In this document: piece by piece, positions 1-64,000 of the stretch | How the letters are laid out: every line of letters starts with the position of its first letter | Position numbering within the stretch: position 1 is the stretch's first letter | Source of the DNA: Nitrosopumilaceae archaeon | GTDB lineage: Archaea; Thermoproteota; Nitrososphaeria; Nitrososphaerales; Nitrosopumilaceae | DNA: 64,000 nucleotides | Reading direction: 5' to 3' | NCBI GenBank assembly: GCA_965207375.1 | Contig: CBDBMG010000003.1 | Coordinates: 640,001 to 704,000, forward strand | Position numbers and translations under genes: made by a program | Notes under the pieces: model-generated | The model's input: the letters and a program-made list of their open reading frames with translations, nothing else | The model's database searches: none | What the model was told of the DNA's origin: nothing

Positions 1-107
1 CACACGTAGCTAGCTATTAAATTACCAGCCATACTAACAAATTACAAAATATAACAACTAATATGGATATATTTTTAGCTAGCTAAATACTGTGTGGTTA
101 AACTTAC

Positions 108-163
108 GTCTTAAATCTGAAATATTTTTTGTTAGGACAAGCGATGCTTCTGAATTCTCTGAA
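108..163 (-). other. Possible short exon (SENSEASLVLTKNISDLR) of an unidentified gene
   Basis: On the minus strand, flanked by tacatAG acceptor (165-164) and GTAAGT donor (107-102); one open frame; no homology recognised. Confidence 0.25.
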
Positions 164-269
164 CTATGTATATAAAAATTGTTAATATGTATATACGTAG
201 TTGCACATGCATACATAATAATACGTATGTGTGCGTAATGATAAACATAAGACACATATACAGCTACAT

Positions 270-1065
<796 letters not shown>

Positions 1066-1592
1066 ATCATATAAATTATGGATATATAGCTACGTATGTG
1101 TGTACCATTTATTTATGCAGTAGCTATATGAAAGGTAAATAAATTTGACGGTTAGCTAGATTTTTAGGAAAATTTCCTTGGCTTTTTGGCTTTATTTTTG
1201 GTAGCTCCTTGATATTAATTGCAGCTGCACTTGCACGAGCACATGGCCACTCTCATTGTAAAGATTGCTCAACTCACAACTACATAGCTATAACTACATC
1301 GTACAATTATTCAGTACTTCTCCCACTGATGCATTTCATATGCTTTTGTACTTATGATAGTCTGATAGCCTCAAATGCAGCTGTCAACAAAACTTTGACA
1401 CGGCATATTTTATGCTAAAACTGTTCTTGTGACTTAGCTAACATCTGTTTTATGACATTATTAATACATCCAAACAAAGTAGCTAAGTAGTTATATTATA
1501 GTGTTGTCTTCTAGTGATAATATAGGAACATGATGTCCAAAGAATATAGAATATAGAATCTTCATAAAGTGAAACTATTCTTTTGTCATGGT

Positions 1593-1893
1593 TAAGGCTC
1601 AAACAAATATTTAAATATTCAGATTAATATTCGTTTTACCATTATTCGTATTCAAAATAGTCCAAATATCTATTTGGGTACTGTGGTTTAATGGATAGCA
1701 TACTGTACATAATAATCAATGTTTAATGTCAAAATTTCAGAGTAATTTCCCTTCATTATATGCGCTATGAGTGAGATAGGAGTCATAAATTGACTGAAAG
1801 TAGTCACTTTTATATGTAAAAGAATAGTCGGACTATTTGTTTGAAAATTAAAGAATATTCGATTATCAAAATATACTATTCGTTTGAGCCCTA
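1593..1893. mobile_element. hAT-type MITE
   Basis: Termini TAAGGCTCAAAC / GTTTGAGCCCTA; 8-bp TSD gtcatggt/gttatggt (7/8 match). Confidence 0.7.
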
Positions 1894-2869
1894 GTTATGG
1901 TAGCTGTTAGCATAAGCAAATTAGCTATTGGAGGACTTGTATATATCAATCACTATGAATTCCAACTATTGTCATAGACAGGTATTAATTTTGTTAATAG
2001 TCACCTTGCCTATACAATTTGTCAGGACATATAGCTACGTAGTTAGCTAACTATTGTCACTGACATAATAAAATTAAAAGATGAATAGTAGTTGGTCAGT
2101 GATGATACATTGGCATAAACTGATGCAGTGTTTATTCCAGGATTTCAGATTTGGTGGGAATTAGCTAAAGATTTTGAGGGTGAAGACTGGTGGTGAACTG
2201 ATGACCAAAAAAGCAAGGAACTATATACGTACGTATATAGCTATGTAGCTACGTATAGCTATAGTTATTTCACTGAAATTATAGGTTTGCTTTATCACCA
2301 CCTAGAAAGCAAGTGATTCCAAACTACATTCATATTCACATTTGTTTCCCTGAGTCACTCATCCAGGAAGCCTCACACCGGCCATATAGCTACTGACCAC
2401 AGGACGTGGGCAATCAATTTAGCTATGAGGTAAATTTCCCTGAAATATACGCGTAGGCAAAATTAAGGAAATCAGTTATAATTATACGCTGGCCAAGTTG
2501 GTATATGACGAGCCAATAGCCGGAAACCCATCAGTCACGAATACCAGTAATCCGGAAAACCGGCGAGTCTGAACGAAATTTCTTATTCATATAATCATAC
2601 TGCCGAGTGATTCTAGAACTACAATATAGCTAGGTCCCTTATCTGCATGCTCGCTTATCTGATGACCAAAAAAGGAACAAGGGAGGAAAGAACTAGGGCC
2701 TGGGCTATATAGCTATAGCAGCTCTGAAATAAACATGCACTGCTCAGTTTGCTCCATAAAGGCATGCTATATATTCTGCTAAAATGCTAAACTAACATAG
2801 CTATCTACGTATGTATACTGCAACTATGATGTTCCATTAAGATTCTTAAAATCGCGAACCTATGATAGC

Positions 2870-4625
2870 TAATCATTAATCACCTTGATTCTTCAGAACA
2901 AACGGCATAGGCTTCAGGTTTAAGCCACTTCAGTAATACTACATCTTCATAGCAGAAGGGTGATCGAGAACTACACTGATTCATTTCTTGGCAGTCGGAT
3001 TCGGCCCCGAACAACTCAGTACTCGTTTAAGTTCGGCGGTTTAGGGACTTTTGAACAGTTAATACAGGGACATAAGATTGAGAAGCTACATGTGATGGCT
3101 GGGTTGAAGTTATTCAAGAAGTACTTCCTTATATATTTTGACAGTTTGTTCTTAATCCTTGTTGGGTGTTCATTAAGATCTATAGTAGGTAGTGCGTTCC
3201 AGATTCTTGGTAAACGGTTTAAGTAGAAGTTATTGTTGGTGTTATTGGTAGATCTAGCCTGGTGGAGTTTGTTACTTGAAGCAGAACGTGTGTTGCCGGT
3301 TACAAATTTAATATAGTTATTAATGATGAAACCGTCATGATGGTTTCGAAGACTTTTAATAAAGAACATTACATCGTTTAGATCTAGTATATAGGTAAGT
3401 GGCAGCAGTTGGGTTTGGATTAGTCGAGATTTGTAATCACTGGTAAAGTCATTTAGGATATATTTGGTGGCTCGCCGTTGTACTCGTTCGAGTTGCTGGA
3501 TATGTTTGATAAAGTATGGTTTCCATAGAATTGAGCAGTATAGTAATTGGGATCGAACAAGAGATATATATATAGTTGTTTTTTGCTCTTAGTGAGGTTC
3601 TGAGGTGAGAAAGTCCTTTTTAACAGTCCCAAAATACTGTAGGCTTTTGCAATGATATGGTTGTAATGAGCATCCCAAGTTAGATTTGATGATAGTATAA
3701 TACCTAAGTCCTTATGACTTTCTACTTTGGTTATTAAAGATGTTCCAATTGTGTATGATGTCTGTAAATTGAGTTTGAAACTGATTTGGACAATCTTAGT
3801 GGGGTTGAATAGCAGACTCCATTGTTCACTCCAGTAGTTTAAAGAGTTGATGTCATCCTGTAATAGGATAGCGTCTGCTGGATCAGATATGATTTTGAGA
3901 CATTTTGTATCGTCAGCGAATAGATATAATAATGAATTATTTATATGGTCAGGAATGTCATTAACATAGATGAGAAACAGGAGTGGACCAAGAATACTGC
4001 CCTGTGGGATTCCCGATAGAACAGGTAGTAGATGAGAGTACTTGTTATTTATTTTCACGCACTGCTGACGGTTATACAGGTAGGATTTGAACCATAGCCA
4101 CAGACCACCAGAGATGCCCATGGATTTCAATTTAAACAAGAGTTCATTGTGTGGAACACTGTCGAATGCCTTTTTAAAGTCAAAATATATCACATCAGTC
4201 TGGTGATCAGTATTCATGATGACATCGAATAATACCAGCAGTTGTTGAACAGTAGATCTGTGTTTTAAGAATCCAAATTGTTGAGGTGTAAGGAAACTAG
4301 AGATATGATGGATGACCTTATTGTAGATTAACTGTTCTAGTATTTTTGAGGTGTTACTAAGTAATGATATGGGACGGTAGTTGTTCACTTGGGATTTGTC
4401 ACCTGACTTGTGTACGGGAGTGATAACATGGATACGCCAATCGTATGGTATAGTGTGTTTGCAGAGGCTAGTTGAAAATAGATGATGCAATGGTCCACAT
4501 AGGGGGTAAGCACATTTATTTAAGACTCTAGGACCGATAAAGTCAATGCCTGAGGATTTGTCAGGATCCAGGGAGTTAAGAGCCTCAAGTACGTTTACCG
4601 ATAAATCGCTCAAGCTCGGCCGTGC
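2870..4625 (-). mobile_element. 5'-truncated non-LTR retrotransposon (CR1/L2-like) ORF2 reverse transcriptase, frameshifted
   Basis: ORF 3453-4673 has NYRPISLL, DFKKAFDSV, GIPQGSILGPLLFLIYVND, LFADD. An extra TA in the (TA)n at ~3564-3573 shifts frame; the corrected frame (SLVRSQLLYCSILWKP...QRRATKYI) runs into ORF 3016-3369. No endonuclease domain present. Confidence 0.92.
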
Positions 4626-4745
4626 ACTTTGTCGGAATGATTCGATTTGTCGATATTCGTTTGATATATACATAAATCTGTAGCTATGGGTGGGGCAATT
4701 AAGACGTCATATTGGGGCGGTTGTATGTGGTCAAATTGATGCAGC

Positions 4746-4783
4746 CATAGATACTATATACACTTACCCATATAGTATCTATG
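4746..4783. mobile_element. 38-bp mini-element with CATAGA termini (P-element-like MITE)
   Basis: CATAGATACTATAT...ATATAGTATCTATG inverted repeat flanked by perfect 7-bp direct repeat ATGCAGC (4739-4745, 4784-4790). Confidence 0.65.
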
Positions 4784-5726
4784 ATGCAGCAAATCAGTGT
4801 AACGTATAGCTAAACGTCACACTATATTGCTCTATAATTAGTATACGTACTAGTGATACATTTAGCTAGTTAACTACTCTTCACTCTTATGCTGATGCTA
4901 AATCGCAGCTTGTAGGCGATTTTTCCTTCCTCCGGACCCCTCGGGCTACCCATATGCACAGGGGAATCAGTGTCGGAGGAAAACACCATTGGCTTACAGT
5001 CGGCGGCGGCCGCCTCACCAATAATCATCCGTTATTTAAAAACTGTTAATCGCAAGCAGCCAGTGATGCATGCCAGACAGTAGCTACGTATAGCTGTCAA
5101 TTTGCTTTGACTAACAAAACAATACTTAGCTTTTGTATTTTTATCAAAGATAAACTTCTACTTTCATTGGACATTTCATTTTAGTTCCAATTAATTTGTG
5201 GTTAGCTATAGCAGTAACCACAATGTTATCATATGATATCATATGATAACATCACCCATTGAATAATTATAGTTATAAGCAAAGGCATCGATTGTAATGC
5301 CATGCAGCATATAATTTAGCTATATACAGTATAGCTATCTAGCTATAACAGGCAAACTTGCACCCAGTGTATAGCTAGCTAGCTAACTATTGACATTTTA
5401 AGCTAAGCTAGATCAAATAGCTATATCATACTAATTAGCTAGCTATACACTGAGGCAATTTAAGGTAAGAGACACACAGCTAGCTACACACTTGAAACTA
5501 TATATATTATGTGGAATCTGCAAAACACATCTTATCTGCACATCTAGCTAAATATATACATACCATAACTTCCCTTGTGAATAAGCTAACAATCCAAAAT
5601 TTGCATCGTTGATATATAGCTAGCTAGTTCTGTGTTTGGCCTTTCTTGTGTCAAATTTGTATACCTATTATAATATTATAGCAAAATGCAAAGAATGAAG
5701 TTCATACAAAATTACCACAATGAGTA

Positions 5727-6001
5727 TGTAGCAGCATATACTGAAGCCATACAGTGAATAACACTAACTGAACTCATTGCACACACCTGACCTTATAGTT
5801 AGTTATCTCATTTAGTTTTGTAATCATGCTGTTGTAATTACTTATGATCATATTTCTTTTTATCATTTTTTTGTTCTCTTGTACTTTATTCTTTTGTATT
5901 TGCTCTGTATATAGCTAAGTGCTACATTTCACTATCATAACAGTGGTGTTTTTTGTCACTATAACCGTTGCGTGAATCTCGGCCGACTTGACGTTCTTAC
6001 A
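5727..6001 (+). repeat. 5' LTR of gypsy element
   Basis: Near-identical to 8807-9069; TGTAGC...TTACA. Confidence 0.95.
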
Positions 6002-6003
6002 AT

Positions 6004-6017
6004 TGGTAACCCTGACG
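6004..6017 (+). promoter_or_regulatory. Primer-binding site, tRNA-Trp-like
   Basis: TGGTAACCCTGACG immediately after the 5' LTR, two mismatches to the usual tRNA-Trp PBS TGGTGACCCCGACG. Confidence 0.75.
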
Positions 6018-6033
6018 CTAGAACCAGAACGCG

Positions 6034-8585
6034 ATGGATCCTGAAGTACCCGTCAACGCCGAAGATCCTCCTCCTCTCGCCGCATGCACCCGCTGGCAGA
6101 GTCGCAGCAATCCAGATCAAGCTACCTCTCTTTTGGCCAAAGGATCCTGCACTGTGGTTCGCCCAGATCGAAGCGCAGTTTACCACCCATGGCATGATCT
6201 GGCATCACCGGCGCTTCCAGGACGAAGTTCGAGTACGTCGTCTCATCGTTTTCTCCCGAGTATGCGACGGAAGTCCGGGACCTACTACTTACTCCACCTG
6301 CAGAGCATCCTTACGAGCAACTAAAGAAAGAGCTAACCAACCGAACCTCGCTGTCCGAGCAACGCCGTCTCCAACAGCTACTTACTTCCGAAGAGCTTGG
6401 AGATCGTAACGACAACTCACGCCTGCAGACAGCACCACCGAAGCCGAACAGCTTTGCGGGTACCATAGAACATTCGGAGATGCTGCCAAGAAATGTCAAC
6501 TTCCTTGTCAGAAGTCGGGAAACGCCCAGGCCAGTCGCTAGGGGCGACGAGCGATCCCGGCCTACCAACAAGTCGCCTGCATGCTATTTTTAACCGATGC
6601 TAACTCTGGCCGCCGATTCCTCATTAACACTGGTGCTGAAGTGAGCATCGTACCTCCCTCCGATACTGACCAGAAGAACAAGCAGGACTTTTCAGGCCTC
6701 CAAGCAGTCAATGGCTCATCCATTGCGACTTTTGGCACCCGGTCCATCTCTCTGGATTTGGGCCTCAGACGTGTATTCCGCTGGATTTTTGTTATTGCTG
6801 ACCTCGTTGTTGACACTTCCACACCAATCATTGGAGCAGACTTCCTCAGACAACATGGACTATTAGTCAATATGAGACATGGTCAGCTGGTGGATATAAC
6901 GACACAACTAACACAAGGTATTATTTCTCATGTTGTATCACCCAGCCCGTCTTTCTCTCCGCAGCATTTGGACACAGATTATGATGCCTTGCTGGCTGAA
7001 TTCTCCTCTGTTACCAAACCTTGTCTGCCACCACAATCAGCGAAACACACGGTCACTCACCACATCCACAACAAGGGGCCACCTGTCCATGCCAGACCTC
7101 GATGTCTACCACCTGACCGTCTCCGCATCGCCCGGAATGAATTCGAGCACATGCTGGAACAAGGGATCATCCAATCATCTGACAGTCAATGGTCATCACC
7201 CCTTCACATGGTCCCGAAGAAGACTCCTGGAGACTGGAGACCCTGTGGTGACTATCGAGCTCTCAATAATGTGACTATCCCAGACCGCTACCCAATCCCT
7301 CACATACAGGACTTCACAGCAACTCTCCATGGTTGCACAGTGTTCTCTAAGCTGGACCTGGTACGTGCCTACCACCAGATTCCTGTGGAGCCATCAGATA
7401 TTCCTAAGACTGCCATTACAACACCATTTGGACTGTTCGAGTTCCGACGAATGCCCTTTGGACTCGGTACGGAATGCTGCACAGACTTTTCAACGTTTCA
7501 TGGATCAAATGCTACGTGGACTCGACTTCTGCTACGTCTACATAGATGATGTACTCATCGCCAGCAGAACAACAGAGGAACACAAGGTACACATCCGTCT
7601 TGTGCAACGTTTTGTGCAATATGGCATGCATACTGATCAATCCTATCAAGTGTGTCTTAGGTGTCACCGAACTACGCTTCTTGGGTCATCATGTCAACAA
7701 AGATGGTGTATCTCCATTTCCAGACCAGGTGCAAGTTATCCAGAACTTTCCTCAACCCACCACACTCCACAAACTATGGGAGTTCCTAGGTCTGGTAAAC
7801 TTCTACCACCAATGTATACCCAGGAAGCGATACCAATCCCTGACAGCACTGCAGACACTGTGGCTCAAGCTACCATCACCACAGACAGAGGTCAACAATT
7901 TGAGTCAGCCCTCTGGACACAGCTGACAAGTTACCACCCCATCGCCAATGGACTGGTAGAACGATTGCACCGACAACTGAAGAGTGCAGTGAAATACCTA
8001 CCAGATCCAACATATTGGACAAAAGCTCTCCCTCTGGTACTCCTGGGTATCCGTACAACTATTAAGCAAGACCTTAAGTGCACTGCTGCAGAACTGGTGT
8101 ATGGTACCACACTTCGTTTACCAGGAGAGTTTTTCACCAGCACCACAAATCATCTGGACCCCATTTCCTATGCAACTCAGCTAAAGACATTTATGCAGCA
8201 GCTAAAACCACCTTCAGTTTGCCGACAACAGAGACATTTCTACACAACTCCTGATCTGTCCACCTGTACCTTTGTTTTTGTAAGGCATGATGCAGTCAAA
8301 CGATCATTACAGAAGCCTTACGATGGTCCATTCCATGTACTCCACTGCAGTGATAAACATTTTACCCTTGACATCTCAGGCAAGAAGAAAGTTGTTTCAA
8401 TAGACCGTCTCAAGCTTGCACACATCGAAGAGGCCTTTGCAGTCACTAACCTCTCAGTTACTGTACCACAACCATCTCAGTCAGACACTTCGCCACCACT
8501 TAATTCTCCCCCTTCCAAGTCATCACCGACCTCACGTGTCACTTTTACCCTTGACATCTCAGGCAAGAAGAAGTTGTTTCAATAG
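6034..8585 (+). pseudogene. gag-pol pseudogene (gag, aspartic protease, RT, partial integrase)
   Basis: gag IKLPLFWPKDPALWFAQIEAQF; protease [10 protein letters not shown] (catalytic D replaced by N); [29 protein letters not shown]; integrase TTDRGQQFES, ANGLVERLHRQLK. Multiple frameshifts; RNase H and integrase N-terminus deleted near 7815. Confidence 0.92.
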
Positions 8586-8723
8586 GCCGTCTCAAGCCTG
8601 CACACATCGAAGAGGCCTTTGCAGTCACTAACCTCTCAGTTACTGTACCACAACCATCTCAGTCAGACACTTCGCCACCACTTGATTCTCCCACTTCCAA
8701 GTCATCACCGACCTCACGTGTCA
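8360..8723 (+). repeat. ~182-bp tandem duplication at the end of pol
   Basis: 8360-8542 is repeated at 8543-8723 with few differences. Confidence 0.9.
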
Positions 8724-8806
8724 CTGGGTCAGGCCGTCATGTCCACTGGCCCAAGAGATTTGCAGAGTATCGCACGTTCACCAACTAGCTCACTGGGGGG
8801 GAGTAT

Positions 8807-9069
8807 TGTAGCAGCATACACTGAAGCCATACAGTGAATAACACTAACTGAACTCATTGCACACACCTGACCTTATAGTTAGTTATCTCATTTAGTTTTG
8901 TAATCATGCTGTTATAATTGCTTATGATCATATTTCTTTTTATCATTTTTTTGTACTTTGTTCTTTTGTATTTGCTCTGTACATAAGTGCTACATTTCAC
9001 TATCATAACAGTGGTGTTTTCTGTCAGTATAACCGTTGCGTGAATCTCGGCCGACTTGACGTACTTACA
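8807..9069 (+). repeat. 3' LTR of gypsy element
   Basis: Copy of 5727-6001, preceded by a G-rich polypurine tract and followed by TSD AGTA. Confidence 0.95.
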
Positions 9070-9552
9070 AGTATACCAAAATTGAATTTAATTTGGTATG
9101 CACATTGTGGTAATTTTGTATGAATTTCATACTTTTGTATTTTGCAGTGTAGCTATCCAAAAAGTGAGTTATGTGCCTTCAAAGCCATAAAATTGGACAT
9201 GCAGATCTAGACCTACTTGGTTACATAAAAATTATTGGAATTGTAGCTAGCTAGCTAGCTAAATGGTGAGAAATTGTAGGAAATATGAGTCACATACTAG
9301 TATGATATAGCTAGTGTACAATATTTAGAAAGACACGTACAATGTATTGGATTCATTGTAGCCATACAATTATGTTTCTGTGGTTTGATACAATTCATAG
9401 CTATAGTACGTACATATAATTATAATTTGTAGTTACGAGTATCTTGAAGTTATAAACAATAAATTAAATGGAGATTACCTGGATCAGCTAAGAAGGGTCA
9501 GTTTCACTGTTAACTATATAGCTAGAAGTCATAATAATGTAGCTAGATCTAG

Positions 9553-9875
9553 TTAGGCCACACAAAGTTAAATGTCTGTTTCTGACTTTCAAAATTTGAC
9601 CAGGCAACCAGGCTTTTTATTTTTATTTTTAACTTAAATTATGTCAAAATCCAAACTAACTTGCTTGTATTTTTTGTTCACTTCGTGATAATACATAAAA
9701 TTTCTTTATTCAGTGTAGAACTTGATAAATGTGTTTATACTACATAATCTACACATTATTTAAACAGTGTAACTATAACAACATGCTGTGAATAAAAAGT
9801 TACCATCACTACCTCACAAAAATGACCAGGCACTGAGGAGGACCAGAAACATATTTTTAACTTTGTTTGGCCTTA
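9553..9875. mobile_element. MITE with AGGCC termini (Kolobok-like, tentative)
   Basis: TAGGCCACACAAAGTTAAA ... TTTAACTTTGTTTGGCCTTA inverted ends. Confidence 0.45.
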
Positions 9876-11141
9876 TCTTTTATGAAACTTTAAATTTTGA
9901 AAAATTGGATGCGTGAACTATGCACATTTTCGCAAATCTGGTCATATATGTATATAAAATAATTATAGTTATTTCAATTGAGTATACACATAGGTAGCTG
10001 GCTACGTATCATATTATAATAGTGAGTGCCTGAGTAAAAACTAGCCACTTCCAAATTTACCATGTCCACTGTAATAATTTAATAATTCTTTTAGGCAATA
10101 TACCTAACTACAGGGTGAACAATTATAAGGTGGGTTATCATTATTAATAGTTGGAATCCTGGTGGTGGAGGGATAGCTTAGTTATACACCTAATTATATA
10201 TAAGTATCAATTTTATCCATACTATATTCTGTAACAGGGAAAGTTGGAATTATGGGGGAAGTGACTCTAATAATTAGCTATGATACTAAAATTCCGGCTA
10301 TGATTCCGTTCACTAGTGGCCAGCATCTCAGCATCTGTTTGTTAATTAGTAGGCAGAATTTGACTTCTATGGCTATGTTTGAACAAACTCTTACATAGCT
10401 AGCTACTAGGCATCACTCATAGATCTACTATAGGGATTATGAAAAAATATCCCAGAAGTGTGGAGTTTGACTGTCATATCCCCTGTAATCATCACCTATA
10501 CTGGTGTATTACATATACCTGTGTAGGGTATACGCTGCCATAGCCATAATTGTCTGGCTGTTAATCGACATAATAAAGTAACAACAAAAGAAAATTTATA
10601 TCAATAGTGGTAACAACACTTATTAGCTATTCAGTCTGTATCTAAATTTATAAACACTCCATCCTCAGGCATTATATTATTATGTAGTTATAAATACACA
10701 GACCTCAAGATATGTTATAATTTCATTAGTAAAGTAATATGATTAGTGCGTTCTATGTACGTATGTTAGTAGCTATAGTTATACGTAGCTATACAGTATA
10801 GCTAGCTATGTAATAGCAAAACTTTATACAATTGTGATCCGGAAAACAGGTCTTAGGTGTACATAAAATTTGACCACATTTAAACATTGTGGATTTAAAA
10901 ATTAAATTAAACTTGGCTTCTAACAGTTTTCAGTATTTATGCAGCTTTTAAGATGGAATCTGATGTTTCTTAACAAATTTTTAAATCTTTTACAGTGAAA
11001 GAGATACCTAAGTACTGCTATATAGCAAGTTTTGTCTGCAACGGGTCCTAAATTTGCAAGGTATCATAAGATACTATAAGTACAAACAACAATACACTTT
11101 GTATGCAGCTGTATGCAGTTTGCAAATTTAATAATAGCAAA

Positions 11142-11773
11142 TATGTAACTGTCTCTGCAAAAACCAGCCTAGTTCGCACTAAAATTTAAATTCATTTTTT
11201 TGGCTAAGCTTATAGCTATACTCAATAGCTAGCCAAATATCACATCTCCTATGGCCAGACTCAAGTGGTCTGCTTTTCTGAGGGAAGGATTTGAGGTCTT
11301 GTAAAAGCATGACCGACACATTGGCACCTGTGGAGCACACCAATTGGGTGTTATCGGCCTGGAATTCTATCCTTGACCGGAATGATGTTCCTTCGGCCTG
11401 GTTGTATGGTCAGGACCATCGGTGGGCAACTAGTCACCTTGTGTCTTCACCTGGGGAGGTTTTTCCTCCTCCCTCCCCACCCCCCACCTCACTCTCCCCT
11501 CCCCTCCTCCTTCCCACCCACCCACTCGTAACACTTCGCTAAAATTGATGCACACCTTCGAAAAAATCGTCTGAAAAGGCCTAAAATCAAGCAAGGAACA
11601 ACTTCAAAGGTAAACTGTATTTTATTCAATAGATTACTAAGTCCAGTTCTGTTAAACAAAAGCGGCCTAGTACGAGCAAAAGCTGGTAATTTTTAATTAA
11701 AATCTTTAAACAAGTGTTTCTCTAATTACTACCAGGTGCGAACAAGGCCGGTTTTTGCAGAGACGGTCACATA
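11142..11773. mobile_element. TIR element of the TGTGAC-terminus family
   Basis: ATATGTAACTGTCTCTGCAAAAACCAGCCTAGTTCGCAC ... GTGCGAACAAGGCCGGTTTTTGCAGAGACGGTCACATAT, ~39-bp TIR. Confidence 0.75.
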
Positions 11774-12422
11774 TTGCTGCTAGACCAGAAATCAAAGGTT
11801 TAAAGCCTGCTATACAGTAGTTACGCATAGTGGGGTATAAAAATTAATATATTTGCATGTAGAGTATCTACATACGTATATAAGACTCACAATGACATAA
11901 ATATTAATTTTATTGATTCAAAGTGAAAAGTACGTAATGGAATCTTGGAATTTTCTTTTTAAGTGATCTGGAGGTTTGTCTTTATCAAGCACAAACTTAC
12001 ACATAGCTACATAATTATTTAGAAACATAGCTAGCTACATGCATCCATTAGCTAATTATATATAATCACATACAACTTTATTAGGTGAAAGTTGTAGGGT
12101 AGCTACTTTGTTTAGATGAGGGAGTTTAACTAAGCTTAAGTCTTTTATTTTACATACCCAACCTTAAACTTAAATCTATAGATGCAAATTTACTTTATAA
12201 ATAATAATTATAATATTCTACCTAGTTAACACAAGACATAGCTAACATTTGTTACCTTGAATATGCAAGAAAAGACCCTCTGCAACAAAATCGATCTTGT
12301 CATGGACACACAAAATATTTGATTGTGGGTTTAAATTTGGAATTTACATTATTAAAAGACTTTGTAGCAGTATTTGTAATATCACAGGGTACTAGAGGGG
12401 GTTTAAAGGTAAGATTTTACAT

Positions 12423-12673
12423 TTGTGACCCGGCATGAGAAAACCGGGCTTATGTACACAAAATATACCTATTCATATTTATGTATCTCCTTTATTGCTT
12501 AAGGTTTTAATAATCTGTAAGGTGCATGAGGTTCCCTATGAAAAGCTGCATAAATGGTAAAAATTCCATTAGACTCCGATGATTTCGTATAAAGTTATTT
12601 AAGTTTGAAATCCAAAAATGTGATCAAATTTCATGTGCACATATAAGCCCTATTTTCTCATGCCGGGTCACAT
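12423..12673. mobile_element. MITE, TGTGAC-terminus family
   Basis: TGTGACCCGGCATGAGAAAA ... TTTTCTCATGCCGGGTCACA TIR. Confidence 0.8.
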
Positions 12674-12685
12674 TTATAACTTTAA

Positions 12686-13627
<942 letters not shown>

Positions 13628-13759
13628 TAAATTAGCCCTATTATATTCATTATTCTCAATTCTTTTTTAGCTATCCTCTTTTAATTAATTAAGTACACCT
13701 TGGTGGTTCCATTCATTCAATTCTATCTTACTTTATCAGATTTACTTCTGATGTTAAAC

Positions 13760-14485
13760 TTATAATTAGGCATGCGTCTATTAAGCTAGAATAATTCCAA
13801 TGGATGATCGGTGAAGTCACGACAGATGGAATGAGTGTTTCATTCACACATGTAGCTGCAATCTTCTGGTGTAAATATGCTGTTATTGACACTGCTGTCA
13901 GTTTCTACACAATATCTGCTTCATTGACAGTTGACACTGCATCTGATGAATCGTAAGCATATTCCCTGTATTTTATGTATTTAAACTCGTTTCATTATTT
14001 TACTCTCATTGGTTAAACTCATGGACGTCATGGTTTCATGTCAACACTTTCCCAAGCTACTATTAACAATATGTTCATCTCCACTGCACAAAATGTAACG
14101 AAATAGTTTAGCGACTCACTATCACAGAAACACTTGCATACATATGCACCAATAACATTTTAGCACTCACGAAAAGGCAACGAAACTTGTGCGGTGAAAT
14201 GGGTAGTATTGATGTTGAAAAATACCCTGTAGCTATGAATGTATATACATACGTACACTGATGTTAAAGGAATACATGTACACATTTTGCAAGCTTACTG
14301 AATGCACTGTTTTTGATTGACTCCATTCCAAGTAAAATTTCCGTCTGTATTTTGGTACTGCACAATTAACCGCATACTTTACAATACATTCCTCTTTATT
14401 TGAAATAATGAGTGAAATATTTCTGGCTTATTAACTCTTATATAGCTTCTTTCTGAAATAGCATCTCCTCCGTATATATATTGAT
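13760..14485 (-). pseudogene. Degenerate multi-exon gene fragment, product unknown
   Basis: Regular AG/GT-bounded segments 14378-14485, 14299-14344, 14171-14226, ~14005-14083, ~13760-13966 with short introns; coding-like but with in-frame stops. Confidence 0.35.
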
Positions 14486-15155
14486 CTATTAATTTTTATT
14501 ATAGCTACACATACGTAACTGGTAGCTATTAATAATGCTCAGGATGTCATACATGAAATTAGCTGTATCAGCAATATGATAAAATTAATTATACATGAAC
14601 GAATTTTGCTACACTATTATATCCTATATAGCATCTATTATATAGCTTGTAGTAGAGAAGCTGTGTGGCTTCTTAATATAAACTCATCCATTATTTATCA
14701 ATGTCCATGCATCTAGGCTGATCTAGCTGGGCACTAGAAATTTTGCCTATTACGCCAGCATCAAATATCCTCAATCCTTTTTAATGCCTAAAATTATGCT
14801 GGCATAATTGGTGCAAGCCTACTGCAGAGCATGATACTAATCGGAAAACAGCTACTGTAGCTAGCCATAATAGCTACGTAAGTATTTTGAGCATATGAAT
14901 CCCTGCATGTAGCTAAGAGCACATATTATTTATTATGTTCTCTTATTAATATGTGACTGTCTCAGAAAGTAGCTACTAGCCTAGTTCACACTTCCAAATT
15001 TGCCACTTCAATTTTTGTTGGGAATGACATAGCTACATACTCCATATTTACAAGGTCAGTAGCTCTTTCTTTATCATTGCAAAAAAATTAAGCATTTTGT
15101 AACATATTCAAAAAAACTTATGGTCTATTAACTTGGCAAAACCACAGGTATGCAT

Positions 15156-16735
15156 TAGGGCTGAGCGAGTGTGGAATTTTGTTACCTTCACAATTATTGG
15201 ATCAATAAATGCAGCTACATTGAGTAACATTAACATGTAACTTCTGTATCTACGTAACTATGTGAAAGGTTTATGTGCATGGAGTTCTTCATTAATTTTT
15301 CTAATCCTGTAATCTTGTTATTTTTCTCAGGCTTAAAGTAAACTCGCACAACTGAAATGGTCACCCATCTTTCTGTACCGATTGCTTCAGTTACGTTATG
15401 TCAACTAGAGGTTTCATATAACCTTGACAAACAATTCTAGTGTGGTAAATTCTGCATCAGATGCCATCATATCACCTTTCTAGTAGTGTAGCACACAGCG
15501 GCTGTTGCTGGGATAACAAATGTTCTGCCATATACGTATATAATAGGCTAAATTCCAATGGTTACTGACATCTTGTACCAAAGCCAGTGTTTTGTGAAGA
15601 AGGTCAATCTGTTTTTGTTTCAATAAATAAGTTGATTTGGCAGAACGGTTGAAATGTGCTACAAGATGCCTACACTTAGCTAAAGGACTTGAAACCTCTG
15701 TAAGCTTAAGTACCACTTCCACTGCAAGTTGTAAAGTGTGACTAAACCATGACATTTGTTTCCATTGTGTTATTCCAAGAGCAGCTACAATATACGTAAT
15801 GTTGGTCCCATTGTCTGTTGTAATGGTTGATAATTTCTCTTGTGATAACCAATTCTCAAGTATTTCTTGTAGTTTTTCAGCAATAGTAGGACCAGTGTGA
15901 GCCTCTGGAAACCCTACTGTTTCTAGAAGGTAAGCCATTAATTGTAAGTAGCATCCACAAAATGAATTGTAACATCAGTATAGGCTTCATTGTGACATGA
16001 GGTCCAAAATTTAATATCAGTGCTCAGAGCATACGTAGCTGTCTACATCAGATAGTTCACTACAGATTTGCTCCTTTTCTCTTCATAAAGCTTTGGAATG
16101 TAATTAACAGCAAGGGTTTCCGATCCATGGGATAATATTGAGGATCAAAAAATGTACTCAACATGGCTCAGAATCCACAGTTTAATAAGGCTGCATATCT
16201 TTTGATATAAATAACAAACCAACTCATTTAGAGCCTTTAACCTCCGAATTTCATGGATAAGGCTGCTTTTATGACAACACTTGGTTGATTCGCAAACACC
16301 TCCTCTAGCTACCATTTGATGATTCAGATTCATTAGCAGCTTCCTTCGCTTCTTTTTTGGCTTGACGAAATTCTTGTATATGACTTTCCTCCAAGTGCTG
16401 CTACAAATTTGTTGTATTTCCAATGTACGTAGGAATAATCGTGTTTATACAGTTTACAAAATACACGTTTTTGCTTCTTATCAATCACTTTCTACCATCC
16501 TTTCATCACAACTGGGAAATCCAAAATACTTCCATACAGGACTAACAGAATTCTCTAGTGGTAACAATTCCAATGAATTTTCATCGGTAGCAAGAAGATT
16601 GGATCCCATTTGTGATCTACTAGTACGCATGTGTATGACATACGAAATAATATTCATAATAGGTCTGCAAATAAACATCAACATCATGATTGTATGATTA
16701 CAATTGTGCAAAATCGATTTAATCGCTCAGCCCTA
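15156..16735 (-). mobile_element. hAT transposon (ZBED1/ZBED4-like transposase), decayed and C-terminally deleted
   Basis: TIR TAGGGCTGAGCGA / TCGCTCAGCCCTA; 8-bp TSD gtatgcat/gtatgcag; BED finger start SPVWKYFGF; core motifs ITTDNGTNI, FSHTLQLAV, QDVSNHWN; many frameshifts. Confidence 0.9.
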
Positions 16736-17043
16736 GTATGCAGCCATATGATGCAGGCTAGCTAGCTATTAGAGCAGTGGTTGTGATCAAACACATAATG
16801 AATGGTTATAATGCAAATTGTATAAAAGTATGTAGCTATACATACGTACATTGTAATACTTAGCTATTAGTTGACTACATAAAACAAACTACACCATATT
16901 TATATACGTAGCTACTTATTTACAAGAAAATTATATACATGAAGTATGTAGCTAACAGACAAAATGAAATTAATTCTACAAAGCAAATATAAGATGTACG
17001 TATACAAGTACACAGCTAGCTATATAGCTACGTAGCTAACTGG

Positions 17044-18924
17044 TTATTTCTTGAACATTGCTAATGAACTTGATAAAACAATAGGTGCAATTTCTTTTAG
17101 CTTACTCGAGTAACTGGAGGACACTGAATCCAAAGTTTTGTTAAAATCACCAGACGTTGTGTAAGTATACTTCTTGTAGAGTTCCACTGATCCTGTGCTT
17201 AAGGAACTGACAATATCTCTATGCAAACCAATATATAATTTTATTATAGGCAATTTTTCCAAAGTAATAAAATGATATTGAGGTGTTATTGTTTCTAGCA
17301 TTTGCTGAACAAAGTTAAAACTTTTTAATATGGAATCTTCACACATTGGAATGATCTGGTTTATCAGTTCAATACAGTTTTGAGCAATTTTGCCATTGGA
17401 AGAGACTGTACAATGTTCTTCAAGAGATTTTTCCAGCTTATCGTAGTCCCTTATAAAAAGAAAATGCTGTACTTCTGAGTTGATGATTCTGTTCAATACT
17501 TGTGCACCTTTTAATGCTTTTTTACACTTGCTATCTAATGCAACAATTTGCTCGCTAACCTGAGTTATAATCTGTATATGATTAACGGATGCACATATTG
17601 TATTGTGTATTCTCTGTAGTATTAACAGAATAACGTGTGGATCGTGTAATATGTGTGCAGTGATCCTTTTTAGCTGAAACGGTATGACAACATGTTCAAT
17701 TTTGAGCATTGTATATGTCAGATATTCCCTGGGGGTTAGTTGAGATAAGTCCTGCTGTAAGTAAGAACTTCTGAACAGTGATTCCAGCTTGTCACCAACG
17801 GAATTATTAGTATGCAGCAACCCAAATGGTGAAAGGGTAGCCACTTGATCACTTCTGACATGGTCAAACATGTACTGGCTGATAACACTGTGAGTGTGTA
17901 CCACCACCTGATTTTTCAAGTACTGTGACATAAAAATATTCTTAAATGACACTAGGCCATAATCTGACAGAATTGTAACAACTTTTTTGGCTTCTAGATC
18001 AGAGATATCCCATAAACTTGGCAGTGCTGCTTCAGAAAAAATTCCTCCAATTCCAGTAAATAAAATCAGTGTGATGAACCCTGTTTAAGGCAACTTCAGG
18101 TAACAATTCTAAAGTTGATTCAATATAGATTCTGACAGACTTATGAATCTTGCTTGCTGATTCGACGTCACTCTTATCAAATGCTGTCAATCCCCTATCA
18201 CGTAACTTGTGTTGGACATTTCTGATAGTTTTGTTTACGTGGATGTTCAGTTTGAGATAATGATTTAATTGTCCCCTAACAAGGCATAACAGTATTGGCC
18301 ACATGTGAGCGTCTTGTGTTAATTCTTTCAGCAGCTGTTTATCGTCACTTGAAATTTTGTCGAGATTAAACAGCCCATCGGACAATAAAGTTACGGCTTC
18401 ATCTATTTTCATTGGACCTACCTTGACAATATTTTCAGCAATTGTTAATTTTTGAGCAATGTCATTTCGTCTTGCAGTGAACACCACATGACAATTACTA
18501 AAAGCTTTTATTAGTGGTGCTGCATCTTTAGCATCCCAAATGTCATCGATAATGACAAGAAAATTGTCCTTTAAAATATTTCCGATTTCAGTTTCCAGAT
18601 TGTTAAGGTTGTCAAGGCTTTCACCAACTATACTGCAATATATTTCAATCAATTTAACTTTTGGATCAGTGGCCTGTGGTCCAAGCTCTATAAACAACAC
18701 ACCACCTGTAAATTGCCTTTGAACTCTTGGGTCATAGCATAGTCCAACGACGATAGTAGTTTTACCAAATCCTCCAACTCCAGTGACTGCAATTACTTTA
18801 CTGTGTGCATTTAGATTACTAGTAGCATTACACAATTTACTAACAATGACATTTAAGTGCTCTTGACGCTGTAAAAAATTCGTGGGTAACTTTGGGGGTT
18901 GCAAAACATGTGGATTCTTAAACA
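17044..18924 (-). CDS. Large terminal exon of an NB-ARC (APAF-1/CED-4-type STAND NTPase) gene with one +1 frameshift; C-terminal helical region of unknown type
   Basis: Acceptor ttacAG at 18926-18925; Walker A GVGGFGKT; Walker B FLVIIDDIW; sensor VVFTARR; GLPL-like MWPILL; MHD-equivalent THSVI. Removing one C from CCC at 18079-18081 joins ORFs 18032-18925 and 17044-17952 with no stop. Confidence 0.85.
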
Positions 18925-19799
18925 CTGTAATAAAAATGACAAAATGTTGTAATTACACCAGACATAGCTAATGCATTATATAGTATAAAATATGATTAGC
19001 TACTCCTAGTATTTTTTGAATGACTATTAACATAATGTTTAATTTTCATGTTTTGAAATTACTAAACAAGACATGGTAACACAATTAAACAATGTATGGA
19101 AGTGTATTCTAATATTTCTGAATAGTACCAAACAATTAAATGAGCAGTAGAGTTGAATAGATTATTGTCTTAGGTGTAGGTAGTAGCCACATAGCTACGT
19201 CCCAACATACGTACATGTAAAGGAAATATATAACGTTGCAAGGTTACTGTTTACCCTTGTGTATAGCTAGCTAGCTGGCTACTTGTCTACTTAAATCTAT
19301 CACTAAAGTTCACCAGAAAGCTTGTAAGTGTCTGTCACATAATTAGTATAGGTAATCAAACACATTTGAGTACAATTCAAGAATAATTATATCAGTAACA
19401 GTCAAGAAATTGCACAAGGCAAAGCCAAGCGCAATTTTGACTATTACGTGTACAATTACTCTTGAATTGCACAAAATTTATGTGATTGTCTACTAATTGC
19501 ATAGCATGACCTACGATGCCCACTCTAAACTGAGGCACACTGATTATTCCAATCTGAGACACAGTCACAAATCTTGTTCCTTCCACATTACTTGTTTTAG
19601 CAGTTTCACATTCATTGAACATATCAAAAATACGCAATGTATATAGAATCTAATGCAAATTTACTAATTAACGGATATCTTCCGCATACTACAGACTTAA
19701 TGGTTTAAAAACTAAACAATAACTTCAATTACCAGTCTTCCATTGTTATCAACAACTATAACCTGCCTATCGGCCGCCTTTGTGGCAAGTTATGAATCA

Positions 19800-20240
19800 A
19801 AACTCCAGAAAAAATTTGGCGCGCCATACCCGCCGACTACTTATAACCATAGATAACCATCCTTATATGTTTACAATAAGTTAAAAAGCCATAAACTTAC
19901 TTACTCCATAAGTTTAAACAGTCTTGTCTTCTTCTAACACATAGTACTTCCACTTCATATTATTTAAACGCAAAAAGCGGAACCATCCATAAAGATTTTC
20001 AAAGTTCTGTAAATACCAAATTACAGAGAAAAGTATAGAGAATTCAATTCCGACCGTATTAATGCTACTATTCTCTTATATATTTATCTAAGAGAACTTT
20101 TTTCAAACCTTACCCAAAATTACGCAAAACCACAATACATTTTGTATTGAAATTGCGCATGCATGGCCGACTTTGAAGTGAAAAGGCGGAGGGTTCCTTC
20201 TTCTTAATTAGCCGATATTGTTGACAAGGTATGTATTAAA
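19800..20240. promoter_or_regulatory. CpG-enriched candidate promoter region upstream of the NB-ARC exon
   Basis: TTTGGCGCGCC (E2F-like) ~19815, TGCGCATGCA (NRF1-like) ~20154, plus-strand donor AAG|GTATGT ~20228. Confidence 0.25.
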
Positions 20241-20831
20241 GGTAGTATTATTTAATTCCGACCGTATTAGTTGATAAAATAAATCGTGTGGCTAGTTTTC
20301 TAAGATTTTGATTAAAAATCCATGGTTTTCCAATACAAATACACACAAAAACTTATTTTTGAGGGCGTGGCACTTATTCCCGTAATGTATTACAAAGTTT
20401 CAATATTTTTTGATATGATCCACTTTTATTAAAAGTTAGCATCGAGAAATTCTTCTATACTAACTATAGTATTCATTCCACCTGTAATCGTTACTTTGTT
20501 ACCATGTAAGTTGGTTACTATAAATCTTCAGTGCTACGTGATTTCATTTGCTGTTTATTGCATCATTGTTTCTTGCACTTAAATGGGTTAATTTCTGCAT
20601 TGTGAATTTTAATAGTGTGTAATTACTAAATATTGCTATATGCTCTAGCCCCTAGGCTATTAAAACTGCAATTTGAGAATAATTTCACTGCTACTAACAG
20701 CACAATATATAGCTACATACAACCTATGCGATTATAGACAAAACTGTGCACTAAAGTTAATTCAAGTACTCACTACTCATACAACATTGAATCACTGATG
20801 GACACATCAGTACATGAAAATACTGTTTATT

Positions 20832-21503
20832 ACTTGTTAAACAAGTTGACGTATTACCATCTAAAAACCAGGCCCTCTGTGTAAGTTAAACCACTGTTAA
20901 TCTAATGTATTATAATAGTCCTTAATGACGTCACCAGTAAGTCACGTGAGCAGAGACTCATCACTAAGGAACACATAGCAACGCATGCGAATTTAATTCT
21001 TCTGTTTAAACCCGCTTTGTACTCCAGTACTTTAGTGATAAAACTTTTTGAAAGTAGTATAAATTTGTTTTATGCCCAAATTCTTACTATAACACTATAG
21101 GCCAGTCTTCTTTTATAAGCTCCGCAACCCGCACGGCACGCCCACTTATAAAACTAAAGCGCTCCGTCTTGTTAGTAATGTACAACTGGTTAAACGGCTT
21201 TTACCGTGTAATGGACGGCAAATACAACACTACCTTTTCTTTGGTAGTAACACACGACGCGCTTCGTTACTAAGGCCCCGCCCATCAACAGTATCGATAG
21301 CAAGTGCCGTACAGAGAAACTGAAAGGCAGTAGGACTTGTTTGATTGGTTATTCAGACTTCGTTTCACGTGAATAGTTATTCATAGCCTGGGGGGCGGAC
21401 ACACACACATCCACACACACACACACACACACATACATCCGCACAGAAGTGATTTTAAGAAACCAGGCGTGCGCCGGCGGCCGGCGCGCGCCTGGTTTAA
21501 AAA
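20832..21503 (-). mobile_element. Family A: DINE-1/HINE-like (Helentron-associated) non-autonomous element
   Basis: Read on minus: T-run + subTIR AAACCAGGCG, nearby inverted copy CGCCTGGTTT, (GT)n microsatellite, core, 3' subTIR GCCTGGTTTT (20863-20873), terminal hairpin ACTTGTT-T-AACAAGT (20832-20846). Confidence 0.7.
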
Positions 21504-21789
21504 TTAGATATTGCCTTTGAGTGGTATGGTACGTATGTACGTAGATACTGAGCACTGATCATAGATGAACTGATCTAGCTACTCCCTACTTTGGCCACTC
21601 CTTTTCAAATTCATAATTCTTTACTATTCTAGTATGTATGTTAAAATTTTCATTGTGAAGCTATATTTGTAGATACCTAGCACATAGCTGTTAGCTACTA
21701 TCAATTTCGAGACACTTATAACCCAATCCATAAGTGCCCTACGTGTTGAGAAACCACCAAAACCATGCAGCTTCATAATTACGAAATGA

Positions 21790-22390
<601 letters not shown>

Positions 22391-24120
22391 GTGGGCATCC
22401 TGTTTGGGTAACAAAACATTTAAAAAAAGAATGGCCTGCTTATAGCCAACAATCAGCTAGACATCTTATGGCCTATTTCATGCAAAAAATGTGTTTGAAT
22501 ACTTGTTCCGTAGATAATTGATTGCACATGCCGATAGTAACAAGATAAAGGACTAGAAACCAGGCACACGCAAGTCAATAAGGCAATATAAACATATGTA
22601 TTAGCCAATAATAGACGTATTAGCAATAATATTGTCTATTAGCAATATGTATATAGACCTATTAACAGTAGATATAGACCTATTGGCAATATAGATATAG
22701 ACCTGCCTAGTAGCTAATGACATTGACAGCAGGCAAAGCACAATGTATCAATCACCTCAATAAGAATTTTACAGAAGAAACCTGACTACAGTGAGATGAG
22801 TGAAAACTTCACAGCATCAAGATGGGTTTGTGCAGACTGAAATAATGTTAAGAATAGAGGAATAGAGACTATAAACACAGTAATTTAGGCAATATGTAAG
22901 TAAATTCTTGTGGTCAATCTGGCTTTCAGATAAGTAATTGATGATTTCCTGTCACCTCTAAGCTATCAAAAATTATGGCTTCCTGGCCACCTCTAAGCTG
23001 GCACAAATGTAATTAAGCTACCAAAAATGCAATTAAAACAGTGGACATTTTAATTATTTCAAGTGCTTTAGTGATTAAACATGAAGTTGAAATTTTTACT
23101 GTGACACTCTAATGTGAATCCCTATCACGATGTTTTAGAAGGCATTTTATAACACAGGCAAGGTTATTTTACTGATTAATTGCTGACGATGCCATATGGC
23201 ATCCTGGTGGCATAACTCACCTGGATATAGCTACGGTACAGCTCATAGGTAACTTGATGCACAAGCAGAGGTTACTGGTTGGTAAACTGTGGGTAAACTC
23301 ACAAAATCTGCCCAAATGGGTGCAGGTACCCGTAAAATGGATCACTATGACAGGCAATATTTGTTGGGTATCTGCAACCGAGATACCGTTTGTTCACCAT
23401 TTAATTATCATATGATATTTAATCAACATACGTATTTTACTGAATTTCATTAAGTACGTAATAAAATTTCATAAAAATAATTTTTCAACTTCCCTCTTAT
23501 ACGTATACAAAAATATTTTCACCACGAAAAAAATCACAATCTATGGTACGTACGTATAACTAAGTTTGGTACAGGTACGTAGCTAACTGTACATTTGCTG
23601 ATCATACCATAGCTAGCTACGTACATTGGTAACAAATTCTGAATGTATCAGATACTTACACATCAAAATAGACAGTGGATAGCTACGTACGTACATATAT
23701 AAACTATATACGTAGCTAAATGGGTATTGCTATCAGATATGTAGCTAAGGACCTCAATAAGCATTGTAAAAACCTGATTTTATGTCTTCTCATACGTACA
23801 TACGTATGTACATGTAAGTACAGTGCAGGGGTGTATGAAGATGAAAAATTGTAGGGGGTCACAATTTTAGTTCAGGGCTTAAATTGTACCATACATAAAA
23901 TTTGTACTCAACTAACAGGTTGTAAGACTTACTAACCCACTACCTGTTGCAAACTAGGGTGAACCCTGACCTTTGTGGCCCCTATTCCTACACCCTTGCA
24001 TTAAGAATACTAATAAATCTTAAACGGCAAAAAATCAAATTAAAAAGAGTAGCTTGGGACCTTCGCTACAAAATGCTTTGCTACAAAATGCAGGGAAACA
24101 AAGATTTTCTTTTGTTACAA

Positions 24121-24378
24121 TTTGTGACTCGGTCTGACAAAACCAGTCTTATTGCCCGAAAATATACCCATGTGTATAATGGTATCTATCTCTTGTTTTC
24201 TGCGTGCTATTCAAATTCTATAAGTTTTATTGAATTACTTAGGATTTTTGCTAGCTACATGGTGAAGTTTGTGCTAAAATATTGTGTTCAGAAAAAGAGT
24301 TATTTAACTTGAAAGACTCAAAATTAACTCAAAATGTTTATGGCAATAAGACTGGTTTTGTTCGGACTGGGTCACATT
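24121..24378. mobile_element. MITE, TGTGAC-terminus family
   Basis: TGTGACTCGGTCTGACAAAACCAGTCTTATTGCC ... GGCAATAAGACTGGTTTTGTTCGGACTGGGTCACA. Confidence 0.8.
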
Positions 24379-25139
24379 TTGTGGTTACTAGCTATGTATC
24401 ATTTGGTTAACTTGTACCAGAACAATCAAGATCAATCTTAGCAAAGATCCCTAACTACATAGCTAGCCACTCTTTTTAGTTTATAATTATTATTGTTATG
24501 TTATAAGCTAAAGTTTTAATTCTCACTTTACATTATCAATCAACTTTATCTTCGTTTAATAAACACTAGTAGTTGTGCAGGGTTGTGAATTCACGCATAT
24601 TACCTGCACCAATTTATTGGAAGCATGAATTATTATTTCAACACAAAATGAGACAGGTATTTGCCCTCAATTTTTCAAAGTTACTAATATCTAGAGCTAG
24701 CTACATAGTTCACATACGTAGTTAATGTACATACATATGTATGTGGCTACTTGACATGTGTTTATGAAATGAAATTGTTTACATATTGTAGCTAATTCAG
24801 GGTGAAACCATTTTTTCAAAATAGCCAGTCAAATGTTATGATTGATCTGACTTGCCAACCACCCAATGGAGCTACGTACGTAATTGCTAAACACAAATGA
24901 TTTTTGTTACCAGGAGATAAACAAGGTACGTATAGCAGGGAATACCATATACGTACCATAGTGTAAACATCCCTCCTACGTAGCTTGTTTATCTCCTATG
25001 TAGCATTAGGTATTAAACATAAACTACCATCTACCATCTATCCATGCTTGATCTGAAATGTATCAGACAGATAAGAAGCCCTTGTGCTAATTTGTCTTAC
25101 AAATGGCCAGTGATTCATCTTGATCATTTTTATTATTTT

Positions 25140-25497
25140 AATTAAACCATGCATGCATGCACCTGGTTTCTTGAAATTGCTTTTGTCCTGGAAGTCGGTA
25201 TGTATGTTTGTGTATTTGTGTGTGTACACCCCTGGGCTATTAAAAACTATTCACATGAAATAAAGTCTGAATAGCCAATCAAACAAGTCCTACTGCCTTT
25301 CAGTTTCTCTGTACGGCACTTGCTATCGATACTATTGATGAGCAGGACTTATAATGAAACGTGTCGTAAGTAACTGCCAAAGAAGAGCATGGTAACATTG
25401 TTATTGCTGTTAATATCACAGTAAAAGCCATTTAAATTTGTATGCTTTGGTGTTCCTTAGTGTTGAGTGTTTGCTCATTTGACTTACTAGTTACATC
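25140..25497 (+). mobile_element. Family A copy, interrupted by a family B element
   Basis: AAACC...CCTGGTTTCTT start, short (GT)n, core matching reverse complement of 20950-21450. Confidence 0.7.
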
Positions 25498-26595
25498 ACT
25501 AGAATGATAAAAAATTAAAAATTTAAAAAGTAAGTAGGGATTGAACTTTGGATTCAATAGTGCTACAAAAAGTAAGGGAACAAGGAATAAGATTTTGGGA
25601 CGAGAGAACATTCTGGCATGAGATAATTTATAAAAGTTTAATCCCTACTTTTGGCAAACCTACTGAATGAAGTGAGCCAAAAGTAGGGATTAAACTTTTA
25701 TAAATTATCTCATGCCAGAATGTTCTCTCGTCCCAAAATCTTATTCCTTGTTTCCTTACTTTTGTAGCACTATTGAATCCAAAGTTCAATCCCTACTTAC
25801 TTTTTAATTTTAAATTTTTTATCATTCTAGTTTGTTTACTTTTTATACATGCTAAGCATTCAATAATCTTTTAGCAGGCGCACAAATGTTACAGGCGCTT
25901 ACATAATAATTATGCTTGTTTACAGGCGCTTGTTAACAACGCGCTGACATGGCAAAGCAGCTGTGTGATAGCAAATAACGCTCTCGAAAAAGAGCAAAAG
26001 CTATTTGTCCAAGGCTATAATCTCGAAGTTCACGATGTAATAAAGTACACGCGAAAACATCGTGCCACTGTAACTAATTATATCACGTGCAAGCCAGGTT
26101 TTTGTGTGATGCAATAAGCAGAAGCCGTTACAGGCTATCGTCACCTTTGGTGAAATTCGCACCTTGCTAAGGAATTAAAGAAGAACAAGGAAAGGAATGA
26201 AGGATAAAGGGAATCGCCATGGCGCAGTGGGTAAATCGTCTTCGGAATAAGATTTTCGTAAATGCACCGCCATTACCTTTATTGTGTGAAATTTCTGGAG
26301 CCCTACACCTAGCGCAACCCGGTCTTACGGCAGGCAGGCTGGCAGGCTGGCTGGCAGGCTGGCAGACGAAATACAGATGAATTTCGAAATTTTCAAAGTT
26401 GGCTGTAGGTCGAAATATTCGACTTGTCGTTTCGTTTAACCAAGGTACAGCATCATTACAGCCTTACCAATGCATTCCAGCTGGTTTTTTCGGGTAAAGC
26501 CTATTGCAAGGTTGATTTTTAAAGCGCGAAATTTTCCCGAAGCCGTACAATTTCTTACCAAACCCTACTATTAAGTACTACCGTACTTAATGATA
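25498..26595 (+). mobile_element. Family B: non-coding element with 334-bp terminal palindrome and 3' TACC-loop hairpin
   Basis: Palindrome 25498-25831 (spacer 25656-25675); (GGCAGGCT)-type microsatellite ~26328-26365; CCCTACT + ATTAAGTAC-TACC-GTACTTAAT + GATA at 26563-26595; reverse copy at 34630-35591. Confidence 0.75.
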
Positions 26596-27635
26596 GTCAT
26601 AGCTATATTCAACACATGTTGACTGTTTTATGTCCTTCTTGGAACCCTGCAATTATATCATATATTTAATTAGCTAGCTAGCTAGCTAGCTAGCTACACT
26701 AGTTTTGCCAGTGCATGACAACTCTAGAACTGGAATACAGGGGGCCTTAGGTCCCTGATGTATATAGGGGACCAAGGGACTACTCTCAAAATTATGAAGT
26801 TTGTGAAGTTAGGCGGCGGAAGCTGTAGCCAAGTAGGGGGCCTAACCCAAGCCAAGATTAACTATGCATGCAAGTATAGCAACAATGATCACACATTATA
26901 AATAGGGTGACCACTGCTACTGTTTATATAACAACATACACAAATTGTTTTATTAAAAACATTACAATGCAATGTCAAAACTCACTAAAGGGAATGTCAA
27001 CTGAAGCCATTTAAGTGCAAACCGTATTATCTTCTGCATACTATGCATTATTTTTGTATTTTAATTAAAGATGAACGCCTATCAAAGTTATTATTATTAT
27101 TATTATTATTACTAGCAACGATGACCCTAAACCAAGTACAGTCATTTCGGATCAATCACCAAGCGGGTAATCATTATATCAACATATAATCATAGGACAA
27201 CAATAGTCCTAAAATATCAAGTAGCCTACATCTAAAGTATAATCAGTGAATATACAAGGCCTAATCATTTGACACGTATATACAGCATTAATGAACATTA
27301 ATACATACCCTATTACTATATACGTCAGTATTACATACATACAGTAGCTGCAACAACAAATACACTGTAGCTAGCTGTACAATCAGTACCCAGCTATACA
27401 ATCAGTAGCCATTCTATCACAATGAAGCCATAGATCAAAGGACAGTACTATATGATAACTACAATACCACTGTGTGATAACTACTTCCTGGTAGTTATCA
27501 TATAGTCTGGGTAGTTATCATATAGTGAGAAAAAGTTTAAAGAGAGTTGCACCTGTCTGTTGTACTAAACACGTGTTTGTAAATTACTGCAACAAAGGAT
27601 CACAAGCCTCACAGGTGGAATTGTAATAGAAGCCA

Positions 27636-27744
27636 GTTATATCACAGTACACTCGTATGATATCTTAGTTATTAACACTCGTCCTCGGCTCCGCCTCGGA
27701 CTCGTGTAATAACTAAGATATCATACTCGCACTGTGATATAACT
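27636..27744. repeat. ~110-bp fold-back element with CTCG mismatch bubbles
   Basis: AGTTATATCACAGT ... ACTGTGATATAACT arms; pairing breaks where both arms read CTCG on the top strand. Confidence 0.75.
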
Positions 27745-28146
27745 ATAACATACACACCACAGATAATTTAATAATTATTATAATAAACTTAACACAAGCT
27801 TAGGCGACATGGCTTCTATGGTTAATTGCCCATTAGCCAGCCACTTTACAATCGACGTCACATGGCAATCCTCTCCATTAATAAAATACACGGAGAATTC
27901 CGTTCCTCGTGTACTTGTTTACAGCTTTTGTATGGCTTGCATACCACACCGCCCATCTCGACTCCCGTGTACACGCTGGGCGGGGTTGACTGGTAGGCAT
28001 TTATTAGAGTTTAAATAGCACTTTTTAAGTACAGGGAGTTAAATGAAACCCTACATATTAATGAATCGCTACTAAATGGTGATTTATTTAAAGGTTAGTT
28101 TGTGTGTCTAGAGTGCGTAGTTTAGCCAATAATTAATTATCTAATA

Positions 28147-28240
28147 CTTAATTACCTAAGACTTAATTACCTAAGACTTAATTACCTAAGACTTAATTAC
28201 CTAAGACTTAATTACCTAAGACATAATTACCTAAGACTTA
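28147..28240. repeat. 15-bp tandem repeat (CTTAATTACCTAAGA) x ~6
   Basis: Directly visible. Confidence 0.95.
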
Positions 28241-29895
28241 TATACGCCCAGTTTTGACATCACTTTTAACCGCAATTTGTATTATTCTTAGTACTTGGTT
28301 TATAATTAAAACTTTACAGCAATAGCTACAAGTACGTAGTTAAACAGAATTATAAGGTAAGAATACAAAACAAATATTGCTGAGGGAGTAGGATGGTAAA
28401 AGCATCAAATATAATGCCAGCATAATAGGTAAACTTTTTGTGCAAGGCATGCCACAAAGGCATGAATTTGAAAGTGACTATTTTTTAGTGAATCTACAGT
28501 AATTTTTTTATCAAATTAGGTATGTGATGAATGCAATGATTAAAAGTGATGAATTCAACAAAATAGATTGTAGGAGTTATAATGTAAATGTATATCTGAT
28601 GATAATGAGTGCAAAAAAACCAACATGAATCTTAAAAATATTAATTTGACCTATTAAATTTCACATTATCACTGAGAATTTCCGAGCATAATTTTAAGCA
28701 TAATAGGCTTGTTTTGGGAATTATGCTCAAAAGCATAATAGGTAATTCTAAAACATAATTGGCTCAGGCCTAGCTGGCATCCATAGGTAATTATATTTAG
28801 CTAACTAGTCAATTATAAAATGTATGTACAGAGGTGGATAAACATTTGTTACATGGACAATAATAATGGTAAGTACAAGGACAGTCAAAATCAAAATAAT
28901 TAAGAAAATGTATCCAGAAATGTGATTTAAGGGTAGATTTAATTGTACTTGCTGAATGATTAATGTTTATTGAAGGAAGATTATTCCAAATTCATGGAAG
29001 CCTATTAAAGTAGTGAGAGTTGAAGCCGTGAGCTATGGTTAAAGTAAGCAACCAACAGTGGATATGACATCTCATCGTCCTCGCTCAATAATACAAATGC
29101 CTGAGTGGGTGTCACATGTTTATTATCTCGTGTAACAGTAGCAGTGGAAAAAAGAACTTTTAAGTTTGTTGTAAAGCATGCCAAGACTGTATGCATTGAC
29201 TAGTCCCAACCCAAACATTAATCCCAACGAGCTCAGCATGGTGAACATTTACTGCTAGCTGGTTTATTTCAGCAGGTGCATAGCGTAATATTAAATACAG
29301 CCATAATATTTATCTAATATGTAATAGCTACAAGGGCTTTTAACAAGAAAACAAGTTGTACAACAACGTAAATACAACTTCTCTTCACACTATAGCTTTT
29401 AGCTTATTAATATGCACATAATATCTGAAAAATCAACTTCGCAGCATTAAGGCACTTCATGGTAACGATTAGCCTAGGAAGACACTACTTTGACTGCTTT
29501 TGTCAGTTCACTGACCATATAATTGATTTTACCTCGATTTTACCATACAATGGCTAACATTGTGGCCCCATTTAAAATGGCGGAACGAATGTTACTATGA
29601 CAATTACGTATTTTTAGAAAGAGTCTATTATATGGAACTTGTACACCATCCAAAATGCACACAACCATAGAACACATATGTACACTCTATCAAGTTATTG
29701 ACCTTGTTTGCTTCTTCGTATCAGGCAGAACACCCATGTCCATGTTATAACTATTAAATGTAGCATATACATTTAAAACAAAATGTCCATGCTATATACA
29801 TTTATACAGTGACATAAAATTATACGTACCACATGTACATACATTGTTATGCATAATCCATTTTTAAACTGTAGCTAACCATGCAGCTTTTGTGA

Positions 29896-30004
29896 TTAAA
29901 AATTAAAAAAATATAAAGTGAGTAGGGATAGATCCCTCAGTGCTACAAAGTGAACAAGGAATGAAATTTTGGCTTATAGCATGAGATAATTTATAAAAGT
30001 TTAA
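29896..30004 (+). mobile_element. Family B palindrome-arm fragment
   Basis: AAAGTGAGTAGGGAT...GTGCTACAAA...GCATGAGATAATTTATAAAAGTTTAA matches 25510-25640. Confidence 0.6.
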
Positions 30005-30158
30005 AGCATACAAGGCATGGAAACTTATGTATTTAATGTAAATATTATATAATGATTACTACGTATAAGTAAATGTCCTATCAACATGCAACAATAAAAT
30101 TATTTGCATACATACTCAATAGCTGCTAAAATATCTTATTATTTTTATAGCTACTCAC

Positions 30159-30534
30159 TACTGATTGAAGATCAGTGTAAAATAATCACTACTATAAACT
30201 GGTTGACTTGCATTAATCATTACTGTATACTGATACTCTCTTCCATTGTCAATTGCAGATAGTGATGATATTTCAAATTAATGAGTATAAATTGCAGAAT
30301 TATTTTTTGTATTAGTCATAATGTCATCTACTCTCCTTATCTCTACACCTCCAGTGGTCCATATAATATCAACTGAAGTAGAGATACCTCTAACAGCAGT
30401 AACAGCACAGTCTAGTGTTAGTGGATCACTAATTGTCAGATTTCTCAGTGTTTCATTTCCAGATTGTTCAAAGGCATCAGAATCATCAAATGTCTCATTC
30501 TCAGATATGGTGATTTGCACATCAGGATTAGGTA
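30159..30534 (-). pseudogene. Immunoglobulin-like domain exon, disabled
   Basis: Acceptor gtAG at 30536-30535, donor GTGAGT; PLTLDCAVTAVRGISTSVDIIW...ISSLSAIDNGREYQY; in-frame TAA at 30278-30280 and F-strand YxC changed to YxY. Confidence 0.75.
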
Positions 30535-30884
30535 CTACATAAACACAATAAAAATTGAATGTTACTGTGATTACGTACATGCATGAATATTCTATACCAC
30601 ACAAATTAGATTTTAATATTTTTATTTCATGTAAAAGCTTAAAATGTCAAATAAAGTGAGGCTGAGGCATTCTGCATTGTAACAAATACCTGCAAATTTA
30701 CACCTTCTGTGTAAATTTGTCATTTTTATTTCATGTAAAGCTTAAAAATTTCAAACAAAGCGAGGCTGAAGAGAAGTCAATAGTAACATTTTATCATTCA
30801 AAGTAATATTATATGTACCCAAGTAGCCTCTACAGTTTCTTTTCTGCTGTAAGGCTCTACATTATATCAATGCTGTGAAATTTG

Positions 30885-31430
30885 CGTGTGTGCGTGTGTG
30901 TGTGTGTGTGTGTCCTCCGGGGCCATGTATAGCTAGTGGTGTGATATGCACCCTGTGTGATTGGTTAAACAAGTTCTACTGCTTTTCAGTTTCTGTATAA
31001 TGGCACTTGCTAACAATGGGCTTGGCCACTAAACGAAGCACATCGTGAGTTACTGCCAAAAGAAGAGCAAGGTAATACTGTATTTGCCGTTCCTTTCACA
31101 ATAAAAGGTACATATTTAACTAGCTGTATTTTCCCAACAAGATGAAGTGCTTCAGCTTTAAAATTGGGCATGCTGTGTGGGTTGTGAAGCTTATAAAAGA
31201 AGACTGGTGTACAGTGTTACAGTAAGAATTTTGGCTTAAGACAAGTTTACACTACTTTTGAAAAGTTTTATCACTAAATACTGGAGTACAAAGCTGGTTT
31301 AAACAAAAGAATTAAATTTGCTATGGGTCCCTTAGTGACGAGTCTTTGCTCATGTGATTTACTCATGACATCATTAAAATACATTGAATAACAGTTGATT
31401 TATAGTGGTTTAACTAGATTGTAAAACATC
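30885..31430 (+). mobile_element. Family A copy
   Basis: (GT)n followed by core homologous to 25200-25490 and reverse of 20850-21350. Confidence 0.7.
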
Positions 31431-31739
31431 AACTTCTTGAAGTATACAATTGCTCTATTGTTTGAGTGCAAGCATAGGTGGCAAGAGTGGGGGCTGGAGG
31501 GGCTAGAACACCCCCAACATTCAAAGAAAAAAACCTACAACATTAATGAATTGTGATGTCATAAATAATTACAAATTACTCTAAACAGTCATTTATCTTA
31601 TGTAATTGTAAAAGATACCTGCAAATTTACACCTTCTGTGTAAGCAAGTTTAGATCTTATACTTCTTAAATTACGTATGGCTTCCTGGCCACTATAAATC
31701 ACACACACACACTAACAAATGCTTTTTGGGAAAGTAATC

Positions 31740-32110
31740 TCTATAAATCAGGTGCACGACGCATCTTGTTTAAAAATTCAGAGTCATCACTAAGGAACAC
31801 ATAGCATGGCATCCACATTTAAATTTACGTCTAAACCGGACTCCAGTGGCTTAGTTAGTTTTCAGCCAAAATTATATCTGTAGCATTTTACACCAGTGTT
31901 CTTTTAAAACCTTCACTACTGCTTGGTAGCTAAGTCCACTTTTAAACTGAATCAGTGATTTGCTCATAGCAATTAATGTAAACAGCTAATACAATATTTC
32001 TTTGGCAGGAGCTTATGATGCACTTCATTAGTAAAGCCACACCCATCAATAAGATTGATGACAAATATCATAAAAAGAAACCGAGAAGAAGTAAAACTTG
32101 TTTAACTGGT
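31740..32110 (-). mobile_element. Family A diverged fragments
   Basis: gtcatcactaaggaacacatagc ... gatgcacttcattagtaaagcc homologous to 21900-22220. Confidence 0.55.
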
Positions 32111-33738
32111 TCTTCAAGTTTCATTAAGATTCCATTGTACTATATATCCATCTTATCCATGGTACGTACAATAGGATGGGATGAACAGTACATATACGTA
32201 TGTAAATGGATAGTAGGATTCCATTTTACTTATCCTGGTCATGGTACAATAGGACAGACAGTGTGTTTTTTCAAGGTAAACTTATAAGTACACATTTAAA
32301 GATAGAGCTATTGGACAAAGGGATATCCTCTTTAGAACAGTGAATTCTAATGACAAACTTGGAGTCGACTAACCACCACTCAGACAAAATTACCACCACT
32401 CAGATACAGATAAAATGACCACAACTAAAAACTCACTGACCAGTACTAAAATATCAGAATGCTTAAGTCTTGCTAGGCATGCACTTTACACAAAACAAAA
32501 TATCTACAAGGAATCCTAGACACAATTTGAGCATAGTTATTAAAGATCACTAAGATTCAGAGATTTAAAACACCTTTGTGTTACCACTGCCTACTAAACC
32601 TGGGCACATCCCTGCATCTTGGCAGCAATATACGTATCAATAATATTGTTAGGGTGGGCATTATTAAGGAATCATTTGTCACACATGATACACACATGTG
32701 TAATTTATTTGCTGGTAAGACCATACAAACCTACTTTTGTACTAACGCTTAGTAGTACGCACCTATAAATATCGATAGCTATATGTACCTCTATATCTCG
32801 CTTACACTTCGCAGTAAGGACAACAACACGGTGAAAGTATTTCTCACCAGATTTGCTAAAGGGGACCTTAAACACATACCCAATTTTTCAACTCTAAAGA
32901 AACATAACTAGTTTTTTTTAGCAATGAGTCTTCAGTTTTGTAACTTCCTCACAATATCATTGCATATTCTTAGTATATTAAACTTGTAGTGGCTGGTTTT
33001 TAGATGGTTTGCTTTAACAAGGTCCTTCCATTGCTATGAAGAACCTTCCAAAAATTGTAACAAATTCCTTTTATAATAGCACTTACAATAATCAATTGTG
33101 GGTTTGAATTTCAACAATACATTTCCACTTATACACATTTACTTTACAACAACAAGGTCAGTAACACATGAGGAAAGTATTTCAATGATAAAAATTACAA
33201 ATATTCGATTTGTTTGGATATTCGTTAGAATTTGGTTATTCGAATAATAAAATCAATATTCGGTATTCGTTTACTTATGTGTTATGAAATGTACAGTTGG
33301 AAATAGCTTTAATTACCTGCAATTTTGCTACAAGCAGTCTTGCATTACACTTAGTAAACTTGTACTATCAACAAATACTAAGATTTGGGGATTAATTCAT
33401 ATGTACTAAACTCAAATAATTATCATGGTATTCTGCTTGTACTGTAATGTATTTTTAGCATTAACAAATAGTTCGGTGTTCGTTCGTTAAGACGGTATTC
33501 ATTGCAGCCCTAATAAAAATAGTGGTAAGAACCAACTACGTATATTCATTGCATACATAATAAACTTTTCTGATAGACAGTGTCTGACACTCCTGTGAGG
33601 TCCTATTTAACTAACTTAGTTATATTCCTATTGTACGGACATATGTGCATATATAATATTGGCAAATTTTCCATTCGATCTCGAAACTTGTAATTTCCTG
33701 GCTAACAATTTGTCAACATGGTAACTGCATGAATTGCA

Positions 33739-33922
33739 TACTGTATAGTGCAAAAGTTTGATGGTGGAAAGCTCTTGACAATTTTGACGAATGGCTAGCA
33801 ATTCATCAAAGTTTTCCTACCAACAGTCTTCTCTTAATGCTTATCCTTTGAAACCCATAATCACAAATAATTCATCAAAGTTTTCCCTTGTTAAACTTTT
33901 TTGTGAATGGTTTTTCCTGCTT
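33739..33922. mobile_element. TA-flanked MITE (C[CT]GTA termini, Tc1/mariner/pogo-like)
   Basis: TACTGTATAGTGCAAAAG ... TTTTTGTGCTATACAGT. Confidence 0.55.
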
Positions 33923-34629
33923 AATTTTTGTGCTATACAGTTTTCTATGGCAGAAAGTACACATGTTATGATTATCACAAAAAGATGACATCATGCACAA
34001 CATTGATAGCAACGCATATGCATTTAAATTTGTAGCTTAAAAGGTAGACTGTATTAATAAACTACTGGTAATATATCTGACTCACTCCTTTTATAGAAGC
34101 CACTCTTGGTTAGTAGCCGTACCTAAAATGGCTAAAAATACTTGTAGACATCATTCTAGAAAATACATTTTATTCAGTACGTAGTTACAGCCCTTTGCCA
34201 GATAAAAGTTATGCCATAGATCAGGAAGATGTCGGTGTTACAAAATTTCGTAAGGTTAATACTTCTACGAAATTAAAAAACACGAACATTTCTTTTTATT
34301 CTACAATTTATTTTATAATGCACGCTTACTAGTAAGTAACAGCAGAAAAGCGAACAAATCTGTGATATTGCTCTAGGAAGATGCCCTACGGTGATTAATA
34401 GTCTGGCGTAGCCGACCCATTTATGTGGCTCCCTTCTGAAAATAAAATGGTCTGGTATGCCTAGCATATAGTGCACTTGTGCCATATTATGTTGCTTTCC
34501 TCATTTGCCGTCTATTTAACCTTCTTCTTCAGTAAGCGCATCACGGGACTTCAAAGGGGAGGTGTTAACTAATGCAACATGGACAGCTCGTAAGACATCA
34601 AAGAAATTTTTGCCGGTTGCCGATCCCAG

Positions 34630-35591
34630 GTACGGAGTCTAAGTAGTACTTAATAGTAGGGATTGACACAAAAAACATGGTGTCCTACTTTTACGGGCCT
34701 CAATAACACGTGTCACAATATACCTTACCTAAAAAACTGACTGAAATGCATTGGTAACACTATAATAAAACTGTACCTTTGTTAAACGCCACAAAAATCC
34801 TACTGATGTGATCCATAAAGAATTTTTAAAAATTTAGTATTTTGTCTGACCACTGGCCTGCCGAACTACCGTAAGATCCACCAGCACTAGGAGTATGGCT
34901 CCATTTTTCACACAACAATGGTAATTGCATCCGATTTATAAAACTGTTCTTCAGATGAAGATTCATCCACTGCACCATGGTGTTTCTTTTCAAACTTCAG
35001 TATCTTCCTTTTTCTTTATTTGTGCCATTAAAAAAGGCAGAAATTCACAAGAGCAGGTGTCGATGAACTTGCGCCTTTGTTACGCAAAACAGCCTTGGTT
35101 TGCTTTTTGTGGCATACTTGCATAGTATATACATTTGCCTGCATAATCACATAATATAAATTAATCTGTCCTTACTTTTCTAGACACCTAAATCATTAGA
35201 GGCGCCTACCTAACTATATTTTACAGGCGCTTGTTAACAAGAGCGTTAACATGGTAAAGCAGCTGTATTATAGCGAAATACTTTTAAAAAACATCAAAAT
35301 CTATTGTCTAAGTTACGTATATATATTGGCTCATATTATGAAGTTCATGATGTAATAAAATACACATAAAAAACAGTAAAAACAGTATTAATGGCAGGCG
35401 CATTGCTAATTATGTCACATGTGACTAGAATAAATAAAATTTTAAAAAATAAGTATAGGGATCAATCTTTCACTGTGAGCCAAAAGTAGGGGTTAAACTT
35501 TAGTGCTCTCTTATGCCAAAAACTTGTTCCTTGTTTCCTTACTTTTTGTAGCAGTGAAATATTGATCCCTACTCACTTTTTAATTTTTATC
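34630..35591 (-). mobile_element. Family B copy (reverse; palindrome internally deleted)
   Basis: GTAGTACTTAATAGTAGGGATT end at ~34643-34664; caggcgcttgttaacaa block shared with 25920-26070; arm remnants 35423-35591. Confidence 0.65.
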
Positions 35592-37149
35592 AAGACTCAC
35601 GGTAGTGAGTTGCGAGGCCAAGAAGAAGCAGGCCGTACACGACAAATGAGTGAGTTATTTACACGTAGCACTGCTGCGAAATTTGTTTACGCCGCCATTG
35701 AAGCTATTGCTTAGTTATCTAGGACTTAGCATGTTCTAACTATATAGAATCAATAATCAGACAATGGAGGAAATCGGCATAGCCAGTCCTAAGTACCAGC
35801 CATTGCAAGTTTAATGGCACCCGTTTGTGCACCCACACTCAAAAAGCCATCCCCTTGGCACCCATTCACTCATTTACTAAATAAATAGTACCTTCAATGT
35901 ATGAAGAATCGTTGATCTGAAGTCGTTTGATATCCATGAGACGAGTTTTCCGCACGCGCCTTATAAACTCTTCCTTCCATCAAGGCGCTTGTCGGTTTTT
36001 TTCTTCTTCTGATTCTACTTTCAATTTTTATCGCACACTGTTCGTGGGCTTGTGGGAGTTTGTGTGAATCCTGAAAGTTTTTTCAAACTCTCTTTTTGCG
36101 TATTCATTTGTTTGTGCAATAACTCACTTATTTCTTAATGGATTTCAGCCAAAACTTTTATCAGCACTTCTTCCATGTATGCCCTACCTGTCATACCATT
36201 TTCAGCCTGTAAAAAGCACTTGAATTTATTTGTGATGGGCTATTACACTGCAGGTTGACAGTTACCATAACTTGGATCCCCTTCATGTGATTTGCATAAA
36301 ATTTCAGATACACAATCTATATTGATGTATTGAAAGTTTTAAAAAAATCTCGGGCCTGAGTTTTTCAATATTAAGATTTCAAAGTTGCATCTGTTTCATA
36401 TGCTTCTACATAATAGCCATACCGTACTCGTACAAATTTTCGAGGGACGTAAATTTTGCTGTTTTCGTGGATAATGTGTGGTCCACGAAAATTAAATCCT
36501 CGAAAATTTTATGTTTTATAATAGTGCGCACATAATCTATCGATACGAAATCCTGTAATCCTCGAAAATAAAATCGCAAAAATGCTGAATTTGTGGCATC
36601 CGCGAAATATACGTCCCTCGAAAATTTGTATGAGTACGGTATGCTATCAAGAAACATCCTGGATGCAAAAACTAAAGGTTTCTTGTCAGGATTTAACATA
36701 TTCTGTTTCTGAATACTTACAAAAAGCAGTGATATGCTAAACAAAAACAGCCTGGCTGTAAAAAAGTGCGAGGCCAATCAGAAGCCACAATGGTTACAAG
36801 CGATCAAAAACTCTGATATCAAGTAAGGCCAAGAAGTTGAACATTTTATTAAGAATCCTTTTACTTGAATGACATACAATAGCTTACAGGGCATTTCCAC
36901 AACTATGATTGGCTTTGTCACTTGGCCACCTTATAAAAGATGATGGTACAAAAAGGTGGCCAAGTGATAAAACCAATCATAGTTGTGAAAATGCGCTGTA
37001 AACTGTTGTATGTCATTCAAGTAAAAGGATTCTTAAAATGTTCAACTTCTTGGCCTTACTTGATATCAGAGTTTTTGGTCGCTTGTAACCATTGTGGCTA
37101 CTGATTGGCCTCGCACTTTTTTACAGCCAGGCTATTTTTGTTTAGCATA
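35588..37149 (-). mobile_element. Family C copy 1: non-coding element with 417-bp terminal palindrome and TACC-loop hairpin end
   Basis: TATCAAG-ACTCAC-GGTA-GTGAGT-TGCGAGGCC at 35588-35619; body homologous to 58043-58810; palindrome 36733-37149 with spacer 36933-36952. Confidence 0.8.
36420..36641. mobile_element. TA-flanked CCGTA MITE nested in family C
   Basis: TACCGTACTCGTACAAATTTTCGAGGGACGTA ... TACGTCCCTCGAAAATTTGTATGAGTACGGTA. Confidence 0.85.
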
Positions 37150-39645
37150 CTATTAACTCCCCCAACAATAAACCAAAATGTATAAAAGCAACCAAACCAC
37201 ATCAACAAAATGCCAATACCATGTTGCTTCCAAGTTAACTGATAAAAAGATACGTCTATTACAAAAATCATTAACCTAAACAACACCTTTAATTAAACAA
37301 GCTCTACACTTCAATATAAATGGAAATTGTAGCTATAATGTTTGTATTTAAGTTGTTCTACAACATGTTTTCTTGTAAAACTCTTGTAGAGCTACTACAA
37401 GCTAACAAGAACACAATAACCAAAACCTTTGGCATCTGGAAACTTATGAAGTGTTATCTTTTACTGCCTATAGTTATGCTTCTATAACCCTTGCTGTGGT
37501 AAAGACAAAATAACAATAGTACAATACATTGTGCTAGGTTGTTTCAATGGCATTTCAATGTAAAATTAATTACTGGCCCCATTCAAAATGGCGTCGATAA
37601 AGTGGGCGTAGTTTTGGAAAGTGTCTATAGTATCGATATTGTAGCGTTAGTTACCAATTAACCGGATGAAAAAGTAATCTGATTTTTTCGCCTGTTAAAA
37701 TACCTTATAGAACACACAGCATGCTCAATACAACAAGTAGACTACATAGAATAATGCAATGACGTATAATTCCCGCAAAACCAATCAATGATGCAATAAT
37801 CACAACCTCTAATATTTTGCGCGAAATCAATTATCAAAAACTGCATCAATTATCGGTTTCGCCATAGGCGATAATACATCAATTATCAGTCGACTCAGCC
37901 AGCAGTACATCAATTATCGTTTCAGTGCAAATCGATTTTACTGCCAGTAAGCCTACTCAAACAATTGTCCTGTATCTTTCTACATAGAGCAATTGTTCAC
38001 GAACCTGTTTTTGATCCACTTTCAAACAAAGGATAGTGATACGCATGCGTACGCGCACTGATGGTCGTCACACCTTGGTGCCAGAAACCAGCCAAACAAC
38101 CAGCTTTTCAGCCCATTTCTTTTATAACACTTTTTTGAATGTATTAACAAATCCGTTCTTCGATGTAACTTTTTTGTATTGGCAAGTTTTCTTCAGGTGG
38201 GTGAAGGAAACCAACGAAACAACCAACCTTCAAGCTCGTTTCTTTTATAACGCGGTGTTCTATTGATTAACAGACTTACCCATCGGTATAGTTAATCTCT
38301 ATTGGCAAGTATTCTCCTTTCTAGAATATTTCCCGCAAACGAACGTGTTGCCTGTCACATGCCTCTTCTGTAATGATTGAAGCTACGTATGAGGATTTGT
38401 TTGGTTGCATGTGGTTAAGGCCAGTTTTCTGGCCTTTGCATTTTCGGTGCTTTCGTAAAGTGGCCAGTATTCTGGCCTTTGCAGGTTAAGGGGTTAATAC
38501 ACTTCACATGGCACATATAGGCATGATTTCCGAAATTCACCTCAGAACTCTTACAAGCCTCTGGGGGTAACAATTAGCCAAGAAAGATCCAAGTATGCCT
38601 GCTTCAGCCAGTTCCTTGGCCATAAAGGTTGCATTTATCTTACAATGCTTAAGACTGTGGCCCTATTCAAAATGGCAGAACAAATGTTACCATGGCAATT
38701 ACGTACTTTTGGAAAGTATCTATTGATGGGTGGGGCTTTAGTAACAAAGCGGATCATGAGTTACTGCCAAAGAAGAGCAATGTAATGCTGTATTTGCCAT
38801 TCATTTCACAGTAAAAGCCGTTTAAACAGTTGTACATTATTAACAAGACGGAGCAATTCAGTTTTATAAGTGTATATGCTGCGCAGTAGCCTGGTGTAGC
38901 CGACCTTTTTATAAAAAATAAAAGGGTATGGTTACTTTAGCAAAGTGAACTTGTTCAAATGGAATGTTAATTAAGAAGCTTAGATTACACATTTCAAAAA
39001 CAACATAATCAGAAACCAAGGCAACTTACATCCCTTTCACACTATCCCTGATTACTCACAATGGATAATAACCTGGGTTGTAGAACTCAAGTTAGCTCTT
39101 GTTCACATTACTACTCAAAACTACAGGCCAATTCGAGTTCAAGATTGCACGCCAAAGTAAATATTTGTTATTCAGTGCCTATCGGAGTAATGCTGAAGTT
39201 GAAGTGACTAAAAGCAGCGAAGCGAAGAACAAGGCAGAAGGTGCACAATAGTATAGTATAGTTTCGACAAAGTGGAGCACTGCAGTACTGTCCACACCAT
39301 TTGATTTATTATCAAAAAATTGAGTATAATTACAATTTCTGTACTAGCCATTTAAAAATGTCATGATTTTTACTTTTGCCATAACTTTGAGGTTGGCTCA
39401 CTAATAACAAAAAATCTATAATAGTACAATACATCGTTGTACCTTACTTCATTCTTCTTCATCGTCCATTTCGCCATCAACATTAATATCTTCAGGCGCT
39501 ATAAATCAGCATAAAAGCACGAAAAATAACTTTTTATTATTGTCATACCTTCTTTGTCTGTAAAAGCAGACTAGCACACTATGCACGCAGAGGAGGTACG
39601 ACACACACACGTGAGCCAATACATTTAGTACAACATTCATTTCTT

Positions 39646-39853
39646 TACCGTATGGCTGGAAATTTTCGAGGGATAAAAAGTTCGCTGTTTTTGTGGATTT
39701 TGTTATAACCTTGAAAATTTTTATCCTCGAAATTAGTAATTAATAGTGCGTATTAATTGATAATTAGCTAAACCTCGAAAAAATTTTTGCAAAATGTTTT
39801 CCAGAGCTCAACTACGAAAATTTAGTCCCTCGAAAATTTCCAGCCATACGATA
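39646..39853. mobile_element. TA-flanked CCGTA MITE
   Basis: TACCGTATGGCTGGAAATTTTCGAGGGA ... TCCCTCGAAAATTTCCAGCCATACGATA. Confidence 0.85.
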
Positions 39854-40108
39854 CTTCTATTTTGCTCCAAATATCGATTTTTACTATGTTTATATAACAG
39901 TGAGACATTATGCGCTATCAACCCCATTCAAACCCACTACTCCCAGCGAGTAAATTGCACCGATAGACAAAAGGCATCACGTGCTCATTAAGTGCGCCGA
40001 TGTGATGGACATGGGGATTGCACGAGAACTCTGACACCTGAAATCGTGACTAAAAAGCGACCTAGAACCTCACCTACTCTACATACGCCTCAAAGAAATA
40101 CCAAGAGA

Positions 40109-43100
40109 ATGCCCCTACGAGAGAGAGCGCTTAATTCTACCATGCGCGTGGCACTGCGACAGATAAGGTTGCCCTTTGACCAACCATCGCCTGTTGACCA
40201 AGCAACACAGAAGCCTAGAGAGAAGTGGTCTGATGCAGAAATCGAGGCCCTTGTGGAATTCGTTTTGTTTCATTCAGCTGGAGACATGCAGTTGGCCAAC
40301 CCACAAGCAAGATGGTTTTTGGAGGAATTCTTATAGAAGAGAGCCAAAACTAGTATGCGTAGAACTGGTAAGTATATTAGATAAAATATATACTTGGCTT
40401 ATGTGAGGTTGAAATTGTATAGCCAGTGCTTGCCGATTCAAAGTTATTGGTTGGCTGTCTAAGAAGTTTAAATCACCTAAGGAGGCTGAAAAATTCTTTG
40501 CTAAAGTGGAAAGCAACTCCTCAGCAAGTGTAAACACATGCAACAGGAGCACCATGAATGTTTGTAAAAGTGTACAAACAGAAGATGTTAATCCTTCCAC
40601 TGTTTATTACTTATATGATAAGCTTTTAGCAGAGGTAAAATTGAAAGTGTTGTTCTCCACATACATGACATCTGATATGTGTGTGTCTGTCCCTGGTGAT
40701 TTTCTGACTTACACCGCAAAGGCTATGATGAATTTGAAGAGCAGTGGGCGTATTAATGTGCTCTACAATTTGGCTAAGGGAATAGGGTCACTAAGGGCTG
40801 ATGATACTACTTTAAGATTTCCGACTGATCGTATGCTGATGGGTTTAATTGAGTACATTGCTAGCTTCTATGTCTGCGATGATGTGAATCAGGTATTAGA
40901 TTACAATAAAGGTGTTTATATTATATAATATTATTGCCTGCTTACTACAAACAATCATACAATACTATTTGATTACTTAAATTTAGTAGGACCTGAAGTA
41001 GCACCTTGCTTATTGTTCACTACAGCATAGGGCTCTCCATTGCTGTTAAATGTGAATTATAAGTAAACTATTATGTAGAGTACTATTGGTTATATAGATT
41101 ACTTGTCCAGTTGATTATCGTTTGTGGCAACAAACAATGTTTAGCCAATTTGGAATTAAGTGGACAGCATTACATCACGGACCACTGTGGAGTGCAGCAT
41201 CTAATGATGGAGAAGTCAATTCAAACAAACGAGACCCAATGACAGTAAGGATTTTTAAAAAATACTTGTTCTAGACATACAATGTTTTACAGGCTTTAGT
41301 TAATATACTGGCACTTTCTGTAAGGACCTTGGAACGGGATATTGCTTCTAGTGGTGTAACATTGAACTCTCAAATACAAGTATGACTTCTTGTTCTATCT
41401 ACACACACATGAATATCGTAATTTCTAGCTAAGTGTTCTTGATTAAGCTGTGAAGTCACACCCTACTGCATGGTGGTGGCTGAAAGCTGATGGATGTGAC
41501 TTGGTCAAGGGTCTCAAAGAATCTGTGAAATTACAGTGGAGTGGAGATGTAGATTTGAATGATGGCCAACTCCAGAAACAGTATAAGGCATAGGCGTCGG
41601 AACCGGGGGGCCATGGCCCCCACAGATTTTGTAAAATGTATTTTGGCCCCCCCACTTTTTACCAGCTTAACCTAGGATGGCCAGGATGTTTCCAGTCAAG
41701 CAAACACAAGTCTACATACTATTAATGCTATTGTATTCTAATATATTAGAACGAGTAATTTATTTTGAGCTAACAAGTATACAAGATTCGATCCAGTACC
41801 TTTTTATGAACAAAAGTTGTTTCATCATTAAAATATCAAGTAAGTCTTGAAAGGAAAATGAAGACATAAGTTAAATAAAACGGTGTTGTATTCTAATATA
41901 TTCGAGTGATTAATAAATGTTGATCCAGTAATTGAATGAGGTTAGTGAGTAAATAAGTTAGCTTTTTGTTTATAGAGTGTAAGCAAAGCTTATTACTGTC
42001 TATATGTAGAGAATGCCTACAACTCAGTGCTTATCGGCCTCCCACGCAATTAATTATATATTCTGGAAATTAGAAGCTATATAGCTAGCTAGACTAGCTA
42101 GTATATGAGTGTTGTGATTAGTCATTCCTAAGCTAGATCCCATGCATTAATAGCTATTTTAGCTGAGATAGGTAGCTAGTTAGTCTACTATAGCTACTAG
42201 CTACTTGTTTCATATAGCCATAATTTTTAAAAAATTCTATTAGACATACAATAGCTATAGCTAACTGTATAACTAATACCTAGTAACCATTAATCATGCA
42301 GCTAACTAGCTATAATCAATCATGTTATTCAGTTCAAGCTGTGATAATGGCATTGATTCAGTGAAATCATTTCCTATCATTTCTTGCATAAACTGCCACC
42401 AAAATCAATCTCAGAGCATGTAATTTTCCAAATTTTCCTGGGGGGACATGCCCCCAGACCCCCCTAGCTTTAGCATGCTTCGCATGCTGATTGTGCTTCG
42501 CACAACATAGCTGATAGGACTAAAAGCTATTCTAACATCACATTTTGGCTGGCTATGCTGGTTACTGAGAATATATTTGGCCCCCCAGTATAAAACATCT
42601 TCCTATGCCTATGGTATGAGGAATATGTGAGCCTTTTGGAGTCAGTGAAGAAGGCTGGCCTAGTGCCAGAATGTGGCTCCAATGAACTAACACATATTTT
42701 GGAGGATGTTACAAAAGATTTACAATATGTTCAATCAGGTATGCAGGGTTAATGTATTGACAATAATCATACCATGTTATGTTTAGAATTAAAGAATTCA
42801 AATGATACTTATTCCCGTAAGCTTCAGTCTGATCACTACAAGGAGAAGGATCTGATATCCCTTGCTTGGAAAGTCAAGGAGATCAGTCAGCTAGATAACA
42901 TGGGCCGGAAATGTTACAGAGACACCAGCAGTATAGTAGAGAAGATTTAGCGGGATCAGGACTTGTGGCAAGAAGAGAATATCCCAAAGCAGTTGACAAG
43001 CATCCGACAAAGCTTGATTTCATTCATCAAGGGAATTACTCGTCACCAGCGAATAGCTGCAACTCATATTCTGGTCTTCATGATCAGCTGTGAAGAAAGA

Positions 43101-43876
43101 AGATCAAAACCTTATGCTCTTCCTGTTCAGTGTATACCATATAAAGTGATATAAAGATCCGTGAGTTAGCCAACAATGTTATTCAAGAAATGGTGAAAAG
43201 AAATATGAAAGTAGCAGGTACTAATCTCTTGTATACTCAGTTGTTCGAATAATTGTATCTGTAAAAGCTAGGTTTTACTACTGATGTTGAATGAAACATT
43301 CTGCGAACAAAAGGAAATAGTCAGCCGTTGTCTGTATTTCAAATCTGTAGTGAAGCTAGAGCAAAATATTCACGAATGAAATTACAAAAGATGATTGCAA
43401 TGATCACTCCTCTCTGTATGTACTTGGTTGTAATGATAGTTCCGTTATACATATTATTTTTTTAGGTAATGCGGATGGATAAATCACTGCCACAATTCCT
43501 AATGCTGCTGTGGATGTTACTCTGCTTAAGCAAATATATGGTTGGACCAAAGCAGGTGCGACAGAAGATGATGTGATCGACCGTTTACAACTTCAAGCTG
43601 TACCAACTGGCTACACTATTCACACCTGGACAGAAGGTTTGTGTGATCATGTACGTATATACGTAGAAGTGGCCTTTATATTTTTATGATGCAGGAAAAC
43701 AGGAAAGCAAACTAGAGAAGTTGAAATCTATTTTGGCTCAACTTGAATATAAACATCAAGTCATGTTGTGGGTGTCAAAAGGAGTGCCTTTTAATAATCA
43801 TCTTTATGTGCCTGAAGCCCACCCTATAACAGGTTTGGAATTTTGTGAACGTGAGGATGAAGGTGACGTCTTTAAG
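40109..43876 (+). pseudogene. Nine-exon P-element-superfamily (THAP9-like core) transposase pseudogene with N-terminal Myb/SANT-like domain, 3' truncated
   Basis: Exons ~40109-40367, 40423-40892, 41098-41244, 41293-41379, 41429-42738 (minus insertion), 42787-43217, 43272-43416, 43466-43637, 43695-43876 with GT-AG bounds. Motifs WWLKADGCDLVKGL..WSGDVDLNDG (D1), ATHILVFMIS..KPYALPV, MKVAGFTTD (D2), EREDEGDVFK (DxxH-like, H replaced by D). Several stops and frameshifts. Confidence 0.7.
41589..42613. mobile_element. hAT-type non-autonomous element inserted in transposase exon 5
   Basis: CATAGGCGTCGGAA ... TTCCTATGCCTATG; 8-bp TSD gtataagg/gtatgagg; removal restores CAG TAT GAG GAA frame. Confidence 0.85.
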
Positions 43877-43930
43877 GTAAGTTCTACTAAATGACAACAT
43901 AATGTGCTAGATTTTTCTTTAAGTATATGT

Positions 43931-45200
43931 ATATGCTAAACAAAAACAGCCTGGCTGTAAAAAAAGTGCGAGGCCAATCAGAAGCCACAATGGTTATAAG
44001 CGACCAAAAACTGTGATATCAAGTAAGGCCAAGAAGTTGAACATTTATTAAGAATCCTTTTACTTGAATGACATATAATAATTTACAGGGCATTTTCACA
44101 ACTATGATTGGCTTTGTCACTTGGCCACCTTATATATAAAAGATGATAGTACAAAAAGGTGGCCAAGTGACAAAGCCAATCATAGTTGTGAAAATGCCCT
44201 GTAAATTATTGTATGTCATTCAAGTAAAAGGATTCTTAATAAATGTTCAACTTCTTGGCCTTACTTGATATCACAGTTTTTGGTCGCTTATAACCATTGT
44301 GGCTTCTGATTGGCCTCGCACTTTTTTTACAGCCAGGCTGTTTTTGTCTAGCATATCACTGCTTTTTGTAAGCATTCAAAAACAAATTATATAATTTAAA
44401 CAAGTCCTGACAAGAAACCTTTTATAAAATATGCAGAGTAATAAAATTTCAAAGGGGAGAGAAGAAAGTTAATACTTAGGGTGTTTCCCTTGTAGTTCCC
44501 CCAAGTAACTAAAATGAACATATAAAGCATGTGTTATTAATATAATTGTTAGCTATGTAGGTGGAGAACAGTTGAGAACTTCAATGAAGGCTACATCATT
44601 GCCATCCTCTACTGACAGTCTATTGATCAATCTACAGGAGAAAACAATATTATAGTGTTTAAATAAAAATTTTGTATGCTAATAGTGACAGTGATCTCCT
44701 ATTTATAATGTGTGGCCACTGTTCACCTGTTGTTGTTTGGTATAATTATCATGCATGGCACATAAACATGAATGAAATCGTTAAAGGCTAATTTTGACAA
44801 ACTGAAGTGTCATAATTTCTTTAAACTTATACTGAAGATGCATATATCAATATAGCTTGTGTATCTAAAATTTCATTCAAATGATTTAGAGGGGTCTGAG
44901 TTATGGAAACTATCAACATACAGTGTAAAAGTATCTCTCAAATACATTGAGATATTTGCTTTATGCTGAAGTTGTTTGTCTGGTAGAGCATACATAGGAG
45001 AAGTGTTGATACAAATTTGGTTGAAATCCATGCAGAAATGAGTGAGTTACTAGATAAACAAGTGTATGTACTAAATGAGTGTTTCAAATATAAATTCCGG
45101 GATTCACGCCGGGGGTCACGCAAGCCCACGAAAAGTGTGCGATGAAAATGAAAGAAAGAAACAAAGAAGAAAAAAAGAAGTGTTGAAAAGAAGGAACTAT
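43931..45200 (+). mobile_element. Family C copy 2 (opposite orientation, hairpin end missing)
   Basis: Palindrome 43931-44356; body 44357-45200 is reverse complement of 36670-36730 and 58470-59180. Confidence 0.8.
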
Positions 45201-45829
45201 GTAAAAAGAAGACGGAACTATAAAGGAACCTGATGGAACTATGTATACACCTGCTAGTTGTAGTAAATACCATGGTACGTCTATATAAAGATTTTGGTAG
45301 TTTTCTTGTTGGATAAGTTGCAGCTGTTGTGTGTACTCCTTATACCAGTGCCAACTTGCTGTGTTTAAGTGTGATAGGTACTGTAATTGTATGAGCTGGA
45401 TTATTAATTAATAATTGGGCAACGCTAATTAATATTACGTAGTGCTAATGCAAAATATTAGCTAATATTTGCATTAGCATTAGTCCCATTGTTTTGTATA
45501 CTACTGTGTGATATAAATTTTTGATGGGCTGTAATGCCGATCCATTAATTTTATTTGTCAGCCCCAATAAGTCAAAAACACCGTTATACGGTACATGTGG
45601 TATCAATTTTCATTTGTCAAAAGGTAAGTATCGTTATATTAGCTTTCAAAATGGACATGATCTTGTAAATAATCATGAAGCAACTTTATTCATGTTCGTT
45701 AGGAATACAAATAAAGGCATTGTATATCCATCAAGCTGTTTATTTGGTTGATGAAATTCATTAGTTTATAGTGTTTTTGTGTTGGCAATGTAAACTTGAG
45801 GAGAAGACCCACTAATTGTACGGTATTCA

Positions 45830-46100
45830 ATGTATTTAATGATGTCACCAGTAAGTCACATGAGCAAAGACTCATCACTAGGAACACATAGCAACGCATA
45901 CACATTTAATTATTCAGCTTTATACTCCAGTACTTTACTGATAAAACTTTTTAAAGCCGAAATTCTTACTGTAACACTATAGGCCAGTCTTCTTTTATAA
46001 GCTTCGCAACCTGCACAACATGCCCACTTTTAAAACTGAAGTGCTCCGTCTTGTTAGTAATGTACAACTAGTTAAATGCCTTTTACTGTGAAATGAACAG
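45830..46100 (-). mobile_element. Family A fragment
   Basis: gtcaccagtaagtcacatgagc...ggccagtcttcttttataagc matches 20930-21200. Confidence 0.7.
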
Positions 46101-46241
46101 CATTTACAGCTAGAAAAATTATAAGCACTAAATAGTTGCAGAGCTGTAAACTGATAACCATATTACACAACTACAGCATCAGTCATAAAATACTGTACAT
46201 ATAAGTATATCATTTTGATGTCGATACATCGATACCATGAT

Positions 46242-47004
46242 CAAGGGCGGCGGAATCGGTCCGGCTGGTCCGGTTTTAGCCGGACCACTTTTCCATGAAG
46301 ATTCTAATATTTTCGGGTAGACCAAAAACACACCTGATACGATTGTGTAAGATTGTTGCTACTTCACGGATAGGATACGTATAATTATTTAGCTACACTA
46401 TAAAAGGATACTCTAGTTCATTTAGTCCATGAATCAATCACGCTTACAGTAGTTCTCAGTGCACGCGCATATCACGTGACACGTGTCGGTGACGTCCAGT
46501 GTAAATTTTCGCAGATGGATGCCGATTGTGCTAGTTCTTCCAATACTAATTATACCTTCAATCGATTTTATCCACCACAGAGTTGCTGCTTTCCAAAGCG
46601 ATGCATGGATCTAAGGATATGGTTTTTGAAGTGATGGCTGACGCCAATCTAAGTGATGGCTGGCTCCAATGTAGCTAATGTTTTAGAGCCTTTGAACTGT
46701 TTGTATACCTGTAACTGTTATTACTTATGGCTATAGCTATAATTGTTTTATTGGACATGAAGTGATACTGAGTCACTTTGATAGGAAATTAACACACATG
46801 CATACGTAGCTATATGCTAAATACTTATGGAGAAGTAAGTTCTGGCTGAGAAAGCTCTCAGATGCAATCTCAGAGCATGTTTTTTTCAAAAATTTCCTGG
46901 GGGGGAAGCCCCCAGACCCCCCTAGCATTAGCATGCTTCGCACACTTCTCTTTAACAGCCATACCCTTGGCCGGACCTATCAAAAGTTGCTTCCGCCGCC
47001 CTTG
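46242..47004. mobile_element. Non-autonomous TIR element (hAT-like CAAGGGCGGCGGAA ends)
   Basis: CAAGGGCGGCGGAA ... TTCCGCCGCCCTTG; shares ctcagagcatg...cccccagacccccctagc block with 42410-42480. Confidence 0.7.
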
Positions 47005-49041
47005 ATGATATATGATATATCGATATGACCTAAGTATGTATTGATACAGTATTGCTGCCCAATGATTCACGATATGGCGATATCGATATATCGATATATT
47101 GTTGCATCTCTAACATACATTATACACATTAGAGATGGGACAATACTATATATTACAGTATGTAATGCAATACGTTTGGAGTGATGCATCGATAATTCTG
47201 CACCCTGTAGTGTCCCATCTCTAATACACATACATGCATGCATACATACTTAGTTTACATAAATACTTGCACGCATGCACGGACATGTACACACACACGC
47301 ACACACACGCACACACATACATGATACATTCATGTATTACATACTGTGTATGAGAAGTCTTGAGGGTGTTAAAAGTTGTATCACAAATGCAGAAATAATT
47401 TAAAATGGTCGATGATATTGCCAATAATTGTTAATACAGTGCCAGTGCCAATATTGCTATACCGATAATATCTGAATATCGGATTACCTATATACAGTAT
47501 TGGTATTTGTACCAATATTGGTAATACCAACATGTCAGTGATGGTTTTGTTGACCAAGTGCTTACGATAAGGTTAAAAATTGTCCGGACATTTGTTTGCC
47601 TATTGTAAATTTATTGACTTCCCCATTGATAAATTATTATAAATTTGTTTAGTTTGGTCAGTCAGATATGCCATAGTTGGCTGGAGACGATTGGCCATTA
47701 TTGTAAGCTCTGCAACCAATGCTATATAATTGTGTTAAAGTAGCATTGTAAATGTTGGATATTATCAGTCTAACATATTTAGTGACTGAATATTTGGACT
47801 GTGATGAACTTCTATAGGCTATATATAAAGTGTATAAATACTAGTGTGAGAAATAACAGCGTAGTCAGGGCATTTTTAAAATTGTATGGTAAAAATGTCC
47901 AGAAGCAAACTGTTGAGAAATGCATGGTTTTACTATATTGCCTGACAGATCTGTACATTTCCATGCAAACTTTATCATATTATGACAGTGAATCACCTTA
48001 TGCTTCAAATGTTATTTCACACACTGAAATACAGTAACATATGTAGTATAGTTTAAACATATACAAACTCAAATATGCTATGACTTGTCCCCACATATGG
48101 ATTTTTCCATGATACGTAGAAGTTGACGGTATTCAAGTATCATAATGATATAATCAATGTCGATCTTGGAAATATGTGTTACAATATCACAACATTACTG
48201 CGTATGTTGCTAACACTACAATATAGTTAAGTAACAGAACCGCAAAGTACTAACCAAAGCCATTCAATCAAATAGAATAAGATATTAGTATCTGTTGTAT
48301 GTGCACGTGGAAAAATATTATTAGAGGCACTTTTCAATGACAAATATTTTTGAGTGAGATTCGCCAAAGTTTGACAATGCCATAGTTTACCATTCATGTA
48401 TATGTGTGTATGTACTTACCAGGGCCGTAGCCGCCAAAAAATAATCAGTCCGGCCATCCTGTAGGGGAACCGGGAGTGCTCTAAAGTTCCCAGTGAGGTA
48501 GCTACAGGGCTATTTCGTTTCCAGAGGCTGGAAGTATGTTGGCAGCGAGATTCACTGGATTTTCACCCCACACAGCTTTTTCTAAAAAACAAGAGCACGA
48601 AAATATTAGAATACAGTCCCGTTTTTATTTTCTGTCTCCTTACAAACTATTTCTGGCATTTTAGCATCCTGTTTTAATGTTTATCACCAGTTTAATAAGG
48701 AAAAACTGATTAAATGGCTATCCAACCAAGACTTAAAATGTATTCTAGGCGCGCACTATTAATCTCGAAGATGCTAATTATTGTAACTACTCGTACATAC
48801 GTATATAAGTAGCTACGTAGCTATATGTATTTGATTTCGAGTGATCACTTTGTCCAGGAATATATTAGCTAGCTAATTAATGTAACTATATATAATCAGT
48901 CATGGATTGTATAGCTAATCATTAAATTAGTAATTTGCATTTGTCACTGCTATAATTAGCTAATTTAATTAAGGGTGCATGTTCAAATTGTCTGCAGGTC
49001 ATTGTAATTAATTATACAGCTGCATGCATGCATGCATATAT

Positions 49042-49404
49042 CAGGGGCGGATCCAGGGGGTTCTTTGGGGTCTCGAGACCCCTTCCAGAAATATATCAGG
49101 GAAGCCAAAAGAATGATGTATTGGTATAAAAACACACTAAAATGTATTATTTCTTGAATTAAGCGAATTTTCAGTACTTGATGAGATAAAACAACCTATA
49201 TCTTCCAAGGGGTTGCACCCACCACGCCCCCTACTCCATATTTGGCTTAAAACTTCTTTGTATTTACTTAAATATGCTCTAAATCTTGGATTAGGCATGA
49301 TTTTGGTGTAAAACACCCTATAGCTTCAGGGGGGCTGCGCCCCCTGCTTCAGAGATTACCTCTATATTCAGACCCCCTCTCGGAAAATCTTGGATCCGCC
49401 CCTG
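49042..49404. mobile_element. MITE with CAGGGGCGGATCCA termini (hAT-like)
   Basis: CAGGGGCGGATCCA ... TGGATCCGCCCCTG. Confidence 0.75.
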
Positions 49405-49785
49405 TGTATACATTATATAGCTATCAGTTGTGTCAAACAATTTTAGTATCCCTATAGGCCTTCATCTAGCTATATCTTCCACTGAAAAATTAAAGCTACA
49501 TGGCTATACGCATGATGCATTTGGCTGAAATTTGGAAAATATATACTCAGATGAGACAAGCTTACCTAAGTATTTATGTAGCCTTGTAAAAACGTAGCTA
49601 GTGGTTGTGTTGCAGTTTGGCACATGCTGCAGTCAGGGGCTATATTATCAATAGTTATATAGCTATAGGTAGCAAGTTTTAGCTACGTAGCATACCACTC
49701 AGCTGGTTGCATGCCCCATTGACGTGATGTGCACTTGACATATACGTTGAGCTAGCTAGTTGTATAACTGTGAACCTTATATTAT

Positions 49786-50011
49786 CGCGAGTATATCATA
49801 GAGTACACGTGACGTTTGTACTAAAAGGAATAAGATGTCGCGAGTGTATCATAGAGCACACGTGACGTTTCCAATAAAAGGAATGAAATGTCGCGAGTGT
49901 ATCATAGAGCACACGTGACGTTTCCAAAAAAAGGAATGAAATGTCGCGTGTATCATAGAGCACACGTGACGTTTCCAATAAAAGGAATGAGATGTCGCGA
50001 GTGTATCATAG
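49786..50011. repeat. 53-bp tandem minisatellite x ~4.3
   Basis: Unit TGTCGCGAGTGTATCATAGAGCACACGTGACGTTTCCAATAAAAGGAATGAAA; consecutive units start at 49836 and 49889. Confidence 0.95.
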
Positions 50012-50468
50012 GCCGGCTATTATAAAAGCGAGACCTAGAAAGAACGTAACTGAACACTGATCCGGCCGGCAACTATAGCTAGCCTAAAGTTGTGCCATTA
50101 CAGCTAGCCGGTTATATGCTATGATAGCTAGGTGCAGTAACTTGATTACATATACCCACTTTAGTCTCACATGGCCAGACCCTTTCGGCGCGCGCGAAAA
50201 TGGTCTGTCCGCACGAGACCCCCAACTTGTATAAGGTCTATTACGCAGTGCTTATATATTGCATACAATAAACGCCCTGCGCGAAAAACGGAATCACGCA
50301 TACCATTGCATAATTGTTGTGTCCATGAGGTGGACCATAGATAACTATGGATGTATATGAAGTTATGCTCAGATCGCTCATTAAATCGCTTCGTGTAGCG
50401 GCGAGTTATGCTGGAAACAACATTATCATCTCCAATATCATGACCACTATTAACAGCAACAAATTTGA

Positions 50469-52585
<2,117 letters not shown>

Positions 52586-54139
52586 GTGTGCATTAATTTG
52601 TTTGTGTGTTTATACACAATTACATTACTGTGTAATACTGTTATACCGTGAAACAGAATATTTTCACTAGTGCTTCAAAGTGGATTCACCCTTAAGATAC
52701 AAGTTGAAATCCACACACGTTCCGTTATCTGTATGTGCGTATGTATGTAGTAATGTATTATTTTAACAAGCATTAGGAAAATCAGGCCTCAAAATATTTT
52801 TATATGTCTTGTAGAAAGGCTCCCAAGAATCTAGGATATCTGGATATTAAGAGTAAGATATACGTACTCCATCAAATACAGGGTAGGGTATTGCTTCTCT
52901 TGTAACCAAATTCAGCTCTAAATGGTTACTTTGTATTGTTATTCTCAAATTTAGCTCTGCTATGATAAAAGGATGTTTTATGTTGTAATATTCAAATCCA
53001 CAATTAAATGTTTTGTGTGAGGGTATAAAAGGGCATGGTAAATGTTAACAAAAGTGCTTTAACAAGTTTATATGTATGGGCATGAGGGCAAGCCACCAAA
53101 ATGCCCACCATCCAAATAACAGCGATGTACCAATATGAGATTTAGCTGATATTCTATACCAATGACCGATCCGATATTTTAAACATGTTTGCTTCCTTGA
53201 TGTAGCTATGTAGTATGGTCATACAAATACATACATTGTGCATTTTTACAAATAGGAGAGGTAATCATATGCATGTACGTACATGGTGCATTTCATATTA
53301 TGCTATCCTATCTAACATGCATAGTGTATATTATTATTCCACAAAGTACAGCATTTGCAGTGTGTTGAGTGATATTGGCATTTCATACATGGTACGGTAT
53401 TGTTGTTGTAATATGTGACCAAGTCTGCGAAAACAGGTTTTATCTACACATTCAATCACACACAATCTCTGAACCATAAATTCCCTTGTGAATAAGCTAA
53501 CAATGCACATTTCCATTTCGTACACTGCCATGCTTCATTTTTTGCCACATGCAGCTATATAGCAGGAAAACTCTGTGTATTAAAAAATTTCCGGCTTAAA
53601 ATAATTTTGTACACTTGCTAAGTTTACGAAATTAAAGCTCATTGAACATTTAGCTCTTGCTACTTTACTACCACCAAAGCATTCCTGATCTACGATATAG
53701 CTGATAGTGCTTTAAGTGTTTTATTGTATTTTACACCTATTAATGTGCGAATAAAACACAGTTCTTTGATAGTACTGAATAAAGGAATTGCACAAGTATA
53801 TGGTTTTCTTTGATAAAAGTGTCAACAAGCTACCGTTCTACAACTACTCTAGCATTCTATAACTACCCAACCACAGTTCTATAACTGCCTCCTTGACACA
53901 TTAAGGTAGTTATAGAACTGTTGAACCCTTTGATCCGTCCATGCAAAATACAATAAATATGTCATAACAGCAAATTAAAATTTTCTGTGTAACATTTTTG
54001 TGTTTTAAGTAGGGAAACTACATGAATGATGAATTGGTAGCAGTATCAGAATCAGTGATTTTCATAGCCAATATATCGGTTATCGGAATATCGGTTATTT
54101 TGCATATCGGTGCAACTCTTATTATATATCATGATACGT

Positions 54140-54970
54140 AGTTCGCCCACAAACACACACAGAGGGTAAACATGGTGAACCAACGAAACAGTAAACCTGG
54201 CATGTACTGGTCTGTAGGCTCATTGTTAAAAATATTTTTATAGAAACTGATGCATAAGTTTTTGTTTTAGTGTAATGTGGGCCCCGGGCCTTGGAAAAAT
54301 TCAATAATGGAAGATAAAAGCAGTGGAGACATTTATTAAAATTTACCTGGCTCTTTTATACCCTCACTCATAACATTTAATTGTGGGTTTGAATATTACA
54401 AACACAAAACATTATTTTATCATAGCTGAGGTGAATTAGAGCAATAACAATAACAAATGGACCATTTAGAAGCTTACACTTGTACACATACATTTCAGGA
54501 AATCTCATAAAATATTTGATTGTGGGGTTAATTTAAATGTAATATCATTGTTCATTGTTATACCATCAATGAATTATGTAGTGTTAACTTAGGAACATAT
54601 TAGTGGTGTGCATTATACAGAATATGAATATATATCGTGATAAATGATGATATGAATATGAAATTTCTTCTATCGTGATGTAATGATACGTAACACAAAA
54701 TGGCGGCTAACATACAAAATATGACATGTTTGACTAACTAATAGTTTTCATGTTGTAATATTCAAACCCACAATGAAATGTTATATGTAAGGGTTTAAAG
54801 CCAGGTAATAAATGAATGTCTGCACTGTCTTTATTCCTATTGAATTTTGCATTACACTAAAGTAAAATAATGCATCAGTTTCCATCAAAACAATTTTAAC
54901 AATGAGCCTTCAAACCAGTACATGCCAGGTTTACTGTTTTGTTAATTCTTTATTTACTCTGTGTTGTGCG
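54140..54970. mobile_element. Long-TIR fold-back repeat; related copies at ~52900-53170 and ~57050-57770
   Basis: 54160-54410 is a diverged inverse of 54745-54965 (aaacagtaaacctggcatgtactgg / ccagtacatgccaggtttactgttt). Confidence 0.6.
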
Positions 54971-54978
54971 GGCATGCA

Positions 54979-56153
54979 TAGTATCGCGAAACCTGACTGC
55001 TCACTTCCGTTTTTATTTGTAGTGGTGGAAAAAGGTCTAGTTACTACACCATAGATTTTTTGTGCTGTAAACAGACTTAGGGAGCGTTGATTGCTGATGA
55101 CAAGTCAAAAAAACTTGTTTAATAAGCGGCACGATAAACCATGTATTAATAAGCGGCACGATAAACCATGTATTGGTTTGACCTAGCCTCCTATACGTAC
55201 ATCACAAGTGCTGCTGGTTTAACACTTCCTTTTCAGCAATCAATGCTGCACAAAATTTGTGGAACCCAGAGCACCAAAAGTTGGTAAGATATACGTAGGG
55301 CTGTGCAATAATATAAATTCTATGCAGCTCATCATCACAATTATCACGATATTTCCATGTATGCATGAAATTCACAAAAACATTACTGATAATTATTTAT
55401 TCTGTTAAACATTGTACTATCAGGTACGTACGTACGTACTTACATACTCATTATATATTATCAGGATATTAGAGAATTATGGAAAAACTCTTTTAGCACA
55501 CTTTCTTTACCAGTAGCAACATATTTCCAATAAATTATTACACAAAATATTATCTATCACTACATATACATATTTAAAAATATTACAATTTTATTTTTCA
55601 TCACGATTATATATTGAGCAGCACTAGTAACCTAAAGGTAACCAGACCCTTTTCCACCACTACAAATAAAAACGGAAAAGTAGTAGTGATGCACCGATAA
55701 TCGGATCGGCTATCGGAAATACCCTATAGCGGCTGATTTTTTCATATCGGTAATCGGATCGGTATGTTTGTCAGATTACTAGCAGATCCGATATAATTGC
55801 TGGGCAGTCACAAGTCTATTGTTAATTAAATTTTTGGGTGGGCAAGTGGTGGTCAGGAAGCCATACCTTATACAAACACTGAGGTTTACACTTAAACTGT
55901 AGCAGCCTACTTTTTGTAAGAAGTGTCAATATGTATTTATAACCAAACATGATGAAAGCTTTAACTTGTGGGATACTTTCAATCTTCTTTCAGTTGAACT
56001 TTTATGGTGCAATAGTGACTTTAAAATGAATTGATTATATCGGATTGGTTGTGTTTTTTCGGTTTTACAAATTTATTCATATTGGCTATCGGAATATCGG
56101 TAAAAAGTCATATCGGTGCAACTCTAAAAAGTAGTCTGCGGTATGTTAGATTA
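54979..56153. mobile_element. TAG-terminus TIR element with two nested hAT MITEs
   Basis: ttccgtttttatttgtagtggtggaaaaaggtctagttac (55006-55043) inverse of 55639-55677; nested TAGGGCTGTGC/GCAGCACTA element 55296-55627. Confidence 0.6.
55684..56126. mobile_element. hAT MITE
   Basis: TAGTGATGCACCGAT ... ATCGGTGCAACTCTA; perfect 8-bp TSD AAAAGTAG. Confidence 0.88.
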
Positions 56154-56154
56154 A

Positions 56155-56388
<234 letters not shown>

Positions 56389-56552
56389 ATATGTACGTAG
56401 TTATTATGGAATATCCCAACATAATTATAGTTAATGTATCAATTAAATTCATATTATCATGCCTTATAGCAGTTTTTCAAGGGTAAGATTTTTAACGAAT
56501 CACCCAAATGAGCGCTTAGAAATACCGAAGTTAAATTACACATAAAATTGCT

Positions 56553-56651
56553 TATAGCTTTGGAATCTTGATTTTAGTTGGTATCTGTGCCTTCTCATTG
56601 GCCAAAAACTTCTCATAAGGGCCCCTTGCAGTCTTCATGATGTTTTTCACC
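56553..56651 (-). other. Possible terminal exon (VKNIMKTARGPYEKFLANEKAQIPTKIKIPKL*)
   Basis: cgtAG acceptor followed by a 32-codon protein-like frame ending TAA; no homology recognised. Confidence 0.3.
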
Positions 56652-58042
56652 TACGTAACCATATTGTTAACAGCTGCAATTCGTAATGAAATTTATAGAT
56701 TATTTGCTTGTATTTGGCAAAACAGTATCATCTTGGATGCTTTTAAGATACTTAATTCCATGTTGGTAAATATTTCAAGGGAAAATTTTTCACAAATGAC
56801 AATCGATTCATGAAATTCATGAAGATTTTCCACCTCGAAAAACCTGCTATCTTTATGGTAATTTTATCGTTGAAGATTTTTCAGTTATTGTCCATCACCA
56901 GTAAGACTGATCTATAATATATTGTTATATGTACATACGTATACGACGTATAAAGGAGGTGGGAACAAATTAACTGCTTCGTACTTTTTAGTCTTAAAAG
57001 TTAACATAGTAAAGTATAGACTGCAGACCCAGTTTGATGTTTAGTTGTTGTTAACATTTACCTGGCTATTTTATATAACTACATAATTATTTTTAGTAAT
57101 TGTGGGTTTGAATATACCTACAGCTGAAGATGATCACGAAATGAAATTATTATCAGTATAATGTTGTTTTAGTCTTCTGTAATATTTTTAGAAGTTTTAT
57201 GATTATTCACTACATAACTAATTCATTGATGATATCACAATGAACAATGATATGATAGTACATTTAAATTAAACCCACAATAAAATATTTTATGTGAGAT
57301 ATACTGTACAGGTGTAATGTACTTCAGCTCTAGATGGTCCATTTGTTATTGTTATTGCTGTAATTCACCACAGCTATGATAAAATGATGATTTATATTAT
57401 AATGTTTAAACCCACAATTAAATGTTATGAGTGAAGGTATAAAAGAGCCATTTAAATGTTAACAAATACCCCTTTCAGCATAAACAATTATCATTAAATT
57501 ATTGCAAGGCCTGTTTGGGGCCCACATTACACCAAAACAAACACTTGTGCATCAGTTTCCATCAGAATATTTTGGACAAGGAGCCTTCAGACCAGTATAA
57601 TAAGTACATGCCAGGTTTACTGTTTTGTTAGTTCACTTTGTTTACCCTGTTGAGCACAGGCACGACCACACTCACCAACACATGCACCAGCACAAGCCAC
57701 CAATGTCCACCAGCCAGCTCAGCTCCAAATAACAGCGATGTACGTACCAATATGAGATTTAGCTGATAGTTTGATACTGTATAGGGAAAAACTTTGGCGG
57801 TAAAAGAGGTTTGATAAAATAGTGTTTTTGAAACATAAGCAAAAAGTTTGTCAAATCCGAGGCTTGCCTGTATTTTTAGTGCATATACAGCTCTGAACTC
57901 TGTAAACTACAAAATTTTATAATTATTATATTAGGCGTACACTCCATCGAGCACTGAAGATAACTGTTGATCAGCACAAGACCTTTATTGAATGTGAAAT
58001 GAGAATCCTCAGCTGTATTTCATTATCCAAGATCTACTACCA

Positions 58043-59533
58043 TATCAAGACTCACGATAGTGAGTCGCGAGGCCAAGAAGAAGCAGCCGTACGCGACGAA
58101 CAAGTGAGTTATTTACAGGTAGCACCGCTCAAAAATTCGCAGACGCTGTAACTAAGCCGCCATAAAAGCTACCGCTTAGTTATTATGGACCTAGTACGTT
58201 CTTACTATATAGAATCAATATACCAACAATGAAGTAAATAGCTGCCTCCATTCCTGAGTATCAACCATTGCGAGTTTTATGGCGCTCGTTTTGTGACAAC
58301 GCACGACGAGCCATCTGCCCCGCCCCTTTTCGCTTGTTAATTAGAGAATTAGTACCTTCATTTAATGTAGAATCAGTAACCCAAAGTTCATCGAAATCGG
58401 ACCAGCCAGTCTTCTGATACAGCCTTATAAAGTCCTCCTTCCAGTAAAAAAATTTTTACGCGGCCGTCGTTTTCTTTTTCTTTCTTTCTTTCTTTTATTT
58501 TCATCGCACACTTCGTGGGCTTGCGTGACCCCCGGCGTGAATCCCGGAATTTATATTTAAAACACTCATTTAGTACATACACTTGTTTGTCTAATAACTC
58601 ACTCATTTCTGCATGGATTTCAACCAAATTTGTATCAACACTTCTCCTATGTATGCTCTACCAGACAAACAACTTTCAGCATTAAGCAAATACCTCAATG
58701 TATTTGAGAGATACTTTTACACTGTATGTTGATAGTTTCCATAACTCGGACCCCCTCTAAATCATTTGAATGAAATTTCAGATACACAAGCTATATTGAT
58801 ATATGAATCTTCAGGATAAGTTTAAAGAAATTATGACACTTCAGTTTATCAAAATTAGCCTTTAACGATTTCATTCATGTTAATGTGCCATGATAATTAT
58901 ACCAAACAACAAGAGGTGAACAGTTGCCACACATTATAAATAGGAGACCACTGTCACTATCAGCATAAAACAATATTTCGCACTATAATATTAATTGTCT
59001 TCTCCTGTAGATCAATCAACAGTAGAGGATGGCAATGATGTAGCCTTCATTGAAGTTCTCAACTGTTCTCCACCTACATAGCTAACAATTATATTATAAT
59101 AACACATACTTTATGATGTTCATTAGTTATTTGGGGGAATACAAGGGAAATACCCAAAATATGAACTTCCTCCTCTCCCCTTTATATAAGCGACCAAAAA
59201 CTCTGATATCAAGTAAGGCCAAGAAATTGAACATTTTATTAAGAATCTTTTTACTTGAATGACATACAATAGTTTACAGGGCATTTTCACAACTATGATT
59301 GGCTTTGTCATTTGGCCACCTTTTTGCACTATCATCTTTTATAAGGTGGCCAAGTGACAAAGCCAATCATAGTTGTGAAAATGCCCTGTAAGCTATTGTA
59401 TGTCATTCAAGTAAAAAGATTCTTAATAAAATGTTCAATTTCTTGGCCTTACTTGATATCAGAGTTTTGGTCCTTATATTTGTGGCTTTGATTGGCCTCG
59501 CACTTTTTTTACAGCCTGGCTGTTTTTGTTTAG
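58043..59533 (-). mobile_element. Family C copy 3, inserted into a TA-MITE (from 57775) without evident TSD
   Basis: TATCAAGACTCAC-GATA-GTGAGTCGCGAGGCC end; palindrome 59184-59533 (inner arm shortened); flanks ctactaccat | ...gggcacctacaataaa are contiguous in the paralog at 52085-52135. Confidence 0.82.
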
Positions 59534-59661
59534 TTAACTATACGTACATACAAGCTGAAGCAGATGGGCACCTACAATAAACACCATAGTAGCTACGTAA
59601 TTGCGTTAAAGTCCATTATTGTTTTGCTATAACATTTGCACTAGTGATGTGCAATATATAT

Positions 59662-60520
59662 TGTCGCGAAGTAACATTGACTGATTGTAGTATTAGATAG
59701 TATTAGGTCACGTGATTGTAGTTTATAGTTTAGAGTGTGTTAATAAGAATAAGAACGTGCTAACTGTGTACGTAGGGTGTTAGTTGAATCCTATTATCAC
59801 GCGAAGGGGCATCGTGTTAGTCCTTCCTGGATTCATTCATCGAACCTGTCAACTGCATATTTGCTCGTCGCAAATAGCTATTCCGTACATTTTGGTGCTG
59901 TGACCAGGATCGCTTGACCTTGCGGCCATCGTAACCCGCTACTTAGAAGTTGTGGTACCGTGGCATATTGAACGGTACCCCGTAAGGCAAGCGAGCTATT
60001 GCAAAGAAATAATTCTTGTAGTTATTTTTTCACAGTAAACGCCGACACGATCGAGAGATGGAAGGACTAGCCCGTCTCCAAGCATCCCGAAGAGGATACC
60101 GAGCTCACGTTACCAAAACCTTTGGAAGAATCACGGAGATAACGGACTCTACCGAGCCCATCACCCCTGCGCAGAGGATCTCGCCGAGAACAGCATTGGA
60201 GCAACTGCAACAAAAGAAGGTCAAGTTGGAAGAGGTAGATACGAGGATCGCCGATTCTATACAGGATGCAACGGCATTAGAAGAGGAGATATGCGAAGCC
60301 GAAGAATACAGAACCGTGGTGATGGAAAAGATAGCCTTTCTTCAGGATTTCATCAGCCCACCACGACTACCAAGCCCTACTAGTGAAACTAGTGACACAG
60401 AAACTATATCTTCAAATCATTCAAACGCAGTTACGAACTCCAATGCACATCATGAAGAAACAATTACTTCACCTAGTGTACCACAGCCTCAAGAATTGGA
60501 GACAGAGGGCGTAACACCAC
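59662..60520 (+). mobile_element. BEL/Pao LTR retrotransposon 5' part (LTR, PBS, gag N-terminus)
   Basis: TGT...TACA LTR 59662-59889; PBS TGGTGCTGTGACCAGGA (tRNA-His-like) 59893-59909; ORF 60058-60531 with RRGYRAHVTK and coiled-coil typical of BEL/Pao gag. Confidence 0.75.
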
Positions 60521-61160
60521 ACATTAATTAAATTTACTTTTGAATACAACCACACCAAAATTTACGTTCCTAGATATCAACATTTTAAGGGTCCAGATTT
60601 TGAATTAACAAGGAAGCTAGACGTTGAGACACACATAAAACTCACTAACCATCAAGCATACATCCACGCTGACTCACACCATCCCCCAAGTTACTAGTAA
60701 AGGTGTGGCCATCGGAGAGATGAAACGATACCTACGTACAAATTCTAGGGCTGAGTCTTTCTACTCTTTCAAATTCAAACACAAAAGTAACCTTCTCAAA
60801 GAGGATACTCTTCTAATTTCATCAATATATATACTAATAGTATTCAATTCAAGAATAGATCTTTATCCCTTAAACGTAAGCTCAAAACAAACAAAACGAA
60901 GAGATTAGCTTTCATTACAAGATTCACACCTTCAGCAACCAAAGCCATGAAAATTATTAGAAAATTCTGGTCTTCACTTCGGAATATCAAAAGCTTTAAT
61001 CATATTACAATCCCATCTCCTATGCTTACATTTAGAAGCAACAACAATATAAAATCACAGCTTGTTAGAGCAAAAACTCACACCTTCTAGCCAAGAAACT
61101 ACACCCCTCCCATCAATTGAAATGCATATTCAATTTTCTCACCACCACCCCTGACCTTGG
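60520..61160 (+). mobile_element. Penelope-like element RT/thumb fragment, frameshifted
   Basis: IKFT..FTFLDINI, LDVETHIKLTNHQAYIHADSHHP, KGVAIGEMKRYLRTNS, NNNIKSQLVRAK. Confidence 0.78.
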
Positions 61161-61219
61161 AGGGTTCACAAGTTGAGCAACTATTACTATTTGTAATTAT
61201 AAAATTAAAATATCTCGTA

Positions 61220-62299
61220 ATACGTATAGCGCAAAAATCTGGCGGGGTAAAACTTTGGTGAATTAGTAATTACAAAGTATTGGGGAGGAAAACTTTTGGC
61301 GAATTTACAGTACCTTAATGTTTAAACTACAGCGGAAAAATTTGGCGAATCTATTACTGCGCTTAACTAGTCTCGTGATCCACTTTTGATTAATTTTTGC
61401 ATGCGTTATCGCTAGAATAAGCGCCTGTACTGAGAAGACGTTTTTTTCTGCAGAATTCCCCACTGTTGATTGCCAGTGATTAGCGTCAAGCCAACTATAA
61501 CAGGTGAGAAATATTTCAATACCTAATAATATTATTATGGAAGTGGTTATTGAACCGAAAGTCACGTGCGCAATTTTTTCGTAGCTTATATATTTCCAAA
61601 CCGGTTAGAGGTGAGCGTTAGTGCCCAGGCCGGTTTTGCCACGGTTAGTGGCCTGGGTCGGTGCCCAGACCGGCTTTGCCACGGTGTTAGCGGCCTGAGT
61701 CGGTGCCCAGGGTTAGGGTTAGGGATAGGGTTAGTTTTAGTGTTAGCAGTAGCTGTAGGCTGGAGAAAGCACAATTTCACACAGTTGAATAGAATTAAAA
61801 TACATAATTTCAACTATGATCAGTGTGGGGCACCGTAGCTGGAGTGGTAAAGCAATCCGACTGATAATCTGGAGCACCGAGTTCGAGTCCGAGATTGACC
61901 TTTTTCTTTTCAATATAAAACTTTTCTATAAATTTTCTAAGTCCCAAAATAATGCGCACGTGACTTTCGGTTCAATATCCACTGCCTATTATTATAAGGC
62001 ATAAACCATTATAACGCGCACTCATCTTTTATACCGGCGCATTTAATGACGTACTTCTCACCTTTTAGATGATTAACTTAGTTGTAAGTACTACCACTCA
62101 ATCACTGCAACTGGCGAATTGGGCCTCTTATCCACAAGCTGAAAGAATTTCCGACACGCGCTTGAGTCAATTTTTATCGACAACCAAATCAAAAAGATTT
62201 TTATTGAATGGATTTGGCTGGGTAAAATATTGGCGAATAGCGTTCAATTCGACAAATTCGCCAAAGTTTTCCCCCGCCAGAATTTTGCGCTATACGGTA
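61220..62299. mobile_element. TA-flanked MITE (TTTGGCG family) containing a nested element
   Basis: CGTATAGCGCAAAAATCTGGCGGGG ... CCCCGCCAGAATTTTGCGCTATACGGTA. Confidence 0.85.
61539..61986. mobile_element. MULE-like non-autonomous element with telomeric-type repeats and a tRNA-like segment
   Basis: ~34-bp TIR GGAAGTGGTTATTGAACCGAAAGTCACGTGCGCA; 9-bp TSD TATTATTAT; GGGTTA repeats ~61710-61735; tRNA-like A and B boxes 61828-61892. Confidence 0.72.
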
Positions 62300-62699
62300 A
62301 TCAATCTTTTAAATATAATTATATTATATAATATCATGATTACCTCCCATCTTAGCAGGAATCTAACTGTCCCCATGACGACGTATCGCTGCCCATCCAT
62401 CTTCTATGCACGCCACGCCATTACAAACCTCCAACTGTCCTTTATACATTGCGTGATCCCTTCCATTCCCAATTATTGCGCATACATATGCATACATCCA
62501 TAATCTCCTTAAGGCCAAACAATTACCAACCAATCCCATTAGCTGTAAACACTCATCAACTATTTTTTAAAACAACTAACGTTAGCAACCAGCTTTTACA
62601 GAATTGCAAACGCAGTTTCACTGCTAACTTCATTCACCTACCCAGCGCCCCCTCGACAACAAACATTACTCAAATTTAGGTAAATTTTACCGTATCACG

Positions 62700-64000
62700 T
62701 CACTCTTAACTTCCTAGTTTAACCGACAGAACGATTTAACCAGCTGATAACAATTAAGCCAAGCCCTCAGCCGACATCATTTGCAATAAAGATTGTAGCC
62801 ACGCTATTCGGTAAGTTCTAATTAAAATCCTTAATAGAATATTTATTAACACTTGTAGCTAAATAGTTTTAAGTATTTTCAGTTCCAACACTGCAACCCC
62901 ATTCGTGATAACCTCTCCTACAACAAAATGTAAGCCCTTATAAATACATACGCCTACAATATGCGTAGATAATCGTAGCCATTTCTTCAGGTACTGGATG
63001 CTGGTTATTCCTGGAACCAGAAGCTGAGGAATATAAACTATATGCATTCTCATTAGCTAGATATTTACATTAGGCATGTGCATGAAGATTTATAATATAG
63101 CTACGTATGTATATGATTATTTTTTTAATTATAGGATGATATCATTTTTGTATTTCTGTATAGGTTCAATGTATTCAGTTATACAGAAGATCTGGCAGTT
63201 TGCAACTGGTTGCTAAAATAAATGTTCTAGCTATGTGATATAGTGGCTAGTTTGTAGCATACAATACACACATTGCATTTATATACGTATGTATATAGCT
63301 AGCTAGTTATGTAATCTAATAGCTATAACAGAGATTTTGGCGTGCAATGTGACTGCCAACTTCAAGATTCTACAGGAACAATTTTCCGTTTTTCTGAAAT
63401 GTGGTATAGGAACTATATAGTTATTGATCAATGATCAGAAGTACGTAACTTATGATCTATTGATAGCTATGGAAGAGTCTCAAGTTACATTTATAGTTAC
63501 AGATGATAATAGAAAGGTTTGACTAATGATACATAGCTATATAGATACACAAAATAGAGTATTATACTGACATGTGCATGTTTAGCTACAGCTATACTTA
63601 GTTTAGTGGCTGTATAGCTATACATAGCACCTAGTATTTCTGTAGGTTTGATGTTCTAATATTCAGCTACAGAAGATCAGCTTGCAATTGGTCGCAATAA
63701 AATAGATATTCTAGCTATGCATGTGATAGCTATAATTAGTAGCATATAATGTACGCACTGCAGCTAGCTAGTTACATAACTACATACATAGCTAAGATTT
63801 AACGGGTGAACAGAATAGAGTTTTGGCATGCAAAGAAACTGCTAAAGACTTAGATATAACTTCAAGATTCTACAGGAACAGATGCATAGCTTTCTAATGA
63901 CTATAGTGTCATTAAAAGTAATTCAGTTTTACTACCAAAATTAAGACATTAGCTAGCTAGCTATTGTGAGTCAATAATTAAAATTAATCGTGTGTATATA
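62700..64000 (+). other. Possible spliced plus-strand transcript (UTR or lncRNA-like) with a diverged ~480-bp tandem duplication
   Basis: Donor GTAAGT 62811, exon 62883-62929, donor GTAAGC 62930, acceptor ttcttcAG 62990; 63150-63400 resembles 63635-63895. Confidence 0.3.

Follow-up and report, generated by a model that had tools for sequence, protein, structure and literature searches.

Two unrelated families of short mobile DNA, B and C, have one end design in common within the window, i.e. the whole stretch of 64,000 nucleotides that was analysed. We favour, at somewhat better than even confidence, a reading according to which both are non-autonomous Helitron2/Helentron (HLE2, 'HINE'-like) DNA transposons with an oversized 5' hairpin, residing in a sponge-like genome and being moved in trans by one or two closely related Rep-helicase (HUH) enzymes. 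At one end the layout shows a hairpin-forming palindrome of 334-426 bp with a spacer of 20-24 nt, at the other a short motif followed by a hairpin (6-9 bp stem, loop TAYC), ...TGA and TA, and it looks like an exaggerated form of known Helitron2/Helentron rolling-circle transposons. The original prediction is thereby partly supported: the two families do have one end design in common, which the accounts cited here describe for elements of the Helitron2/Helentron/DINE-1 type (PMC3627910, PMC4067079, PMC2374699, PMC7492417), and a 5' inverted repeat enlarged to 160-200 bp fits the observed structure. The undescribed transposase group it proposed is not needed, since a transposase gene has not come to light and all three demosponge genomes sampled in PMC11417382 are reported to contain Helitron-like group 2 (HLE2) elements.

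Copies of the two families and their ends

In a self-BLAST of the sequence, B and C show no similarity to each other. Family B comprises one intact and two damaged copies (Table 1). B1 adjoins a truncated A-family repeat ending near 25499 on its 5' side, and for its 3' boundary the analogy with C and the point where similarity to B2 stops were used. B2 has lost about 100 nt of its inner arm, and its 3' hairpin is broken, the end giving no hairpin fold (90/200 shuffles fold as well). In family C, C1 carries a nested unrelated MITE, and C2 is missing 60 nt at the distal side of its inner arm along with about 100 nt of body. Seven more C 3' ends were taken from public contigs (loci L001-L007) with a search pattern demanding the hairpin and CTTGA, so that conservation of these two features among the loci is by construction.

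Table 1. Coordinates of B and C copies, their end structures and associated sites in the window.
Feature	Position	Strand	Details
B1	25500..26593	+	only intact B copy; 5' TA ... 3' TGA; flanking TA 26594-26595
B1 5' palindrome	25498-25831	.	arms ~158 nt; spacer 20 nt at 25656-25675
B1 5' motif AGTAGGGATT	25533..25542	+	33 nt from 5' T
B1 other 5' motif copies	25640-25649 (-), 25682-25691 (+), 25788-25797 (-)		
B1 3' motif and hairpin	26560..26591	+	CCCTACT 26563-26569, then hairpin 26570-26591; GATA 26592-26595
B2	34640..35589	-	old copy; 66-72% identical to B1 body; 5' TA 35589-35588
B3	29897..30004	+	B fragment; outer arm only; begins TA-AAAATT as B2; stops just before spacer
C1	35590..37149	-	5' TA 37149-37148; 3' ...CTTGA at 35590
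C1 3' end	35595..35621	-	GGCCTCGC ending 35619; hairpin 35610-35595 (6-bp stem, loop TACC) after inverted-repeat motif; GATA 35591-35588
C1 palindrome	36733-37149	.	spacer 36933-36952 (20 nt), inverted relative to C2 and C3
MITE nested in C1	36418-36643		
C2	58045..59536	-	boundaries from empty site; TA 58043-58044 and 59535-59536
C2 3' hairpin	58066-58049	-	7-bp stem, loop TATC
C2 palindrome	59184-59536		20-nt spacer
C2 paralogous empty site	52085..52105	+	other copy of host repeat; single TA 52094-52095
C3	43932..45176	+	3'-truncated; without hairpin end
C3 palindrome	43931-44356	.	201-nt arms, 199/201 paired; 24-nt spacer 44132-44155

Conservation is much stronger at the element ends than inside. 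C1 is 72-75% identical to C2/C3 in the body and 92-94% in the palindrome, conservation reaching about 60-70 nt past the palindrome, and over about the last 45 nt of the C 3' end all but 2 positions agree as read from the copies. The interior holds short microsatellite-like runs and has no coding capacity. A Pfam scan covering 44 of the 51 window ORFs of at least 90 aa (the other 7 all lie in a microsatellite at 79-1142) returned no Rep/helicase or DDE domain, and no transposase gene for B/C was found among the ORFs scanned. The window looks like sponge DNA.

The end strings quoted in the original prediction are all present at the positions given there, in B1, C1 and the copy at 58043 (C2). The B1 3' hairpin has a 9-bp stem and loop TACC (z = -4.0, 0/200 shuffles folding as well). 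Among 108 perfect hairpins in the window with a stem of at least 6 and a 4-nt loop, a TACC or TATC loop occurs in three, which are those of B1, C1 and C2; GATA follows within 0-3 nt in all three compared to 7/216 strand readings overall. In the window, AGTAGGGWTT is counted 21 times against 8.0 expected and GCGAGGCCAA, which the plus strand reads at 35612-35621 ahead of the C1 hairpin, 7 times against 1.0, both above every shuffle. Because of these hairpin/GATA and shuffle counts, the agreement between B and C ends is beyond chance. The TACC loop is found in B1 and C1 but is not fixed, since 7/9 perfect C-family hairpins from window and loci have TATC and only C1 and L006 have TACC, giving the general form TAYC. 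As for TACC being a recognition or nick site, the proposal is a weak one; the element ends at TGA|TA, 2-5 nt beyond the stem on its 3' side. Each of the 3 TAYC hairpins of the window has a long palindrome 0.7-1.3 kb upstream, and among 5 testable loci both arms are present in 3 and the inner arm only in 2.

The 3' repeat lies 0-1 nt ahead of the hairpin, its distance from ...TGA being 24 nt in B and 22 nt in C, and its 5' partner lies within the giant hairpin, 33-36 nt inside the element end in both families; read from the sequence, the pair matches at 10/11 positions in B and 16/18 in C. Each arm carries three copies of the family motif, alike in order and orientation in both families, and B1 has a looser copy at about 25572 (+) mirrored in the other arm. 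A position near the palindrome tip is correct for AGTAGGG of B, which adjoins the spacer and also stands 33 nt from the outer end, whereas GCGAGGCC of C lies 36 nt from the palindrome's outer ends and not at its centre. The spacer is 20 nt in B1, C1 and C2 and 24 nt in C3.

The inverted repeats of the B1 palindrome (I4, I6, I15) are 99, 93 and 94% complementary; this palindrome folds at -168 kcal/mol (z = -39) and a second one at -244 kcal/mol (z = -46). Palindrome arms change in concert: in one copy 5 substitutions and 2 indels are found in both arms, and L006 shows an identical A-to-G change in the outer-arm, inner-arm and 3' motif copies. Taken alone, the palindrome has TA on either side, and no C palindrome without C body was seen (0/7).

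Insertion unit, TA flanks and short-form copies

The unit from the palindrome's outer end to ...TGA inserts in one piece, as seen from the paralogous empty site of C2 (1490 nt). TA stands on either side of C2 and once in this one empty site, which is either a 2-bp TA duplication or an insertion beside TA without duplication. The GATA regarded as terminus is therefore composed of an element-final GA and a flanking TA. The ends are asymmetric and the 3' end is exact, being followed in all copies by T (10/10) and nearly always by TA (9/10; P about 1e-8). TA also stands ahead of the first family-specific base at 10/11 5' ends, so that on the Helitron2-type reading the elements start with T; the base preceding the element is T in only 4/11, and the published T|T target is thus not seen at the 5' side. 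5' ends vary slightly: B1 extends 8 nt further than B2 and B3 do, and a difference of 1-2 nt separates C2 and L007 from C1, C3 and L001. After TA the termini read TGCTAAAC and TCAAGACT in C, and GAATGATA and TCATTAAG in B, in neither case mutual inverted repeats. Regarding the alternative named in the original prediction, terminal-inverted-repeat transposons with target site duplications, the C2 site shows the TA pattern, but B/C elements have none of the terminal inverted repeats typical of cut-and-paste transposons. Head-to-tail junctions fall exactly at the 3' end, C1 being followed by B2 through a shared TA in the window and one copy by another in L007.

Two loci, L003 and L004, begin exactly at the TA of the TGA|TA in the palindrome loop and have no outer arm, which therefore seems dispensable; this short form has a looser motif (8/10) 13 nt in from its 5' end. 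The two are mutual closest relatives (87% identical), and the DNA upstream of them shows no relation to the outer arm or between the two loci, from which it follows that the form without outer arm moved at least 2 times. In C2 and C3 the spacer, with ...GATGA|TAGTAC..., repeats the TGA|TA context found at the 3' end (CTTGA|TA); the TGA ahead of the loop TA is not conserved in L001, L001b and L006, and the B1 spacer has no TGA|TA. Relative to the other readable C copies the spacer is flipped in C1 and L006, and that of B2 is probably inverted compared to B1.

Proposed mechanism and competing explanations

According to the model we favour, the transposase would nick one strand at the 5' T(A) and unwind 5' to 3', the 3' hairpin and the repeat motif upstream would stall the enzyme and mark a second nick after TGA, and the freed strand would be circularised and pasted upstream of T(A) without true target duplication. 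B and C have different inverted-repeat motifs, which would probably serve to pair both ends rather than as protein sites, the parts likely read by protein being the C-G closed TAYC loop and the TGA|TA junction of both families. The giant hairpin would be the 5' hairpin typical of the family, enlarged from about 10 bp to 160-200 bp, and it may extrude as a cruciform, exposing single strands to an ssDNA-only cutter. As published, the asymmetric inverted repeat of Helitron2 has its 3' copy ~20-30 bp short of the 3' end, where it directly precedes a hairpin, while the 5' copy pairs with bases downstream to make a 5' hairpin, and the first base of the element is T (PMC3627910); Helitron2 inserts upstream of T (PMC8969392), and a helicase pause at the 3' hairpin, so that the 3' end is nicked, has been proposed for Helraiser (PMC4778049). 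The role given to the 5' hairpin in PMC3627910 is not carried over unchanged, because an 18-nt end pairing could hardly open a 200-bp stem. The occurrence of HLE2 in demosponges together with the sponge-like window, and the head-to-tail junctions, count for a Helitron2-type assignment. Against it stand the 5' repeat lying 33-36 nt in compared to the published 0-2 nt (Helitron2) and 2-4 nt (HINE), the looser motif being 13 nt in even in the short form, the C2 site looking exactly like a 2-bp TA target duplication, the lack of a Rep/helicase domain in the ORFs scanned, T ahead of the element in a minority of copies, a single intact B copy, and window truncations (C3, B3) missing 3' parts, where published one-ended Helitron2 copies mostly miss the 5' part.

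The short forms and flipped spacers could also suggest a different, undescribed hairpin-dependent HUH system, closer to parvovirus rolling-hairpin or IS200/IS605 peel-and-paste transposition than to Helitrons, in which the giant palindrome, as cruciform or terminal hairpin, would be the origin, the loop would be nicked at TGA|TA and the outer arm would be remade by fold-back (snap-back) synthesis. The repeated movement of the armless form from the loop TA, the loop context matching the 3' end, the arms changing in concert and 5' ends differing by a few bases all agree with this, as does the restriction of HUH enzymes to cutting single-stranded DNA (PMC4778049). We nevertheless consider it unlikely: the loop TGA is not conserved throughout, host nucleases cutting the hairpin loop could also strip outer arms, and the C data need only one inherited spacer inversion instead of regular flip-flop, because C1 and L006 share both the TACC loop and the flipped spacer. 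To our knowledge, no enzyme for such a system is known in animals.

The TA flanks bear on the remaining explanations. A TA-targeting DDE transposase (Tc1/mariner-like or of another 2-bp-duplicating superfamily) acting on arms that are transposase-binding arrays, comparable to long inverted repeats holding internal direct repeats, with the far end degenerate, would account for the C2 site, the TA at nearly every end and around the palindrome alone, and the three ordered motif copies per arm, mariner-type elements making TA duplications (PMC8969392). Such a mechanism is unlikely given that the true termini do not form an inverted repeat, the common motif stands 33-36 nt in at one terminus but 22-24 nt in at the second, solo palindromes are missing among 7 C palindromes, short-form copies lack a long arm pair altogether, and the window ORFs scanned hold no DDE domain. 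A Crypton-like tyrosine/serine recombinase using a double-stranded circle, with TA as crossover core of element and target and the motifs around the joined ends as binding sites, would explain asymmetric ends, motif copies facing each other across the circle junction and a TA direct repeat mimicking a duplication, as at Crypton ends (PMC8969392, PMC3212892). We regard this as very improbable, as described Crypton repeats are 4-6 bp and terminal repeats were not found in animal Cryptons, a recombinase site usually consists of 11-13 bp repeats separated by 6-8 bp (PMC3212892) whereas the motifs would be ~58 nt apart here, and 3' hairpin and giant palindrome are left unexplained. Nearly refuted is the absence of any single design, i.e. 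a palindromic TA-flanked MITE by chance beside an unrelated repeat, copied together within something larger: palindromes are TA-bounded on both sides and better conserved than bodies, but two unrelated families show this composite alike, the motif ahead of the 3' hairpin recurs in the arms of both, the empty site puts the insertion boundaries at the composite's own ends, and the conservation extends past the palindrome.

Comparison with known systems

Palindromic TA-flanked MITEs and foldback elements resemble B/C in having long near-perfect inverted arms, a short spacer and motifs within the arms; in them each arm is an end of the element, whereas in B/C both arms form one end and a small hairpin the other. 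Parvovirus-type ends combine a long hairpin at one end with a shorter one at the other, both tip orientations and an HUH nickase acting beside the hairpin, as B/C might; B/C differ by having no viral genes and dispersed, TA-flanked copies, and the inversion of their tip may go back to one old event. The bacterial HUH elements IS200/IS605 and IS91 share subterminal hairpins, single-strand chemistry, orientation-specific insertion beside a short fixed sequence and the lack of terminal inverted repeats, but are prokaryotic, with hairpins of about 20 nt and no long palindrome, and relatives of their transposases are not known to move such elements in animals. TA on both sides is also found in palindromic Tc1/mariner-type MITEs, in line with the mariner TA duplication (PMC8969392). 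Replitrons are eukaryotic transposons of HUH type whose right end carries a palindrome, but as portrayed in PMC10288648, where they come from plants, algae and protists, they have short direct terminal repeats and neither an end-to-end inverted repeat nor a 5' hairpin. Canonical Helitrons (HLE1, e.g. Helraiser) share asymmetric ends, no terminal inverted repeats and a 3' hairpin near an exact 3' end with T next; B/C have no 5' TC, 3' CTRR ends or A|T target, and HLE1 has no end-to-end inverted repeat or 5' hairpin.

Compared to the published Helitron2/HINE elements covered by our sources, B/C have a 5' stem of 158-201 bp instead of 7-15 bp (about 15 times longer), a loop of 20-24 nt instead of 1-12 nt, a 5' repeat 33-36 nt instead of 0-4 nt from the terminus, three motif copies per arm, a TA flank instead of a T-rich or TT site, and 2-5 nt between 3' hairpin and end instead of about 8-35 nt in mite HINEs. 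In common with the non-autonomous HINE, DINE-1 and Cg_HINE elements (PMC3627910, PMC4067079, PMC2374699, PMC7492417, PMC8969392), they have a subterminal 3' repeat directly before the 3' stem-loop, a 5' repeat copy within the 5' inverted repeat/hairpin, no coding capacity, conserved ends with a variable interior and microsatellite-like runs, a T start, insertion upstream of T and head-to-tail neighbours.

Copies and shared end design of families B and C

Self-BLAST and direct reading of the window show families B and C being two sets of short mobile DNA elements without any common sequence, in line with the original prediction of dissimilar bodies, and the strings it had quoted were found where it had placed them. 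A long palindrome opens each intact copy, with a spacer close to the predicted length of approximately 20 nt. As single strands the palindromes fold with -168 and -244 kcal/mol (z = -39 and -46). The evidence on family B derives from one intact copy.

Copies of families B and C, their palindromes, and copies of two other repeats (window positions unless stated otherwise)
Feature	Position	Strand	Description
B1	25500-26593	+	family B, sole intact copy
B2	about 34640-35589	-	family B, old, damaged
B3	29897-30004	+	family B fragment
C1	35590-37149	-	family C
C2	58045-59536	-	family C
C3	43932 to about 45176	+	family C, without 3' part
Palindrome of B1	25498-25831		spacer 20 nt
Palindrome of C1	36733-37149		spacer 20 nt
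Palindrome of C2	59184-59536		spacer 20 nt
Palindrome of C3	43931-44356		spacer 24 nt
Family A repeat	20843-21467		
Family A repeat	21789-22317		
Family A repeat	25162-25501		
Family A repeat	30880-31415		
Family A repeat	38720-38886		
Family A repeat	45824-46110		
MITE	36418-36643		nested in C1
MITE	39646-39853		
MITE	L004 758-1160		inside C copy

Among the 108 perfect window hairpins that combine a 4-nt loop with a stem of 6 bp or longer, only three, i.e. those closing B1, C1 and C2, have a loop reading TACC or TATC. GATA follows each of them at a distance of 0-3 nt, compared to only 7 of the 216 strand readings with GATA within 5 nt over all these hairpins. Compared to shuffled sequences, the small hairpins yield z = -4.0 for B1 (0/200 shuffles fold as well), z = -3.0 for C2 (2/200) and z = -2.2 for C1 (8/200); the hairpin of the damaged copy B2 is broken (90/200). 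Other window hairpins followed by GATA (12840, 32189, 41135, 55439) have no matching palindrome or motif, and the remaining two ACTACCGT sites (4374, 34865) do not form a hairpin.

The motif preceding the hairpin recurs inverted in the palindrome as predicted; its proposed position at the tip does not apply to the exact motif of family C, which is found near the outer ends of the palindrome. In the arms of B1, AGTAGGGATT occurs at 25533 (+), 25640 (-), 25682 (+) and 25788 (-), with the 3' copy at 26560 (-), while GCGAGGCCAA occurs once per arm of every C palindrome and once per C 3' end (7 found, 1.0 expected). Each arm carries the family motif three times in both families, twice in one direction and once reversed at the tip, and an A-rich leader, 33 nt long in B and 36 nt long in C and ending in AAAAAGT, precedes the outermost motif. 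The common design is therefore deeper than originally noticed. The resulting inverted repeat between 5' and 3' region pairs AGTAGGGATTG with the reverse complement of the 3' copy at 10 of 11 positions in B, and 16 of 18 positions pair in C. The 3' repeat lies 0 nt (B) or 1 nt (C) from the hairpin and 24 nt (B) or 22 nt (C) from the final ...TGA.

Insertion boundaries, further copies and divergence

The host of C2 is a copy of another repeat, and a second copy of this repeat, at about 52030-52150, is uninterrupted. Scoring all joins of the two C2 flanks against the uninterrupted copy gave three equivalent best joins differing in the placement of TA alone. The empty site reads ...CTACTACCA-TA-ATTATA..., with TA at 52094-52095, and the filled site ...CTACTACCA-TA-(1490 nt)-TA-ACTATA..., therefore insertion was in one piece and comprised everything between the palindrome's outer end and the small-hairpin end of the element. 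This empty site also refines the predicted terminal GATA: the string is present, but it is composed of the element's last GA and the flanking TA. C2 provides the one clean empty site (n = 1). BLAST of the flanks of the seven further loci described below and of four window ends yielded no second one, a nested insertion in locus L007 was located, not to base precision, and the right flank of B1 does not continue the family A repeat abutting on its left, local alignment scores of 14-17 being at shuffle level.

The base after the 3' end is T in 10 of 10 copies and the dinucleotide is TA in nine (TC in L006), which compared to a window TA frequency of 0.10 corresponds to P about 1e-8. On the 5' side, TA stands just before the first family-specific base at 10 of 11 ends (AA in L006), i.e. 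10 of 11 start with TA if TA is counted as element. The base before this TA is T in 4 of 11, about the base frequency, and a T|T target is not seen on the 5' side; the lone empty site reads T|TA. Two head-to-tail junctions exactly at the 3' end, C1 followed by B2 in the window and one C copy nested in another in L007, agree with reports of tandem and near-end insertions among Helitron-like elements. As a separate observation, the 5' end of B1 exceeds those of B2 and B3 by 8 nt (GAATGATA), which looks like the last bases of the B 3' end joined to the B 5' end in a head-to-tail or circle-junction copy. AATGATA is present in direct orientation near both B1 ends (25500-25509 and 26587-26595).

We scanned a collection of bacterial and archaeal genomes for chance inclusions. 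A 21-nt invariant stretch of the C palindrome arm had no match in this collection; the C 3'-end pattern retrieved seven loci (L001-L007) in MAG-labelled records, none of which contains family B. We treat these loci as host-like DNA from the same or a related organism because the stretches have a G+C content of 36-42% and three of them (L004, L006, L007) contain the family A repeat of the window, with identity reaching 84% over 311 nt; host DNA of sponge-like character seems to have entered assemblies that are labelled as bacterial chromosomes or contigs. Since the search pattern demanded both the hairpin and CTTGA, their conservation in all seven is by construction. The motif GGCCTCGC or a close variant is found upstream in six of the seven, being absent from L007, and the loop is TATC in six and TACC in one. 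The association with long palindromes, which the original prediction had proposed to check, could be assessed at five loci: a palindrome with both arms lies 0.8-1.9 kb upstream in three (L001, L006, L007), and the inner arm only is present in two (L003, L004), the 5' part of L002 extending beyond the fetched stretch and the contig of L005 starting 28 nt before the hairpin. Conversely, none of seven C palindromes (three in the window, four at the loci) stands without a C body.

Sequence comparison shows that the element ends are kept and the interior drifts, a sign of function. C1 is identical to C2 at 72% of body and 92% of palindrome positions and to C3 at 75% and 94%, respectively, and C2 and C3 share 91% of the body; the last 45 nt or so of C1 and C2 differ at two positions. 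Copy-specific changes common to both arms of one copy account for five substitution columns and two indels, and differences restricted to a single arm affect 2/201 positions in C3, 9/197 in C1 and 8/137 in C2, so pairing is maintained as long as a lineage is active, decaying once a copy has inserted. The motif copies on the outer arm, on the inner arm and at the 3' end of L006 carry an identical A-to-G change. Decay runs along the hairpin: B3 retains the outer arm only, up to the tip, parts of the inner arm are lost in B2 and C2, and part of the outer arm is lost in a second copy in L001.

Host DNA, coding capacity and possible modes of movement

The window is AT-rich (about 35% G+C) and looks like sponge DNA. 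The named sequences most similar to an NB-ARC ORF (18032-18952) are from the demosponge Dysidea avara (43-47% identity), and entries without a name reach 97%; this ORF has hundreds of relatives of about 600-650 aa, the named ones being from Dysidea avara. It is the second of two adjoining ORFs at 17044-18952 (-) (NB-ARC E = 2e-18), probably together forming one NLR-like gene of a large sponge family. Retroelement remains at 3453-4706 (-) and 5915-8585 (+) comprise reverse transcriptase ORFs, DUF7041 and a weak gag-aspartyl-protease match below the Pfam cut-off, and positions 6001-8000 are the sole G+C-rich part of the window (51%). Just upstream of C3, at 42594-43894, short open frames lie in a run with exon-like borders, one piece having a weak Pfam MCM_bind match (E = 0.004, below cut-off); C3 may thus reside in an intron of a host gene. 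The family A repeat is about 600 nt long and has at least six copies, several being truncated and some ending in (GT)n, and its copy at 25162-25501 is cut off exactly at the B1 start; a tRNA-like part was looked for in family A, a possibly SINE-like repeat, and not found. A classical MITE family has terminal inverted repeats of 42-47 nt starting (C)ATACCGTA...TTTTCGAGGGA. A 110-nt imperfect palindrome (27635-27744; 80% self-complementary), of which an 85% identical copy lies in the 3' flank of the C copy of L003, probably belongs to a further family of small palindromic repeats. Four places in the window (205-1071, 22270-22352, 51613-51788, 56155-56408) share long microsatellite blocks of the (TACG/TACA)n type, and about seven units of a 15-nt tandem repeat (ttaattacctaagac) lie at 28130-28240.

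A Pfam scan of 44 of the 51 window ORFs of at least 90 aa (the other seven lying inside the microsatellite 79-1142) and of seven shorter window pieces revealed no Rep, helicase, DDE or recombinase domain. The matches in the window are restricted to reverse transcriptases, NB-ARC, DUF7041 and the weak MCM_bind. Accordingly, no autonomous partner, i.e. a Rep-helicase with or without endonuclease, is encoded among the 44 scanned ORFs of at least 90 aa. Rfam at gathering score gave no match in the whole window; at E<=1 over positions 25000-37500, the only results were sub-threshold resemblances of the palindromes to microRNA precursors. No tRNA or tmRNA was detected. A reading of the elements as ribozyme, SINE or retrozyme is therefore without support.

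The elements have asymmetric ends, the 3' one being exact and placed directly in front of T(A). In the mechanism we propose, a Rep-helicase supplied in trans would nick at the 5' T(A) and then unwind the element until stopped by the 3' hairpin, the cut falling after TGA. The released strand would be circularised and pasted before a T(A), the predicted circle junction of C being ...CTTGA joined to TA-TGCTAAAC.... For Helraiser, the 3' hairpin was proposed to pause the helicase so that nicking of the end can occur, and HUH enzymes cut single strands only (PMC4778049). The repeat motif differs between B and C, and the hairpin loop with its closing pairs and the TGA|TA junction are common to both; we therefore infer that the motifs act through pairing and that the protein recognises loop and junction.

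The single TA of the empty site, present on both sides in the filled site, fits a 2-bp TA duplication as well as a TA-adjacent insertion without duplication. The elements might thus be moved by a TA-duplicating cut-and-paste enzyme, of Tc1/mariner-type or of another TIR transposon, which is compatible with the empty site and the TA data, but neither in B nor in C are the termini following TA inverted repeats of one another. In both families TA is found at the end of the inner arm as well, so that the outer TA is part of the palindromic symmetry; this is a hint favouring insertion without duplication with one TA belonging to the element, although a TA-flanked palindromic MITE would show the same symmetry. 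A recombinase with a TA core would account for TA on both sides but would leave the hairpins unexplained.

Two observations, on spacers and on short forms, were unexpected. Compared to C2, C3, L003, L004 and the second copy in L001, C1 and L006 have an inverted spacer, and the B2 spacer is probably inverted relative to that of B1; one inherited inversion suffices for the C data, since C1 and L006 also have the TACC loop in common. In the short forms L003 and L004, which lack the outer arm, similarity starts within the spacer of the other copies, at TA-G(G)TAC...AAAGGTGGCCAAG. A T precedes each of them, and the upstream DNA of either copy resembles neither the outer arm nor that of the other copy. 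A looser motif (8/10) lies 13 nt from their start, and with 87% identity the two are closer to one another than to any other copy. The spacer of C2 and C3 reads ...GATGA|TAGTAC..., in which TGA|TA recurs as at the 3' end (CTTGA|TA); this context is not kept in L001 and L006 and is absent from the B1 spacer. It is conceivable, but in our view unlikely, that the giant palindrome serves as a functional origin instead of being carried along passively: extruded as a cruciform or folded in the displaced strand, it would present the nick context TGA|TA in its loop to the HUH enzyme, transposition could start there, and the outer arm would be rebuilt by fold-back synthesis. A start in the loop would give short forms such as L003 and L004, and fold-back synthesis would account for three observations: that the arms evolve in concert, that spacers occur inverted and that 5' ends vary slightly. 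If true, two unrelated families would have in common a hairpin-primed, 'rolling-hairpin'-like transposition undescribed for eukaryotic transposons.

Significance and comparison with known transposons

To our knowledge, the definition of the 5' end of Helitron2/Helentron (HLE2) elements and the role of their 5' hairpin are unsettled. With a 5' hairpin grown to 160-200 bp, arms whose pairing has been maintained in evolution and relatives in which the outer arm is apparently dispensable, families B and C constitute a natural test bed. If they are of HLE2 type, the long and short forms together with the common loop and TGA|TA junction would mark which parts are probably read by the enzyme and which probably act by pairing only. 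Annotation tools expecting terminal repeats of 11-18 nt at the 5' end would set a wrong 5' boundary or annotate the palindrome separately as a MITE. Perfect palindromes are fragile sites when long, and in several copies deletions start at the hairpin tip; such families may therefore shape sponge genome instability.

Other transposon types fit less well. Replitrons, described from plants, algae and protists, have a Y1 Rep and short terminal repeats in direct orientation, which in Replitron-1 are 6 bp long (PMC10288648); only B1 has AATGATA near both ends, and C has no direct terminal repeat. Cryptons have direct repeats of 4-6 bp, none being found in animal Cryptons (PMC3212892); TA at both ends would fit, the hairpins would stay unexplained. 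A non-exhaustive literature search yielded no paper on Helitron-like elements with long 5' palindromes and, for Helentrons in sponges, only unrelated sponge papers. HLE2 elements are listed for three of three sampled demosponge genomes (PMC11417382, supplement).

In Helitron2, as described in PMC3627910, the 5' repeat copy lies 0-2 bp from the end and pairs with downstream bases as a 5' hairpin, the 3' copy lies about 20-30 bp from the end directly upstream of the hairpin, and the 5' base is T; insertion takes place upstream of T (PMC8969392). For Helentron-derived HINEs and DINE-1, i.e. non-autonomous HLE2-type elements, the literature gives subterminal repeats of 11-15 bp, a 5' complementary repeat of 7-12 bp at a distance of 1-12 nt, a 3' stem-loop of 5-11 bp, a TT target and no duplication (PMC4067079, PMC2374699, PMC7492417). 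Families B and C share with the HLE2 group an asymmetric inverted repeat of 8-18 nt between the 5' region and the 3' subterminal region, a 3' repeat directly before the stem-loop at 24/22 nt from the end, a 5' hairpin containing the repeat, a T at the start (TA counted as element) and a T after the element. Short runs inside the bodies, of an 8-nt GGCAGGCT-type unit in B1 (26330-26366) and of (CTTT)n in C (58470-58500 and 45150-45180), resemble the internal microsatellites of HINE/DINE-1 elements. The 5' hairpin is extreme, having stems of 158-201 bp and loops of 20-24 nt compared to published HLE2 stems of 7-15 bp (PMC3627910, PMC7492417). Differences concern the position of the 5' repeat, which in Helitron2 and HINEs is 0-2 and 2-4 nt from the terminus and here 33 nt (B1) or 36 nt (C) from the 5' T, and the target, being T|T in T-rich DNA for HLE2 whereas T precedes only 4 of 11 elements here. 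The original interpretation, a possibly undescribed rolling-circle transposase group, thus stands in part: the HLE2-type design is supported, a new transposon class is not, and families B and C are most likely a structurally new variant of Helitron2/Helentron-type non-autonomous elements.

Follow-up and report, generated by a model that had tools for sequence, protein, structure and literature searches.

Opposite spacer orientations in the long terminal palindrome of a non-coding mobile element, and strand switching between its arms as a likely source

Terminal palindromes with an asymmetric centre found in both orientations and with mutually templated arms are familiar from parvovirus inverted terminal repeats (ITRs) and poxvirus telomeres. 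These replicons carry hairpins at both ends, encode or recruit a nicking or resolving enzyme, and contain the two isomers at about equal frequency within one population of molecules. Among integrated copies, hairpin transfer predicts a mixture of orientations of ~50:50 that is uncoupled from the phylogeny of the copies. Canonical Helitrons (HLE1) have a 5' TC and a 3' CTRR with a 16-20-nt hairpin ~11 bp from the 3' end, and insert between A and T. Helentrons and HINEs (HLE2) insert between T and T and bear short (12-16 nt) terminal or subterminal inverted repeats (PMC4067079, PMC11417382). Template switching between the arms of inverted repeats is, in the cases presented in two reports, a general mutational process that is reversible and independent of transposition (PMC8604942, PMC8794818); the examples given show arm homogenisation together with spacer inversion, preferentially with longer arms (PMC8604942), and include loop inversions that leave the stems untouched (PMC8794818). 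The precedents described there lie in genes and rRNA, with 2-8 nt of spacer or loop between arms of ~10-16 bp (PMC8604942, PMC8794818).

The window analysed here, a stretch of DNA of 64,000 nucleotides, contains exactly three copies of a long palindrome (self-BLAST and repeat search), each of which (3/3) forms the 3' terminus of a non-coding element of ~1.5 kb, family C. This is a non-autonomous DNA element of unplaced superfamily. Its 5' end (44 nt) is conserved, its non-coding body (~1.1 kb) evolves fast, and its conserved 3' terminus is a near-perfect palindrome of ~420 bp in which two arms of ~200 nt flank a 20-nt asymmetric centre. Copy 1, in the 'flip' state, occupies 35588..37149 on the + strand (1562 bp including a nested MITE), and is homologous to copy 3 from 35588 through to the outer tip of its palindrome. 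Its conserved 5' terminal 44 nt (35588..35631, + strand) contain a 6-bp stem (ACTCAC GGTA GTGAGT) and GCGAGGCCAA at 35612. The MITE within its body (36413..36647, 235 bp, no strand assigned) lies outside family C and has terminal inverted repeats of ~47 bp (self-matches 36413-36459 and 36602-36647, 91%) and a relative at 39646-39750. The palindrome of copy 1 (36733-37149; arms 95.4% complementary) consists, on the + strand throughout, of an inner, body-proximal arm (36733..36932), a spacer that reads ATAAAAGATGATGGTACAAA from body to end (36933..36952) and an outer arm (36953..37149) which bears most of the single-arm changes of this copy. Copy 2, in the 'flop' state, lies 7 kb from copy 1 with its body in the opposite orientation (43931..45176, - strand) and is 5'-truncated, its homology stopping at 45176; its palindrome (43931-44356, - strand; arms of 201 nt, 99%) comprises the outer arm (43931..44131), the spacer (44132..44155; from body to end TTTGTACTATCATCTTTTAT plus four additional bases, ATAT) and the inner arm (44156..44356), followed by the junction shared with copy 1 (44349-44367 on the - strand). 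Copy 3, also 'flop', spans 58043..59533 on the + strand (1491 bp), and its palindrome (59185-59533, + strand) has an inner arm (59185..59322) cut to 138 nt by a deletion of ~157 bp across the body/arm junction (62 nt of arm and ~95 nt of neighbouring body lost), a spacer reading TTTGCACTATCATCTTTTAT from body to end (59323..59342) and an outer arm (59343..59533) bearing a gap of 5 nt along with small changes near 59465-59480. Copy 2 is located 51 bp downstream of an exon-like ORF with a GTAAGT end. The initial annotation had described three non-coding copies of ~1.5 kb, all ending in palindromes with ~200-bp arms; the number of copies, their non-coding nature and the 3' position of the palindromes stand, but the arm length does not apply to the inner arm of copy 3, and the truncation of copy 2 and the 235-bp MITE in copy 1 have to be added.

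Relative to the body, the centre of the palindrome is inverted in copies 2 and 3 compared with copy 1. From body to end the spacer of copy 1 reads ATAAAAG...ACAAA and those of copies 2 and 3 are its reverse complement, with 18-19/20 positions identical after reverse-complementing. The 20-mer ATAAAAGATGATGGTACAAA, allowing up to 3 mismatches, has three matches in the window (+ 36933, + 44136 and - 59323), compared with a mean of 0.03 in shuffled windows, of which 0/100 reached three. The direction of the body is fixed by two anchors: the 19-mer AAAAAGCAGTGATATGCTA (+ at 36721, - at 44349), an identical body/palindrome junction in copies 1 and 2, and the body shared by copies 2 (44451-45176, reversed) and 3 (58470-59183), which is 95.0% identical. 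Both the flip/flop isomers and the two anchors had been proposed in the initial annotation and are borne out here; to its description must be added that copy 1 matches the other two at only 74.5-77% in the body. The boundaries between arms and spacer (CCACCTT before, AAGGTGG after) are unchanged in all three copies, i.e., the inversion is clean. At column 163, ~49 nt from the spacer, copy 1 has C on its inner arm and copy 3 on its outer arm, so that this asymmetry travels with the spacer and the inverted tract may therefore far exceed the spacer in length, although this is a lone informative site at which homoplasy could be involved; a longer tract is compatible with strand switching and with hairpin transfer alike. 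Judged by sequence, copy 1 belongs to a diverged subfamily and copies 2 and 3 are sisters, and since the sisters share one orientation, a single inversion in the entire history is enough to explain all three copies.

Near-identical arms leave the orientation of a centre unfixed in an assembly unless reads link unique flank to spacer, and the arms of copies 2 and 3 (99.0% and 98.5%) might form a loop in a short-read graph that can be walked either way. However, sites that distinguish the arms of copy 1 are at most ~42 nt apart from spacer to flank, copy 2 has two such sites and copy 3 has an inner arm of only 138 nt, and reads of at least ~150 nt could therefore phase all three copies; moreover, the window is free of N and contains a low-complexity array of ~1 kb (79-1142), which suggests a long-read assembly. 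An assembly artefact is thus scarcely probable at all.

The arms evolve in concert. Over the 126 columns in which all six arms align, four copy-private substitutions are present on both arms, two of them in copy 2 (columns 93 and 162) and two in copy 3 (columns 116 and 138), and at columns 39 and 77 copies 1 and 2 show fixed differences that likewise occupy both arms. Within copies, arm identity is 99.0% in copy 2, 98.5% in copy 3 and 95.4% in copy 1 (9 mismatches and a 3-nt indel). Private substitutions on both arms and the near-identity of the arms therefore indicate that arm-to-arm copying happens. The homogenised arms, the exact reverse complement of the spacer and the retained arm boundaries are together what a product of template switching or recombination is expected to show, and they agree with the inverted-repeat cases presented in the reports cited above, in which the arms are alike by mutual templating, the spacer is exactly reverse-complemented and the boundaries are untouched (PMC8604942, PMC8794818); unlike those cases, family C has arms of ~200 nt and a spacer of 20-24 nt, and its repeat terminates a mobile element. 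We infer that the two spacer orientations arose through strand exchange between the arms, an explanation to which we give a little better than an even chance, and in which a template switch during replication or repair is the likeliest form because in the published examples it gives both arm homogenisation and spacer inversion; a crossover or conversion within the palindrome would be the alternative. One arm would be copied from the other, and anything between the switch points might be inverted, either in place or within transposition-linked repair synthesis. As a counterpoint, copy 1 looks unhomogenised, though steady homogenisation in place should have reached it as well. The arm pattern fits identity at insertion followed by decay, and homogenisation would therefore be tied to mobilisation, as hairpin-based models also predict.

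The termini are conserved far above the body. Between copies, arm identity is 93.6-96.5%, and the 5' 44 nt of copy 1 match 58043-58086 at 95.5%, compared with only 74.5% in the body next to the latter and 77% between the bodies of copies 1 and 2, whose palindromes are 94.9-96.5% identical and whose bodies reach 91.4% over ~58 nt beside the junction. Between the subfamilies, fixed differences on both arms amount to ~1% in the palindrome vs ~20-25% in the body, so that the palindrome evolves at least 10-fold more slowly. This is too slow for unbiased arm-to-arm copying alone, and therefore either the whole 200-nt arm must be under selection or the subfamilies must have exchanged ends recently. 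The termini look functional from this pattern of conservation. The 10-mer GCGAGGCCAA is confined to these elements (7/7 occurrences in the window), once near the 5' end and once per arm tip, and pairs the 5' end with the outer arm as a subterminal inverted repeat, an 11-nt exact match that extends to 16/19 positions and is equalled in 9/2000 shuffles for copy 1 and 23/2000 for copy 3. The concerted arms, the termini far better conserved than the body and the element-restricted 10-mer are new here. A terminal palindrome of ~420 bp that is ~95% conserved between subfamilies with bodies ~75% identical is an unusual feature.

Gene conversion between copies in the 'wrong' register, in which the symmetric arms let a donor pair in either orientation, would explain the difference between palindromes and bodies of copies 1 and 2. 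A tract across the centre would give the spacer the chromosomal orientation of the donor, regardless of the side on which the body lies, and copies 1 and 2, only 7 kb apart, do share their + strand spacer orientation despite opposite bodies, all copies being located within 24 kb. However, zero substitutions are common to copies 1 and 2 but absent from copy 3, each difference being private to one copy or, at columns 39 and 77, setting copy 1 apart from the other two, and the 5' 44 nt, which lie outside the palindrome, are equally conserved; we consider such conversion rather unlikely.

The low divergence of the palindrome relative to the body would also be accounted for if it were an independent foldback element or long-TIR MITE inserted into family C bodies in either orientation; TA occurs on both sides of the palindrome in copies 1 and 2, and another MITE is already nested in copy 1. 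Foldback elements and long-TIR MITEs share with the palindrome long near-perfect inverted repeats, a short centre and a high hairpin potential, but their repeats are the two ends of the element, whereas family C has both arms at its 3' end and a distinct 44-nt sequence at its 5' end, with which they share just a 10-11-nt motif. The TA is not evidence of a target duplication because it belongs to the palindrome itself. The junction is identical in copies 1 and 2 and the neighbouring body is homologous, and the palindrome was therefore present in their common ancestor; all three palindromes in the window are joined to a body, with 0 solo copies, and homology stops exactly at the outer tip in 3/3 copies, with no body sequence beyond. 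An independent insertion was thus rejected as very improbable, and we infer that the palindrome is an integral cis-acting end of the element rather than a nested insertion.

Hairpin transfer (rolling-hairpin mobilisation) was the mechanism suggested by the initial annotation: a hairpin-ended or single-stranded intermediate would fold back at the 3' palindrome, prime synthesis and be nicked at the inner junction, so that in each cycle the whole palindrome would be inverted and one arm copied from the other. Much of what is seen agrees with it, i.e., the palindrome at the very physical end of the unit (3/3 copies), the spacer in both orientations relative to the body (1 vs 2 copies), the homogenisation of arms along lineages, the asymmetry ~49 nt from the spacer that travels with it, the strongly conserved termini, and a very stable single-strand hairpin (-244 kcal/mol in copy 2 and -216 kcal/mol in copy 1; z-scores -44 and -39). 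The arms were seemingly identical at insertion and then decayed, copy 1 (95.4%) also bearing the nested insertion and copies 2 and 3 looking younger. However, strand switching between the arms also predicts each of these observations, concerted arm evolution does not discriminate between the two mechanisms, and the data require just one inversion event. The 5' end has no long palindrome, only its 6-bp stem, and the arm sequence is conserved, though it would be free to drift if structure alone mattered. A Pfam scan of 27 ORFs in the window revealed no HUH Rep/NS1 nickase, helicase, resolvase or other nuclease, its matches being RVT_1, DUF7041, gag-asp_proteas, NB-ARC, nSTAND_NTPase5, NACHT and CbiA (NB-ARC-type NTPase domains) and a weak MCM_bind; the autonomous Rep/helicase (or endonuclease) partner with shared ends which the initial annotation had proposed to look for was thus not found in the window. 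A full-text literature search for flip/flop ends in cellular transposons turned up no such report, and the prior is therefore low. Compared with parvoviruses and poxviruses, family C is palindromic at its 3' end only, and three integrated copies in two lineages with a 1:2 orientation split cannot part hairpin transfer from ordinary processes. Hairpin transfer, which the data do not require, is in our view unlikely.

In a more specific form, to which we assign a slim chance, family C would be the non-autonomous partner of an undiscovered transposon with a fold-back intermediate. The 3' palindrome would snap into a 200-bp hairpin and in this way prime second-strand synthesis, nicking at the conserved inner junction, between AAAAAGCAGTGA and TA, would resolve the hairpin, and each jump would flip the centre and rebuild the two arms from a single template; perfect arms at insertion, substitutions on both arms, both spacer orientations and the strong conservation of the 420-bp end would thereby be accounted for. 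If true, this would be the first case of parvovirus-like terminal resolution in a cellular eukaryotic transposon, and hairpin transfer in general would be a transposition mechanism new to animals that might connect single-stranded-DNA viruses with cellular transposons. Under the likelier reading, strand switching between the arms, the locus would be a clean, large-scale natural case (200-nt arms, 20-nt centre) in which one process homogenises arms and flips centres. The spacer orientation of a palindrome should be regarded with caution, as an unstable marker of element orientation.

Membership of family C in the Helentrons, the type of mobility put forward initially, is not established, and insertion between T and T was not seen at the flanks of the three copies. 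The 5' flanks read ...TTTT/TATCAAG and ...ACCA/TATCAAG and the 3' flanks GCATA/CTATT, GCATAT/ACATA and GTTTAG/TTAAC, the boundaries (slashes) being provisional. A canonical Helitron was rejected, the 3' end being GTTTAGCA(TA) or GTTTAG, not CTRR, and a 5' TC following TA only if the boundary is put there. The 3' palindromes of HINEs measure 5-10 bp, vs 200-nt arms in family C (PMC4067079, PMC11417382), and their subterminal inverted repeats begin 2-4 nt from the 5' end, vs 24 nt (PMC4067079). Family C nevertheless resembles Helentrons and HINEs in being non-coding with asymmetric ends (PMC4067079, PMC11417382), in termini conserved between diverged families, and in a low-complexity (TTTC)-like tract mid-element. 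A candidate for the short subterminal inverted repeat of these elements is TGCGAGGCCAA, at distances of 24 nt from the 5' terminus and 35 nt from the 3' terminus. A short stem-loop as in HINEs, ACAGCC(A/T)GGCTGT, follows the right repeat in T-rich surroundings, after TTGGCCTCGC and ~15-17 nt from the 3' end, and the entire 420-bp palindrome is a stem-loop too.

Three copies of family C, a non-coding mobile element of about 1.5 kb whose 3' end is a palindrome of about 420 bp (two arms of about 200 nt around a centre, or spacer, of about 20 nt), were delimited by self-BLAST of the window and by homology between the copies: copy 1 (35588-37149, + strand), copy 2 (43931-45176, reversed on the - strand and 5'-truncated) and copy 3 (58043-59533, + strand). 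Repeat search and self-BLAST found exactly three copies of the palindrome within 35588-59533, each joined to the same type of non-coding body, and self-BLAST revealed no further family C copies in the window. Similarity between the copies ends at the outer tip of the palindrome in all three; the unit truly ends with the palindrome. Family C belongs, as a new member, to the broad class of foldback-ended non-autonomous DNA elements. The view that the palindrome is a foldback MITE inserted independently of the body is contradicted by the identical junction shared by the diverged copies 1 and 2 and by the lack of solo palindromes in the window. The initial annotation described the element correctly but left unmentioned the truncations, how deeply the copy 1 body has diverged, and a MITE nested in it. 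The nested MITE (36413-36647, inside the copy 1 body) is about 235 bp long with terminal inverted repeats of about 47 bp (TACCGTACTCGTACAAATTTTCGAGGGACG...), and a diverged relative lies 3 kb downstream (39646-39750). A (TTTC)/(GAAA)-like low-complexity tract occurs mid-body in all copies (35996-36020, 45140-45176, 58470-58500); the homology of copy 2 stops exactly there, so its 5' truncation falls inside that tract. In copy 3 about 157 bp are deleted across the body/palindrome junction, and the inner (body-proximal) arm retains only 138 nt.

The initial annotation had claimed that the palindrome centre exists in two orientations, flip in copy 1 and flop in copies 2 and 3, and this was borne out by three agreeing lines of evidence. 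Allowing up to 3 mismatches, a search for the 20-nt centre matched the window at three places only (+ 36933, + 44136, - 59323), a number reached in 0/100 shuffles; the 19-nt body/palindrome junction (inner junction AAAAAGCAGTGA|TA) lies on the + strand at 36721 and on the - strand at 44349; and the bodies of copies 2 (reversed) and 3 share 95.0% identity. Together, spacer strands, junction strands and body match place the centre of copy 1 opposite to those of copies 2 and 3. Read from body to end, the copy 1 spacer is ATAAAAGATGATGGTACAAA, and the other two are its reverse complement (18-19 of 20 positions identical once reversed), with identical arm/spacer boundaries in all three copies. On folding as single strands the palindromes form one long hairpin (-244 and -216 kcal/mol, versus about -44 for shuffles). 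An assembly artefact is an unlikely source of the flip: with the arm-distinguishing sites, or the short inner arm, each locus could be phased by reads of about 150 nt, and the window resembles a long-read assembly.

Concerted evolution is evident in the arms. The six arms (two per copy) were aligned in the same sense, and 126 alignment columns had all six present. Four of these hold substitutions private to one copy yet present on its two arms alike (copy 2, columns 93 and 162; copy 3, columns 116 and 138), nine hold single-arm differences (7/9 in copy 1) and two show other patterns, while columns 39 and 77, in the outer part of the arms, add two more differences between copies 1 and 2 fixed on both arms. 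Since the same change on both arms is impossible by independent mutation, one arm must have been repeatedly copied from the other. At column 163, which lies about 49 nt away from the centre, copy 1 has a C on its inner arm and copy 3 a C on its outer arm (at the element's end). Relative to the spacer the two fall on one and the same side, which hints that the inverted tract was longer than the spacer, although homoplasy could account for this single transition. The single-arm changes of copy 1 fall mostly on its outer arm (about 8, against 2 for the inner), but this unequal decay is not significant (two-sided binomial about 0.1, our own estimate). In copy 3, the outer arm has a 5-nt gap at the position where the inner arm is truncated, in a region whose decay is too advanced for a conversion footprint to be recognised.

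We favour, with modest confidence, strand exchange between the palindrome arms as the origin of the flipped centre. Copies 2 and 3 are sisters with one orientation, copy 1 being a member of a diverged subfamily, so the minimum number of inversions is one; a single inversion suffices, and a known process makes both signatures, which is why we chose this reading as the best. Template switching between inverted-repeat arms yields arm homogenisation together with spacer inversion, and is recurrent, reversible and favoured by longer arms (PMC8604942); loop inversions with the stem untouched have been reported in reconstructed rRNA histories (PMC8794818). A strand switch between the arms of family C would copy one arm from the other and could invert the centre; crossing-over or conversion between the arms would have the same effect. 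Conversion between neighbouring copies would also do so if they paired in the opposite register; copies 1 and 2, 7 kb apart, do have their spacers in the same + strand orientation.

The ends of parvoviruses and poxviruses exist as flip and flop forms, and the initial annotation had proposed that family C moves by a comparable hairpin-transfer (rolling-hairpin) route. Such a model predicts everything observed, namely the terminal position, both orientations and mutually templated arms, and also arms that are perfect at insertion and decay later; the arms of copy 1, which bears the nested insertion, are 95.4% identical to each other, versus 99.0% and 98.5% in the other two copies. However, none of these features is specific to it, the 5' end of family C has a 6-bp stem only, and a literature search with subscription journals outside its scope found no transposon with flip/flop ends, which is weak evidence of absence. 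Nor did a Pfam scan of 27 window ORFs (chosen from the 51 of at least 90 aa and 111 of at least 45 aa listed, leaving out low-complexity ORFs at 79-1142 and most short ORFs) show a nickase gene; the autonomous partner envisaged by the initial annotation was likewise absent from this set (no Rep, helicase, nuclease or transposase). Hairpin transfer is possible but not needed, and we consider it improbable.

Strand exchange between the arms, if unbiased, does not explain how strongly the whole 420-bp end is conserved, which suggests that this end is required for mobility. The ends of family C are much better conserved than its interior: copies 1 and 3 are 95.5% identical over the first 44 nt versus 74.5% over the next ~700 nt, copies 1 and 2 are 91.4% identical across the ~58 nt adjoining the junction, and arms from any two copies are 93.6-96.5% identical; copies 2 and 3 match at about 95-96% over the whole element. 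The 10-mer GCGAGGCCAA occurs 7 times in the 64 kb, always within family C: at each intact 5' end it lies 24 nt in, and every arm that has kept its tip bears it once close by. The 5' end and the outer arm are thus linked by a subterminal inverted repeat (equal scores in 9/2000 shuffles for copy 1 and 23/2000 for copy 3). Beyond this repeat, the 3' end continues with a run of T, the short stem-loop ACAGCC(A/T)GGCTGT and then T-rich sequence, an order of parts that resembles the Helentron-type right end (PMC4067079, PMC11417382). Yet Helentrons insert between T and T, which was not seen here, the left repeat of HINEs lies 2-4 nt from the end rather than 24 nt, and their 3' palindromes measure 5-10 bp compared with arms of 200 nt; we therefore do not assign the element to Helentrons or HINEs.

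Flanks read by eye contain no target-site duplication longer than TA, and the flanking TA, being an extension of the palindrome, carries no information. The 5' flank of copy 1 (35434-35588) is another short repeat with internal inverted repeats, related to 25518-25610, 25672-25811 and 29906-29976. These relatives end exactly where copy 1 starts, so neither an empty site nor a target duplication can be derived from them for copy 1, and because both share TATCA, the point at which family C begins on its 5' side is fixed only to within about 5 nt.

In its content the window resembles transposon-rich animal DNA. Pfam identified a non-LTR reverse transcriptase (3453-4706, - strand), an LTR-type RT (6542-8585) and an NB-ARC gene (18032-18952), and an ORF at 40413-40928, which has no Pfam domain, matches one unnamed record and an uncharacterized Dysidea avara (sponge) protein at 43-44% identity. 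Rfam gave 0 matches on 35000-60000, and an exact 28-nt arm motif gave 0 matches among bacterial and archaeal genome contigs, as expected for a eukaryotic repeat. Exon-like ORFs, among them the one at 40413-40928, follow one another on the + strand from 39992 to 43894; the last has GTAAGT at its end, at about 43878, and copy 2, which lies 51 bp further on, therefore probably sits within an intron.

The spacer and last arm bases read TATAAAAG (TATATATAAAAG in copy 2) at 36928-36945, 44127-44148 and 59330-59347 (- strand), a word that we take to be TATA-box-like and whose direction relative to the body a flipped centre would reverse. On both arms, about 20-30 nt either side of the spacer, are presumably CCAAT-like words (ATTGG / CCAAT), with a second one, by the same assumption, near each arm tip (GGCCAATCAG). 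Other repeats include a dispersed family (20922-21226, 21873-22100, 31078-31390, 38787-38886, and 45836-46108 just past the truncated end of copy 2; 76-84% between copies), another with three partial copies between copies 2 and 3 (52948-53052, 54718-54969, 57362-57655; 60-86% identical), four tandem units of 51-53 bp (CGAGTGTATCATAGAGCACACGTGACGTTTCC..., 90-97% alike) at 49788-50011, a low-complexity repeat of about 1 kb at 79-1142 with six overlapping ORFs of repeated short peptide motifs, and long (CA)n/(TG)n tracts at 51613-51783 and 56155-56400.
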